Virus record (IMG/VR): IMGVR_UViG_3300032116_000106
Coordinates: 19,682 to 83,681 of that record
Reading direction: 5' to 3' (one strand)
Origin: a virus
Length of the DNA stretch: 64,000 nt
Below the pieces are notes generated by a model, which saw only the letters and a program-made list of their open reading frames with translations, had not been told where the DNA came from and made no database searches. How positions within the stretch are numbered: the first letter of the stretch is position 1; every line of letters starts with the position of its first letter. The translations under genes and the position numbers were made by a program. Shown here piece after piece: positions 1 to 64,000 of the stretch.

Positions 1-99
1 TTTTAAATGTTCTGGCCAAAAATAACTCTTCTTATCTAACGTCGCGTGGAAATTAGTAAAAGAACAACCACTACAAATTATGTGAGATGTAGTATTCAT
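1..99 (-). CDS. Partial (runs off left edge) SGNH-like 'GCSFT' family protein, missing from the ORF track
   Basis: ATG at 99 reads MNTTSHIICSGCSFTNFHATLDKKSYFWPEHLK to the edge. Same G[CD]S[FW] start motif as 37997..38818 and 59144..59911. Confidence 0.7.
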   Translation of the reverse strand, partial: MNTTSHIICSGCSFTNFHATLDKKSYFWPEHLK

Positions 100-1003
100 A
101 GGTTTTTTCTAATGCTTTTTCAAATCCCAATTTTGGTAATAATCCAACTTGCTCTTGCTTAGTTGTATCCATTTGTCTTCTACTATCCCCATTTGGTTTA
201 GATGTATTCCAATCTATTTTCAAATCTTTCCCACTAATTCTAATAAGAGATTCTATCATTTGTTTTATAGTAATTTCTTCCCCCGCTCCAAAGTTAATTG
301 TGGTGTGTAGTTTTCTTTTATATAAATCTAAAACTGCATCTGCCACATCTCCTCCATATACGAAATCTCTAATAGGAGAACCATCGCCCCACGCTTCTAT
401 CGAATCACCCTTTGCTTCTACAATCTTTTTAATAGTAGATGCAATTACAGTACCCTTACCACTAAAATCATCATATTCTCCAAATATATTTGCAGGTCTA
501 ATGATTGCCCAATTGTGATAATTGTATTGAACTCTATACGCTTCTAATAAAATTTCACCCATTCTTTTACTCCATGATGGAAACCAGTCTGCTTCACCAG
601 GTAATGTTTTCCATACTGAATCCTCAACAAATGTTTCAGCAGGTGCATAAACTCCTACTGAACTCATAAACACTAACCAAATGTTATTTTTAGCACATTG
701 ATTGATTATTTCGGTATTTATTTTAAATGATGGATATAAAAAATCAACTGGCTTTTCTTTTGCTCTAACGGGTGAACCCTTTACACCAAAACAATTAAAT
801 ACTACATCAAACTTATTAATAAACAAAGATTCAATTGCAAATGGTTTTGTCAAATCCTCTTGAATAAATTCCCAACCAACCGATGGTAGATGTTTTCCTT
901 TTTTTAAATCAACCCCAATAACCTTATAACCTTCATTGAGGCACTTCTTCAGTAAATGTGTTCCTACTAAACCATTTACACCTGTTATTAAAACTTTTTT
1001 CAT
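71..1003 (-). CDS. NAD(P)-dependent epimerase/reductase, GDP-L-fucose synthase-like extended SDR
   Basis: TGVNGLVG Rossmann motif, RPANIFGEYD, WGDGSPIRDFVY, KPNG. The YxxxK position reads PSWSK. Confidence 0.85.
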   Translation of the reverse strand: MKKVLITGVNGLVGTHLLKKCLNEGYKVIGVDLKKGKHLPSVGWEFIQEDLTKPFAIESLFINKFDVVFNCFGVKGSPVRAKEKPVDFLYPSFKINTEIINQCAKNNIWLVFMSSVGVYAPAETFVEDSVWKTLPGEADWFPSWSKRMGEILLEAYRVQYNYHNWAIIRPANIFGEYDDFSGKGTVIASTIKKIVEAKGDSIEAWGDGSPIRDFVYGGDVADAVLDLYKRKLHTTINFGAGEEITIKQMIESLIRISGKDLKIDWNTSKPNGDSRRQMDTTKQEQVGLLPKLGFEKALEKTYEYYISHNL

Positions 1004-2197
1004 TTATAATTCTCTTAAATCGTTAATCGTTTCATCAATCATTTTTGAGAATGAATACTCAAAAAATTTCTCTTTATTCTTTTTAATCTTTTCTATATTG
1101 TTATTATAAAAATTTATTATAGATTGTTCACCTAACTTATAAACTTTTCTAATCTGCCCTAATGCATCATTTAATCTTTTTTGATTATCAGGCATCGAAT
1201 CAAATGAGTAATCAATAAGCGAATCGTATAATTCAAATCCTAATTCAGTAAGGTATTGATGAGAACCCATATCACCAATTATTAAAAAAGGGTGACAGTT
1301 TGCCAATGCCTTAAAACTTTTTTCAGTAAGATTTAAACTATTATTCTCAAATGAGGTTTCAGTTATAATGTTAAAATAAGTTTCAGAATAATGTGATTTA
1401 GTCGTATATTTTAGATTTGAAAATACGTCGTTTTGGTTATTAGGGTAATCCCAATCTAATACATTAAATCCAATTCTATCAAATTTATTATAATATGCAA
1501 TTAAATCATACAGTTCAACTTCTTTTGATTCCAATTCCCTTCTATTAAAATTATCATTTTTAATTAATATGGAAACATATGTATCATCAATTAATCCATT
1601 TTTAATCAACCATAAAATAAGTTGAACTCTAAATGTTTTGGTAGTATTTTTATTATAACTTAAAAAGAATTTTTTCTTTTCAGAATTCAAATACTCATTT
1701 ACATTTAATAATCCGATTTCCGAGCCTCTACAATCAATGGATTCATATTTTATATCTCTATAATGGTCTACTAAAAATCCAAATAGATAAGGTTTATGAA
1801 TTACTTTAATTCCATGCTTATTAAATAATTCGGAATATTTGTTATTAGTAGCAACAACTATTTGATTAATGGCTAAGTTAAACTTATCCTTAAATAATAT
1901 TAATCTGGAAAAAAATGGATTTTGATTAGTTCCTTCGTGAAAATTGGAAAATACAATTTTAACATTTGGTTTATCCTTTACCATTTCAAATACTTTTTCA
2001 AAGTATTCTTTGTTGCTATCTATTACATTTGAATTCATTTCACCTATTATGGACAAATTCCATATAATAGGTTCTTCATTATTTAATTCAAATATTGGAT
2101 TGGCAAATCCATAGTTCCAATCTAAATTTGATATATGACAAAAGGGATACCCATTGGGTATATTCTTAAAATCAGTATTCTCATAATAAAATTTCAT
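1004..2197 (-). CDS. 'ETxF...TEK' family protein, putative GT-B glycosyltransferase (GT10/GT47-like)
   Basis: YFNIITETSF...LTEKSFKALANCHPF...LGFELY...DYSFD. Paralogue of 2995..4263 and 58011..59147. Confidence 0.55.
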   Translation of the reverse strand: MKFYYENTDFKNIPNGYPFCHISNLDWNYGFANPIFELNNEEPIIWNLSIIGEMNSNVIDSNKEYFEKVFEMVKDKPNVKIVFSNFHEGTNQNPFFSRLILFKDKFNLAINQIVVATNNKYSELFNKHGIKVIHKPYLFGFLVDHYRDIKYESIDCRGSEIGLLNVNEYLNSEKKKFFLSYNKNTTKTFRVQLILWLIKNGLIDDTYVSILIKNDNFNRRELESKEVELYDLIAYYNKFDRIGFNVLDWDYPNNQNDVFSNLKYTTKSHYSETYFNIITETSFENNSLNLTEKSFKALANCHPFLIIGDMGSHQYLTELGFELYDSLIDYSFDSMPDNQKRLNDALGQIRKVYKLGEQSIINFYNNNIEKIKKNKEKFFEYSFSKMIDETINDLREL

Positions 2198-3005
2198 ATT
2201 CGGCCTTTATTTTGTCATAGTATTCATTCTCTGAATCAAAGTATAAAGATAATTCTTTTATTTCAGATTTCCAAATTTCAATGTTATCTTTAAATACCTG
2301 ATAAAATATATTATTTTTTTCAGAATGTTTAAATTTATTCATTTCCTGTTCATACCCCCAATCAATTAATTCTTTTGTTTTAAGGTATTCATCAAATGAA
2401 TTAATATCTATATATGTTATCTTTGCTCCCAAATCCCTTAATTGATTCATATATAAATAAGCGTAGTAGTGGTGGCGCTCAACATGAGAATCTTTATAGA
2501 TAGCATAATTTAATACATATTTTTCTATTAAAACTTTTAGGCAATCAACATCTTTTGTATTAAGATACTTTACAAATAGATTCAAAAAATTATCTATATT
2601 TGATTGTAGTTCTATTTCACTTATATTGTGTTCAAAATATGATTTCATAAATTCTTTTCCATCATGTTTTAAATTAACAGCTCTCTGATGTATAATACCA
2701 AACATTGTAGTTAAACCTGATATGAATCTACTTTGAGGATTACGAACAAAGAATACTACATCTTTGTTTTTAAATAAATTTTTGTAAGCATGTTCAACAA
2801 ATTCTGAACGTGTTTGAAAACGCATCGAATCAAGCTCTACCTCTTCCAATTTATTATTAAACGGATAACCATAGTTTTGGAATTGTAAATTATTTGATAC
2901 CGATTTTAAAAACCTACTACCTACCTTAGCGGATGTCACTAAAACAATGTTGTCATTAGTAAAATACTTATAACTGGTCGTAAATTCTTTTTCTTTATTT
3001 GACAT
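2181..3005 (-). CDS. Sulfotransferase-like protein (Sulfotransfer_2 type)
   Basis: 5'-PSB-like AKVGSR and 3'-PB-like VRNPQSRFIS. Confidence 0.65.
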   Translation of the reverse strand: MSNKEKEFTTSYKYFTNDNIVLVTSAKVGSRFLKSVSNNLQFQNYGYPFNNKLEEVELDSMRFQTRSEFVEHAYKNLFKNKDVVFFVRNPQSRFISGLTTMFGIIHQRAVNLKHDGKEFMKSYFEHNISEIELQSNIDNFLNLFVKYLNTKDVDCLKVLIEKYVLNYAIYKDSHVERHHYYAYLYMNQLRDLGAKITYIDINSFDEYLKTKELIDWGYEQEMNKFKHSEKNNIFYQVFKDNIEIWKSEIKELSLYFDSENEYYDKIKAEYEILL

Positions 3006-4263
3006 TTGTTAATGATTTAAAATAATTTTTACAGCTCTCTCTTTCCCAAAAATTAAGAAAATGAGATTGATTATATAATAATATATCCTTTGCTTCCGAA
3101 TATATTTTTTTAAGATTAGATTTATTTAATTCTTTTACCACCTCAACTACATTTACCATTCTATCTCTAACATCAAATATTTCATCATAGTCTTCACTCC
3201 AAAAATCATTAAATGTTTTGAACCCATAACTTCTTAATCTCTTTAGATGTTGATATGGTGCTAAAAATATACCTAAATGTAAATTGATAAATGGTTTAAA
3301 ACTTTTTTCAGTTAGGTGTTCTTCGTTATTTTCAAACGATGTTTCGGTTATTAAAGAACAATATGAATTTATATAACTATCTTTAAAATGAGTAGTTTTA
3401 GTATCACCGAAAAAATTATATAAATTTTTGGATATAGGTTCGTATTCACTTTTCTTTTTGGTATAAAAAAAGTATTTTAAAAACCTTTCATATTCAATTA
3501 GAGAATTTCTATCAAAAAATTTTGAAAAGTGTTCTATACTAAAAATGTTCTTTCCCTCTACATCTTTTTCGTTTCCATAAAATGGGGAAAACTCATATGG
3601 AGAAAATAATAATGACCAATCAGTATTGTAGATTAATTCGTTTTTATATAATCTAGCTAAAAAAGAAACTCTATGAGCTTTTGGAACTCTATTTAAACAC
3701 AAAAAATTATATTTTCTTTCAGTAGTATTATCAAAAGTTTGTAATTCAAACCTATAACCTAAATCGTTAATTTTGTTCTCCTTTAATGCCTTATTAACAA
3801 CCAAAGAAGTATGTTCTAATAACCAATCTGAAACATTGACGTTTAAGCCAACATCTCCTATTGATTCTTTGTAATAATTTATTAAGTTTTTGTTTGCAAA
3901 GTAAATGTAGAACGAAGAGTGTGGTAAATTATTACAAATAATAAATTCATTTAGTTGCCGAAAAAAAGAGATATGGTCTCCTCCACCCTCATGTTCTCTT
4001 AATAACAAAACTTTTAACTTTGAATTATGAATAAGAGATAGTATTGTTGGTGAAAAAAATCCTCCTTTAAAAATACAATTAAAATCAGTATTTAAATCAA
4101 TTGGAAAATATATATTATCCAATCCCCCTAACTCATTTAGTTTGATGTTATTTACATTAATGTATTCACGACAATAAGGATGTCTACACCCAAAATTATT
4201 TCCGTTGGGTATAGGCCCTAAATCGTTCCACTCTTCAAATAATAAATTTAAAACGCTATCCAT
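2995..4263 (-). CDS. 'ETxF...TEK' family protein, putative GT-B glycosyltransferase
   Basis: LNRVPKAHR, LITETSF...LTEKSFKPF, GFKTF...EDYD. Confidence 0.55.
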   Translation of the reverse strand: MDSVLNLLFEEWNDLGPIPNGNNFGCRHPYCREYINVNNIKLNELGGLDNIYFPIDLNTDFNCIFKGGFFSPTILSLIHNSKLKVLLLREHEGGGDHISFFRQLNEFIICNNLPHSSFYIYFANKNLINYYKESIGDVGLNVNVSDWLLEHTSLVVNKALKENKINDLGYRFELQTFDNTTERKYNFLCLNRVPKAHRVSFLARLYKNELIYNTDWSLLFSPYEFSPFYGNEKDVEGKNIFSIEHFSKFFDRNSLIEYERFLKYFFYTKKKSEYEPISKNLYNFFGDTKTTHFKDSYINSYCSLITETSFENNEEHLTEKSFKPFINLHLGIFLAPYQHLKRLRSYGFKTFNDFWSEDYDEIFDVRDRMVNVVEVVKELNKSNLKKIYSEAKDILLYNQSHFLNFWERESCKNYFKSLTNVK

Positions 4264-4880
4264 TTTCCGCTTCCGTAATGTGGATATTTTGATTTGTATG
4301 TATAATGTATTACATCAGATGGAATTTCTCTCTTAGTGTCATTCCATGTCTTTTCAGTTGGAGTGTATGTGGAAACTCCATTATCTTCCACAACAAAATA
4401 TAATGGTAATTGAAATCTCCTAGCGTATTTATGAACTTCATAAAAAATACCACTTTCAAAACTCATATCCCCAACAAATACCCATACTTTATCATCCCCA
4501 CCATCTTTTTTAATAGCAGATGCTACACCCAAAGCAATTGGTAATGTCCCACCTACAATTGCGGATGCATAGAATCGATTATCGTGGTCACACATTGTAA
4601 TCGATTTACCATCTTTAATTACTTCGGTAGCATAATCGGCGGATAATCCACTCAATACCCAGTGGTAGTGAGAACGCCATGTTGAAAAAACCCAATCGGT
4701 TTCTTTTATACGCTTGAATACTTCAATTAGTTCAGCTTCGTTTCCATTTGATAAATGAACCGGGCCTCTAATTTTACCGCCTTCCCATATATCAACTATA
4801 CTTTGTTCAAACTGAATTAACTTTTCTACTGTCCAATCTATATCTCTAATGATTGGGTATTGTTCTAAATTTTTTATCAT
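4248..4880 (-). CDS. ThDP-dependent dehydrogenase E1 alpha-like subunit (short)
   Basis: GKIRGPVHLSNGNE, STWRSHYH, AIVGG, ThDP motif GDM...EDN. Confidence 0.85.
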   Translation of the reverse strand: MIKNLEQYPIIRDIDWTVEKLIQFEQSIVDIWEGGKIRGPVHLSNGNEAELIEVFKRIKETDWVFSTWRSHYHWVLSGLSADYATEVIKDGKSITMCDHDNRFYASAIVGGTLPIALGVASAIKKDGGDDKVWVFVGDMSFESGIFYEVHKYARRFQLPLYFVVEDNGVSTYTPTEKTWNDTKREIPSDVIHYTYKSKYPHYGSGKWIAF

Positions 4881-5734
4881 ATTAAAAGGTCACTTATACA
4901 AACTCTATTTTTATCAGAGCCTCTGTTTAAAGATTCATATTCTTCTCCTCCGATTCCAAACATTACACAATCAGTTTCTTCTAAATTCATTTCTTTACAA
5001 ACTTGTGTATATTTTTCACCGAATGTATCCCAATTATAATCAACTGAATACTTTGTCATTAATTCATATCCTATTGCTGCACCAACTCTATTTACCATTT
5101 GTTGTTCATTGAATGCACCTATTCCATCATCGATGTGGCGAAAATCATTTACCATTCTTATCCCAACTCTCAAATGTTCCATTCCATAAAATGCTTTTGA
5201 AAGAGAAAATGTAATCAACTGAATACAATTGTGGTTTAAATTAACATTTATATTTTTTGCCATTGGATAATAAGCAAAATCTAACATTACAGGAATACTA
5301 TTTTCATCACAATAATTTAAAAAATCTTGCGTTAATAAAGGATGTTGTTTACCATAATCTGAAAATGGTACACTAAGGATTACCGCATCCCCTCTTTTGA
5401 TTTCATCATCTTCTATAAAGGCCCAATTCCAATCATGTTGAAATGAGCATTTATGATAAAAAAACTCTCCTTTAAAAAAACGAAATCGTTTTTTCTTTTG
5501 TATTAAATAGAAATGGTCAAAAGATTGAATAGTTCCATGCACATAACTAACATCTCTATATCCTTCTAATCCTTCTAATTTATTATATTTCGAACTTGCT
5601 ATCCAACTTACAAACTTATCCTTAAATTTTTGTAATATAGTATCATCATATACCGATGATAATTTATCCCAACTAATAATGTCTTGTTTGATTTTTGGGT
5701 TTGGTATAGGCTTCGCTCCTCGTAAATTGTTCAT
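4877..5734 (-). CDS. PLP-dependent fold-type I enzyme (aminotransferase/decarboxylase-like)
   Basis: LDFAY (pyridine-binding Asp) and FSLSKAF...RVG (Schiff-base Lys). Confidence 0.7.
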   Translation of the reverse strand: MNNLRGAKPIPNPKIKQDIISWDKLSSVYDDTILQKFKDKFVSWIASSKYNKLEGLEGYRDVSYVHGTIQSFDHFYLIQKKKRFRFFKGEFFYHKCSFQHDWNWAFIEDDEIKRGDAVILSVPFSDYGKQHPLLTQDFLNYCDENSIPVMLDFAYYPMAKNINVNLNHNCIQLITFSLSKAFYGMEHLRVGIRMVNDFRHIDDGIGAFNEQQMVNRVGAAIGYELMTKYSVDYNWDTFGEKYTQVCKEMNLEETDCVMFGIGGEEYESLNRGSDKNRVCISDLLI

Positions 5735-6206
5735 ATAAACCTGTTATTTGCATTGTGTATTTTGGCTCCATTCCCATATTACCGCTAAGATGGGGTTGTC
5801 CATATCTAATTACTTTAAAATCCATTTTTCTCCACTTTATAAATGGTTCATTATCTATTTCAAAATAATGACCAGTCTTCCATTCTTCCAAAAAGAAATT
5901 TAACCTACATACTCCATACTTATCACAATTATTCTTTTTTGAAAATTGATAAAATGTATCAAAGTGTTCAGGTATAGTTTGACCTGGCATTTGTTTTATT
6001 ACACTTAATGAATAATCTGAAAATATTTGCTTTGCGAAAGTATGATATTCTTCTGGCAAATCAAACGTTTGGTAGTATTGAGTATTCTTATCAGTAAATC
6101 CTGCGGTAATATACTTTTGATTTTGCTCATCATATTCCGCTGAATTCCCTTCTAATGATACATTATTGGAAATTGTACTAAAATTTATATTATGTATTGT
6201 TAGCAT
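5673..6206 (-). CDS. Cupin/2OG-Fe(II) oxygenase-like protein
   Basis: PGQTIPEHFD...PHLSGNMG...KYTMQITG gives an HxD...H triad. Confidence 0.65.
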   Translation of the reverse strand: MLTIHNINFSTISNNVSLEGNSAEYDEQNQKYITAGFTDKNTQYYQTFDLPEEYHTFAKQIFSDYSLSVIKQMPGQTIPEHFDTFYQFSKKNNCDKYGVCRLNFFLEEWKTGHYFEIDNEPFIKWRKMDFKVIRYGQPHLSGNMGMEPKYTMQITGLYEQFTRSEAYTKPKNQTRHY

Positions 6207-7155
6207 ATCCTAAAGGAAATCCGTTTCTAAATTCAGAACCCATTTTCGGAACTATCATTTGATAGCCTTGTATTAATTGTTTTATACCTCTATCCAAATC
6301 CCACTCTGGTATCCACCCAGCTTCCTCTATTTTTGCGTTTGATACGATGTAATCCCTTTTATCAGGATCTTCATAATAATCGTTGTATGATACCGCAAAA
6401 TCCTTTACGTGGGTTTGTATCTTTTCTAACAATTCTTGTTTTGATAGATTGGCTGAACTTAATCCTACATTAAATATTTCACCTCTATAAAAATCATAAT
6501 TACCCAACATAAAAAGAAAAGCCGATGCCACATCTTCAATATGAATAAAATTTCTTTTAAAGTTCTTTTCAAATACTACTATGTATTTATCGGTAATTGC
6601 TTTATAAACAAAATCGTTTACTAATAAATCAGTTCTCATACGAGGTGATACACCAAATACGGTCGCTAATCTGAATGTGATTGCCGATGTGTTTGCTCTC
6701 AAAAAATTCTCAGCATCACATTTTGTTTGTCCATAAACTGATATAGGTGTAAGGGGTGATTCTTCAGTACACTCGGTTTGACCTATTCCTATTCCATATC
6801 CACTATTTGTATTTGGATATAAAATCTTTTTATCCTTTCCGAATCTAACAATGTTTACTATTTGTTTAAAGTTAATTTCTTTTGCCAATTGAGGGTCTGC
6901 CGCACACGCTGGAAACCCAACTATTGCAGCTAATGGAATAATCACATCAGCATCTTTACACAATTGTTCTAATAATCTTTCATTACGAACGTCTCCATAA
7001 ATAAACTTAAAATTTGGATTAGATGTGTATTGAAGTAATGATGTTTGGTTAAATAGCAATTTATCCAATACAACTACTTCATAATCAGCTTTTAGCATTT
7101 TATCTACTATAACTGAACCTAAATAACCTGCTCCTCCTGTGATTAATATTTTCAT
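6190..7155 (-). CDS. NAD-dependent NDP-sugar epimerase/dehydratase
   Basis: TGGAGYLG, YGQTK, RLATVFGVSPRMR. Confidence 0.9.
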   Translation of the reverse strand: MKILITGGAGYLGSVIVDKMLKADYEVVVLDKLLFNQTSLLQYTSNPNFKFIYGDVRNERLLEQLCKDADVIIPLAAIVGFPACAADPQLAKEINFKQIVNIVRFGKDKKILYPNTNSGYGIGIGQTECTEESPLTPISVYGQTKCDAENFLRANTSAITFRLATVFGVSPRMRTDLLVNDFVYKAITDKYIVVFEKNFKRNFIHIEDVASAFLFMLGNYDFYRGEIFNVGLSSANLSKQELLEKIQTHVKDFAVSYNDYYEDPDKRDYIVSNAKIEEAGWIPEWDLDRGIKQLIQGYQMIVPKMGSEFRNGFPLGYANNT

Positions 7156-7886
7156 TGTTCTTCTAATTTATCTATAATGTTATTTTGTATATCATTTACA
7201 TTAAAATCTTGATACAAAAGAGCGTGATTACCGTTTCCACTACTATCCCACGCTTTAAATCTATTAAGGTTTTCCAAAGTGAACTTATATTTTGCTAATG
7301 TAAATCTTCTAACAATTTCAGGATTAAATAAATCTAATTCTTCTTTGTTTAGAACCTTTTCCATAATAATTACATCATCAATCCAACCCTTATACCACCA
7401 ACTATATTCTTGTAAATGTGGTTCAATATAATTTGGTGCAGCGGCTCCGATAAATAATGGTGTATTATCATAACTTACAACAGGATATGTTATAGGTGCT
7501 TCTTTGGTTTCACCATTATAAGTAACTCTAAAAATTTTGTTGGTATAATCTACTGAAAAGAATATCTCTTGCCATTCCTTTTCAAAATCGTAAATAAAGG
7601 TGATGTTAATGTTTTCCGCATCAATCGGTTTACTCATCCATAATTGTGCACTTACAACATAAAAATCATTTTCTTTATTTACAAATACACCGGAATGAAG
7701 CCCACATTTAGAAAATATACCATAGATTTCATCTCCTCTATCTTCAGTTTTTTGTATCTTAAATTTACTATAAATTGTAAAATCCTTTTGGAAAAAAGTT
7801 TTTAAATTTGGTTTCTTCGATGTGTTAAAAGTTGATTGATCCCAAACTTTATAACTAATGTCTTTATTGAAATATAAGTGATTCAT
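7152..7886 (-). CDS. Stand-alone LamG/concanavalin A-like jelly-roll protein
   Basis: LFIGA...YKGWIDDVII...L and terminal WDSSGNGNHA, matching the LamG inserts of the GT7 genes. Confidence 0.7.
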   Translation of the reverse strand: MNHLYFNKDISYKVWDQSTFNTSKKPNLKTFFQKDFTIYSKFKIQKTEDRGDEIYGIFSKCGLHSGVFVNKENDFYVVSAQLWMSKPIDAENINITFIYDFEKEWQEIFFSVDYTNKIFRVTYNGETKEAPITYPVVSYDNTPLFIGAAAPNYIEPHLQEYSWWYKGWIDDVIIMEKVLNKEELDLFNPEIVRRFTLAKYKFTLENLNRFKAWDSSGNGNHALLYQDFNVNDIQNNIIDKLEEQ

Positions 7887-9298
7887 TATCTAATACTTTT
7901 ACATAAATTCCAAAATTCTTCTAACTCTGGAAAAGTTTTTACAAAATCAGTTCCTCTTCTTCTATCATGCTCACTAAAAAATCTATAAAAATCTTTTCTA
8001 TCTCTTTTTACAGTATGGTCTTCTTTTGGAGCAACAACCACATCGTATATTCTTCTCAATTTGTGAATTTCTACATCGGTATATCCAATCGGATTTTGTG
8101 TTCCCAAACTTTCGTAGAAGTCCATCAATTGTGCTTGCTCAAATACTTCTTTGTGCCAATCATCGGTTATGATGTTAGCCGCCTGATGATGTGGATGTCT
8201 TAAATACGAACTATCCAATCCAATAGGATAAAACCAATACCTATCAGGATTCGTAAATTCTTTTTTAAGCTGATATACATCTTTAATCAATTTTTTATAT
8301 GATGGGATACTTAAAAGATTATAAGTTCCCATAATCGAAATAGTAAGTTTCGGTATTTCTTCCAATAATTCAGAACATCTATCATACCATTGATTATAAT
8401 CAAATCCATTTCTAATATAATTAGCTTGCTCTCCCCACCCATCACAAGAAGTGAATATAATAAATTCTCTTACCAACCCATCACTACTTATTCTTTTTAT
8501 TTTTTCTTTGGCCTGTTGGTAGAGTTTTTCCGGTGCCCCCAAATTAGAATTTATTGCCAACTTTAATTTTTGGTTTGGATTATCAATTACATAATCAAAT
8601 ACTTTAAATGTATCTTTATGTAATAAAGGTTCTCCTCCGGTTATTCTAAAGTTTAACAATGATGGATATAAATTAGGCCACCATTTCCAAAATGCCTCTA
8701 CATAAGGATTATGTTCGGTTTGTTTATATGGTTGCTTACCTTCTTTGATAATATGGTCTAATCCATTATGACGAGTTGAAGTTGGATAAGCTCCAAACTG
8801 CTCAATCTCTTCCCACCATTGTGTTGAGAATTGAGGATAGCAATACGAACATTTAAAGTTACACGCATTACTAAATGAAACTTCAACATACGAAGGATTT
8901 ACATCATCCATATAAGATGAATTTTTAATCTCATCAAAATGAGGCCAAGCCCATTCTTCCGCAGATTTAAAAGTTCTATCAGAAAATTCGTTTGAATTAT
9001 CTTCTACCTTCCAACAATAATCGCATTCGGTAGGCCTTAATCCTTGCAACATTTCTCTTCTTAATTCCTTTTTATATTTGGTATTATGAAGTGCAGAAGG
9101 GTTATCTACTAAATCTTCTTTAATAATTTTGTGTATACCAGGATGGTGGCAACTATGATTCTGTCCGATGTGAAGATGCAATGTAACTTGCTTCCACTTT
9201 GCTAAACAAAATCCTTTACCCACCGAATTTAATTTTCTTCGTATCTCCGAGTATCGTTCTGTATTATCCATATTTATTTGGTCTGGATTTCGAAACAA
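7886..9298 (-). CDS. Radical SAM protein with N-terminal Twitch/SPASM-like Cys cluster (paralogue 2)
   Basis: CNFKCSYC, TGGEPLL. N-terminal CLAKW...SCHH...CDYCW. Confidence 0.9.
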   Translation of the reverse strand: MFRNPDQINMDNTERYSEIRRKLNSVGKGFCLAKWKQVTLHLHIGQNHSCHHPGIHKIIKEDLVDNPSALHNTKYKKELRREMLQGLRPTECDYCWKVEDNSNEFSDRTFKSAEEWAWPHFDEIKNSSYMDDVNPSYVEVSFSNACNFKCSYCYPQFSTQWWEEIEQFGAYPTSTRHNGLDHIIKEGKQPYKQTEHNPYVEAFWKWWPNLYPSLLNFRITGGEPLLHKDTFKVFDYVIDNPNQKLKLAINSNLGAPEKLYQQAKEKIKRISSDGLVREFIIFTSCDGWGEQANYIRNGFDYNQWYDRCSELLEEIPKLTISIMGTYNLLSIPSYKKLIKDVYQLKKEFTNPDRYWFYPIGLDSSYLRHPHHQAANIITDDWHKEVFEQAQLMDFYESLGTQNPIGYTDVEIHKLRRIYDVVVAPKEDHTVKRDRKDFYRFFSEHDRRRGTDFVKTFPELEEFWNLCKSIR

Positions 9299-9932
9299 AA
9301 TCCATTATTTTATCGTGCTTAAATTTTACGGGCTCTGATATGAATGCATGATTACCATTACCACTATTATCAAATATTTTAAAGTTTGTTTTTTCTGATG
9401 TATCTAAACAACTAAATAAACTATCTTCCTGCAAAACTTCTGATGTTTTTAAGTTAAAGTTTATTTCATGTGTTTCCAACAATCTATCATATAATACAAC
9501 TAAATCTAAATTACCATTTAATATATTTTTTTCAGTTGTTTTCTCATGCACATTATCCGATAAAAAAGTAAAGTAATTATCTTCTTTTACTACATTTTGA
9601 AAATCACATTTAAAATCATATCCTATTTCAGTATTCAAATCAGTATAAACAAACTTTTGCTTTCTATTATCAATTCTTATAAAGAAATCAAACGTTTTCT
9701 TTACATCACATACTATATTAGAGAAGTATTCATCTCCAACTTTATATTGAAAATGAATTTTACCACCCTCAATTATTAATGTTTCAGAAGAGAGATTTCT
9801 CCTAAACAAATAACCAAAAGGTTTATTCACATCATAACTACCTTTTAATCTTAAAGAATACCCATCATTTAAAGATGTAAAATTTTTAAGATTAGTGCTG
9901 TTGGTAGATTTATTTGGTATATAAAAAATCAT
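9264..9932 (-). CDS. Divergent stand-alone LamG-like protein
   Basis: LNGNLDLVVLYDRLL and FKIFDNSGNGNHA, homologous to the C-terminus of 7152..7886. Confidence 0.55.
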   Translation of the reverse strand: MIFYIPNKSTNSTNLKNFTSLNDGYSLRLKGSYDVNKPFGYLFRRNLSSETLIIEGGKIHFQYKVGDEYFSNIVCDVKKTFDFFIRIDNRKQKFVYTDLNTEIGYDFKCDFQNVVKEDNYFTFLSDNVHEKTTEKNILNGNLDLVVLYDRLLETHEINFNLKTSEVLQEDSLFSCLDTSEKTNFKIFDNSGNGNHAFISEPVKFKHDKIMDFVSKSRPNKYG

Positions 9933-11326
9933 TATGCTTTACCTTTTCTACATTTTTTATAAAATTCTTCATATTCAGGAAATACTTCTAAAAAGTTAGT
10001 TCCTCTTCTCATATCGTGGTGTCTTACAAAGATAAAGAAATCTTTTCGATTTTTCAAGAAAGTTGAATCATCATCGTGATTTTTCATCCATTCCGCTATT
10101 CGTTTAACCTTTGTGATTTCAATATCGGTAAACCCATATCCATCATCACCCACTCTAACTTGTTCATAGAAATCCATAAGTTGTGCCTGTGAGTAAACCT
10201 CATCTATCCACTCATTATCCAATACCTTAACACTTTGATGTGGAGGCCAACGAAGATATGAACTATCTAATATAATCGAACTACCATAATACCTTTCCGC
10301 ACTATGGTATTCTTTTTTAATCTGATACACATCCTTAATTAAACCTTTATATGATGATACTGAAAGAGCGTTGTAAGTGCTCATTATTATAATTGTTAAT
10401 TTTGGATTTTCGGATAATAATAGATTAACCCTATCCATAAATAAATTATAATCAAATCCATGTCTAATGTAATTCGCTCTCTCACCATGTGCATCGCAAG
10501 ATGTAAAAAGAATAAATTCATTTACTCTTTCCTCATCCATCAATTTTTTAATCTTAACTCTAAATTCATTAAATATTTTTTCAGGAGCATTTAGGTTACT
10601 ATTAATCGATAGGTTTAGATTTTTATTTGGATTTTTTGATTCGTTGATAAAATCTAAAATGTCAAATGTATCTTTTGCCAAAAGTGGCTCACCGCCCGTA
10701 ATTCTGAATGTATGTAAATCCTTATACAAATCAGGCCACCATTTCCAAAACGCTTCTACATAAGGATTTCTTTTATTATGTGGAATTGGCATTTGGTCAG
10801 TTCCCTTCAAATAATCTAAATTGTTAAAATTAGTTGATGTAGGATATGCACCATGTTGTTGTATCTCTTCCATCCATTGTGAACTAAAAGCCGGCCCACA
10901 ATATGAACATTTAAAATTACAAATGTTTGAAAATGAAACCTCAACATACTTTGGGTTTATATCTTTAATACCTTTGGTTTTTAATACCTCATCAAAGTAA
11001 GGTAAAGACCACGGTTCGGATGATTTATAAATTCTATCTGAAAAATCATTTGAATTATCTTCGATGTTCCAGCAATAATCACATTCCTTTGGTCTTAACC
11101 CTTCCAACATTTCTCTTCTTCTATTTTTCTTAAAAGAAGTGTTGTGTAGTGCAGATGGATTTTGTGCAATTTCCATCTCCGATATTTTGTGTGTGACAGG
11201 GTGATGACAAGAGTGGTTATGGCCGGTTTGTAATTGTAATGTAACTTGTGTCCATTTGGCTAAGCACATTCCCTTACCAACCCCATTTAATTTTTCTTTT
11301 GTCGCCTGAAAGTGTTCGTTTAACAT
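9932..11326 (-). CDS. Radical SAM protein with N-terminal Twitch/SPASM-like Cys cluster (paralogue 1)
   Basis: CNFKCSYC, TGGEPLL. Colinear with 7886..9298 along its full length. Confidence 0.9.
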   Translation of the reverse strand: MLNEHFQATKEKLNGVGKGMCLAKWTQVTLQLQTGHNHSCHHPVTHKISEMEIAQNPSALHNTSFKKNRRREMLEGLRPKECDYCWNIEDNSNDFSDRIYKSSEPWSLPYFDEVLKTKGIKDINPKYVEVSFSNICNFKCSYCGPAFSSQWMEEIQQHGAYPTSTNFNNLDYLKGTDQMPIPHNKRNPYVEAFWKWWPDLYKDLHTFRITGGEPLLAKDTFDILDFINESKNPNKNLNLSINSNLNAPEKIFNEFRVKIKKLMDEERVNEFILFTSCDAHGERANYIRHGFDYNLFMDRVNLLLSENPKLTIIIMSTYNALSVSSYKGLIKDVYQIKKEYHSAERYYGSSIILDSSYLRWPPHQSVKVLDNEWIDEVYSQAQLMDFYEQVRVGDDGYGFTDIEITKVKRIAEWMKNHDDDSTFLKNRKDFFIFVRHHDMRRGTNFLEVFPEYEEFYKKCRKGKA

Positions 11327-12762
11327 TTACAATTTATTAAAACTGAATTATTTCCTATTTCTTCTATACCTAACAATTCGTATGTTAAGCTATTCATACC
11401 ATCATTTTTCCAATCGTATTTCCCCTGCTGCATTTCTAAAATATATCTTCTTTCATTTCTCGCAGTAGTTTCTCCTTTTGCCCACTTACCATTAACCAAT
11501 CCTTCAGTTTGATGTGGTAGACATTCAAATCTACCATTTCTTCTATGAGGGATTACGGTAGAAGGTATTTCTATTTTCTCTTTCGTAAAATTTACATTTG
11601 TAATTTTACCATTATTTTCATTACCACTTAAATCTTCCAGCAATCCATCATTAAAAGAATTGAAATCATAGTGAAGCTGTAATCCACTTTCCTCACACTC
11701 AAATGGTATATTTTTTATTTCATTATCGGTCAAACATCTATCATACAATCTTACTTCTGCTATTTGACCTTTGAAAAATTTGTTTGGATAATTTTTATTT
11801 ATTGATGGAGATGTTCCCAAATAATAACTTTCACTTCCATATCTTTTTAAATCTCCATTATATTCCATAGGTGATTGAACTCCTGTTCCAAATCTCGCAT
11901 CTGTTTCTCTGCCATTAAGGTAAAAATGTATTTGCTTATTGTATGAATCAACTTTTAATGTCACCCAAGTCCAAAGGTTCTCATATCTCTTCATCCACAT
12001 ATATTGCATCTCTCCTTCATTATTCCATAACATCGAAGTAAATGCTCTACTATTATTATATGAAATGCCATAATCATATCCAGGTCTTCTAAATACAGGA
12101 TACTCCCAAAATCTTCTTTCATTATCACCAATCAAATAAATTGGAATCTTTTCCTCTTGCTGATGTGCCTTTACTAATAATGATAGAGTGTGAGAACGAT
12201 TACTTAAAAATCTTATTGAACGACTTTGAGGTATTTCAATAAAAGAGTTTTCTCCATTAAAATTTGCTATATCAAATTCGGTTTTGGGTCTGATATATGT
12301 TTGGTCTGCCATTCCATTGATAGCACATCTCCAAAATAGGTCATCATCTTCCATACCCCAATCCCAATAATCATTCGAATAACCATTCGTTTTATAAACC
12401 TGTTCTTTTGTAAATAAAACTGCACCACCAAAGTATTCTTCATACTTTAAGTTGTAATCGGTTTGTGAAATATGAACTGCCAAATGTTGTGGCAAATCTT
12501 CGTTATAACTATAATCACAGCTATCATCTTCCGGTATCATATCGATGTCATGCCATACAATATAATCACACCCATCTTTAAATGCAACATCGGCTGCAAT
12601 GTTTTTCATCTTACCCCTATTGAATAATTTATCATCACATTGGTGGGCAAAATAAATCTTATGCTCAATACCCCTATCCTTCAAAAATTTATGAACTCTG
12701 GGTGAGAATTGTGCCAAATGCTCTTCTCTATTTCTATATGGAACACATACTCCTAATTTCAT
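11320..12762 (-). CDS. GT7 (beta-1,4-galactosyltransferase-like) glycosyltransferase with inserted LamG domain
   Basis: VPYRNR, FNRG, HDIDM, YFGG, WDWGMEDDD; then a LamG insert (FKGQIAEVRLYD...DLSGN); then the GT7 C-terminus (GRFECLPH...DGMNSLTY). Confidence 0.88.
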   Translation of the reverse strand: MKLGVCVPYRNREEHLAQFSPRVHKFLKDRGIEHKIYFAHQCDDKLFNRGKMKNIAADVAFKDGCDYIVWHDIDMIPEDDSCDYSYNEDLPQHLAVHISQTDYNLKYEEYFGGAVLFTKEQVYKTNGYSNDYWDWGMEDDDLFWRCAINGMADQTYIRPKTEFDIANFNGENSFIEIPQSRSIRFLSNRSHTLSLLVKAHQQEEKIPIYLIGDNERRFWEYPVFRRPGYDYGISYNNSRAFTSMLWNNEGEMQYMWMKRYENLWTWVTLKVDSYNKQIHFYLNGRETDARFGTGVQSPMEYNGDLKRYGSESYYLGTSPSINKNYPNKFFKGQIAEVRLYDRCLTDNEIKNIPFECEESGLQLHYDFNSFNDGLLEDLSGNENNGKITNVNFTKEKIEIPSTVIPHRRNGRFECLPHQTEGLVNGKWAKGETTARNERRYILEMQQGKYDWKNDGMNSLTYELLGIEEIGNNSVLINCKC

Positions 12763-14204
12763 AGTTCTACTGAAATGAATTTAGTTTTATCACTTAATTT
12801 TTTTTCTTCTACTTTTTTATATCTCAATGTATTCAGGCCTTCAATCGAATAAAATAACATTTCGTTTTTTAATGAGTTATATCTTAATTGATTTTGTCTA
12901 GTTTCTTCATGCACCCAACGATTTCCTTCAACACTATTACTACTATGTTTAAGTGATTTAAATGAACCATCTTTTTTGTATGGAACAACTGCTTCAATTA
13001 AAAACTTTTTATTCATTAAAGTATTGTTTTGGCAATTTACGATTTCAGCATCGAAACCATTACCACTTAAATCAATCAATTTATCTCTTCTAAAATGTTT
13101 AAAATCATAATAGAGTTTTAACCACTTCGAAGATTTATACTTACCAAAATTATTAAGTAGGGATTTCTTAGCCGATTCTTTATATATTTGTTCTATTTCA
13201 GGCTTCGATAATGTTTTATCAAATACCGCAAACTCATTTACAAACCCTTTAAAATAATAGTTTTCATAATTTTTTGCCGGATTTGCAACACCCAAATAAA
13301 AATCTTCTACATTATAATCGTATAACTCATCAACATATTCGGCTCCGATATAAGTGTTATTGATATATAATTCAATCATCTTATTACGAGGGTTACGATT
13401 AATTACAGCGTGAACCCACATATCCGGACTAATGTCTGAAACTATACTTTTTGATTTTTCATCTTTATCCCATATATCCAATTTAAATCTATTAAAACTA
13501 TTGAATGATAAAGAGAAGTTAAAACCCGGTATAGAAAATATAGTGTATTCATCATACTCTCTATTTAGGTCATTAACTAAATCATCTGGTTTAAACTTTA
13601 TTGAAATTGAAAATTCATCTTCAAATATAGGTTTAAAGTTTTGAAAAGGAATACTGATAAATGAATCTATACCATTAAAATAAAAATAGTTTAAGTTATA
13701 TTCATCGTTTTGAATTCCAAATGGCCTAGTATCTAAACTCAAATTACATTGAATACATCTTTGTAACAGGTCATCATCTTCAAATCCCCATCCCCAATAT
13801 TCATTTGAGTATCCATTTATAATTTTAAAATCTAATTTATTTACAATCGTTACACCGCCAAAATAGTTGTAAAAACTTTCTTCTCCATCAACTTTATCCG
13901 CTAAATGAGTAGGTCTATCACAATAAGAATAATCAACCTTAATGGGTAACATATCAACATCATGAAAACAAAAATAATCAAATTCGTTTCCGCTTTCTTT
14001 ATATCCGATGTTTAATAATTTACCTCTATTAAATGGTTTCTTATCCTTTTGCTCAATTACAAAAATCTCAAAAGGAATTTTCTTTGAGTTTAAATAATCT
14101 TCTAAATAAGGAATAAAGACATTAAGATGTGATTCCCTATTTCTATAAGGAACAATAACCGCTAATTTTTTTTGTATTTCTTTTTTATTAAGGTCTTTCA
14201 TCAT
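12759..14204 (-). CDS. GT7 glycosyltransferase with inserted LamG domain
   Basis: VPYRNR, FNRGKLLNIG, HDVDM, WGWGFEDDD; LamG insert; GSFKSLKH...EGLNTLRY. Confidence 0.88.
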   Translation of the reverse strand: MMKDLNKKEIQKKLAVIVPYRNRESHLNVFIPYLEDYLNSKKIPFEIFVIEQKDKKPFNRGKLLNIGYKESGNEFDYFCFHDVDMLPIKVDYSYCDRPTHLADKVDGEESFYNYFGGVTIVNKLDFKIINGYSNEYWGWGFEDDDLLQRCIQCNLSLDTRPFGIQNDEYNLNYFYFNGIDSFISIPFQNFKPIFEDEFSISIKFKPDDLVNDLNREYDEYTIFSIPGFNFSLSFNSFNRFKLDIWDKDEKSKSIVSDISPDMWVHAVINRNPRNKMIELYINNTYIGAEYVDELYDYNVEDFYLGVANPAKNYENYYFKGFVNEFAVFDKTLSKPEIEQIYKESAKKSLLNNFGKYKSSKWLKLYYDFKHFRRDKLIDLSGNGFDAEIVNCQNNTLMNKKFLIEAVVPYKKDGSFKSLKHSSNSVEGNRWVHEETRQNQLRYNSLKNEMLFYSIEGLNTLRYKKVEEKKLSDKTKFISVEL

Positions 14205-14418
14205 TATTAGGTCTTTCGGTATCTCTCATTGGCCTAGATACACTTCCTAAATTTTTAGCTTTTAAGATAGTATGAAATTCATGCAAATACCATTCAACTC
14301 TCGTCCCCCAAGCTGATTTATCGATTTCAAACATCCAATCATTCAAATCTCTAAGCGAAGAAGCAATGTCTTCCAATGCTCTCACTTGTCTTTCTTCTAA
14401 TGTTTTTTGATCTGCCAT
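14188..14418 (-). CDS. Small Trp-rich helical protein, tandem paralogue A
   Basis: Aligns with 14425..14661: EER.VRA.E.I..SL....DWM.E.D...W..R.EWYL.EF....KAK. Confidence 0.8.
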   Translation of the reverse strand: MADQKTLEERQVRALEDIASSLRDLNDWMFEIDKSAWGTRVEWYLHEFHTILKAKNLGSVSRPMRDTERPNNDERP

Positions 14419-14424
14419 AAACTA

Positions 14425-14661
14425 TTATTGAGGTCTTTCGTTTGATTTATCAGGTCTTCCGGTATTACCAATCGTTTTCGCTTTTGCAATCATATAGAAT
14501 TCGTTTAAATACCATTCCATTCTTTCAGACCAACCTTTGGTATCCAATTCATACATCCAATCCTGAATGTTTTCTAACGATGTTCCAATCTTTTCAAATG
14601 CTCTAACTGCTCTTTCTTCAATGTCGATGTTTGAAGTTTCGGGTTTCTTTGATGTAGCCAT
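14425..14661 (-). CDS. Small Trp-rich helical protein, tandem paralogue B
   Basis: Paralogue of 14188..14418; tightly packed in the operon. Confidence 0.8.
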   Translation of the reverse strand: MATSKKPETSNIDIEERAVRAFEKIGTSLENIQDWMYELDTKGWSERMEWYLNEFYMIAKAKTIGNTGRPDKSNERPQ

Positions 14662-14662
14662 T

Positions 14663-14908
14663 TTATTTGTTTTTTAATTTATTTTGTGTTCTTTTTTTGA
14701 AAAATCCTGTTGGGAAAGGTGATTGAGTTCCACCATAATAACCTCTCATTAATTCTAACGAAGAGTATATAATAGGCATCATATATGAAAAATTATCAAT
14801 CGTTTTATTATTTTCAAACGATTCTAATATTTCAGCAATCTTTTCTACCCTTTCAACAATTTGTTCATTGTTAATAACCTGTTTTATTATAGAACTACTT
14901 TTATCCAT
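14663..14908 (-). CDS. Small hypothetical protein, possibly a distant third paralogue
   Basis: Fills the gap in the operon. EQIVERVEKIAEILE resembles ERAVRAFEKIGTSLE. Confidence 0.6.
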   Translation of the reverse strand: MDKSSSIIKQVINNEQIVERVEKIAEILESFENNKTIDNFSYMMPIIYSSLELMRGYYGGTQSPFPTGFFKKRTQNKLKNK

Positions 14909-16377
14909 TTTGTTTTTTCGTTTATATCTTCTTCAGATAAGATTTTGTAATTTAAATAATTTAATCCAATTTTTTTTGTATCAACTTTTCCAGTCAAAAC
15001 TTCATCAAAATATATTTGTGAGTTTTGAACTATATCTGGATCCCAACTATAAAACTTTTCAGTTATCTTATCATCATCATCGTGAATTAAGGATTGATAC
15101 TTACCCATAATTCTAGAAGGAACTGAAAGTTTTGATGTTTTTTGAATTACATCGGTTTTAATAAATTTAGAGTATTCGGTGAAATCTATTGAATGAACTT
15201 TAACGTGATTCATCGTAATAGAAGAATCTAATATAAAATCATGATAAATCTTATTAAAGTTTATATTAAGAACTGGCTCTAAATCAGTATTTTGTTTTTT
15301 ACCATTATACCCTTCTAAATAAATGTTATCAATCTCTCTTTGTTCCAATACATAATCAAACATTAATAGATTTGATAATTTACCTTTGTATGGAGATGAA
15401 TTTAAACTTGCACAACCTACATAAATTGGTTGATAACTATAATCAATTAGGGGTGTAACTATATACGGTTGCTGGTCGCCCGTATATGGAACTTTAACAC
15501 TATTAAGATATAACTCAACTACTTCTTTGTTATAATCCACAACCATAGCAATATGATTCCATACACCTAATTCATATTTTTTGTATGCGAAACAATACTG
15601 CCTATCATTATCATAAACATTTACCCTAATAGTTCCATCGTTTTGTAAAGATATACCGGTGTTATAACCAGGCCAACTTACCAAATACTCCTCATCTTTC
15701 GCAATTTCATCTTTACTAAACCAAAGTGATACGCTAAAACTATCTTTCGTTAAATCTTTTATCTGATTATTTGGAAATATTTTTAGGTATAAATCATTAT
15801 CTTTAAAATCAATATACTTAACATTTTCCGAATACTTCTTATCGGTGATTTTAATTTTTTCAAATTCGTAATACGAGTCTATGCGAGGAAAAACAATTTC
15901 TTCATCTAACTCTATATCATTCATTCTACATCTATGTAATAAATCTAAATCCACAAACCCCCATCCATAATACTCATTTGAATACCCATTAACGGCTTCA
16001 AAATCTTCTTTGGAGAACATTACCACTCCACCGAAATATTCCAAATATGGGAGCTTAAATGTATGTGCCGATACCTTCGTTGCCATATGGACGGGATAAC
16101 CTCCAATGTGAATGTAATTGTAATCACAATCATCACTTACCGGCAGCATATCTATATCATGAAAGCAGAAATAATCGAATCCTTCTTTGAATAGAGAGAA
16201 TCCGATATTACATAACTTACCATAATTAAATGGTTTATCATCTGATTGTTCTATAATAAAGATTTCGTAATCCACATCCTTATTCTTAAAGAATTCAGTC
16301 ATATGTGGAACGAAGGTATCTAACTGCTCCCTTCTATCTCTATACGGAACTATTATTGCTATTTTAGCACCTGTCAT
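14887..16377 (-). CDS. GT7 glycosyltransferase with inserted LamG domain and variant active-site motif
   Basis: VPYRDR, FNYGKLCNIG, HDIDM, YFGG, WGFVDLD in place of WGxEDDD; LamG insert; GKYQSLIH...GLNYLNY. Confidence 0.85.
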   Translation of the reverse strand: MTGAKIAIIVPYRDRREQLDTFVPHMTEFFKNKDVDYEIFIIEQSDDKPFNYGKLCNIGFSLFKEGFDYFCFHDIDMLPVSDDCDYNYIHIGGYPVHMATKVSAHTFKLPYLEYFGGVVMFSKEDFEAVNGYSNEYYGWGFVDLDLLHRCRMNDIELDEEIVFPRIDSYYEFEKIKITDKKYSENVKYIDFKDNDLYLKIFPNNQIKDLTKDSFSVSLWFSKDEIAKDEEYLVSWPGYNTGISLQNDGTIRVNVYDNDRQYCFAYKKYELGVWNHIAMVVDYNKEVVELYLNSVKVPYTGDQQPYIVTPLIDYSYQPIYVGCASLNSSPYKGKLSNLLMFDYVLEQREIDNIYLEGYNGKKQNTDLEPVLNINFNKIYHDFILDSSITMNHVKVHSIDFTEYSKFIKTDVIQKTSKLSVPSRIMGKYQSLIHDDDDKITEKFYSWDPDIVQNSQIYFDEVLTGKVDTKKIGLNYLNYKILSEEDINEKTKWIKVVL

Positions 16378-17228
16378 TATATTAAAACTATTTGTTTGGT
16401 TAGTTTATTCCAATTACCGAAAGATACAAAGGATTTTTCAGATTTCCAAGTCCATTCAGAAAAATCTTCTAAATTTATTGAGAGTTTATTTTTTGCCAAA
16501 GCCCTATACATTTTTCGGTATTCTTCTGAAAAAGCGTAATCAGTTCCTACATTTGCAACAGCTCTTAACCTTTCTGCACAAGTACTATCCCATTTAAAAT
16601 GATGAACTTGTGTAAAACCCTTTTCAATTGGATAACGAAGGGGGTGATTCCATCCCTGCCACCTCCAAGTTGTTTGTCCATTTATTTCTGCATAATGTTG
16701 CCCCGCAGTTACCTTTATCCTACCCTTCATAAGAGTAACCTTATTTGGACAGGCTCCACTTAAAGGGTATCTAAAAAAAGAACTAATCGGAAATGCTTCC
16801 CATAAATCAGTATCTTTTGTCACCAAAGGGAAACTACCATTCTCACCAATCTTATCTATAAAACCTCCTGTTACAAATTCCCAACCATTAGTTTCACACT
16901 CTTCAATTATAGAACCTATATCATCCCAGTACAATTGTAACTCATCATCATCTGAAACTATCCACCAATCATTAGGATATAAGGATTTAATTTCATTGTA
17001 AAAAGATGTTACTGCTTCCCAGTTAAATACCTTCTCTTTTCTTTCATGATATACACATCCAAATTCTTCGGCTATATCTCTTGCTTCTTCGAATGATTTT
17101 TTATTATCCCTATCAGTAGAGTAATAATTTACCAAATGAATTTCACTCACATTTTTTTTGTAATGTGATAACATTTGCCTCAAAGTATTTGTTCTATACC
17201 CAGTGACAGTAACTAATTTTGGTTTCAT
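16377..17228 (-). CDS. GT-A fold glycosyltransferase (GT2-like)
   Basis: MLSHY, WWIVSDDDEL (DxD), GQH, VHHFKW. Confidence 0.75.
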   Translation of the reverse strand: MKPKLVTVTGYRTNTLRQMLSHYKKNVSEIHLVNYYSTDRDNKKSFEEARDIAEEFGCVYHERKEKVFNWEAVTSFYNEIKSLYPNDWWIVSDDDELQLYWDDIGSIIEECETNGWEFVTGGFIDKIGENGSFPLVTKDTDLWEAFPISSFFRYPLSGACPNKVTLMKGRIKVTAGQHYAEINGQTTWRWQGWNHPLRYPIEKGFTQVHHFKWDSTCAERLRAVANVGTDYAFSEEYRKMYRALAKNKLSINLEDFSEWTWKSEKSFVSFGNWNKLTKQIVLI

Positions 17229-18067
17229 AAATTATCTATATATTTCTTCAATCTATCTTTTGGAAACCAACCCAATCTTCTAACTTCATCATCTTTTCTC
17301 CTACTCATTGAGTATTGCCCTAACCCACCTATTTTTTTTTCAATTTGTAAACTGGGAAACCTATTTTTAAACATTTCATAAACATTATGCACACTATATG
17401 AAACATCATTACCCATTTCCCAACCACCTAAATTAATTTCTTTTGTTTTTATTAATCTTACTAAACCATCAACAACATCATCGATATATGTAAATGGTTT
17501 TAATTGAGTTCCTAAATTATGATAGGTAATAGGTAAATTATTGTTTATCTGATTTCTCCATTTTCCAATTAATGCCGCCATATGTGATTCAATTAATTCA
17601 CCTGGCCCATATACATTATATAATCTCACTATTGTTACATCAACACCCAATCCATTTCTATAAAAACGGCATAACTCTTCACCCATTTTTTTTGATGTGG
17701 AATAAGGTGATATAGAATGATGAACCGATGATGAACTTGCAAATACTACTTTACACCCATTTCTTTTTGCATATTCTAATACACTTTTAGTTCCATCAAC
17801 ATTTGTGGAAAAAGTATAATTTTGATGCTCATATGATACCCCAACTCTACTAAATGCTGCTAAGTGATAAATCCAATCATAAGGTTTATCACTAATGTTT
17901 TCCATTGCCCTTACATCTCCCCCAACAAACTTAGCGCCTTCCGCCACTTTTGCTTCTCTACCGATATACTGATTATCCACTATATGAACTTCGTGTCCAT
18001 CTGTAATCAATTGTTCGGAAAGTGCATATCCAATAAATCCACATCCTCCCGTAACTAAAATTTTCAT
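17225..18067 (-). CDS. NAD-dependent NDP-sugar epimerase/dehydratase
   Basis: TGGCGFIG, ASSSS, YSTSK, RLYNVYGP. Confidence 0.9.
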   Translation of the reverse strand: MKILVTGGCGFIGYALSEQLITDGHEVHIVDNQYIGREAKVAEGAKFVGGDVRAMENISDKPYDWIYHLAAFSRVGVSYEHQNYTFSTNVDGTKSVLEYAKRNGCKVVFASSSSVHHSISPYSTSKKMGEELCRFYRNGLGVDVTIVRLYNVYGPGELIESHMAALIGKWRNQINNNLPITYHNLGTQLKPFTYIDDVVDGLVRLIKTKEINLGGWEMGNDVSYSVHNVYEMFKNRFPSLQIEKKIGGLGQYSMSRRKDDEVRRLGWFPKDRLKKYIDNL

Positions 18068-18819
18068 TTCCTTCTTATTAAAGTAAGACCTGTTGATGAT
18101 GGTTTATTTTTCACAATACCATGATTAAAAAGATTAAATACTTCCCATTTATTACCATCAATTTCTTTTGCTAATTTTATAGGCCCACTCCAATCATCGT
18201 GATCTCCTCTATCTTTCACTTCTTGTGTTACAATAAACTTATCATGATATTTCGGGTCAGTATCATGCATTGAAATAATACCATTCTCACTCATTATCTG
18301 AGAATATAATTCAAAATCTTCTTTTACATTTTCATACGAATGACCTGCATCAATATGTAAATAATCTATTTTTATATCTTGCAATACGAAGAAATCATAG
18401 AATGCCTCCTCGGTAGTTGAGTTTATAATACGAGGGTGAAATGTTCTTCTAAAAAATGATTCTTCCGCAAACCAATCCACAACCCCACCAATACCATTCA
18501 TAGCATCTACAACATAAGTTGAACCTATATCACCATAGTTAAAATCAGCATTTCCTTCAAAGATGTTTTGTTTGTGTAAATCGTATCGAGCCTGTGTCAT
18601 TATACGAGGAATAAATCCACCACCGCTACCCAAACAAACACACACTCTGGCCCTCATATATTGGATTAGAGAGTAGATAATTAGTCCATCACCTAAATGT
18701 GTATCAGTAGCTCCATGAGACCAACGGTAGGGAACAGGATTGATTTCCTCTTCACCTCTAAAATCAAATTCTAAATTGTTGGTGAGATACTTTTTTATGT
18801 AGTTAAGGTCTTGTAACAT
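18064..18819 (-). CDS. Class I SAM-dependent methyltransferase (Methyltransf_24-like)
   Basis: CLGSGGG, IDYLHIDAGHSYE, GIISMHD. Confidence 0.85.
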   Translation of the reverse strand: MLQDLNYIKKYLTNNLEFDFRGEEEINPVPYRWSHGATDTHLGDGLIIYSLIQYMRARVCVCLGSGGGFIPRIMTQARYDLHKQNIFEGNADFNYGDIGSTYVVDAMNGIGGVVDWFAEESFFRRTFHPRIINSTTEEAFYDFFVLQDIKIDYLHIDAGHSYENVKEDFELYSQIMSENGIISMHDTDPKYHDKFIVTQEVKDRGDHDDWSGPIKLAKEIDGNKWEVFNLFNHGIVKNKPSSTGLTLIRRK

Positions 18820-18850
18820 CTATTAAATATAATTATCTTAATCTATAAAA

Positions 18851-19846
18851 TTAGGAATTATTTATGAGATTTCCAACTCTTTTTATCCATTTATTTTTAT
18901 CCGAAAATTGTAACATATATTGTTTTAATTTGTTACATTCTTTTACCTTTTTTTCATAGGATGTGTGTATCAACTCATTGACTAAATCATCAAAATCCTC
19001 TTTCGTTTCAACCCTATATTCATAATCACACTCTACTCCCCATTCCTTATGTAATATAGGCAATTTACCATAATTAACGGCATCAAATACTGAATACCCA
19101 AATGGTTCGTTTTTATAGGCCGAATGGAAAATTTGCCAACTTTTATCTATGAACCAATTACGATGGATGCCCATATCAAACTCATAAAACTTACATCTTT
19201 TAAAATTATACATTTCTGATATATTGTAATAGTCGTATTTGTGAGTAAGAACTTTTGCCGAATGGTTTGATAGCCAATGTGGATTTTTACGGGATTCAAA
19301 ACGGGCTGCATATCCTATTGTTTCCGAACATTCTTCTACTAATGGTCTCTCTTCGGTAAATGTGTAATAATTTGGTATAACCTCACAATCAAAATCATCC
19401 AAAAGAGGTGAATGATTTAATCCTATCCAAACTCTTTTTTTACATTTTCTTAGCAGAAGGTTTTGCCAACTCAATTCTATTTTGGTTGGATATATTTTAA
19501 AATCAGTTCCACTTTCAGTTATATCTTTTGCATATGCCTGAATAAAAACGGTATCCCATTTATGTTGATACTCCATAAGATACTCTCTATGTGAATATGG
19601 TGGATGAAGAAAAATTATTCTATCACACTTATCTAATAAATCTTCCGTCCCTTTTGGATTCTCTAAACGAAATGTATGTGGTATAGGAATAGATGATTCA
19701 AGATGGTTAGCACTTCTTTTATTATCAATTATGAGATGCACTTCTTCATTAAGAGTAGGGATTACTTCTCTAATAAAATTATTAACCCATATATCTCCTC
19801 CACCAATTATTTGATTTCCGGCAGAGGTCGTAACCATTATTATCAT
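18851..19846 (-). CDS. GT-B glycosyltransferase (GT4-like)
   Basis: N-terminal GGG, ARFESRKN, EPFGYSVFDA...GKLPI. Confidence 0.7.
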   Translation of the reverse strand: MIIMVTTSAGNQIIGGGDIWVNNFIREVIPTLNEEVHLIIDNKRSANHLESSIPIPHTFRLENPKGTEDLLDKCDRIIFLHPPYSHREYLMEYQHKWDTVFIQAYAKDITESGTDFKIYPTKIELSWQNLLLRKCKKRVWIGLNHSPLLDDFDCEVIPNYYTFTEERPLVEECSETIGYAARFESRKNPHWLSNHSAKVLTHKYDYYNISEMYNFKRCKFYEFDMGIHRNWFIDKSWQIFHSAYKNEPFGYSVFDAVNYGKLPILHKEWGVECDYEYRVETKEDFDDLVNELIHTSYEKKVKECNKLKQYMLQFSDKNKWIKRVGNLINNS

Positions 19847-19858
19847 AATATAAAAATA

Positions 19859-28959: not shown

Positions 28960-31900
28960 CGGAACTAAACCCGCTATCTTTCTTAATTTCTAAAAGAGTA
29001 TCCACCACATCTCTCATAGAATCAATATGTGAAATTACAATCACAAATTCAAATTGAGTTTTTAGATAAGCAAATGCCATAAATAGTGATTGTAAATTCT
29101 CACTATCTAATGTTCCAAATCCTTCATCAATAACTAAAAAGTTTGGTCGAGGAAGATTACAAATGTTAATTAAAGCAACTCTAATTGCTAATCCACTAAT
29201 AAACTTCTCCATACCACTACACATTTCCAACGGCCACTTTCTACTATCTCCATAATTGATATAAGCATTTACATTCTTACCATCCATTTGTAGATTCATA
29301 CTGAACTCTACTATTTGACCTAAGATGTTATTAATCTCACCTTCAATAGATGGGAGTGTTTTAGAAATCAACTCATAAGAAATACCATCTCTTTTCACCG
29401 CATCTAAATAGTATTCGTATAATTTGTTGGTTTCTTCTAATTCTTTTATCTTCGCGATGTTTTCTTCTATTGTAGTCTTTTCTTGCCTCGCTTTGGATAT
29501 GTTGGTATTTATATGAAGAATCGTATCACTTTTTCTTTTTAACTCCCTCTTAATACCATCAACAATTTCTTTAGTATCATTAATATTCTTTCGAAGTTGT
29601 TTATTAGTTTCGATTTGTTCTTTGTTCTTATGATACTCATCGATGTTTGAAGTAGCAACCTTTATACTATCTTCACAATCCCTTATATCTAATTTTGTTT
29701 TTGAGATCTGTTCTTTGATTCGACTAACTAATGTTTTGGAATCATTTATCTCTTTATGTTTTGTCTGATATGTTTTATATGCTTCTTCTATTCCATTTAG
29801 TATTTCCAAAGTTTGTCTAATACTCAACACATCAGATAATGCCTCGTCAACAATACTTTCTAATTGAGGTAAAGAAGTTTTTGCATTCATTGCATCTTTT
29901 ACAAATGCATTATCACAACAAAACTCACAATTCGGGTCGTATTTATGATTATCTAAATGTTTGATTTTTTCTATTGCACCATCTAAATAAATCTTAGCAC
30001 TCGAATGAACTTTTTCAGCTTTAACTAAATCATCTTTTTTTGTTGCATAATCAGAGTATGCATATTCTATATCAACACTACTATCTCCTATTGTAAAATT
30101 AGATAATACTTTTTCTTGCTCAACTAATTGTAATACTATCTCTTCTGCCTGAATAAGTTGGGTATCCATTTTTTCTAACTTATCAATATGAGATTCTAAT
30201 GAAGATGTTAGTGAATTTAATTTATTTGTTTCAACATCTAAATCTAATGTGATTGTAGTTTGGATAATCTGTGATTCTAAATTTGATAAAGTTTTTTCTA
30301 CTTCAGTTTTATCTAATTCCAAATCTTCTTTTTCAGATTGAAGTAAATCAAATTGAGATTGACCATCATTAATAATCGTTTCTAATTCCGCCAATCTTTG
30401 TGAGAAGTCATCTTTCTTAAAATTCTTTAATAGGATAGCCGCTTCTTTATTATCTTCATTTACTACATCGAATAATTTATCAAATACATTTACACCGATG
30501 TATTGTGCTAAAATATCTTTTCTTTCCGATTGTGATTTATCTATGAACAATGCGTTATTACCTTGTAACGAAAGTGATGTCATTACAAAATCTTCATAAG
30601 TTCCTAAATACTTTCGGATTATATCGTTTGTATCTCTTCTTTCTTCACCATTCAAAGATTCCTCAATTCCATCTACAATTCTATAAAAGTTTACATTCAC
30701 TTTTACATTCCCACCTTTTGTAGTATGAGCTTCTCTTTCAATGTAATAATCTACGCCATCAATTTCAAAATTAAACTTACAATTGAATGTATCTTTTTGA
30801 TTATTCATAATATGGGTAGCCTTAAATGCTCTACTACACTTATCAAAAATACAAAATGAGAGTGAATCGAAAAGAGATGATTTACCTTGTGTGTTTGGTG
30901 CAAATAATCCTATTATACCCCTTGCATTTTCAAAGTTTATTTTGTTCCCTTCACCATATGAAAACATATTACTGAATTCAAATGTTTTAGGAATCCATAG
31001 TATATTATCAGTTTCTTCGTGAGTAATTTTTAGATTTACATTATTATTTATCTCAACAATTTTATCTAATGTTTTATCATCTAATAAAAACTGCCTTTCC
31101 AAATACTCTCTAATCAATCCATTCTGAACATTCGGGTCTTTAACATTACCCGCTAAGTTTCTAGCGTTTCGGTTTTTTGATTTTAATGAATTAAGAGTAT
31201 CTTGTTTGGTAATTGTAATTTCATTTACCTTAAACATTTGTTGTAATTCAGCTGATACTAATTTTATATCACTAACTTCGGTATCAGAAAAACGAACTCT
31301 TAAACGCGGTTGTTTAGGTAATTTAGTTCCAATCTCGTTTCTTACCCATTGAGGAATCACACCGTTTATAACATCAATCGTTAGGTAACCATAATCATTG
31401 TGAATGTTAAATTCTTCAAATGTTTCAGTATCGACATTCCAAAGAAGGTATCCATGATTCTCTAAATACTCTCCATGATTTTGTTGAACTACGGATCCGG
31501 CGTAAACTACTATTGGTTTACCATTTGCTCTATCTCTTTGTTGAACAACTTGTCTTTTGTGTATATCCCCCATCAATACCATATCAAACCCATCAAACAT
31601 ATCAGGTGTGAAATTGTGAGAAGATACAACATAACCAATATCGGTTTTTGCCGCATCAACGGGCCCGTGGAAGAAACAAATTTTCTTATTACCATTTACA
31701 TCAACTCCTTTCGGCCAATTTTCTTTCTTATCCAAAATCGAATAAACAGTAAAAGTTATATCATCGGTGATTTGATATACACCAGTATCTCTTAAATAAA
31801 CTAAATTTGGGAGTGAAAGATTATCACATATAGGAGTTAGAACATCTAAACGGTCTTTATTGTTTAGATTACAATCATGATTTCCCGTAATAACAAATGT

Positions 31901-32143
31901 AGGTCTTCTCTTAGCACATTCAGTAAAGAACCAAGTGATTTCCCTTACTAATTCAGGAGACATTTCAGTTTTAGCGTGGGCTATATCACCTGCTAAATAG
32001 ATTATAGAATCCTCTAAATTTTGGGAATCCACATCAGCTAAAAACTTATTTAATACCTCTCTATACTCTTTATGCCTTTTTAGATTACGAATATGTAAAT
32101 CGGCCAAATGATAGATGTATTTAATGTTATCTAATTTAATCAT
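28949..32143 (-). CDS. Fused Mre11/SbcD phosphoesterase + Rad50/SbcC ATPase (T4 gp47-gp46-like)
   Basis: DLH, GD, GNHD, HG, GDIH; Walker A PNTQGKSS; Q-loop SLQG; zinc hook CEFC; signature CSGME; Walker B/D-loop IDEGFGTLD; ISH. Confidence 0.93.
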   Translation of the reverse strand: MIKLDNIKYIYHLADLHIRNLKRHKEYREVLNKFLADVDSQNLEDSIIYLAGDIAHAKTEMSPELVREITWFFTECAKRRPTFVITGNHDCNLNNKDRLDVLTPICDNLSLPNLVYLRDTGVYQITDDITFTVYSILDKKENWPKGVDVNGNKKICFFHGPVDAAKTDIGYVVSSHNFTPDMFDGFDMVLMGDIHKRQVVQQRDRANGKPIVVYAGSVVQQNHGEYLENHGYLLWNVDTETFEEFNIHNDYGYLTIDVINGVIPQWVRNEIGTKLPKQPRLRVRFSDTEVSDIKLVSAELQQMFKVNEITITKQDTLNSLKSKNRNARNLAGNVKDPNVQNGLIREYLERQFLLDDKTLDKIVEINNNVNLKITHEETDNILWIPKTFEFSNMFSYGEGNKINFENARGIIGLFAPNTQGKSSLFDSLSFCIFDKCSRAFKATHIMNNQKDTFNCKFNFEIDGVDYYIEREAHTTKGGNVKVNVNFYRIVDGIEESLNGEERRDTNDIIRKYLGTYEDFVMTSLSLQGNNALFIDKSQSERKDILAQYIGVNVFDKLFDVVNEDNKEAAILLKNFKKDDFSQRLAELETIINDGQSQFDLLQSEKEDLELDKTEVEKTLSNLESQIIQTTITLDLDVETNKLNSLTSSLESHIDKLEKMDTQLIQAEEIVLQLVEQEKVLSNFTIGDSSVDIEYAYSDYATKKDDLVKAEKVHSSAKIYLDGAIEKIKHLDNHKYDPNCEFCCDNAFVKDAMNAKTSLPQLESIVDEALSDVLSIRQTLEILNGIEEAYKTYQTKHKEINDSKTLVSRIKEQISKTKLDIRDCEDSIKVATSNIDEYHKNKEQIETNKQLRKNINDTKEIVDGIKRELKRKSDTILHINTNISKARQEKTTIEENIAKIKELEETNKLYEYYLDAVKRDGISYELISKTLPSIEGEINNILGQIVEFSMNLQMDGKNVNAYINYGDSRKWPLEMCSGMEKFISGLAIRVALINICNLPRPNFLVIDEGFGTLDSENLQSLFMAFAYLKTQFEFVIVISHIDSMRDVVDTLLEIKKDSGFSSVKF

Positions 32144-32159
32144 AGTATATTTCTTGTTG

Positions 32160-32167
32160 CAAAGATA
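32160..32167 (-). promoter_or_regulatory. Bacteroidota sigma-A -7 element TATCTTTG
   Basis: Matches TAnnTTTG in the short gap 16 nt upstream of ATG 32143; no clear -33 element. Confidence 0.6.
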
Positions 32168-32182
32168 CGAAAAATAAATGAA

Positions 32183-33265
32183 TTATTTAGGTTCTGATAG
32201 AATTAAATACTCTTTATTATTTTCGGAATAGTTTATTTTGTATTTTGAATTTATGGTAGAATTAGCCTGAGAATTTTCTTTATGGTCAAATTCAAATATA
32301 TCAATTATGTTATGTTTATTTTTTATCAAATCTACTAAATCAGGTATTGAAATTTTACTACGATTTGAGTATGATATAAGCGTATATTTGGAATCAAAGT
32401 CTAATAATCTATTAAATGATTCAATAACCACATCATCTTTTAAATGCTCAAAATCTGAAATTGCTCCCTCTTTTTTATCAGATGAAACATCTTCTCTTCT
32501 ATTAGATACGCCAAATAGATTAGGCTTATCATTCTTTACTACGGTAGTCCATAGGTGATAATATGAAAAATATCTTACTCTCGTAGTTTTAGTTTGTTGA
32601 TTAGCAGTCCCATATGGAGGATCAAAATAAACTAAATCAAAAGAATCGTTTATATCAAAAACATTTTTATTATATACTTTATGATTTAAATCATCAACTT
32701 TCCAATATGGAAGTTCCAAGTGTAGAGGCCTAAGAGATGAACTCGTCCAATCTTTTAAATAAGAAACCTGATGGCCCATATCATTACACTTCGAATCTAA
32801 TGCAATTAGAAGTGAAGTTAGTAATACTGATTTATCTATACAATCGGTTGGATATAATTTATCAATTTCCTCTCTTATAGAATCTAATTTACGAGTAACA
32901 TCAATATAAAAAGGTCTTTTAGTTCCATCGGGTTGAATAGTACTTCCATTGTTAAATTCACCACCATAGTTATCAGTAAACCAGCCATCAGTTGGATTAA
33001 GAGAATTTAAATGCTGAATTATTTCATTTAATTCCCTTTTATTATTACCTGCTAATAAAAATGTTTCAGATAATACTTTCGAATATGGTGCTAAATCATT
33101 CGAAGTTGTTTGGAATCCAATAGATTTAAAATAATTGGATACGGTACCGGAGCCAGAAAACCCATCTAATGCTGTTTTTACATTTAGATGATTTATTATT
33201 TGTGTAATTTTTGGTAGTATTTTAGATTTACCACCACTATATCTTATTGTTTTAAATGAATTCAT
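32183..33265 (-). CDS. DNA N6-adenine methyltransferase (D12/Dam-FokI-like, alpha order)
   Basis: RYSGGK, DGFSGSGTVS, ND, YFDPPY, ISYS. Confidence 0.9.
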   Translation of the reverse strand: MNSFKTIRYSGGKSKILPKITQIINHLNVKTALDGFSGSGTVSNYFKSIGFQTTSNDLAPYSKVLSETFLLAGNNKRELNEIIQHLNSLNPTDGWFTDNYGGEFNNGSTIQPDGTKRPFYIDVTRKLDSIREEIDKLYPTDCIDKSVLLTSLLIALDSKCNDMGHQVSYLKDWTSSSLRPLHLELPYWKVDDLNHKVYNKNVFDINDSFDLVYFDPPYGTANQQTKTTRVRYFSYYHLWTTVVKNDKPNLFGVSNRREDVSSDKKEGAISDFEHLKDDVVIESFNRLLDFDSKYTLISYSNRSKISIPDLVDLIKNKHNIIDIFEFDHKENSQANSTINSKYKINYSENNKEYLILSEPK

Positions 33266-33268
33266 GTT

Positions 33269-34129
33269 TTAATTAGGCTGTGTGAATAAGTTTTTAAATT
33301 GAGACCACCATGCATTAGAATCTCCATTATAAACATAACTTCCTTCTAAAACCGAATCAAAAACCATTAAGCCTGAAAATGAGTTTTTTCCCTGTTTGTT
33401 ATAAACCCAAACACCTCTTTGAAAAGGATTTGCAGTTTTTCCTCCATATTTAAAGTCAATAATCTTATTTCCATTAGAATCATTTAGGAAGAATCGGGTG
33501 TGTTTTTTTAATTGTTCAAATGTTATTGATTTTACAACATTTTTTAATTTACCTAAATCTAAATTAGTCAATCTATATTTACCATTTTCAAATGTATTCA
33601 ATCCTAATATAAGTTGGAATTCATTTGTTTTATCTGATAATTTGTTCAAAAAATTTTCTAAATCAAACTTACCATTTATTACATCCTCTTTATTATCATC
33701 TAGAATTTGTCTAGGTTCATGTGAAGTTGTCAATTGAATATATAGTTCTTTATAAGTTTTAGCGCTAAGGCCAATTACAAAACCCCATTTGGAATTAAGT
33801 AATTTATGTAATAAATCTAATCTTTTAGAGTGATCAGATTCTTGCTTTTCAACTTCTAATTTTATTTTAATGAACTCACTAAAATTATTAACTATATCAG
33901 AATTTGGTGATACTATTACATCATGCACGCACCAATCACTATTTGTTAAATTAAGTTTTAACGAAAACCATCCATTTACATTATCATTAATATGCCATTC
34001 GAGGATGTTTTCAAACATTTTACCCGCTCCTACTCCATTTCCATTTAATTCCTTAAACATCATAAAGGTTGAAACCGAATAATCAAAATTTGATTTACCC
34101 AATTCAAGTAAAAAATTTTCTTTTGTCAT
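33269..34129 (-). CDS. Hypothetical protein, possibly the cognate restriction endonuclease
   Basis: 3 nt from the MTase gene. GKMFE...HDVIV...GLSAKT loosely fits E...(P)D...SxK. Confidence 0.4.
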   Translation of the reverse strand: MTKENFLLELGKSNFDYSVSTFMMFKELNGNGVGAGKMFENILEWHINDNVNGWFSLKLNLTNSDWCVHDVIVSPNSDIVNNFSEFIKIKLEVEKQESDHSKRLDLLHKLLNSKWGFVIGLSAKTYKELYIQLTTSHEPRQILDDNKEDVINGKFDLENFLNKLSDKTNEFQLILGLNTFENGKYRLTNLDLGKLKNVVKSITFEQLKKHTRFFLNDSNGNKIIDFKYGGKTANPFQRGVWVYNKQGKNSFSGLMVFDSVLEGSYVYNGDSNAWWSQFKNLFTQPN

Positions 34130-34182
34130 TTCAGTAATTTTAGAGTTTTTTATCCTTTGAGATTATACTACAACTCATACCA

Positions 34183-34214
34183 CTAAATTACGAAAAAAAT
34201 GGGATATATCCAAA
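34183..34214 (-). promoter_or_regulatory. Bacteroidota sigma-A-type promoter
   Basis: TTTG (34214-34211), 20-nt spacer, TAATTTAG (34190-34183; one mismatch). Confidence 0.6.
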
Positions 34215-34394
34215 TTATTTATTGGAATTCTTTGATTCAGAATACTCTTTTAATTTTACTTCTAAATAATCAATTGATTCAGATGGGCCTTCGTATCCCA
34301 TATATTTTGCGTATATTCTAATCTTATCGGGATCTCTCTCTAATTCTTTTTTCAAATCTTCTAATTTTGAAAGATGTGCTGTTATATATGTCAT
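34215..34394 (-). CDS. 59-aa hypothetical protein, missing from the ORF track
   Basis: MTYITAHLSKLEDLKKELERDPDKIRIYAKYMGYEGPSES...; ATGA overlap with the cupin stop codon. Confidence 0.7.
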   Translation of the reverse strand: MTYITAHLSKLEDLKKELERDPDKIRIYAKYMGYEGPSESIDYLEVKLKEYSESKNSNK

Positions 34395-34762
34395 ATTAAA
34401 TCGTTTGGCGCATTTCGGTAAATTCGGTAACTATCATCATCAAAGTGTTGAGTTGATACTTCAAATACTATTGATTCTGGTTCTAAAGCAATTAATTGAT
34501 GTGGTTTACCCCTATCTATATAAACACATTCTCCAACATTTAGAATTTCTTTGTGTAATTTAGCCTCATCAGTATCTATCCAATGAAACTCAAATGCTCC
34601 CTTTTGAACATACCAAGTTTCATTTTTAATCATATGATAGTGCATTGAAAATCTATTACCTTCATTTGGGAAAACTAATAATTTTCCGCAGTATTGGGAA
34701 TCGTTATGTATCCATAATTCATATCCCCAATTTTTATCTATTTTAATTGGTTTAAAGGCCAC
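34391..34762 (-). CDS. Cupin protein (mannose-6-phosphate isomerase type II C-terminal-like)
   Basis: KNWGYELWI, SMHYHMIKNETW, PHQL, EVST...DSYR. Confidence 0.8.
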   Translation of the reverse strand: MAFKPIKIDKNWGYELWIHNDSQYCGKLLVFPNEGNRFSMHYHMIKNETWYVQKGAFEFHWIDTDEAKLHKEILNVGECVYIDRGKPHQLIALEPESIVFEVSTQHFDDDSYRIYRNAPNDLI

Positions 34763-34997
34763 TTCTTTTTATTTTAATTGTTATACCGGCTTTACCCGCT
34801 GAAACATCATAAGTATTTCTTCTATTATCGGTAATAAATCCATAATCTTTAAATCTAAATATAATTACCAATTTTCCTTCGAATACGGCCCAAATTGCAT
34901 TATCCGCATAATCGATAGATGGCTGAGAAATAAAACCCATTTTCCAACTATTTCTAAACTCTTCTTCTAATTCGTCAGGTGTTATATGAATTAACAT
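34752..34997 (-). CDS. Hypothetical protein
   Basis: Tiles between thyA and the cupin gene. Confidence 0.65.
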   Translation of the reverse strand: MLIHITPDELEEEFRNSWKMGFISQPSIDYADNAIWAVFEGKLVIIFRFKDYGFITDNRRNTYDVSAGKAGITIKIKRSGL

Positions 34998-34998
34998 T

Positions 34999-35976
34999 CT
35001 AATTACTTAATGGTGCTTTAATTATAGGGTGGGATTCGTAATTTTCTATTACGAAATCTTCTACTTTGTACATAGGTAAACAATCACCTTCCGCTCGTTT
35101 AACATGCTCTGCTATTTTTAATGTTGGTAATCCAAATGGAGTTCTATGTAGTTGCTCTTTTGCTTGCTCAATGTGATTTAAGTATAAATGGGTATCCCCT
35201 AAGTTACCAATCAATTCATCGGGTATCATATTCACTTCTTTTGCAATAATCTCCAATAATAACCCATAAGATGCAATGTTGAATGGTAATCCTAAAAATG
35301 TATCTACACTTCTTTGATTCCACATTAATGAAAGATATCGCTTACCATCTTTCTCTCTTGTCCAACATTGAAATCCATAATGACAAGGTGGCAAAACCAT
35401 TGCATCTAATGCACCCACATTCCAAGCAGATACCATCAACCGTCTACTATCAGGATTTGTTTTGAGTTCGTTGATTAGATTTTGGATTTGGTCTATGTGT
35501 TCGGATTGTAAATAGAAACCTTCAGTACCGTCAGTATTACCTTCTACCCACGTGTCACCTTTCCATTGTCTCCATTGTTTACCATAGATTGGGCCTAACT
35601 CACCCCACTTCTTAGCAAACTCTTCATCGGTTTTGATTTGTTTAATAAACTCTTCTTTAGTTAATTGATACTTGAGGTCAAGTGAAGTTTTCCAAGCGTA
35701 GTTCTTATATGCATCACCATCCCAAATGTGGCAATCGTAATCCAAAAGGAATTTGATGTTAGTATCTCCTCTTAAAAACCATAGGAGTTCTGTCACCATA
35801 ACCTTCCATGCCATTTTCTTTGTAGTTAATAATGGAAACCCTTCACTCATTTTGTGGCGAATCTGCCTACCAAAAACTGAAAGTGTTCCAGTTCCGGTTC
35901 TATCAGTTTTAATTGTTCCATTAAGAGCCCCTATATCAGTAAGGAGTTGTTGGTATTGTTTATCTAAATTATTCAT
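34999..35976 (-). CDS. thyA: Thymidylate synthase
   Basis: DRTGTGT, FPLLTTKK, ELLWFLRG, LPPCH, QRSVDTFLGLPFNIASY. Confidence 0.97.
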   Translation of the reverse strand: MNNLDKQYQQLLTDIGALNGTIKTDRTGTGTLSVFGRQIRHKMSEGFPLLTTKKMAWKVMVTELLWFLRGDTNIKFLLDYDCHIWDGDAYKNYAWKTSLDLKYQLTKEEFIKQIKTDEEFAKKWGELGPIYGKQWRQWKGDTWVEGNTDGTEGFYLQSEHIDQIQNLINELKTNPDSRRLMVSAWNVGALDAMVLPPCHYGFQCWTREKDGKRYLSLMWNQRSVDTFLGLPFNIASYGLLLEIIAKEVNMIPDELIGNLGDTHLYLNHIEQAKEQLHRTPFGLPTLKIAEHVKRAEGDCLPMYKVEDFVIENYESHPIIKAPLSN

Positions 35977-36349
35977 ATGATTTTAGTCTTTTATGATTTT
36001 CTCTTTCAATTTCATGCGAATAATTTTCTTTATGCCCAATAATTCTATGAAAATCTTTGTATGCTTTTGGGTGGTAATCTTTTAAATAAGAAATACCAAA
36101 TTCATATTCAAATAAAACACTTTCATATCGGTGTTCTTTATTATCAAATCCATCTTCTATTGAAAATATTTCCATTTGTAAAGAATCAATTACATTTTGT
36201 AACGAATCTCTTTTTTGTAATGATGTTAGATAACTTTCCTCTGCTTTTGTTATGTTTACTTTAGTATGATTCATACTCATCCCAATCGCAATGATTCCTA
36301 TAATCAATATTGTAAATAATCCAATTTTGTATGTTGTGTTCGAATCCAT
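35969..36349 (-). CDS. Hypothetical membrane-anchored protein
   Basis: N-terminal hydrophobic helix followed by a coiled coil. Confidence 0.65.
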   Translation of the reverse strand: MDSNTTYKIGLFTILIIGIIAIGMSMNHTKVNITKAEESYLTSLQKRDSLQNVIDSLQMEIFSIEDGFDNKEHRYESVLFEYEFGISYLKDYHPKAYKDFHRIIGHKENYSHEIERENHKRLKSYE

Positions 36350-36350
36350 A

Positions 36351-37277
36351 TTATAATGATAATTTTAGTTTTATTAAATCTTCAAAAGATGAAGTTGTAT
36401 TGGTTTCAATTTGTTTTGTTACTTCGATAAACCCCATTTCCGAAGGGTCTTTACCATTTAAGGTTATTATCTTACAATCAATTCCATTATTAGTAAGGTA
36501 TTGATAATGCCTCACAGCATCTCCCATTGCATCGGTATCTAATACGATATTAACTGATGGTTTCTTTGTAAGTATTTTATCACTTAATAGTTTTGGGAGT
36601 GTTTTACCAAAAATAGGCACTGCATTTCTTTTAATTGCAATTGCATCAAATGCCCCTTCACAAAGTGTTATAGGCATATCCCAATTTATAGTTGAATCAA
36701 ATCCAATTATATTTTTTGATACAGGAGGATTTTTATATTTCATATTTTCATTTGGGTAAATACTTCTTGCGATAAAGAAATTTAATCTGCTATCTGAATC
36801 ATAAGATGGTATAATAACCCTACCTTTGTATAACCCACTATCACAATAACCTATTCGATGTTTAAGAATGTCATTATCACTTATTCCCCTCTTCTTTAAA
36901 TAATTATAAGCTACTTTATATTCTATAATATGCTGATTATCTAAAATAGTTTTGTATTCGGAAGGTAATTTAAGTTCAATTTGTTCTTCATCTTTTATAT
37001 CTCCTCCAATGTTGGCTTCGTTGTAAATAGTATTAACTTTTACTATTACCTCTCTATCAACTTGTAATTTACGAAGAAGTGTATATACCTTCTTACCCTT
37101 TGAATCGCATACCCAACATCTCCACTTTTGTGATTCTAAATTAACTTGCAATTTAGGTTTATGATGTGAACAAAAAGGGCAATAGTATTGGATTTCATCT
37201 TTACCCAAATTTCTACCGCCGCCTAAAACCTCATCGATTTTAGTTTTAACATATTGCTTATCTATTTCAGAAATCAT
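36351..37277 (-). CDS. DNA primase (zinc finger + TOPRIM)
   Basis: CPFC...CWVC, GRVIIP, KYKNP, CEGAFD, LDTD, KDPSE. Confidence 0.9.
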   Translation of the reverse strand: MISEIDKQYVKTKIDEVLGGGRNLGKDEIQYYCPFCSHHKPKLQVNLESQKWRCWVCDSKGKKVYTLLRKLQVDREVIVKVNTIYNEANIGGDIKDEEQIELKLPSEYKTILDNQHIIEYKVAYNYLKKRGISDNDILKHRIGYCDSGLYKGRVIIPSYDSDSRLNFFIARSIYPNENMKYKNPPVSKNIIGFDSTINWDMPITLCEGAFDAIAIKRNAVPIFGKTLPKLLSDKILTKKPSVNIVLDTDAMGDAVRHYQYLTNNGIDCKIITLNGKDPSEMGFIEVTKQIETNTTSSFEDLIKLKLSL

Positions 37278-37980
37278 AACGCTCTAATAAAAATTTTAGA
37301 TACCAATTATTTCCTTCATCATTTAAATGCTTATCTACTCTAGAAACAAAGTAATTGGTCTTATCGGTTTTCCTTAAATAAGTTTCAATCGAATTGTATT
37401 CCCCAAACTTAATATGTTCTGAATTTAATTCCGAATCGTTTTTAAAGTGAGTATCATAATCGTTGGTAAAAAACAAATACTCAAAATTAATCCCTACACT
37501 TCTACATAAATTGGATAGAATTTTTAATTCTAAAAGTAAATCTTTTAGTATTCTATAATAATTTAAATGATATACAAATGAGCAATACGGTGAAAATAAA
37601 TTTTTAATAAGAGGATCTTTACTCCACCCTAAATATGGATACAAAGTATTATACATCTTATCCTCAAAAATAGAATTATCCCTAATCAAATTATTTTTTT
37701 CTAAATACTCTAAATTTTCAGGTGATGAGATTGAACTTTGAAATGTATCATTGTAGAGAACCATTAGCCTTTCGGGAACAGTTAGTTGAACCAAAATATT
37801 ACACCCAAATTTGTTTTCTTCAATTAATTTATTTACCTTTAACTTTACCAATTTAAGTATATGCTCATTCGATAAAGATGAATGTGAATTATTCTCTAAC
37901 TGCAAATGCAGGGAATTTTCAAGTATAAGTTTATCATTTAGCAGAGAAAATGAATCACCAAATAGGTATAATTTTTTCAT
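37267..37980 (-). CDS. SGNH/GDSL-like protein (start reassigned to ATG 37980)
   Basis: LYLFGDSFS...SN...DKHLN. The track's TTG start lies inside a promoter element. Confidence 0.6.
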   Translation of the reverse strand: MKKLYLFGDSFSLLNDKLILENSLHLQLENNSHSSLSNEHILKLVKLKVNKLIEENKFGCNILVQLTVPERLMVLYNDTFQSSISSPENLEYLEKNNLIRDNSIFEDKMYNTLYPYLGWSKDPLIKNLFSPYCSFVYHLNYYRILKDLLLELKILSNLCRSVGINFEYLFFTNDYDTHFKNDSELNSEHIKFGEYNSIETYLRKTDKTNYFVSRVDKHLNDEGNNWYLKFLLERYDF

Positions 37981-37983
37981 ACC

Positions 37984-38015
37984 CAAATGTATGAAATTAT
38001 TTTATCAATTCCAAA
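37984..38015 (-). promoter_or_regulatory. Bacteroidota sigma-A-type promoter, probably giving a leaderless transcript
   Basis: TTTG (38015-38012), 20-nt spacer, TACATTTG (37991-37984), 3 nt before ATG. Confidence 0.65.
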
Positions 38016-38818
38016 TATTTTTTATACAATGTATTGGCTAACCACTTATGGGAAGCGGAGCAAGGGTGGTCATCATTTACCCCTATATTTTGCCTTAAAG
38101 TAAGATAACAATCCTTATTCATCGAATCCCAACTTCGGTATTCATTTCCATTGAAATTTATAGGTAAATAATATGGACTTTCTTTAATAGTATCATAAAT
38201 TAAGTGGTGAGAATAAAAATCTTCCAGCCCCATAAAAAATACACACTTACATCCCATTTCTTCCAACTCCTTAAATTTTTCTATTAGTTTATTGTAAATA
38301 ATAAAAAATACTTCGGCTATTGTTTCGTTTAGTGAACTTCTTCTTAAAGGGTCATCTAATAAGTTTATATTTTCTATTATTTTTTTCTTTAAATCTACAC
38401 CTAACCATCTTACTCCTTCATCATGCCCACCAAATGAATTACTATTAGTAAATTCAACTATATCTCTTATTACATTTGTAAATTGAAAAACACAATATTT
38501 TGGAACATAATTTTTTTCAACCTTAAGGTATTCCATCAAAATTCCTAACCTCTCAATGTTTCTATAATTGTTTCCCCCATTTTCGTTTTTAGTCATTAAG
38601 CTAAAATTCAAAAAATTTTTAAGGATACCAGACCATCTATATTTTTCTCTATACGCTACTAACTCATCCAATGAAATCATTATTAAGGATGAGGGATAAT
38701 ATGTAACTTTATTTTTATATAATTCAAAAGATGTTGGGTATTTTTCTTGCCAATGATGAAATTCTAACCCCTCCCCATAAGTAAATGAACAACCAAACGT
38801 TAATAATAAATTTGTCAT
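37997..38818 (-). CDS. SGNH/GDSL-like protein
   Basis: FGCSFTYGEG...GGNN...DDHP...H..LA. Confidence 0.65.
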   Translation of the reverse strand: MTNLLLTFGCSFTYGEGLEFHHWQEKYPTSFELYKNKVTYYPSSLIMISLDELVAYREKYRWSGILKNFLNFSLMTKNENGGNNYRNIERLGILMEYLKVEKNYVPKYCVFQFTNVIRDIVEFTNSNSFGGHDEGVRWLGVDLKKKIIENINLLDDPLRRSSLNETIAEVFFIIYNKLIEKFKELEEMGCKCVFFMGLEDFYSHHLIYDTIKESPYYLPINFNGNEYRSWDSMNKDCYLTLRQNIGVNDDHPCSASHKWLANTLYKKYLELIK

Positions 38819-39258
38819 ATATGAGGAATGTCTTTTCTAAAAAATTTTCCCAATATGTTATCATTATAAAAAACATTTGGGTTTTCTAATACTTCTAATG
38901 AAAATAGATACTTTGTTTCCAAGTATGTTAGGTGTTTTGGGGAAAAGGCAAATTGAATAATAGTTCTCTTAAATTCACTACTCTTACCTTCCTTAATAAG
39001 TTGTTTGATTTCGGAATGTGAACCATAGTAGGATTTCCAATCACTTTCTTTTTGAACTTTCTTTTTCTTACTAGCTCTTTTATCGGTTAATTCCGCTAAT
39101 TCCTTTTTACCCAAAGCCTTAGTGGTCACCGAAATAAGTTGTTTTCTTCCTATATATTTTTTGCCAGTTGGAATATGATATACTTCATAAACAAACCCAA
39201 AAGCATCTTCCGGTATCTGATTAATATCGGAAATTAATTCGTTTTTATACTCCCACAT
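38815..39258 (-). CDS. GIY-YIG-like nuclease domain protein
   Basis: GFVYEVYHIPTGKKYIGRK...YYGS...E...YN. Confidence 0.75.
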   Translation of the reverse strand: MWEYKNELISDINQIPEDAFGFVYEVYHIPTGKKYIGRKQLISVTTKALGKKELAELTDKRASKKKKVQKESDWKSYYGSHSEIKQLIKEGKSSEFKRTIIQFAFSPKHLTYLETKYLFSLEVLENPNVFYNDNILGKFFRKDIPHI

Positions 39259-39277
39259 CTGTAACCTTTATTTTAAT

Positions 39278-39508
39278 TTATCTTTTGGTTTTATCTGAAT
39301 ACTTTGATAAATCTACTTGCCCCTTTCTAGCTCCACTTAATACCTTATCATTTAAATTATAATCAGTATTACCTGTCAATGCTTTTGAAGTAAATCCTTT
39401 TACTGCTAATAATCCACCTACTTTAGTTTTTATGTAGTCGGTTATTTGGCTAGGAGCATTTTTCTCAGCCATTTTTGAATTTTTGTAAAGATCTATTATC
39501 TGTGCCAT
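39278..39508 (-). CDS. Small hypothetical late protein
   Basis: Preceded by its own TATTTATA motif. Confidence 0.7.
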   Translation of the reverse strand: MAQIIDLYKNSKMAEKNAPSQITDYIKTKVGGLLAVKGFTSKALTGNTDYNLNDKVLSGARKGQVDLSKYSDKTKR

Positions 39509-39524
39509 AGTTTGTTTATTTTTA

Positions 39525-39532
39525 TATAAATA
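39525..39532 (-). promoter_or_regulatory. Putative late promoter TATTTATA
   Basis: Exact motif 16 nt upstream of ATG 39508. Confidence 0.65.
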
Positions 39533-40960
39533 TTAAGTATCGAAACGAATAACGAAATTAATAGGATAATCTGGTGTAGATTTAGGTTTAGATGGTATTT
39601 TTGCCACCGCTACCATATCATAATTTTCATCATATAATCCAATAGTTGTAATATAAGGTGCTAAATAAGAACCCGTTGGGTCTATTGAGGAACTATATTC
39701 ATATTCATCAAATCCAATTTTTGTTGTTCCATTATAATCTGAAACCAATCTAAAATCCAAATTATATGCGTTTGTTGCCCCACTTACATTACCCGGTGTG
39801 AAAGGTATATATTTTTTTACATATACATCTCCATTATAAAATTTAGTAGCAGAAGGATTTGTGGAATAATTGAATTCATTAGGGTTTACTTCCAAAAATA
39901 ATTCGTTTTCATAGATTGTTTTAGTTGATTGGAATTTCATATCCCAATTACCATCATTTCCAAAGTTATAATTACTTTCTTGTTCTAATGTATCACTCGC
40001 TCTCTCAACACCATAAGTTAATACTATGATTCCATTTGAATAAAATATATTACCTATTGTAGTAGCAACATTATATTTGCTTAGTTCCAAAGGAAAGTTA
40101 AAATTACCTAATGCTGTCAATTCTCCCGATGATACATCAAACTTAAAAATTAAGGTTTCCGATGCCGGTCCACCGCTATAACTTAAATTAATACTTCCTT
40201 CATCATCTCCATCAGCATCACCCATATCAAAAGAAGTGATGGTTAATGTATAATATAAACCATCATTCATTAAAAATGTAGCCGTATTATTTTCTAAATC
40301 AAGTTGTGTTAAATCAACAAATGCTTTTCCTAAATAAAGTAAATTACCTTTTCCATCATCTACAATAGTTGAATCATCAGTATAGTTGGTTAAAAGTAAT
40401 GAATTTTTTTTAATTCCTTCTCCGATATATCTTTGTGGTATATTCCAAAATAAGAATCTATTACCTAACACTCTTTCAGTATTAGAAGCGTAATTATTCA
40501 TTTCTCCATACACCTTTGTAACATCAGTATATTTACCTTCAAAAATTATCCCCGCATCATCAACTCTATATGAATTACTATCCAAATATTGTTGAAATTC
40601 ATCGATGTATTTTTTATCTGATTGGCTATAATAATACTGAAATGCATTAGTAGTTGGGGTGGATAGGTTATTAGTAATGTTTACATTATATACTTTTAAT
40701 TGCTTAGCATTATGTTTTCTCAAATTCCAATTCGTTACAACTCCAATTTGTTTTGCTGAATTAGAATAAAATAATTGCTTTATACCTTTATATAAAGAAT
40801 ACTCTTTATATCCTGCTACCTCTCTATTCTCGCTATCCTCAAATGAACCCGATATATTTTCAACGGCATAAACAGGTGCAATAGAACTATCTATCGTCCA
40901 ATTTTTATAGACTTTAAATGGTCTTACCGTTATATCAGATTTTTGAATTGATTTAAACAT
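39533..40960 (-). CDS. Putative baseplate/tail structural protein (start reassigned to ATG 40960)
   Basis: C-terminal EFNYSTNP...YITTIGLYD...VAVAK shared with 41033..42274. The track's GTG start lies in a terminator hairpin. Confidence 0.7.
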   Translation of the reverse strand: MFKSIQKSDITVRPFKVYKNWTIDSSIAPVYAVENISGSFEDSENREVAGYKEYSLYKGIKQLFYSNSAKQIGVVTNWNLRKHNAKQLKVYNVNITNNLSTPTTNAFQYYYSQSDKKYIDEFQQYLDSNSYRVDDAGIIFEGKYTDVTKVYGEMNNYASNTERVLGNRFLFWNIPQRYIGEGIKKNSLLLTNYTDDSTIVDDGKGNLLYLGKAFVDLTQLDLENNTATFLMNDGLYYTLTITSFDMGDADGDDEGSINLSYSGGPASETLIFKFDVSSGELTALGNFNFPLELSKYNVATTIGNIFYSNGIIVLTYGVERASDTLEQESNYNFGNDGNWDMKFQSTKTIYENELFLEVNPNEFNYSTNPSATKFYNGDVYVKKYIPFTPGNVSGATNAYNLDFRLVSDYNGTTKIGFDEYEYSSSIDPTGSYLAPYITTIGLYDENYDMVAVAKIPSKPKSTPDYPINFVIRFDT

Positions 40961-40965
40961 ACACC

Positions 40966-40973
40966 TATAAATA
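40966..40973 (-). promoter_or_regulatory. Putative late promoter TATTTATA
   Basis: Exact motif just after the terminator, 5 nt before ATG 40960. Confidence 0.65.
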
Positions 40974-40981
40974 TAATAATT

Positions 40982-41004
40982 AAAAAAACCCACCGAAGTG
41001 GGTT
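40982..41004 (-). terminator. Rho-independent terminator with cUUCGg tetraloop
   Basis: Minus strand reads AACCCAC-TTCG-GTGGGTT then TTTTT, downstream of stop 41033. Confidence 0.9.
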
Positions 41005-41032
41005 CTATTAAAATTAAGGTTTAAAATTAAAT

Positions 41033-42274
41033 TTAAAAATCAAGTTTTACCTTAATCAACACCTCCTTATCGAAGGATTTCGCGATTGGTTGCGATGTTT
41101 TCGCAACTGCAATCAATTCGTTAGCATCGTTGTATAAACCAACTGATGTGATATATGTTTTAGGATCAGATTCAAATGAAGGTTCTCTAAATGTTCCATC
41201 AGAACCACTTACAAATGTAGGATTGTTTGAGAAGTTAAATTCTCTATTAGTCGCTCTTACAAAGAAGTGTTGAGTTGATACATTTTCAGTTCTTCTCATT
41301 TCAAAATCTGCTCCGCCTTTAATTGCGTTAAATAATAATTTTTGGTTATAAGTTTCAACCGAAGTAGATCCGGTTGTTGGTAATAACTCACTTCCCACTA
41401 CTGATGCTAATGCGGTTGGATTTAATAACATAATACCCAATTTAGGATAGAACTTACCAAATCCTTGTTGATTAGATGCGGTATATGTATTGATAGTTGC
41501 TGCTGCCTCAGTTCCAACATTTGTTGAACCAGAAACTATATTAAAAACAGTTCCTGCTTTACCAGCTTTATCAGAAAACTTCTTACCACTATCATCTATA
41601 AAATACCTTATTCCATTAGAACCGCTTAATGTTAATGTAAAATTACCCGCATCAGCCTGTTGTCTATATCTAGCTCTTGCTAAGTTAATAACATATGCAT
41701 GATCTATTTGGTAACCATCTTCAATTGATGCTGAATATACTGTAAAGTATTCATCAGCTTCACCTTCATAGTTATCATTCAATAACATTCTATATTGTGA
41801 ATAGATTGCTTTTGTTGGTAAAAGAGCAGAATCAGATGTTGTTAATTGAACCGAACCACTTGCGAACTTATGCCCGTAAGCAATCGCAAATTCAACAGGT
41901 GCAGATGATCCAGTGTTTGAACCAGTTAAGTAAACATTTAGATAATACTTCGATGCATCTGAACCACTGTGTCCTGCTATTGTTGTTGTAGAACCGGTCA
42001 CCATTGAACCATTTAAACTACCACTACCATTACTCCACAATCCTTCAGTTACTACTTCAATTTTATTTGAAATCTTATCAAACTCACCAAATTTTTTAAA
42101 AATACCTTGTGATAATACACCACCACTCGCCACACCCAATCTTTCATTAGGTGGCAATGATGCATTAATTATATTAGCAATCGCAGTTGCATCAATTACA
42201 CCCGCATTATCGATAAGATATTGGGATAATTGTTGTGTTACTGCTGCTCCTTGTGCTCCTGTAATTTGTGCCAT
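41033..42274 (-). CDS. Putative baseplate/tail structural protein
   Basis: C-terminal EFNFSNNP...YITSVGLYN...LIAVAK; lies in the structural block. Confidence 0.7.
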   Translation of the reverse strand: MAQITGAQGAAVTQQLSQYLIDNAGVIDATAIANIINASLPPNERLGVASGGVLSQGIFKKFGEFDKISNKIEVVTEGLWSNGSGSLNGSMVTGSTTTIAGHSGSDASKYYLNVYLTGSNTGSSAPVEFAIAYGHKFASGSVQLTTSDSALLPTKAIYSQYRMLLNDNYEGEADEYFTVYSASIEDGYQIDHAYVINLARARYRQQADAGNFTLTLSGSNGIRYFIDDSGKKFSDKAGKAGTVFNIVSGSTNVGTEAAATINTYTASNQQGFGKFYPKLGIMLLNPTALASVVGSELLPTTGSTSVETYNQKLLFNAIKGGADFEMRRTENVSTQHFFVRATNREFNFSNNPTFVSGSDGTFREPSFESDPKTYITSVGLYNDANELIAVAKTSQPIAKSFDKEVLIKVKLDF

Positions 42275-42290
42275 TTTCTATTTTTAATTT

Positions 42291-42905
42291 TTATGCTACA
42301 TAGTTTACTGTCACAGGAATAGAAACTGAACCCCCGGTCTCGTTTCCATAAACTGTCAAAGTTGTTACAACTGTTGCAGTAAGTGCAGGGTTTGGAATAA
42401 ATTCAAATGAAGTTCCTCTCCTAACATCAGCTGTTGCTGCTACTGAATCACTAACTGAAATTTGTCCCGTTGCTGCAACTCCTAAACCGATTAAAGTTCC
42501 TGCCGTCTTATCAGCTAAAACTGCGGTATATCCAGAAGTTGTATTACCTGCCGGTGAAGTTGTTGGTGAAATAGTAACTTTACCTCTCGTTTGATTTGTG
42601 CTAATGGAAGTAGTTCCAATAGATACCTGAGGTATTTTAGTTGTTCCTTTTGGAAGTGTTACAAGTTTATATTTTAAAACTTGTGTTTCATCTGGTGATG
42701 CTTCTAAAATAGGAATTGCTTTAATAGCCGCATCATAATATGCAGAACCTTTTGGGTGCGCTGCATCATACAATTGGTAATCAATTTCATCATCACCCAA
42801 TGCAAATTGAGTAATGTTTAACGATTGTCCCGCTGCTAATTTTTCTCTACCTTTTTTTGTAAGAATAGCATCTACAATTATGCTCGAATTATCTAAGTAA
42901 GCCAT
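42291..42905 (-). CDS. Putative baseplate/fibre-attachment structural protein
   Basis: AILTKKGREKLA...ITQFALGD resembles the N-terminus of the P2 gpH-type tail-collar domain. Confidence 0.6.
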   Translation of the reverse strand: MAYLDNSSIIVDAILTKKGREKLAAGQSLNITQFALGDDEIDYQLYDAAHPKGSAYYDAAIKAIPILEASPDETQVLKYKLVTLPKGTTKIPQVSIGTTSISTNQTRGKVTISPTTSPAGNTTSGYTAVLADKTAGTLIGLGVAATGQISVSDSVAATADVRRGTSFEFIPNPALTATVVTTLTVYGNETGGSVSIPVTVNYVA

Positions 42906-42933
42906 TTTTAATTATTTTGGTCTTTTTTTCAAT

Positions 42934-42941
42934 TATAAATA
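42934..42941 (-). promoter_or_regulatory. Putative late promoter TATTTATA
   Basis: Exact motif in the gap upstream of ATG 42905. Confidence 0.65.
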
Positions 42942-42968
42942 TATAACCTTTTAGTTTTACAACTTTTT

Positions 42969-45900
42969 TTAATCAACTTCCAAAATTGGTTCTCCACTTC
43001 CTCTTCCAGAAGGTGATACTCTCAATCTATTTGGATTAGTAACAAATACTTCAACAGGCGATGTTCCGTCTAAAGTAGTATCAGAAGTTTGCTTAGAACC
43101 CTCATAAAAACTATTTTCTAATCCCCTCGCAGTATCCTTTGTATATCTATAATGTCCGCTAGTATATCCATCAAATGGTTCAATAGCGGTTATTATTCCA
43201 TTTTTATATGGGAATACCCCCAATGCCGAACTTATATCAGTATAGAATGAGTGTGCAGTAGGAGTTCTAAACGCTCCACTTGCATTTTCATCAAATGGGC
43301 TTATTAAAACCATTTTTTTCTCAAATCTATATTTTAGTTCTAATTCAATTTTATCAGTAACTCCTAATTTAGTGGTATTGTATAGTGATGATGATAAACC
43401 ATTTTCAGTTACTCTTTTCGGAACATATCTACCATATCTTATTGTTAGGATATAAGCGTTATATCTTTCGGTTAATACTAATGTTCCATCTTCTCTAAAA
43501 TATGTTCTATCCAATGCACCATTTTCACCATAAAGACCGAATCCTAAATTAAAAGGTGAGTCTGCATCATTTCCTATTTGTTGGTATGAATCCTCTAAAT
43601 CATATTCTCCTACAATTGTTGCATTTCGTAATCCTGCATCAATTTTTATTTCAATGCCACCCATCGTTGAACCAGAATTGTAGATGATTTCCCCATCCAT
43701 TAATTCATCGGTTACCAATGTGTTACTTGCGGTATAGAAAATGTAATCCGAATTAATGCTCATCAACCCATCAACACTATATGAAGATGAATAGAATGGA
43801 GTTGTAACATCTAATTCTCTATCCAATTCTACATTAAGACTTCCAGTATGATAAGGAACATCTAAAGTTATTTGTTGCGTTTCAGTTACATCGATAGATG
43901 AATCATAATAAATTTTATCCGCTTTCGGTCTATTAATTTTTATCTTACTTCTATCTAATAAAGAAGGTTCAATTAATATACCTTTTGATACATTAGCTCT
44001 CGCAGGTATTACCTGTTCTAACATATCAAATAGGGATTTATCAACTGATTTTATCAATCGAATATATTCATCAAAGTTTAATGATGTTCTTTGGAAATAA
44101 TAATTTCTTAATTCAGTAAGACTTGAATAGGTATCAGTTCCATATTCATCTCCCCAATCACCTATATAATCACCTATATTTAATGCACCTAATGAACGAA
44201 GAATGTCTAAATTCAATTCTTTCACCGGTGAGAAAAATAATCCTAATCTATTTGAATCTATCGGTGCTCTATCAAATGCTTTTTTAGTAGCTCTTGCTTT
44301 ATATGATAATTGACCGGTTAATTCTATATCTTCTAATCTAACTTTATCTTTTCCAACGAATCCAATTTGTGGAACTTCTGCGGTTACAAATCTTTCATAA
44401 CTCTCATAGTGGTAAGGATATGTTGAAATTGATTGAGAAACAACTGCAATTACCGATGATGTATATGATGATGTTACCGGTGCCACATTCTTAATAGAGC
44501 CGGTTGTATAAAGATTTTTAGGGTATTCAAAATCTAAACGAAGTAATAAATCTTCGGTTGATGATGATATATGGTTTCCAAATATTACATCAGGATTTAA
44601 TGTATGCGAAGTTATTACCGATGATGATAAAGCGTTATTCCATAATCTAACTTCATCAATTGAACCTACTATTCCACTTGAACCACTTCCATTTACAATA
44701 AGTTTTCCACTATAATCAAATGGAGATCCAGTGTAGTAAGTGTTTCCATTTACATAAGAAGCAGATGATGATACTTGTAAAGTTAAAGATGCACTTTTGG
44801 CTAGTTTTATTCTATCACCATTCGCCTCTCTTAAATACATTTGGTATGTATCGTATAATTTACCAGAACTATCCGATGAAGTAGATTTTTGAACTGTCAA
44901 AAATTTAAATTCTCCATCGTATAGAGGTATATTATCTATACTCATACTACTCGTATAATTAGGTGTTAAATCTACATCTAATATATCAATATCAACTTTT
45001 GTATTTACTAATTCAAAATTAAGATTTCCGAATAATGCACTACCAGTTGGTTCTAAACTTACTCTCCAATAATTACTTCCGGAAACACCATATAATAATT
45101 GTGAATTAGTTTTGTTTGCCGTTTTAAATCTTAACTGAACTGCGTTTGGGACACCATTAATCCAAGGTATATCCAAATACTCATTACTCTTTAAATTTAA
45201 AAATACACTTCTATCTTCGTAAGTAAATTTAGTAGTGTCCGATGGATTATTAGATGGCCCACCAAATTCAATTATTGTTAATAAAGAAGATGGAACACCA
45301 TAACAAGCTAAAATAGCATTTATCGATTTTCTTGTACCCTTATGTTTTAATAAGTAAGGTAAGTTGTTTAGTATTCTTCTCCAAACTTGATTCTTAGCAG
45401 CTTCTGGTGTATAGGAGGTTGCAACATTATTACCTAATGCGTTTTTATTTGAATTAGATTGACCGTTTGGATTTAAACCAAATGCATAATTCCAAAGTTC
45501 TTTACCCGCAAATGGATTTTTGGGATCCCAACCAAAAGATTCCAATAATTCATAAACTAAATTATCAGATATACCATCGATTGATTTATTCTCAACTTTT
45601 TTAACTCTATTAATTCCATTTATATACCCCCATAGAATGTCAAAATGTTGTCCAATCATTTCAATAAAAGTTAGGTAATCTAAATTATCCGAACTTTCTT
45701 GAAGGTATTGTGGTATATGTCTAACTAAATAGTTTTTATTAGTTTTATCAAATACTTCTGCGTATATAGATTGTGATGTAAAGAATATATCGTTAGAAGA
45801 TGTGATAGAGAAATCTTCATACATCTTTCTTTCAAACCCATCAAATCCATTCTTTACACTTTTAATTTTATCGTTATAAGATGCACTTGTTAGTAAAGAA

Positions 45901-47714
45901 TTTGAAGAGGTTGATAATAAACTAGCTGAATATAAAGTTGTATCTATTTTATTTTCCCACTCTTCTATCGTTCCTATTTTATATTGGAAATTTTCAATCC
46001 TACTTAACGCACTTCCAAAATTTACAAAGTTTTCAAATTTTAAGAAATACTCACTCGTTTTACTACTACCACTTACATAATCAATTTGTAAATCTTCTAA
46101 ATTGAATTCACTTTGTGAAATGAATTTATTTACTAATTGAGTAGATGATAAACTACCGCTTGAAATTATTTCATCGAAGAATTGTAATCCGGTTTCTTGA
46201 ATTATATCAGTTCCGAAATTAGGTTTTAATGGAAGACATTTATCATCATCTTCGTCTGAAATAATAATTGATTCAACTATTGTTGGGATTATCTGCTTTG
46301 AAATCCAAACTTGCGTATTTAAATCAATAGTACCGGGTAGTGGTTCTAATAATTTAACAACTAATGTTCCATAATCTTTATATCCTAATTTCTTTCTAGT
46401 ACTACCACTTTCAGTATCTATTTCAAATTGTGTTTCAACAACTTTTCCACCAAATACTGAATAGGTTAATCTATCCATTGCAGTATTAGTTATTACAAAA
46501 GATTGGTCAGCTGATGTTCTTACTTGATAATAAAGATGTTTATCATCTTCGAAAACTATTTGGTCTTCGTAATTTCGTTTAGTTAATTCACCGGAAAATA
46601 ATTGTGCAAATGTGCTAGATATATCTCTAACCGCTGTTCCTTTATCTATTAAGAAAGGAGTTCTTTGAACGGTGATTGATACCTGTTCGGTTTTACCAAA
46701 TATTTTACCACCTATACCATTAAAATAAGGTCTAAACCCAAATGTAATTAAATAGGTTTTTTGTGTTTCGCTAAAATACTCTTTATAAAGATTATATAAT
46801 TCTTTTGCATTAAATGAAATTTTTGAAATACCTTTTGTTATTTCAAAATTTACTTCTCCTACTTTATTTTCTCCTAAAAATACCTCAATACCTTCTGAAT
46901 TTACTGCCTTTAAATCAAATTCAAAATTAAAATCTAATGGCCTTAAATCTGCCTCTATTATATTCTTATCATATATAATTTGAGTAACATCTGGCTCACC
47001 ATAAGTTTTTTCTCTAATTACATCGATAAAAGTTCTTAATTCATCTCTTTCACCTACCTGCCCATTACCTGCAATAATTACTAATTCAAATCTACCCAAT
47101 GCGTTTGGATTAGATAGATTTATTAAAACTTCATTATTATTTGGTGTTATTCTTTTAGAACCATTTTCATCAACTCCTATTTGGTTTGGAAAATAGTATC
47201 TTACGAATTGTGTTGAATTTGATACATTTACTTTAAGGATAAATTCCTGTGAGTATTCAGTATTCCACACATATCCTTGATTGATAGGTGATATGAATGA
47301 AGGGAATTCTCCGGTTTGAACTACGTCATAACTATCTACATCAATTCTATAATTTTTATCTATATCGGTAAAATCGAATGTATTTGAGGTGCTCTCCTCA
47401 ACCAATACATCGTTTTCATCATAAATTTTTATGCTTCTTATATTGTATAACGAACTATTCGCTCTTACAATTGAAAGTTTCGAATTTTTTTGTAATCTAA
47501 ATAGATTCGAATTGGGTATTTCTAAATTACCAGCATCGGTAATTACCCTTATTGAATTCTTTCCTAAATTATTTGTTACTCTTACTAAAACAACATCGCT
47601 AGATGAAGGATCAGATGGTGTTATAATTTCAGACACCCCAAGTTTCTCAAATGGAACATCCAATTGAAAATTAACCTGATTTAACGGTGGTATAAAATAC
47701 TCTCTTCTTTCCAT
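42969..47714 (-). CDS. Large baseplate wedge-like protein (P2 gpI/T4 gp7-like core plus LamG-like region)
   Basis: HIPQYL...FIEMIGQHFD...LLKHKGTRKSINAIL; GSIDEVRLW; VIPARA. Confidence 0.65.
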   Translation of the reverse strand: MERREYFIPPLNQVNFQLDVPFEKLGVSEIITPSDPSSSDVVLVRVTNNLGKNSIRVITDAGNLEIPNSNLFRLQKNSKLSIVRANSSLYNIRSIKIYDENDVLVEESTSNTFDFTDIDKNYRIDVDSYDVVQTGEFPSFISPINQGYVWNTEYSQEFILKVNVSNSTQFVRYYFPNQIGVDENGSKRITPNNNEVLINLSNPNALGRFELVIIAGNGQVGERDELRTFIDVIREKTYGEPDVTQIIYDKNIIEADLRPLDFNFEFDLKAVNSEGIEVFLGENKVGEVNFEITKGISKISFNAKELYNLYKEYFSETQKTYLITFGFRPYFNGIGGKIFGKTEQVSITVQRTPFLIDKGTAVRDISSTFAQLFSGELTKRNYEDQIVFEDDKHLYYQVRTSADQSFVITNTAMDRLTYSVFGGKVVETQFEIDTESGSTRKKLGYKDYGTLVVKLLEPLPGTIDLNTQVWISKQIIPTIVESIIISDEDDDKCLPLKPNFGTDIIQETGLQFFDEIISSGSLSSTQLVNKFISQSEFNLEDLQIDYVSGSSKTSEYFLKFENFVNFGSALSRIENFQYKIGTIEEWENKIDTTLYSASLLSTSSNSLLTSASYNDKIKSVKNGFDGFERKMYEDFSITSSNDIFFTSQSIYAEVFDKTNKNYLVRHIPQYLQESSDNLDYLTFIEMIGQHFDILWGYINGINRVKKVENKSIDGISDNLVYELLESFGWDPKNPFAGKELWNYAFGLNPNGQSNSNKNALGNNVATSYTPEAAKNQVWRRILNNLPYLLKHKGTRKSINAILACYGVPSSLLTIIEFGGPSNNPSDTTKFTYEDRSVFLNLKSNEYLDIPWINGVPNAVQLRFKTANKTNSQLLYGVSGSNYWRVSLEPTGSALFGNLNFELVNTKVDIDILDVDLTPNYTSSMSIDNIPLYDGEFKFLTVQKSTSSDSSGKLYDTYQMYLREANGDRIKLAKSASLTLQVSSSASYVNGNTYYTGSPFDYSGKLIVNGSGSSGIVGSIDEVRLWNNALSSSVITSHTLNPDVIFGNHISSSTEDLLLRLDFEYPKNLYTTGSIKNVAPVTSSYTSSVIAVVSQSISTYPYHYESYERFVTAEVPQIGFVGKDKVRLEDIELTGQLSYKARATKKAFDRAPIDSNRLGLFFSPVKELNLDILRSLGALNIGDYIGDWGDEYGTDTYSSLTELRNYYFQRTSLNFDEYIRLIKSVDKSLFDMLEQVIPARANVSKGILIEPSLLDRSKIKINRPKADKIYYDSSIDVTETQQITLDVPYHTGSLNVELDRELDVTTPFYSSSYSVDGLMSINSDYIFYTASNTLVTDELMDGEIIYNSGSTMGGIEIKIDAGLRNATIVGEYDLEDSYQQIGNDADSPFNLGFGLYGENGALDRTYFREDGTLVLTERYNAYILTIRYGRYVPKRVTENGLSSSLYNTTKLGVTDKIELELKYRFEKKMVLISPFDENASGAFRTPTAHSFYTDISSALGVFPYKNGIITAIEPFDGYTSGHYRYTKDTARGLENSFYEGSKQTSDTTLDGTSPVEVFVTNPNRLRVSPSGRGSGEPILEVD

Positions 47715-47718
47715 CTAA

Positions 47719-47726
47719 TATAAATA
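47719..47726 (-). promoter_or_regulatory. Putative late promoter TATTTATA
   Basis: Exact motif in a 15-nt gap, 4 nt before ATG 47714. Confidence 0.65.
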
Positions 47727-47729
47727 CTT

Positions 47730-48413
47730 TTATTGTATGTTTTCTCTTTGTGTTACATCCGCCAATCCATATCCAGCTCCTCTAAAATCAAGCGGATTAA
47801 CTTCTCTCATTCCACCTCCTCCTCCACCGAAGCCACTTACTCCTCCACCACTTCCATCGAATTGTCCGCCGGTTGTGTTTACAAATCCACTTCCTCCATC
47901 AGGATTTTCAGCGAACAATCTTCTTCTAGTATCATTTGCTTCGGTATCTGGTTCAATTATTTCTCTTCTTCTTATCAATCCTATTGGTTCACTTATTATA
48001 ACATCGTTAAATACATTACCATATTCATCTGTCTCTTTTATCACCACTTCATTTTCTTGATTTACTTTTGCTTGTAAAAGAAAAGATTTTTTTGCCTTAA
48101 CATTTGTTCCTATAAATGAAATTCTAGTTGGGTTTAAAATTTGGTAATCGAAAAATTTTAATGTAATCTTACCATTTTGAGATGAACTATCTGTCCACTC
48201 TGAGCCATTAACTAAAACTTTTGCTTGAATACTATTCCCACCTTCTTCCAAAAAGGTATTAAAGGTAATGTTTATTTCCCTCGCAGCAGATACGGGTGTG
48301 TAATTATCATTTCCTGCGGTTCTCCATTCATTTCCTATCCAAACATATCTTTCACCTAATTCATTAGTGAACATTTGTCCAGTATAATAACCGTTTCTAT
48401 TAGGTATTGGCAT
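47730..48413 (-). CDS. Hypothetical structural-region protein with Gly-rich tail
   Basis: ORF within the baseplate operon. Confidence 0.6.
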   Translation of the reverse strand: MPIPNRNGYYTGQMFTNELGERYVWIGNEWRTAGNDNYTPVSAAREINITFNTFLEEGGNSIQAKVLVNGSEWTDSSSQNGKITLKFFDYQILNPTRISFIGTNVKAKKSFLLQAKVNQENEVVIKETDEYGNVFNDVIISEPIGLIRRREIIEPDTEANDTRRRLFAENPDGGSGFVNTTGGQFDGSGGGVSGFGGGGGGMREVNPLDFRGAGYGLADVTQRENIQ

Positions 48414-48415
48414 TT

Positions 48416-49843
48416 TTAAAGTATATTTTCAACGTTATTTCTTTCGTAATCTCTTATGTAATCATCATTAGATGCTCTTTCAATTGTTAGGCCTCCCGCA
48501 CCACCTACTACTGGTTCTCCACCAACTTGAATTGGTTGTGATGGAGTTTGATAAGGGGATTGATATGGAACATCAAATTGAGTTCCTCTACCTCCGGCCT
48601 GATACATCATTTCTTCTTGTAACCTTCTTAATCTTTCTCTTTCTATATCCCCATCATTAGGTGAAGGTGATACATATGGATTCGATGGTTCAACGGTTAC
48701 CGCGATTGGTTCATTAAATGGTTCTTTTAAAACCGGTGTTTCTATAACAATCGGCTTATCACCCGGTATTACCGCAGGTATTATAGTTTTAGTTGTTGTA
48801 AATAAATCTTTAACTTCTGCTATTGTTGGAGGCTCTACTACAAATTTTTGAGTTTGTGGATTAGTTCTTGTCATATCTGATTTTAATGATTGAACTAATT
48901 CTTGTAATTTATCAATACTTTGTTGTGTAATGTTATCTAATTTAACCTCATCGGATAAAGTTCTCTTTGGTAAATGATAATCTACTGCCTCTTCAAACTT
49001 ATTGTTTAATAGTTTAACTATATCAGCTTTGTTATAGTATATAAAATCTATATCATCACCTAAATACGCGCCAAATGTATTACTTCCAATTGTAGAATTT
49101 TTGTGTAAAAGTGCATGTCTTACTGCTACTCTCATCGAATCCAACACTTTACTAAAAAATATTTCCCAACTATTAATACCGAATTCAGAGCCTAATTGTT
49201 CAATATATGCCTTTGCTTTTATCGATTGAAAAGTATTGTATAGTTGAGCAGGAGTTAATGCATTTAAAACCGCATCAATCTCCGAATACACTTCATCACC
49301 ACTAAATTTATTTAAAACAAAACTATTATAAGATTGATTAAGGTCTATTTTTGTATCTATATCCTCATTTGAAGTTTCATCAAAATTATCATAAGGGAGT
49401 AATCGTAATTCTAATCTTGTTGCAGAAATTTCTTGTATCCACATTTTATCTTTTTCAACCGAACTACCAACTCTATCGTTTACGAAGTTTAATTGAACTC
49501 TAAATACACCCACATTATATCCCGCTTCTTTTATTAGTTTTTTTATATCAACTAAAAATCCGCCACCATCTAATACTTTATCTAGAACATTTTCACTTTG
49601 AATTAAGTAATCATTTAATTCTTGCCCCTTAACATATCTAATTTTACCATAATCTTTTTGTTCTAATATATTGTTAGCAGAATCGTATAGTATAAATTCT
49701 AATACATCATTCACACCTAAATTAAAAGGAGTTGCCTTAAATCCTTGATTAATTAAAGCTAAATCAATAGGATTTAATTCAGTTGTAAGAGATGTTCCCT
49801 TATTTATTACCTCATCAATATTTTTAAATTGTTCTAATGCCAT
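48416..49843 (-). CDS. Hypothetical structural-region protein
   Basis: ORF within the baseplate operon; low-complexity C-terminus. Confidence 0.65.
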   Translation of the reverse strand: MALEQFKNIDEVINKGTSLTTELNPIDLALINQGFKATPFNLGVNDVLEFILYDSANNILEQKDYGKIRYVKGQELNDYLIQSENVLDKVLDGGGFLVDIKKLIKEAGYNVGVFRVQLNFVNDRVGSSVEKDKMWIQEISATRLELRLLPYDNFDETSNEDIDTKIDLNQSYNSFVLNKFSGDEVYSEIDAVLNALTPAQLYNTFQSIKAKAYIEQLGSEFGINSWEIFFSKVLDSMRVAVRHALLHKNSTIGSNTFGAYLGDDIDFIYYNKADIVKLLNNKFEEAVDYHLPKRTLSDEVKLDNITQQSIDKLQELVQSLKSDMTRTNPQTQKFVVEPPTIAEVKDLFTTTKTIIPAVIPGDKPIVIETPVLKEPFNEPIAVTVEPSNPYVSPSPNDGDIERERLRRLQEEMMYQAGGRGTQFDVPYQSPYQTPSQPIQVGGEPVVGGAGGLTIERASNDDYIRDYERNNVENIL

Positions 49844-49856
49844 TTAATTTATATTT

Positions 49857-50867
49857 TTATAAGCTAAAATCATTACCTCTTTGTTTTTGAACTGAAGTAG
49901 ATAATGAAACGGTTCCATTAGTTGATTTAAATTCTAATGTTCCGGTATATTCCTTATCACCTGTAAACCCAAACCCTGATGATGGCTTAAACCCATCAAC
50001 TTTCCCTGCATTATGAGTAAATGATATAGTTTTCTTTTCTTGTGGCGGAACGCTTACTGAAAAAGGCCCACCTATGAAACTTACGTTTTTTTCAGTAATT
50101 GTTACATTCTGAACCTCTAATGAAAAATTAAATATTTCAACTTCTGGACCATTTATCCATTTTCCATTTCCATCATCTTTTGCTCTCGCTCTATAAGTTA
50201 AATCATTATATTTTTGGTCACCCTTATTAATTACCCTTACCGTAATGTCAGCTCCCGCCTTCGCACCTTCTGCTATTCTTGCATTCTTACCATTCAATTG
50301 TTCGGTTAAACTATCTACTTGTTTTTTAAGCGATTCAATAGTTGCATTTTGACCTTCATTTCTGGCTTTAAGAGATGCATTTTCAATACCCTCCAAAGTC
50401 ATTCTTTGTATATTACCTTGCAATGTATCACTAATAATAGCAAATTGAGTTCTTAAACTTTCAGCATTTGCCTCAGCAGTAACTCTTAATAATCTTTCAC
50501 TATCCAATTCAATATCTAATGCTGCTGATATAGCAGTTAGATTTGCCACCTCCGATTGTAATAACGATATCTGTAAAGATTGTGAAGTGATTGTTCCATT
50601 TGCTAATTCTAATGAACGAGTTGCATCATTATAAACTGGTCTAGGAACTAAATCTAATTCTAATTCGGGTGAAGATGGGATTAACTCAAAAACGTTTACA
50701 TCGATTGCTTTTTTTAATTCATCGGTATTGTAAACCCTTTTTTTAGATGGAGCATATACATATCCGGTTTTATCCGAATCCAAAGTGGCTTCAAAATAAA
50801 CATTATCCCTATCTCTTGCGACTAGGGATCCACTATTTTGTATATCTTTAATTAATTCAAACTCCAT
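49857..50867 (-). CDS. Hypothetical coiled-coil structural protein
   Basis: Long heptad region followed by a beta-rich C-terminal domain. Confidence 0.6.
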   Translation of the reverse strand: MEFELIKDIQNSGSLVARDRDNVYFEATLDSDKTGYVYAPSKKRVYNTDELKKAIDVNVFELIPSSPELELDLVPRPVYNDATRSLELANGTITSQSLQISLLQSEVANLTAISAALDIELDSERLLRVTAEANAESLRTQFAIISDTLQGNIQRMTLEGIENASLKARNEGQNATIESLKKQVDSLTEQLNGKNARIAEGAKAGADITVRVINKGDQKYNDLTYRARAKDDGNGKWINGPEVEIFNFSLEVQNVTITEKNVSFIGGPFSVSVPPQEKKTISFTHNAGKVDGFKPSSGFGFTGDKEYTGTLEFKSTNGTVSLSTSVQKQRGNDFSL

Positions 50868-51846
50868 TACTTCTTATTTCAAATGTTAAATCATCTTCAA
50901 AATATTCTTCGTATCCATCTCTTTCTATCAAAAATAAAAATTTATATACTCTATTTGTTGGGAAATTCGTTGTATCAAATACAAAATAATTTCCAGATGA
51001 ATTACAATTTATTTTAGTATAAGTAGAAAAATCTACAATTTTCTTCTTTGTAATTTCATCTCTGATAGCATAATACGAACTCGTTGGAAGATACTTTACA
51101 TCTAAATAAGAGAATGAGTTAGAAAAGGTTTTAAGTGGGTATTGCTCTCTGCCAATTACTTTTATCTTTACCTTTCCTCCTTCGGTATAATATGGTTTTA
51201 ATTCCTTTGTTCTTACTATGATTGATGCTGAGGTCAAAGGCCCTAATGTTCCAGTAACAAATGAACCACTTACGTCATCCCAACTTAATTTTAAAAGTGG
51301 TTGATGAATAGTATTAGTCTCCTTTGAATAAAAATTCATAATACCATAATCCAATGAGGATGATTCAACTGAATTAGTATGTTTTAATACTAAACCAAAA
51401 TTTTCACTCCCTGTCCAATAGTTGTATAAAGATTTTACATCCATATCGATATCTAAACTTTGATAAGTAAATGATTGAGATGCTGCTGCAGAAGATGATA
51501 ATATAAATGGTTGAGTGTTCCACGTAATACCATCCGCATTTTCCGGTGTGTAATAAAAAGTTCCCACACCCATATTCCAACTTGAAGTTACAGGATATGC
51601 AAAAAGAGAAAAACTTACCGGTAACTCTTCCGCTTCGGTTAATTTTAAATTTAAGGTAGCTGCTGATGCCGTAACATAGGTAGGAACATTAGTTATATCA
51701 AAATATAAATAGGCTCTAGCATTATCCTCTTCTTCAAAACGTGAATAGTGTTTAGATACGGTTAAGATTTCATCTAAACCCGTATTTTTAGTTTTATACA
51801 AAGAATAAACTGTTGCATCTTTTGATGCCGTTACAAAGTGTATCAT
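50857..51846 (-). CDS. Putative virion protein with DNRLRE-like beta-sandwich
   Basis: KDATVYS...RAYLYFDI...ATLNL...FYSKET...PLL; follows gp6. Confidence 0.55.
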   Translation of the reverse strand: MIHFVTASKDATVYSLYKTKNTGLDEILTVSKHYSRFEEEDNARAYLYFDITNVPTYVTASAATLNLKLTEAEELPVSFSLFAYPVTSSWNMGVGTFYYTPENADGITWNTQPFILSSSAAASQSFTYQSLDIDMDVKSLYNYWTGSENFGLVLKHTNSVESSSLDYGIMNFYSKETNTIHQPLLKLSWDDVSGSFVTGTLGPLTSASIIVRTKELKPYYTEGGKVKIKVIGREQYPLKTFSNSFSYLDVKYLPTSSYYAIRDEITKKKIVDFSTYTKINCNSSGNYFVFDTTNFPTNRVYKFLFLIERDGYEEYFEDDLTFEIRSNGV

Positions 51847-53888
51847 TATACTGCTCTTCCTTTTATATCTTTATCAGGAAACTTTACTTCAAAGATAGAA
51901 GGATCCAATGAAGGATATATTATCTTATTCTTTGTAGCACCTTTTATATCATAACTATTTCTCGCATACGCTCCACCACATTTATTTACAATCTCAACTT
52001 TTTGAATAGAGGCAACCCCATCAACCATTGCCAATCCTAATTCTATATCCGATAGGTTTATGGTTTGATTAAATTGCCAATTATCAATTGAGAAAATTGA
52101 TTTTATTTCTTCGATACATCTTAATACTACCTCTTTGGAATTATAGTTTTTGTATACCGTAATATCGAAATTAATACCTATGTTAATGACGAACCCATCT
52201 ATTATGTTTACACCATCAGTAAGAATTCTAAATTCGTTTAAGTAGGTTTTTAAGTTTTCTTTTACCGCCCTATTAAGAGTCGTTAATTTACCATTTGAAT
52301 CATATCCTAATGTGTATAGATTAATAGCAAAAGGATTAACTAATTCAGCGTTTTGAGTTGTTTTTTGAACAAAATTTCTTACATTTTGTTTTATCTCATT
52401 TGTGGTTGGTAATTTTCCACCTTTTGCTAATGATGAATTTACAATACTTCTAACAATTTCCGCAAATTCAGTTACATTATCAGTTGAATTTAATACTGAT
52501 TGCGGTGAATTAGCGTTTAATGAATTATCACCAATTGCAAATACTTTAGAAACTGAACCAAACTTTGTCGGCATTGAAAGTGCTCTTACTTGATAATCCT
52601 TTGCAGTTACGGCTCTATTTTGAGATGCGTAATTTGCTAATGCCGTTTCTCTAATTTCTTCTATTGTATCAAACCCTCTACCACCTTTTGCGGGTATTTC
52701 ATTTTCAACCGCAACTGAATTTTTTACAAATTGGTAAACAGTATTATCAATATCGACAAATGTATTAATTAAATCATCATTATAAGTTATGTTCGTAATA
52801 GTAGTTAAATCTCCTTGTGGAACGTTTGAACCAACACCTCCTCCAACTAAATAAGTTACACTTAAAGTGCTATTAGCCGATGGAGCCTGTCCATATGATT
52901 TTGTTTTAAGGAAATTAGTAGGGTCATAAGATTCAGCCATTCTATTAACTGAATTGTTTAAACCTAATCCAACATTCTTAACATTTGGTATAATTAATTC
53001 ATCCGATAGGGAACTATCTCCTCCTCCAAAATGAATTGATGTTGTAAAATTATCATTCGTTTTAACTACAAATCTTCTTGAAGTTTTTAATAGTTTTAGA
53101 AGGTATGGAACAGTCGTTGAAAATTGATTTAAATCAGGATCGTTTTGTTCTACATTTGGATAATCAATGTAAATTGTTTCTTGTGCCAAATATGGAACTT
53201 CATACCACTTATTACCATTATCATCTATCACACTTTCGATTGAGATTACATTTGTTTCTTCAATATCTAATTTCTGAAACGCTTCTGATGTTGTAAATGT
53301 TTTTTCTATTGTTTTTTCACTTGCTGATATAGCCTGAATCTTTTTCTTTACTAAAAAATAATCAGGTATGTTGGTTATTTCAGTTGTGCTGTAAACACTA
53401 ACCTCTCTATCAGTAGCATCGTTAAAATCTAAAATTTCAGTAGTTCTAAATGTTATTTCATTATTTACACTAGACCTTACCTCTAATCCTTCATTTATTC
53501 TTAATAGGTATTTTGTATCCAATTCACCATTAGAAGTTGCTTTACATAATTGGTAAACCGATAGAGTTGTAATTGCAGGTGAGGTTGCTTTTGGTTTATA
53601 TCCCAATAAGTTTGCCAATGCAAATACATTTTTTTCTTCACCCGCATATTGTATAAGACTTTCTTTTAATGTAGAATCAGTATAGTATCCTAAAACATCA
53701 CCAATATAAGATGCCATTTCAATAAACATCATACCAGGTGATGCTTCATTAAAATCATTATATGAGGAAGGGAAATAGGTTTTAGCATATTCAACCAAAT
53801 TATCTCTAAATGATTGAAAATCTTTACCCAAGTAGTTTATATCTCTACTATTCCTTCCTATTTTTTTATTTGTTACTTTAAATGCCAT
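51846..53888 (-). CDS. Baseplate wedge protein (T4 gp6/baseplate J-like)
   Basis: DFQSFRDNL...DFNEASPG...LGYKP; GG..DT.EEIR; QNRAVTAKDY. Confidence 0.88.
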   Translation of the reverse strand: MAFKVTNKKIGRNSRDINYLGKDFQSFRDNLVEYAKTYFPSSYNDFNEASPGMMFIEMASYIGDVLGYYTDSTLKESLIQYAGEEKNVFALANLLGYKPKATSPAITTLSVYQLCKATSNGELDTKYLLRINEGLEVRSSVNNEITFRTTEILDFNDATDREVSVYSTTEITNIPDYFLVKKKIQAISASEKTIEKTFTTSEAFQKLDIEETNVISIESVIDDNGNKWYEVPYLAQETIYIDYPNVEQNDPDLNQFSTTVPYLLKLLKTSRRFVVKTNDNFTTSIHFGGGDSSLSDELIIPNVKNVGLGLNNSVNRMAESYDPTNFLKTKSYGQAPSANSTLSVTYLVGGGVGSNVPQGDLTTITNITYNDDLINTFVDIDNTVYQFVKNSVAVENEIPAKGGRGFDTIEEIRETALANYASQNRAVTAKDYQVRALSMPTKFGSVSKVFAIGDNSLNANSPQSVLNSTDNVTEFAEIVRSIVNSSLAKGGKLPTTNEIKQNVRNFVQKTTQNAELVNPFAINLYTLGYDSNGKLTTLNRAVKENLKTYLNEFRILTDGVNIIDGFVINIGINFDITVYKNYNSKEVVLRCIEEIKSIFSIDNWQFNQTINLSDIELGLAMVDGVASIQKVEIVNKCGGAYARNSYDIKGATKNKIIYPSLDPSIFEVKFPDKDIKGRAV

Positions 53889-54319
53889 TATTCAACTACA
53901 TTAAATGTTACCGTCTCCAAATTTTGTTGTCCCGAAACCCTAAATGATAATGAAATATCAAAATTATATCTATCTCTATCAGAATTTGATTGGTCTACCA
54001 AAATTTCTTCAATAGAAACAAATGGCATCCACTCTGCAATTGATTCTTCTATTGATGTTTGAACTTTTATTTCTAAATCATCGGTGTTTTGTTCAAATAA
54101 TGCTTCATATAATGAAGTTCCAAATGTTGGATGCATTATCCTCTCACCCCTTCTAGTTAATAAAAGGTTTCTAATATTTGATTTTATCTGGTCAATAGTT
54201 TGAAACGATTGAGCAAAATAACCATTATTACCCCTTTGAAGAGGGAGAGTTACTCCAATCGCTACTCTATCTTTTTCGGGTAAATCTTTGGTTAATTTTG
54301 GCCCAATAATTATCGCCAT
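53888..54319 (-). CDS. Baseplate wedge subunit GPW/gp25
   Basis: IKSNIRNLLLTRRGERIMHPTFGTSLYEALFE...WMPFV. Confidence 0.92.
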   Translation of the reverse strand: MAIIIGPKLTKDLPEKDRVAIGVTLPLQRGNNGYFAQSFQTIDQIKSNIRNLLLTRRGERIMHPTFGTSLYEALFEQNTDDLEIKVQTSIEESIAEWMPFVSIEEILVDQSNSDRDRYNFDISLSFRVSGQQNLETVTFNVVE

Positions 54320-54322
54320 TTA

Positions 54323-54778
54323 TTATCTATTTTTATCTTTACTTGCTGCTAAAACCTTTGCACTTCTTGCAATCGCTTTATCTATTAAATCATTACCTGT
54401 TACTGGCATAGATTGACCTCTATTCGGCTGAGAACTCATTCCTACTTCACCATATCCTATCATTTCAGGAGATAATGTTCCCCATTCACCATCGGTTCTA
54501 CTAAAGTTCGGTCTCATAGCCGTTTCATTTAGTATTTGATTTAGAGCAGGATTTTTCGAATACTGTTTTTGTTCGATCTCCCTATCTTCTTCTAATACTG
54601 CCAATGCTTTATCGAATGGATTTTCTATTTTCCTTTCAGAAATAGTTGGTTTTACATTTGATTTTTTCAGTTCGGCTAGAATTTCCTTCCTAACCTGTTC
54701 CTTAATTAAGGAAGTTTGTTTTTTTACCTCTTCCTTAACTACAATTTGGATTGCTTTAAAAAGTTTGTTAGTGTCCAT
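54323..54778 (-). CDS. Hypothetical late protein
   Basis: First gene after a TATTTATA motif. Confidence 0.65.
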   Translation of the reverse strand: MDTNKLFKAIQIVVKEEVKKQTSLIKEQVRKEILAELKKSNVKPTISERKIENPFDKALAVLEEDREIEQKQYSKNPALNQILNETAMRPNFSRTDGEWGTLSPEMIGYGEVGMSSQPNRGQSMPVTGNDLIDKAIARSAKVLAASKDKNR

Positions 54779-54796
54779 AATTTAATTGATTCTGTT

Positions 54797-54804
54797 TATA
54801 AATA
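54797..54804 (-). promoter_or_regulatory. Putative late promoter TATTTATA
   Basis: Exact motif 18 nt upstream of ATG 54778. Confidence 0.65.
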
Positions 54805-54827
54805 TATTGTTCCTATATTATCGAATT

Positions 54828-56303
54828 TTATCCTCCGGTTATAGTTGATTTTAATGGATTAGTAACTGCCGCTAATGTGTTTGTATTTTTGGCTGCCAAT
54901 TGAGCTGCATAACTATTTGCTTTACCTAACGCAGTTGTGGTTAAGAATCCAGTTCCTTTAGGGTCAATCACTTTACCCGCAACTATACTTGTTATTAAAT
55001 GGGTAGCCTGTTCTTGTGTTAAATCATTTTTATTGATGTTCATCTTATTAGCAAAATTATCTAAACTTCTATTTACGAACCAAGCGGTTGCTTCTGCTGC
55101 TGCTTTCGGGTCATTTAATAAATCTGGATTTTTAACTAATCTATCATCACCATATAATGCTTTTGATGCCGCTGCATAGTTTGCTCTACCTGTAATTTGA
55201 ATAAATCCTCTACCTCTGAATTTGTAGCCATCACCGGGTTGTGTATTTCCTAATGAGTTACCAGGTGCTCCATAGATATAATTTGCAAATGCTTCCGGAG
55301 AGGTTTGTATTTGTGCCAATTCCGCATCTGATAATCTACTAATTCTTTTTCCAAAGATTTCAGTAAGCCTTTCTCTACTATTTTTGGTATAATTAACATT
55401 CTCAACTATTACCCTGCCACCTGTCTCTTTAAGAGCGTTGGCTTGCATCGCTATAATCAATTGAGGATTATCAATCTTAAACTTCTTAGCCGCAGCTGCG
55501 ATTTCATTTAAGTTAGAATCCTGATTACCCGCATATGTAATTTGTAATGCACCCCCACCACCACCGGCTGATAGAGCAACTGCTTTTTGTGCATCCGCTT
55601 GCTTTATTAATTCTTGTGCTGCTAATTCTGCATCACTTTGAAGTACCGTTGGGTCTACAATAGTTCCACCGAATCTCGCTTTTAATTCCGCCAAAACCCT
55701 CGGATCAGTTTCAAACGCACTTGGACTAAATGAACTAAAATCAACTGGATTAGCTGAAACCGAGTACCCTTGCCAAGGTAGATAACCAGGTGCAACTACA
55801 CCACTCGGATATGCTGATGTGGTGAATGTCCAACCTCCAACGGTAAATAAATGAATGTTAGCTGCTTGGATTATTTTATCTATAAATCTATCAACATTAT
55901 CCAATCCTTCATATGTAAATGGAATGGATACTTGAATGCCTGGATTAACAACTATGTTTTGAGTAACAGCGATGTTTGAAATTGCTCCGGGTGCAGGAAG
56001 AAGTGGAATAGGTAATTGTTTGAGGGTTGCCCCCGCCCAATATGCAACGAATCCATTTGCAATTCCATTTATAATTGGAAATTGTATTTCGGAACGAGAT
56101 TGTTGTATTAAAACTATCTTTATAAGATTTTCTAATACCTCAACATTACCCCTTTCAATCGTTATTTTATTAGTTAAATCTCCTGCTGGTGGGAATTTAA
56201 GAACATTATCATACGAACTAGCAATTACCTTTGCCAAATCATCGGATGATTCCGGTGATTGCAACATCACTGCTTTAACTTGTAGTTTAAAAATGTCCCA
56301 CAT
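54828..56303 (-). CDS. Structural N-terminal domain fused to a GH19 lysozyme/chitinase-like domain
   Basis: KETGG...ENVNY, FANYIYG, GNTQPGDGYKFRGRGFIQITGRANY, NPDL, AWF. Confidence 0.85.
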   Translation of the reverse strand: MWDIFKLQVKAVMLQSPESSDDLAKVIASSYDNVLKFPPAGDLTNKITIERGNVEVLENLIKIVLIQQSRSEIQFPIINGIANGFVAYWAGATLKQLPIPLLPAPGAISNIAVTQNIVVNPGIQVSIPFTYEGLDNVDRFIDKIIQAANIHLFTVGGWTFTTSAYPSGVVAPGYLPWQGYSVSANPVDFSSFSPSAFETDPRVLAELKARFGGTIVDPTVLQSDAELAAQELIKQADAQKAVALSAGGGGGALQITYAGNQDSNLNEIAAAAKKFKIDNPQLIIAMQANALKETGGRVIVENVNYTKNSRERLTEIFGKRISRLSDAELAQIQTSPEAFANYIYGAPGNSLGNTQPGDGYKFRGRGFIQITGRANYAAASKALYGDDRLVKNPDLLNDPKAAAEATAWFVNRSLDNFANKMNINKNDLTQEQATHLITSIVAGKVIDPKGTGFLTTTALGKANSYAAQLAAKNTNTLAAVTNPLKSTITGG

Positions 56304-57547
56304 TAAAATTGAATTTTAACACGATTGGATAACATATTACTTAACTTACCTGCTAATTCTTCGAATTCGGTTACCACTTCTTGCTTCATACCGGAAACAG
56401 GCCCTGCTGGTGTTAATAATCCACCATTTCTTAAATTTACAATTAAGCGAATTAGGTCTTCTAAAAATCCTCTTAATAATATACCATCAACCGCAGGTTT
56501 TAAATTTTTGTTTCCTAAATTAATCTCACCACTATCCCCTATGTAAAAATTTATTTGGTTATTAAAAGCCTGTATATCAATTGGCATCTTTGAGTTTATA
56601 TTAATACCTCTTTCAGCGTCAACTGAAAATATGCCATCGGTTATAACCCCATAATGAGATTTACTCCAAAATATCGTTTCATTCTTTCTTGAAGAAAAAA
56701 CTAATCTATCTGATGATATAATACATTGTTCTCCATCATAAACTTTTGGGTATGCTTCAAATCCATATTCATCATCTTTTCCAACATAAACAAATTTAGA
56801 AGATTTATCGGGTCTATTTTTAAAATCAGATGAACCTAACAAATCTGGAGTACCAGGAATAAAATTGATTTTATCTGTCCCACTACTCATCATTATAGTT
56901 GAACCATCTCTATTTAAATCTTCTTCAACTAATGATGAAACAGGTAGGAGATTAAATTTAGATGCTTCTTTATTTCGGATTATTAATTTAGGATTAAAAT
57001 CGTTTCCCTTATTATTGTATCCACTTAATCTAATACTTTGTCCGAATTTTGATTGTATTACTGTATCACCTTCGTAAAGTTTCAATCGGTGTATTGGTTT
57101 CTTTTTAAAATAACTACCAAAAGAACCGCCTGCTCCCGCCAATGCACCTATTACTCCACCAAATGATTTAAAGTTTGAAATACCCGTTTGTGGAGTAGAA
57201 GCAGTTTTAGTTCCGGCTTCAGTTCCACCATTATTGATAGTCTTGTTTAAATTTACTCTTCTATAAACTGATACAACTCCATTATAATATACATCTACAA
57301 TTTCAGTTACTAATGGTATATCTAAAAATAATTCACTTTCCGGATAAGCTATAATTTTAGTTGATTTGGTTTTACCATAACACTCAACTTCAATAGTTCC
57401 AGGAATAATAGTTCTGCCATTAGGTTGCTCACCAAATTCCAAATAAACTTTTTTTACTACACCGGCAGTAACTCCTGTTCCGGTATAGGTTGCAGTTTTG
57501 GATTGAGGTGAAACCTGATAATCATCCCTAAAAGAAAAAATTCCCAT
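56303..57547 (-). CDS. Putative baseplate spike/hub protein (gp5/gpV-like)
   Basis: N-terminal OB-fold-like P...E.V, EGDTVIQSKFGQSIRL, beta-rich C-terminus ending TPAGP; near gp25. Confidence 0.6.
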   Translation of the reverse strand: MGIFSFRDDYQVSPQSKTATYTGTGVTAGVVKKVYLEFGEQPNGRTIIPGTIEVECYGKTKSTKIIAYPESELFLDIPLVTEIVDVYYNGVVSVYRRVNLNKTINNGGTEAGTKTASTPQTGISNFKSFGGVIGALAGAGGSFGSYFKKKPIHRLKLYEGDTVIQSKFGQSIRLSGYNNKGNDFNPKLIIRNKEASKFNLLPVSSLVEEDLNRDGSTIMMSSGTDKINFIPGTPDLLGSSDFKNRPDKSSKFVYVGKDDEYGFEAYPKVYDGEQCIISSDRLVFSSRKNETIFWSKSHYGVITDGIFSVDAERGININSKMPIDIQAFNNQINFYIGDSGEINLGNKNLKPAVDGILLRGFLEDLIRLIVNLRNGGLLTPAGPVSGMKQEVVTEFEELAGKLSNMLSNRVKIQF

Positions 57548-57972
57548 TATTTTTTATCCAATTTATTTTGAATTTCTTGTAACTCTAATTCGATATCATC
57601 AACTTTATCTTTTGTATTTCTTTCCATTTCATCCGCAACACTACGAACTTCATCTAATAATTGAGCCCTTTCTGCCTCCGATAAGAATCCATCATCAGAT
57701 GGCCCTTTGGATTCAGCCGCAATTATTCTTTGTGCAATAGTCGCTAATCTCAATAGTAAATCATCGTTTTCTACTGAAAATTTAACTAAATCCTTTATAA
57801 CTGGTCCAATTTCAGCTATATCTCCAGCATGTCTAATAGATTTTTTAAATTCCTCTATTAAATCAGCTATTTTTTGTTTTTTGTGTCGTTGATTTGAATA
57901 TATTTCCTGAAACAAGTCTGATAACTTTTTCTCACCAAATAAAACAAAATCTGTTGCCTGTTGTTTTCCCAT
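57547..57972 (-). CDS. Hypothetical helical late protein
   Basis: First gene after a TATTTATT motif. Confidence 0.65.
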   Translation of the reverse strand: MGKQQATDFVLFGEKKLSDLFQEIYSNQRHKKQKIADLIEEFKKSIRHAGDIAEIGPVIKDLVKFSVENDDLLLRLATIAQRIIAAESKGPSDDGFLSEAERAQLLDEVRSVADEMERNTKDKVDDIELELQEIQNKLDKK

Positions 57973-57986
57973 AATCTTTTCTTACT

Positions 57987-57994
57987 AATAAATA
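57987..57994 (-). promoter_or_regulatory. Putative late promoter variant TATTTATT
   Basis: 14 nt upstream of ATG 57972, at the start of the structural block. Confidence 0.55.
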
Positions 57995-58010
57995 CCCAAA
58001 ACCAAAATAT

Positions 58011-59147
58011 CTAAATCATTGATGAAATGATACTATAAACTGGGTAATTATCGTTTTCCACAGTGTTTAATAATAAATCATTTTTATCTTCGTATGAATC
58101 AGATAAAATATATCTATATATATTTTCTATATTTAAATTTTTATAAAATAAAAATTTATTATAATTGTGTTCTATCCTTTCCTGAAATTGAGGTTGTAGA
58201 ACCATTTGTTTAACATCGTATGACCTCATCTTACTAATTTGTTCAATTACATCAACATATTTTTTTATAGTCCCATCAACATCGAAATTATCTATTTTAA
58301 AATCAAATAAATCATTAAATAAAATAAACCCTAAATCTTCTATCACTTTAATTTGAGCTTCCGAAGAAATCATTAGTAAGAAGGGTATTTTATGTGCAAA
58401 GTTTCTAATTGTTTTTTCAGTTAGGTGGCAATTAACACCATCATTATCCATTCCAAAGTCGGAAAAGGTTTCTACAACAAAAGCAAAAAATGAGTTTTTA
58501 TAAACTAATTGAAACTTTCTATCTTCTTCCAAAATTGTGTGATAATAAACCTTATCATAATCGTGGCTTTTAAGAATGTTTAAATTATTTTTAATGTTTA
58601 CATACTTTTCAATGTTCTTATCACCATAACATTCATCACCATTCGCACCCACATAACTTTGATTGAAATTTAAATTTCTAGACATTAGTTCATTTAAAAC
58701 TAATGCTCTCGGAGTTCTTATTGCATTATTTAGAAAACTAAATTTTAAAAATCTATGGTCAAAGTTTATAAATCCTGTATCTAATTGTGAATTAACGGTG
58801 TGGTCTTTTATCGATAAACCCTTTGTTAAACAATTAAAATTATCCAAATAATGATTACTACAAAGAAATAAAACATTTTTTTTGTTTAATCCTAAATCCA
58901 CACACTTTTCAACGAATTGTTTAGCATTACCAAACGCAATTGGTTCGGTATGATTATAATAAATTATTTTTTTAGTATTGTAATCGTTTGTTTCTAAATC
59001 CCTAATGAAATCATTATGGTTTGAACTACAAACAAAAATGAAATCAGCTGATTGAGGATTATCTATTGTTTCGAAAAAGGTTTCGTTTAATAAATGGCAT
59101 CTATTAACAAAATCAATTGATAGATTATAAAAATAAAATTTTATCAT
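58011..59147 (-). CDS. 'ETxF...TEK' family protein, putative GT-B glycosyltransferase
   Basis: FLNNAIRTPR, FVVETF...HLTEKTIRNFAHKIPF...LGF. Confidence 0.5.
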   Translation of the reverse strand: MIKFYFYNLSIDFVNRCHLLNETFFETIDNPQSADFIFVCSSNHNDFIRDLETNDYNTKKIIYYNHTEPIAFGNAKQFVEKCVDLGLNKKNVLFLCSNHYLDNFNCLTKGLSIKDHTVNSQLDTGFINFDHRFLKFSFLNNAIRTPRALVLNELMSRNLNFNQSYVGANGDECYGDKNIEKYVNIKNNLNILKSHDYDKVYYHTILEEDRKFQLVYKNSFFAFVVETFSDFGMDNDGVNCHLTEKTIRNFAHKIPFLLMISSEAQIKVIEDLGFILFNDLFDFKIDNFDVDGTIKKYVDVIEQISKMRSYDVKQMVLQPQFQERIEHNYNKFLFYKNLNIENIYRYILSDSYEDKNDLLLNTVENDNYPVYSIISSMI

Positions 59148-59911
59148 TTTATAAAATTATATAATTCGTTTCCAATAAGCTCATACCCTTTTACATTAGG
59201 ATGCTGAGTGCTTCTGGTATCCCAATTTTCATTATACTCCCAATAAGTTGAATCAGTTCTTTTTATTAACCAATCCCTAAACGTATCCTTCTTATATCCC
59301 CAATAATTTTGTGATTTAATTAAATTGGTTTTATCATATTCAGGTATTATTCCCAAAAACATATCTTCAATACCATCACATAAGACGTATTTTATTTTAT
59401 AATGTTCTAAAAATGATTGCAGAAATATAATATAATTTTGATTTACGATTGAGTAGTATAAATCATCATATAAATTAGTTAGCCAAAATTTTTTATAATC
59501 TTCCATAAAAAAATCATAATAACGATTTTCAGTTTGAGTTGATGTAAAAAATCTATCAGGTGTTTGCATTAGATGTTTAGTGCTCCAACTTAACCACTCT
59601 CCCTTTGGGCCGTGAGGCATGAAGGGTAAATAATCTCTTAATGATGAACTCCACATTACAACAACTAAATCATTTTTAGTAGTTATACCATTTTTAACAT
59701 CATCTATAATTTGATTGAAAATTTTATTATTTGGATTTCCACTAATACCATTATTTTCATATGGTAGATTTAATTTATTAGCCAAAAAACTTACCCAACT
59801 ATTTTCTTTTTGGTAAGCCATCTTTTCGTGTTTAGAGAGGGTATCTTCGATTTCTCTATTACAACCCTCTCCAATAGTCCAGCTATCACCGTATGCAACT
59901 AATCTTTTCAT
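59144..59911 (-). CDS. SGNH/GDSL-like protein
   Basis: AYGDSWTIG, NGISGNPN, QHPNVKGY. Confidence 0.7.
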   Translation of the reverse strand: MKRLVAYGDSWTIGEGCNREIEDTLSKHEKMAYQKENSWVSFLANKLNLPYENNGISGNPNNKIFNQIIDDVKNGITTKNDLVVVMWSSSLRDYLPFMPHGPKGEWLSWSTKHLMQTPDRFFTSTQTENRYYDFFMEDYKKFWLTNLYDDLYYSIVNQNYIIFLQSFLEHYKIKYVLCDGIEDMFLGIIPEYDKTNLIKSQNYWGYKKDTFRDWLIKRTDSTYWEYNENWDTRSTQHPNVKGYELIGNELYNFIK

Positions 59912-61593
59912 TTTTTTGTCAAAACATAATTCTCTATTACCAATATATCTAATCCTATATCCAAAAATGTTTTTATTGCAGTTTCGGGATTCATAATCAT
60001 AGTTTGGTCTTTTACATTAAATGATGTGTTTAAAACTATTGGATAACCATTCTTTTTTTCTAATGCTTCCAATAATCCATACACCCTTTCACATTGCGTT
60101 TTCTTTAATGTTTGTATTCTCGCAGTTCCATCAATATGGGTAATAGCAGGTAATTTACCTCTATATTCTTTTCTTACTGAAACGATTTGATTCATATAAG
60201 GGACTTCTTTATCCCATTCAAAATAGAAGGTTTTAGCCTCATCTTTTACTATTGGAGCAAATGGTCTAAACCCTTCTCTTTTTTTAACAATTTGATTGAT
60301 TCGACCTTTCATTGTAGGATTCTTTGGGTCAGCAAAAATAGAACGATGGCCCAATGCTCTAGCTCCCAACTCCAATCTACCTTCGAACCAACCAACAACT
60401 TTTCCATTTGAAATTTCAGTTGATACCAAATCGATAATTTCATAATCAGATAATTTTTTATATACTAATTTATTACTATAATTTTTTAATAATTGGAAAA
60501 TATACTCATTTGAAAATTTTGGCCCTAAATAAGGATTTGTATTATTTCTTCTTTCTGTGTTCTTACCTCTATAATATGAATTAAGGCAAGCTCCAATTGA
60601 AGAACCCGAATCCGATGGTGAATATGGAATCCAAACATTTTTAAATCCTGTCTTTTTGCTTATTTTTCCGTTTGCAGTTCCGTTATAAGCACAACCACCT
60701 CCTAACACCAAATTATCACATTTTGTTTGCTTATGTAATTCTTTTAATAAACGAAAAAAATACATTTCATAAATGAATTGTACTGTTGCCGCTAAATCTT
60801 TATGTTGTTGTGTTAATTCTTCATTCGGTAATCGAGGTAGAAGGTTTAAATGAGTTGAAAGATTTGATGTGAACATTACCTCATCACTTTTATGGTAATT
60901 GAACATCTTCATATTCAATTTATAGATGCCCTTTTTAGATGGGTATATAATCTCTCTAAACTTATCTATAAATGTACGAGGGTTTCCATAAGGTGCTAAC
61001 CCCATTACCTTATATTCACCCTCATTTGGTTTAAATCCTAAAAAGGCAGTAAAGGTTGAATAGAACATACCTAATGAATGTGGGAAAATAGTAGAATCTA
61101 ATTTTTCCCAATCATTACCTTCTGCTTTTGCTAATACAGTAGTTTCCCATTCTCCTACACCATCTACACTTAATACGGCTGCCTCATCAAATGGTGAAGT
61201 GAAATATGAATAACCAATATGTGAATCGTGATGTGAATTAAATTTTATTTCCGCATTTGAAAATAAAAATTTGAACTGATTCTTTAAACCCAAATATTGT
61301 TTTAACCCCTTTACACCAAATTTAAATGCATCTTTTATTTGCCAATTTGATAAACACATTGAAACAACTCTATGTGTTTTTACTAATGGATTTTCATAAA
61401 AACAAACCTCTTCAATTTCTTCAAAGGCTATTTTTGATTCATTCATTATCCAATTTATTGATTTATGTGGAAATGAACTATCATGCTTTATACCACTAAA
61501 TCTTTCTTCCTCTACTGCTAAAATTACCTTCCCATCCTTCACTAAACATACTGAACTATCGTGGTAAAAGCAGCTTATTCCTATACTAATCAT
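59908..61593 (-). CDS. Carbamoyltransferase (NodU/CmcH/TobZ family)
   Basis: HDSS, EEERFS..KH, HHDSH, DGVGE, EYKVMGLAPYG, GGCAYN, GARALGHRS, RPFAP, LNTSFN. Confidence 0.95.
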   Translation of the reverse strand: MISIGISCFYHDSSVCLVKDGKVILAVEEERFSGIKHDSSFPHKSINWIMNESKIAFEEIEEVCFYENPLVKTHRVVSMCLSNWQIKDAFKFGVKGLKQYLGLKNQFKFLFSNAEIKFNSHHDSHIGYSYFTSPFDEAAVLSVDGVGEWETTVLAKAEGNDWEKLDSTIFPHSLGMFYSTFTAFLGFKPNEGEYKVMGLAPYGNPRTFIDKFREIIYPSKKGIYKLNMKMFNYHKSDEVMFTSNLSTHLNLLPRLPNEELTQQHKDLAATVQFIYEMYFFRLLKELHKQTKCDNLVLGGGCAYNGTANGKISKKTGFKNVWIPYSPSDSGSSIGACLNSYYRGKNTERRNNTNPYLGPKFSNEYIFQLLKNYSNKLVYKKLSDYEIIDLVSTEISNGKVVGWFEGRLELGARALGHRSIFADPKNPTMKGRINQIVKKREGFRPFAPIVKDEAKTFYFEWDKEVPYMNQIVSVRKEYRGKLPAITHIDGTARIQTLKKTQCERVYGLLEALEKKNGYPIVLNTSFNVKDQTMIMNPETAIKTFLDIGLDILVIENYVLTKK

Positions 61594-61596
61594 ATT

Positions 61597-62322
61597 TTAA
61601 AAAAATGTATCTTCTTCTATTTCGATATCACCTGTATTTAAAAATTCTTCTAAAATTCTATCTTGATGAACTTTCATTATCGAAATAACTTTTGTTATGT
61701 AATGTGTTTTGTATCCCGTCATTTCTCTTATTAAGAGATAGAGGCTTTTTTTATTAAAATTCTCTATGTAATCAACCCTTCTAAACAATTCTAATATAGC
61801 ATCTGCGATTTGTATATCTCTTTTCTTATCGAATACTGAATTTAATTTTTTATCCCAATAATCTAACATTATTACTCTAAATTCAGCGTGATTACTATCA
61901 GTTTCAATTGCTACGGTATCTTCAGCAGGATTCCAACTCTCAGGCATTGCTGACATCAAATCGTTTTGTTTATATCTTTTATAGTTGGAATTATTTAATA
62001 GAATAAAATGGTTTAGCGCCATTCTGGTAAAATAAGAAAATGCTTTTCCCTTACCTTCCTGAAACATATGAATTTTATAAATCATTTGTGAAACAACCTC
62101 TCTTTTCACATCACCCGCCCCATCATCAAAATATGAAAACTTATAAGTGTTCAATACATTTTCTGCTAACTTTTCAAAAGCGTATTGTATTCTTTCTTTG
62201 TAAAGTTGGTTTTTAACTCTTTGGTCGGTTGTTTTATTATATTCAATTATAGCTTGTTCGGTATCCAAAGTAAAATACATTTTATTCTTTGGAGTTCTAG
62301 GTTTTCTTGTTTTCGCAGGCAT
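61597..62322 (-). CDS. Phage sigma factor-like protein (gp55-like, putative late sigma)
   Basis: Region 2-like KLAENVL..YKF...KAFSYFTRMALN resembles the gp55 F.YFT motif. Confidence 0.65.
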   Translation of the reverse strand: MPAKTRKPRTPKNKMYFTLDTEQAIIEYNKTTDQRVKNQLYKERIQYAFEKLAENVLNTYKFSYFDDGAGDVKREVVSQMIYKIHMFQEGKGKAFSYFTRMALNHFILLNNSNYKRYKQNDLMSAMPESWNPAEDTVAIETDSNHAEFRVIMLDYWDKKLNSVFDKKRDIQIADAILELFRRVDYIENFNKKSLYLLIREMTGYKTHYITKVISIMKVHQDRILEEFLNTGDIEIEEDTFF

Positions 62323-62323
62323 A

Positions 62324-62572
62324 TTATTCTAAAATGTTTTCAAATGATTCTATCTCGTCTTTTATTTGCGTAAAAACACTACCAACATCATCATCTTTTT
62401 CAAATAATTCTTTACTATCTATTTCTCTAATTGAATTTAATAGTTGTATGTATTTTTCTCTTCGATTTGATATAAAATTTTCATAATACTCTAATTTATT
62501 AAGAGTATTAACTATACCATAAACTAATACACCAATTACTAAACACAAAAATACTATTATAAAAATTTCCAT
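62324..62572 (-). CDS. Small membrane protein
   Basis: N-terminal transmembrane helix. Confidence 0.7.
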   Translation of the reverse strand: MEIFIIVFLCLVIGVLVYGIVNTLNKLEYYENFISNRREKYIQLLNSIREIDSKELFEKDDDVGSVFTQIKDEIESFENILE

Positions 62573-62583
62573 AATTTAATTTT

Positions 62584-62880
62584 TTATGCTTCACCCTTCT
62601 CACCGAAATAAGGATACGATTCTATAATTTCAGTATCTTCTTTTTTCAATTTATCTAACTTTGATTGAAAATCTAATTTAACCTTAACTATATCAATTTT
62701 TTTATTCATTATCTCTAATAAATCCTCATTAGAAATCACACCTTTATCGATTATTAAATCAGTCATTGATGCTATAAGAATTTCAGCCTCAACTAATCGT
62801 TTAGATAGGTTATTTATAGCAACGGTTTGATTATCTAAAATCTTAACTATATTTTTAATATCGTTTTCGGTTAATTTCAT
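62584..62880 (-). CDS. Hypothetical coiled-coil protein
   Basis: Tiles the operon. Confidence 0.65.
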   Translation of the reverse strand: MKLTENDIKNIVKILDNQTVAINNLSKRLVEAEILIASMTDLIIDKGVISNEDLLEIMNKKIDIVKVKLDFQSKLDKLKKEDTEIIESYPYFGEKGEA

Positions 62881-62886
62881 TTTTTA

Positions 62887-63435
62887 TTACATTATAGTAT
62901 ATCCATTATCGATATACTTTTGTATGTGTTTATATTTAATTTGCTCAATCAACCCATCGGGTGATTTTGCCATAACCAACTGATTTCTTTCATATTTTAC
63001 CTGCGATACAACAGGTCTATTTACATTTCTATCCGCAATCGTAATACCATTTAAGCTATCAATCATTTGTTGAGCATAAATCGTTTCGTTTAATCCTTCT
63101 TTATCTTCTTCAGTTCCTTCGAAAATAACCAAGCCTAAATTATCTGATTGGACTTCAACTCTTACTGCCCTATTAACATATCTATACTTTCTTAAATCAT
63201 CAAATTCCGAAACTTCTTGTGACAAGATAGATTCGTTTGAATACTTTAAGATAGTTGGATTGATTAATAATAAAGGAGTTTCAGAATTAATTACAAATGC
63301 TCTAAATGGTAACCCAATTGATTGTGTCGATGCAGCGTAAAAGTTATTTTTTTTACAATAAGAAATTAGCCGCTTTCTAATTACCTCCTCATCAGTTTTA
63401 TTGAATGGAGTTGATTCAATTTTTTTTAATTTCAT
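62887..63435 (-). CDS. Peptide deformylase-fold protein lacking catalytic motifs
   Basis: IGLPFRAFVI...LINPTI...R...V.V...D.LNG scaffold present; EGCLS reads EVSEF and HExDH reads QMIDS. Confidence 0.7.
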   Translation of the reverse strand: MKLKKIESTPFNKTDEEVIRKRLISYCKKNNFYAASTQSIGLPFRAFVINSETPLLLINPTILKYSNESILSQEVSEFDDLRKYRYVNRAVRVEVQSDNLGLVIFEGTEEDKEGLNETIYAQQMIDSLNGITIADRNVNRPVVSQVKYERNQLVMAKSPDGLIEQIKYKHIQKYIDNGYTIM

Positions 63436-63454
63436 ATTATTTTGCTTAATATAA

Positions 63455-63485
63455 CAAATGTAGGGAAAAATTTTATAATTTCAAA
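63455..63485 (-). promoter_or_regulatory. Bacteroidota sigma-A consensus promoter
   Basis: TTTG (63485-63482), 19-nt spacer, TACATTTG (63462-63455). Confidence 0.75.
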
Positions 63486-63755
63486 CTATTCCTTATTTTT
63501 TTTATGTGTAATCCAATAGTTTACAGCATTTTGGTCATTAATCCATTTATTTTTATCACTCCAATCAAAACTAGGTCTAGCATAATATGGTAACATATCT
63601 TTGGCTACTAATGCTCTATTTGGATGTGCAGTAAATTTATCGATTAATCCATCTCCATCGGTATCATATCCATCTATTGAGCCATCTCCATCTAAATCAA
63701 TACCTCTTCTACTATAATCTCTTTGTAAGGAATTTAAAACTATATCTTCAAAGAC
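63486..63755 (-). CDS. Startless 89-codon frame with two DxDxDG motifs; -1 frameshift extension of the upstream gene
   Basis: VFEDIVLNSLQRDYSRRGIDLDGDGSIDGYDTDGDGLID...NKE*. An in-frame TGA lies just upstream of the A9 run and there is no early start codon. Confidence 0.7.
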   Translation of the reverse strand, partial: VFEDIVLNSLQRDYSRRGIDLDGDGSIDGYDTDGDGLIDKFTAHPNRALVAKDMLPYYARPSFDWSDKNKWINDQNAVNYWITHKKNKE

Positions 63756-64000
63756 TTTTTTTTTAAAGATTCTTCATATCGTTCTTTAGCTTCAATTAAA
63801 GCATCAACGGGTTCGGTAGGCGTGTTTATTGAATCAAAGAATACTTCCGCATCCTTTTCAGATTGTAGAATATTTTCTACTATTGGTGGGGTTTCTTCTT
63901 CTTTTGATAAAATTTTTCCATTAAAATTGGTATTTTGTGAATTATTTTCCACTAAATCCTCTTTTTTATCACCATACACCTCATATAAACCTAATTTCTG
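63740..64000 (-). CDS. 3' part of a hypothetical gene entering from the right edge
   Basis: Frame is open to 64000 (QKLGLYEVYGDKK...), so the track's GTG start is probably internal. Confidence 0.7.
   Translation of the reverse strand, partial: QKLGLYEVYGDKKEDLVENNSQNTNFNGKILSKEEETPPIVENILQSEKDAEVFFDSINTPTEPVDALIEAKERYEESLKKKSLKI

Follow-up and report, generated by a model that had tools for sequence, protein, structure and literature searches.

The window analysed here is a stretch of 64,000 nucleotides from an uncultured freshwater phage, whose DNA is detected in lake, river and freshwater metagenomes; the record from which it is taken is only about 45% complete. The genes of interest lie directly after the tail-fibre gene. 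As had been proposed from the letters alone, they include ten contiguous open reading frames (7152-16377), all on the minus strand, which we number g1 to g10 in order of coordinate (Table 1). These sit within an array, from 71 to 23071, in which genes overlap at 19 of the 25 junctions and are nowhere more than 31 nt apart; g7, for example, shares 17 nt with the start of g6. A membrane-helix-like stretch is absent from all 26 proteins encoded from 71 to 23071. The block is flanked by genes for sugar epimerases/dehydratases, an aminotransferase-like protein, a TPP enzyme and a methyltransferase, and directly upstream is the gene of a 1876-aa fibre with a Peptidase_S74 chaperone. On the minus strand outside genes, TATAAATA occurs in that stretch only at 28739-28746, just ahead of the fibre gene; since its occurrences in the window (12, against 21.7 expected) show no enrichment, the reading of the array as a late operon is weak.

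Table 1. Genes of the block and their neighbours, with the basis of each assignment or a remark.
Feature	Position	Strand	Basis or remark
Epimerase: NAD-dependent sugar epimerase/dehydratase	6190..7155	-	Pfam Epimerase, E 1.3e-33; follows the LamG partner in many loci
g1: standalone LamG-family protein, 244 aa	7152..7886	-	Partner of rSAM g2; family HMM
g2: N-twitch radical SAM enzyme, 470 aa from a TTG start	7886..9298	-	NF033640
g3: standalone LamG-family protein, 222 aa, divergent type	9264..9932	-	Partner of rSAM g4
g4: N-twitch radical SAM enzyme, 464 aa	9932..11326	-	NF033640
g5: GT7 (beta4GalT-like) with inserted LamG, core member	11320..12762	-	Pfam, synteny
g6: GT7 with inserted LamG, core member	12759..14204	-	Sequence match to Beta4GalT1, model
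g7: mini-protein, 76 aa, conserved mini family	14188..14418	-	Family members, synteny
g8: mini-protein, 78 aa, paralogue of g7	14425..14661	-	BLAST
g9: 81-aa protein	14663..14908	-	Only in a subset of loci
g10: third GT7 with inserted LamG, optional	14887..16377	-	Pfam; single clade
283-aa protein, no assigned family	16377..17228	-	Conserved position ahead of GT7/mini genes
Methyltransf_24 SAM methyltransferase, head of the conserved cassette	18064..18819	-	Pfam E 7.6e-11, synteny

The Pfam families Glyco_transf_7N and Glyco_transf_7C (cut-offs of 27 and 23 bits) are matched by g5 with 67.2 and 69.4 bits, by g6 with 89 and 65.8, and by g10 with 80.4 and 64.2. The same three proteins match Laminin_G_3 (PF13385) at 45.5, 46.6 and 59.5 bits, respectively, above its cut-off of 27.6. 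By sequence, g6 is related to Beta4GalT1 with E 1.4e-33 and 33-35% identity over the aligned core. Its structural model (pLDDT 90.4; g6 was the GT7 protein modelled) superposes on beta4GalT1 (1tvy_A) with Z 28.2 and an rmsd of 2.5 over 214 aligned residues, from model 7..481 to chain 175..398, while LamG folds superpose on model residues 169..405 with Z ~21. The original prediction spoke of GT7-LamG fusions. The pairing in cis holds for all three enzymes; in the g6 model alignment, however, the two parts are not joined end to end: the catalytic domain is interrupted, after the acidic-motif helix and ahead of its C-terminal part, by an inserted LamG domain of some 235 residues. In bovine numbering, we take this point to lie immediately ahead of the long flexible loop from which the acceptor site is formed.

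When g5 is aligned with 41 homologues, the DVD motif, the WGWG-acidic motif and the C-terminal His are all conserved. Eight residues (H81, D82, D84, W139, G140, D143, D145 and H420) are invariant in these 42 GT7 sequences, which include g5 and g10, and H420 is presumably the equivalent of the metal-ligand His of beta4GalT1. The acidic motif of g10 deviates, reading VDLD against EDDD elsewhere, with V and L at the nearly invariant positions E142 and D144. By Pfam and motifs, and for g6 by fold as well, g5, g6 and g10 belong to the CAZy GT7 / beta4GalT family, and the corresponding activity, inverting transfer of a hexose from a UDP-sugar to a 4-OH, is predicted. Animal beta-1,4-galactosyltransferases 1 and 7 (1tvy, 4irq, 3lw6) share the catalytic fold and the motifs (Z 27-28), but the phage enzymes differ from them in carrying the LamG insert and in having neither membrane anchor nor stem. 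GT7-LamG matches at E 1e-5 or better number 2231 among database proteins. In the BFVD collection there are giant-virus GT7 proteins as well as numerous viral LamG proteins, and among the matches listed there none covers both GT7 and LamG (best TM-score to the query 0.40).

The other two LamG genes stand alone. For these we built a family HMM from the ORFs that follow radical SAM (rSAM) genes in related loci, which recognises g1 with E 2e-63 and g3 with E 1.5e-39. Pfam itself gives g1 22.2 bits for Laminin_G_3, below the cut-off of 27.6, and gives no match for g3. The LamG parts of g6 and g10 are nonetheless found from g1 by BLAST (E 2e-6), and g1 is the common type behind the rSAM gene in most related loci. 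The model of g3 (pLDDT 86.2, pTM 0.83) finds the LamG/pentraxin jelly roll by Foldseek with E 7e-8, and over residues 1-201 its structural neighbours, at Z 15-16.7, are the LamG-like domain of PAPP-A (Z 16.6), PTX3 (Z 16.0), and CRP and SAP (Z 15). That both proteins are LamG folds, as had been anticipated, is thus borne out by the family HMM and hhalign, and for g3 by its model as well; the jelly-roll fold of g1 is assigned by homology to the family and to the GT7 insert. When the standalone family is compared with the GT7 LamG insert by hhalign, the two align end to end (probability 99.6%, E 1.6e-24, 218 columns), including the D.SGN-type motif, which in g1 is the C-terminal WDSSGNGNH. This motif, singled out in the original prediction, is genuine: K185, D188 and N194 are at least 90% conserved in 68 sequences, and it lies within the fold. 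The pentraxin family proper (PF00354) was considered and rejected, g10 giving the sole match with 18.4 bits against a cut-off of 25, so that the likeness to pentraxins is one of fold only. The LamG fold by itself says nothing about the ligand, and we recognised no residues that would bind sugar.

The two rSAM genes, g2 and g4, are paralogues with 57% identity, as had been suspected. Both match the NCBIfam family NF033640, 'twitch domain-containing radical SAM protein', with 324.2 and 324.9 bits against a cut-off of 170; Pfam PF04055 alone falls under its cut-off (25.6 and 27.1 against 29.5 bits). Across 72 sequences the cysteines C136, C140 and C143 (CX3CX2C) are invariant, together with the N-terminal C21, C40, C82 and C85. 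Relatives of g2 start nine codons after its TTG. We assign both enzymes to the N-twitch subfamily of the radical SAM superfamily, with two Fe-S clusters and reductive SAM cleavage predicted; the best solved relative of the rSAM profile is MoaA (E 0.0019). Cellular homologues, 40-50% identical and mostly from Bdellovibrionota, occur singly or in tandem arrays with neither LamG nor GT7, and hence LamG is not a general requirement of the rSAM family.

To collect related loci, we used cassette genes as queries. The rSAM relatives lie on 564 viral contigs and the GT7-LamG relatives on 567, of which the best 80 in each case were examined, so that the counts that follow describe the nearer relatives. 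Among 85 close rSAM ORFs with room behind them, a LamG-family ORF follows in 76, or in 81 with the HMMER filters off, and in genomes with two such rSAMs a LamG-type ORF lies behind each. The pairing of these enzymes in trans, with the LamG in the next gene, is therefore conserved, as the original prediction would have it, and fusions support it. Of the 120 long rSAM homologues listed, 14 carry N-terminal LamG-family domains (two domains in 13 of them, four in one), and in loci L108 and L109 a 931-aa protein of this kind occupies the position of the rSAM in the cassette.

Contact between the partners was addressed by complex prediction for one pair, g4 with g3. The score was 0.56 (runs 0.68, 0.56 and 0.00) against 0.01 for the best of three controls, and the runs share at least 2% of contacts with a partner pLDDT of at least 78. 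Of 80 solved complexes 58 attain the mark for this score, as do 2 of 110 mismatched pairs, and the passing scores of 0.60 or less come from just seven of those 80 complexes and from both passing mismatches. The prediction thus lends weak support to a complex. Together with the gene order and the fusions, it suggests that rSAM and LamG act as a unit.

The genes of the cassette do not assort independently across loci. It is not the ten-gene block, however, that is the conserved unit, but a core of one mini-protein, two GT7-LamG enzymes, one rSAM and one LamG, preceded by the methyltransferase and the 283-aa protein. The exact order (283-aa-type protein, optional third GT7, mini-protein or mini-proteins, GT7, GT7, rSAM, LamG) is found in 61 of 70 non-redundant loci. 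The 283-aa protein, which has no Pfam or PHROG match, occupies position 'A' by construction in all 70 architectures, and is present in GT7-seeded loci as well. Only certain sub-lineages have, beyond this core, a second rSAM-LamG pair, two further mini-proteins and a third GT7; the last of these, g10, is confined to one clade and represents one change on the tree. The g5-type GT7 adjoins the rSAM in nearly all loci, and the rSAM comes directly after a GT7 gene in 75 of 79 GT7-seeded loci. Together with fusions of GT7C to rSAM (P0229, P0231) and of GT2 to rSAM (P0225), this gene order suggests that the radical SAM step and glycosyl transfer are coupled. Judged from sequence, the cassette is a conserved feature of uncultured aquatic myophage-like viruses, and no cultured phage carries a GT7-LamG gene.

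Glycosyltransferase-rich arrays beside the tail-fibre genes of abundant aquatic phages are already known. The cassette described here, common among viral contigs and absent from cultured phages, has a grammar in which modules of one LamG family go with every enzyme: inserted in the GT7s, and for the rSAM supplied by the following gene or, in some relatives, by fusion. The reading we favour, to which we give about as much belief as doubt, is that the cassette assembles and tailors a glycan in soluble form, with LamG docking every enzyme on one shared acceptor. Two or three beta-1,4-galactosyltransferase-like GT7 enzymes would add sugars, and the N-twitch radical SAM enzyme would tailor the product. 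The LamG module would most likely dock the enzymes to the growing glycan, or to the protein that bears it, and transfer and radical tailoring would thereby be ordered on the same molecule. The cassette would probably be co-transcribed with the tail fibre, and the acceptor would be soluble and probably a phage protein. If docking occurs, it would account for the ordered action of soluble phage enzymes on a single acceptor and would provide a first functional context for NF033640; it would also mean that a natural lectin domain has been inserted next to a beta4GalT-type acceptor site, which is of interest for glyco-engineering.

The identity of the acceptor bears on whether such phages glycosylate their own virions or the host surface. 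With the enzymes and the LamG logic unchanged, the target could instead be the host envelope, its LPS O-chain, capsule or surface glycoprotein being remodelled during infection, for example against superinfection, by use of the host's lipid carrier, flippase and export. We consider this somewhat unlikely, though it deserves to be taken seriously. The nucleotide-sugar enzymes beside the block are typical of O-antigen loci, and the glycosyltransferase-rich 'host recognition cluster' of pelagimyophages and cyanomyophages, which contains radical SAM cassettes, is interpreted in the relevant passages of PMC7029224 in favour of host O-chain modification. Those passages make no mention of a GT7-LamG architecture, an rSAM-LamG pairing or the mini-protein, and the paper describes its freshwater genomes as lacking LPS-related and radical SAM genes, whereas the window's DNA, as noted above, occurs in lake, river and freshwater metagenomes. 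Against an envelope target are the lack of a membrane helix in 26 of 26 array proteins and the fact that our Pfam scans assigned none of them to a family of polysaccharide transport or polymerisation, although genes for an initiating transferase, flippase or polymerase could lie elsewhere, as the record is so incomplete. Late remodelling of the surface would, moreover, seem to bring little gain to a lytic phage.

A more specific proposal, which we regard as improbable, is that LamG is a portable substrate-recognition element of rSAM enzymes, a glycan or glycoprotein counterpart of the RiPP recognition element (RRE), which has also been inserted in the GT7s, so that a glycan would be built and radical-tailored on the mini-protein or on fibre proteins. 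If true, a sugar bound to a polymer would be the substrate of a new radical SAM reaction, and the product would be a phage glycoconjugate of a new kind. Radical SAM maturases that depend on a partner to present the substrate, in trans or fused, such as PqqE-PqqD and MftC-MftB (cf. PMC10906245), have the same genetic grammar, with a small partner that most genomes encode beside the rSAM and others fuse to it; in those systems the partner is a winged-helix RRE rather than a LamG jelly roll, and the phage enzymes differ further in that their auxiliary Cys cluster is N-terminal.

Two further readings we think still harder to sustain. One makes the mini-protein the acceptor or carrier: its putative helical core would be bound by LamG much as a leader is bound by an RRE, and its variable tail would be glycosylated and radical-modified to yield a small glyco-protein. 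Twitch/SPASM rSAMs often act on peptides, and mycofactocin, made by an rSAM enzyme and later glycosylated, is a precedent. Of the three mini-proteins only g7 and g8 are paralogues (52% identity), g9 having no BLAST relation to either, and the look-alike clusters of g8 in the Atlas are viral only and unnamed. The 80 unique members of the mini family share a strongly conserved core of about 45 aa and have variable tails, 7-49 aa long, in which K, E, T, D, S and P are abundant. A member is present in 77 of 79 GT7-seeded loci, directly before the first core GT7, which would suit an acceptor. Of the 28 loci with the third GT7, 27 have tails with an S/T-rich stretch and an RP motif, as against none of the 41 loci that lack this GT7, but the association amounts to one change on the tree, or one independent pair, and so has no statistical weight. 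The core seems to us to resemble a small folded protein rather than a leader, no RRE/PqqD-type domain was found among the ten proteins, and we found no fusion of a mini-protein to an enzyme, only two 160-aa merged tandem minis.

The other, raised in the original prediction and of similarly low probability, is that LamG domains oligomerise as pentraxins do and act as protein-protein scaffolds of a multi-enzyme complex instead of binding substrate. That one LamG family is found on all enzymes, that tandem and fourfold LamG arrays are fused to rSAMs, and that oligomeric pentraxins are among the structural neighbours would all fit such a scaffold; but the PF00354 match of g10 is below cut-off, and neighbours that are equally good (the LamG-like domain of PAPP-A, the dimethylformamidase domain and BACOVA_03559) are presumably not ring oligomers. 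We give very little credence to hypermodification of the phage DNA with a glycan, in which hydroxymethylated bases would serve as acceptors for the GT7 enzymes and the adduct as substrate for tailoring by the rSAM, for although a thymidylate-synthase-family gene lies at 34999-35976, the cassette is in the fibre/host-recognition array, away from nucleotide-metabolism genes, and to our knowledge LamG is not a DNA-binding fold and GT7 enzymes are not among the known DNA glycosyltransferases. Phage glycosyltransferases that place diverse glycans on DNA are known, according to work cited in a passage of PMC12619734.

The docking of soluble enzymes on a shared acceptor, which remains our preferred reading, may have a parallel in the lectin-guided polypeptide GalNAc-transferases, where the same principle would apply: a carbohydrate-binding domain steers the enzyme to an already glycosylated acceptor. 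The lectin of the GalNAc-transferases is a ricin beta-trefoil that is appended and has no radical SAM partner, whereas the phage LamG is a jelly roll and is inserted. For the tailoring step, a possible analogy is provided by BtrN, NeoN and HygY, twitch-type rSAMs with one auxiliary-cluster domain that oxidise or epimerise a carbohydrate. The phage enzymes have no detectable sequence relationship to these; their twitch-like Cys motif is N-terminal, and they are accompanied by a LamG partner.

All ten open reading frames (ORFs) of the original prediction, g1 to g10, are present where it had placed them. Relatives of the radical SAM (rSAM) enzymes among them occur on 564 viral contigs and relatives of the GT7 proteins that carry LamG on 567. 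We compared the best 80 loci of each, together with 34 loci seeded with the neighbouring methyltransferase. All of these loci were retrieved via cassette genes and form a best-scoring subset, within which one exact gene order is found in 61 of the 70 non-redundant loci with enough sequence. This order consists of a 283-aa unknown protein, an optional third GT7, an optional g9-like ORF, one or two mini-proteins, two GT7 genes in succession, the rSAM gene and a LamG gene. The GT7-seeded loci (n = 79, not deduplicated and some incomplete at their ends) have a mini-protein in 77 cases and an rSAM gene in 76; the latter stands straight after a GT7 gene in 75 and forms a pair with LamG in 61. The cassette is usually preceded by a Methyltransf_24 enzyme and a 331-aa unknown protein, often also by a large fibre gene, and is usually followed by a sugar epimerase and a TPP enzyme.

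Gene order is shared across these loci, and the cassette genes therefore do not assort independently. The ten genes that had been proposed as a unit do contain a conserved cassette, but the conserved unit is both smaller and wider than ten genes. Apart from a few other loci, the second rSAM and LamG pair is confined to the closest relatives, g9 occurs sporadically, and the third GT7 marks one clade, which corresponds to a single change on a tree of 77 rows. The nearby polyproline protein and 2OG oxygenase are likewise limited to the closest relatives and a few other loci, and the cassette is therefore independent of them.

Features of the window, in window coordinates
Feature	Coordinates	Strand	Remark
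Packed gene array	71-23071		26 genes
Ten-gene block	7152-16377		g1 to g10
g1	7152-7886	-	standalone LamG
g2	7886-9298	-	N-twitch rSAM
g3	9264-9932	-	standalone LamG
g4	9932-11326	-	N-twitch rSAM
g5	11320-12762	-	GT7 with LamG
g6	12759-14204	-	GT7 with LamG
g7	14188-14418		mini-protein
g8	14425-14661		mini-protein
g9	14663-14908		third small protein, 81 aa
g10	14887-16377	-	third GT7 with LamG
283-aa protein	16377-17228	-	heads the common order; conserved position
Flanking sugar-nucleotide genes	71-7155	-	part of the packed array
Methyltransferase	18064-18819	-	Methyltransf_24
Polyproline protein	21965-23071	-	neighbour of the fibre gene
Fibre protein	23071-28701	-	1876 aa, Peptidase_S74 domain
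TATAAATA	28739-28746	coding	motif not enriched across the window
1064-aa protein	28949-32143	-	Metallophos and AAA_23/SMC_N domains
Carbamoyltransferase	59908-61593	-	Nol-like

In the three GT7 proteins (g5, g6 and g10), Glyco_transf_7N, Glyco_transf_7C and Laminin_G_3 all exceed their Pfam cut-offs. Residues 12-161 of g6 match beta-1,4-galactosyltransferase 1 (beta4GalT1) by sequence search (E 1.4e-33), and the predicted model of g6 (pLDDT 90.4) superposes on the same enzyme over 214 aligned residues (Z 28.2, rmsd 2.5). This superposition spans model residues 7 to 481, and residues 169-405 align to LamG-like and pentraxin domains (Z 17-22); thus, an inserted LamG domain, about 235 residues long, divides the catalytic domain of g6 in two. 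What had been described as a fusion of GT7 with LamG is, on this model, a LamG inserted inside the GT7 catalytic domain. The final ~75 residues belong to the catalytic domain and contain an invariant His and a conserved DGLN motif. A sequence search with the C-terminal piece of g5 alone does not find beta4GalT, its top match being an unrelated chain (E 0.87), and so fold comparison is needed to assign the C-terminus to the GT7 domain. In bovine beta4GalT numbering, we take the insert to lie just ahead of the long flexible loop that shapes the acceptor site.

The third GT7, g10, retains the DVD motif, two invariant Asp and the C-terminal His. Its WGWG-EDDD motif reads GWGFVDLD, V and L replacing the two acidic residues that are nearly invariant elsewhere; the terminal LamG motif, LDSSITMNH, is degenerate. 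The enzyme may have altered specificity or reduced activity.

The standalone LamG proteins are poorly served by Pfam, in which g1 scores only 22.2 bits against Laminin_G_3 and g3 has no match. A LamG family HMM was built from the ORFs that follow the rSAM gene in related viral loci. One such family takes in 69 of 72 unique post-rSAM ORFs, and its HMM matches g1 (E 2e-63), g3 (E 1.5e-39) and also residues 188-383 of g6 (E 2e-24). In a profile-profile comparison, the standalone family and the GT7-LamG alignment match over 218 columns (99.6% probability, E 1.6e-24), from the first strand to the common terminal motif (F..DF....YKVWD.SGNGNH versus L..YDFK....IDLSGN). The predicted model of g3 (pLDDT 86.2, pTM 0.83) resembles LamG-like and pentraxin folds by Foldseek (E 7e-8); its residues 1-201 align to PAPP-A (Z 16.6), a dimethylformamidase domain (Z 16.7), PTX3 (Z 16.0), and CRP and SAP (Z 15). 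Thus, both standalone proteins have the LamG fold that had been claimed for them, g3 by its own model and g1 by homology. Membership of the pentraxin family itself is not supported by Pfam, in which only g10 matches PF00354, below its cut-off (18.4 against 25 bits). In canonical LamG_3 proteins the D.SGN element would come before the domain, and a circular permutation of LamG was considered; it was dropped, as sequential structural alignments to pentraxins and PAPP-A pass through the D.SGN motif.

The two rSAM enzymes, g2 and g4, are 57% identical, and both match NCBIfam NF033640 ('twitch domain-containing radical SAM protein') with 324 bits versus a cut-off of 170. Across 72 aligned rSAM relatives, seven cysteines never vary: the three of the CX3CX2C motif and four N-terminal ones. 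Comparison of the rSAM profile with solved structures finds no close relative (MoaA, E 0.0019), so the reaction type cannot be inferred from structure.

We counted how often a LamG-family ORF lies no more than 250 nt behind an rSAM gene, among 85 unique rSAM ORFs of at least 45% identity with room downstream. With default HMMER filters this is the case for 76 of the 85. The default filters missed LamG domains in a 931-aa fusion and in five downstream ORFs, all recovered in a rerun with filters off, which gives 81/85. Two of the remaining four rSAM ORFs precede a 197-aa ORF with a degenerate version of the terminal LamG motif. In genomes with two close rSAM genes, each has a LamG-type ORF behind it. 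The proposed pairing in trans is thus conserved in up to 81 of 85 close rSAM ORFs.

Fusions accompany this adjacency. Of the 120 listed homologues longer than 812 aa, 13 have a pair of LamG-family domains fused N-terminally to the rSAM, and a further one has four such domains (domain E 1e-18 to 1e-28); in two loci, L108 and L109, a 931-aa LamG-rSAM fusion occupies the cassette's rSAM position. Since adjacency is conserved and fusions occur, we take the pairing to be functional. Two further long forms (P0229 and P0231) join a GT7C-containing transferase domain to an N-twitch rSAM in a single polypeptide, and a third (P0225) does the same with GT2 domains; these lend Rosetta-stone support to glycosyl transfer and radical chemistry on one substrate.

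Complex prediction for g4 with g3 weakly supports physical contact, with a score of 0.56 (runs 0.68, 0.56 and 0.00) and 0.01 for the best of three controls. Of 80 solved complexes 58 reached the mark for such predictions, as did 2 of 110 mismatched pairs; scores of 0.60 or below that pass the mark came from only 7 of the 80 solved complexes and from both passing mismatched pairs. Contacts shared between runs are at least 2%, and partner pLDDT is at least 78. Physical binding of the rSAM to its LamG partner is likely.

Other arrangements of the rSAM were also seen. Of the 120 long homologues, 74 are 800-849 aa in length. In three members (P0136, P0145 and P0151) of the 816-829 aa class (P0136-P0220), the ~350 N-terminal residues are repeats around H-(S/T)-(S/T)-P-Y-(V/I)-x-x-R, with no Pfam match for this region in P0151; the repeats may constitute a non-LamG accessory module on the same rSAM. 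Downstream of the cassette, a second and distant rSAM class (33-37% identical, about 480-520 aa) often follows the epimerase (L011-L033, L060, L096-L097, L108), and is itself followed by an unrelated ORF, often of ~178 aa, in place of LamG.

The three mini-proteins had been treated as a set, which holds for g7 and g8, paralogues with 52% identity, but not for g9, which is unrelated to either by BLAST. The g7/g8 family has 80 unique members across loci. Their core of ~45 aa is strongly conserved (LEERKVKALEKIA..L..L..W......K.EW..R..YYL.EF), whereas the charged tail varies and is 7-49 aa long. Where unique loci have the third GT7, 27 of 28 encode a tail that combines an S/T-rich stretch with an RP motif, against 0 of 41 loci that lack this GT7; in such tails (14188-14661, loci L005-L118) the S/T-rich stretch is followed by RP..(D/K)..ER or VRPKKDIE. 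The RP-type tail and the third GT7 belong to the same clade, each with one change on the tree. We therefore reject these counts as evidence of a link, and treat the association as a lead. Atlas look-alikes of the mini-protein fall in unnamed viral clusters only. Two 160-aa database proteins (P0241 and P0242) are 85-96% identical to g8 along its length and look as if two mini-proteins in tandem had been read as a single gene.

The source virus record is 83.7 kb long, with an estimated completeness of about 45%. GC content of the window is ~30%, and all genes of at least 120 aa lie on the minus strand. The packed array around the cassette has overlaps at 19 of its 25 junctions and a maximum gap of 31 nt, and none of its 26 proteins has a membrane-helix-like stretch. 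It encodes three NAD-dependent sugar epimerases/dehydratases, a TPP enzyme, an aminotransferase-like protein, a methyltransferase and a 2OG oxygenase, and directly upstream of it lies a 1876-aa fibre protein with a Peptidase_S74 chaperone domain. The LamG partners, the mini-proteins, g10 and the unknown proteins at the flanks are all without a PHROGs family, and Pfam at E up to 1 has no credible match for the last of these. Contigs from RNA libraries (four runs; 150-330 nt, 0 to a few mismatches) map to g1, g2/g3, g4, g5, g6, g8 and g10; since they are strandless and may reflect DNA carry-over, they are taken as a hint of transcription.

The cassette is widespread, unannotated and mechanistically suggestive, and every functional step given here is one that we infer. 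A single soluble pathway would be produced together with the tail fibre: donors from the nucleotide-sugar enzymes would feed sugar addition by the GT7 enzymes, the rSAM would tailor what results, and LamG would dock these enzymes on a shared acceptor. Since one LamG family accompanies every one of them, by three different genetic routes, such docking would be its simplest role. The LamG fold commonly binds a carbohydrate or protein ligand at the rim of the sandwich, which fits the putative docking. Candidate acceptors are a phage protein, the mini-protein and a host envelope intermediate; we lean towards a phage protein, given that the array encodes no membrane proteins and is linked to the fibre. 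The pelagimyophage paper favours host O-chain modification (PMC7029224). The interpretation in the original prediction is borne out in part, as regards a conserved cassette, rSAM-LamG pairing and LamG folds, but not as regards a ten-gene unit.

GT7, the LamG jelly roll and NF033640 are families already known. Glycosyltransferase-rich arrays with radical SAM genes in the neighbourhood of phage fibres are, in outline, also on record (PMC7029224). Literature searches found nothing on Glyco_transf_7C with phage, and nothing on the twitch domain-containing radical SAM family by title or abstract start. A LamG insert in a beta4GalT-type domain, an obligatory LamG partner or fusion of an N-twitch rSAM, and the conserved mini-protein were found neither in the literature searched nor in deposited phages. 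The same sources yielded no description of the whole cassette, the search not extending to the pelagimyophage supplements, which possibly hold gene tables. We file the cassette as a phage glycan gene cluster with an unusual, testable organising principle.

Among 50,697 deposited phage records, the block has no nucleotide match and the GT7-LamG protein no tblastn match; the rSAM has one match (39%), in a jumbo Ralstonia phage. Near-identical DNA of the ten-gene block occurs in 14 runs from 11 studies, labelled as lake, freshwater, riverine or 'fungus' metagenome. The freshwater genomes of the pelagimyophage paper are reported to be without radical SAM and LPS-related genes (PMC7029224). Cellular rSAM homologues (40-50% identity) are mostly from Bdellovibrionota (L121-L195, e.g. 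L156, L169 and L171), where they are common and either solitary or, often, arrayed in tandem with as many as seven paralogues together, with no LamG, GT7 or mini-protein gene beside them in the loci compared. Among metagenome-assembled genomes, just four contigs have the full cassette, L119 (partial), L144, L161 and L178, all in the phage-locus order. Two of the four are labelled Pelagibacter or Pelagibacterales, which is only a lead to the host.

Two further genes of the window lie outside the cluster. The 1064-aa protein, with a Metallophos nuclease domain and AAA_23/SMC_N domains, appears to unite Mre11-like and Rad50-like recombination proteins in one chain. The Nol-like carbamoyltransferase (PHROG 1601, E 1.7e-112) lies amid baseplate and structural genes, and is possibly another sugar-tailoring enzyme.
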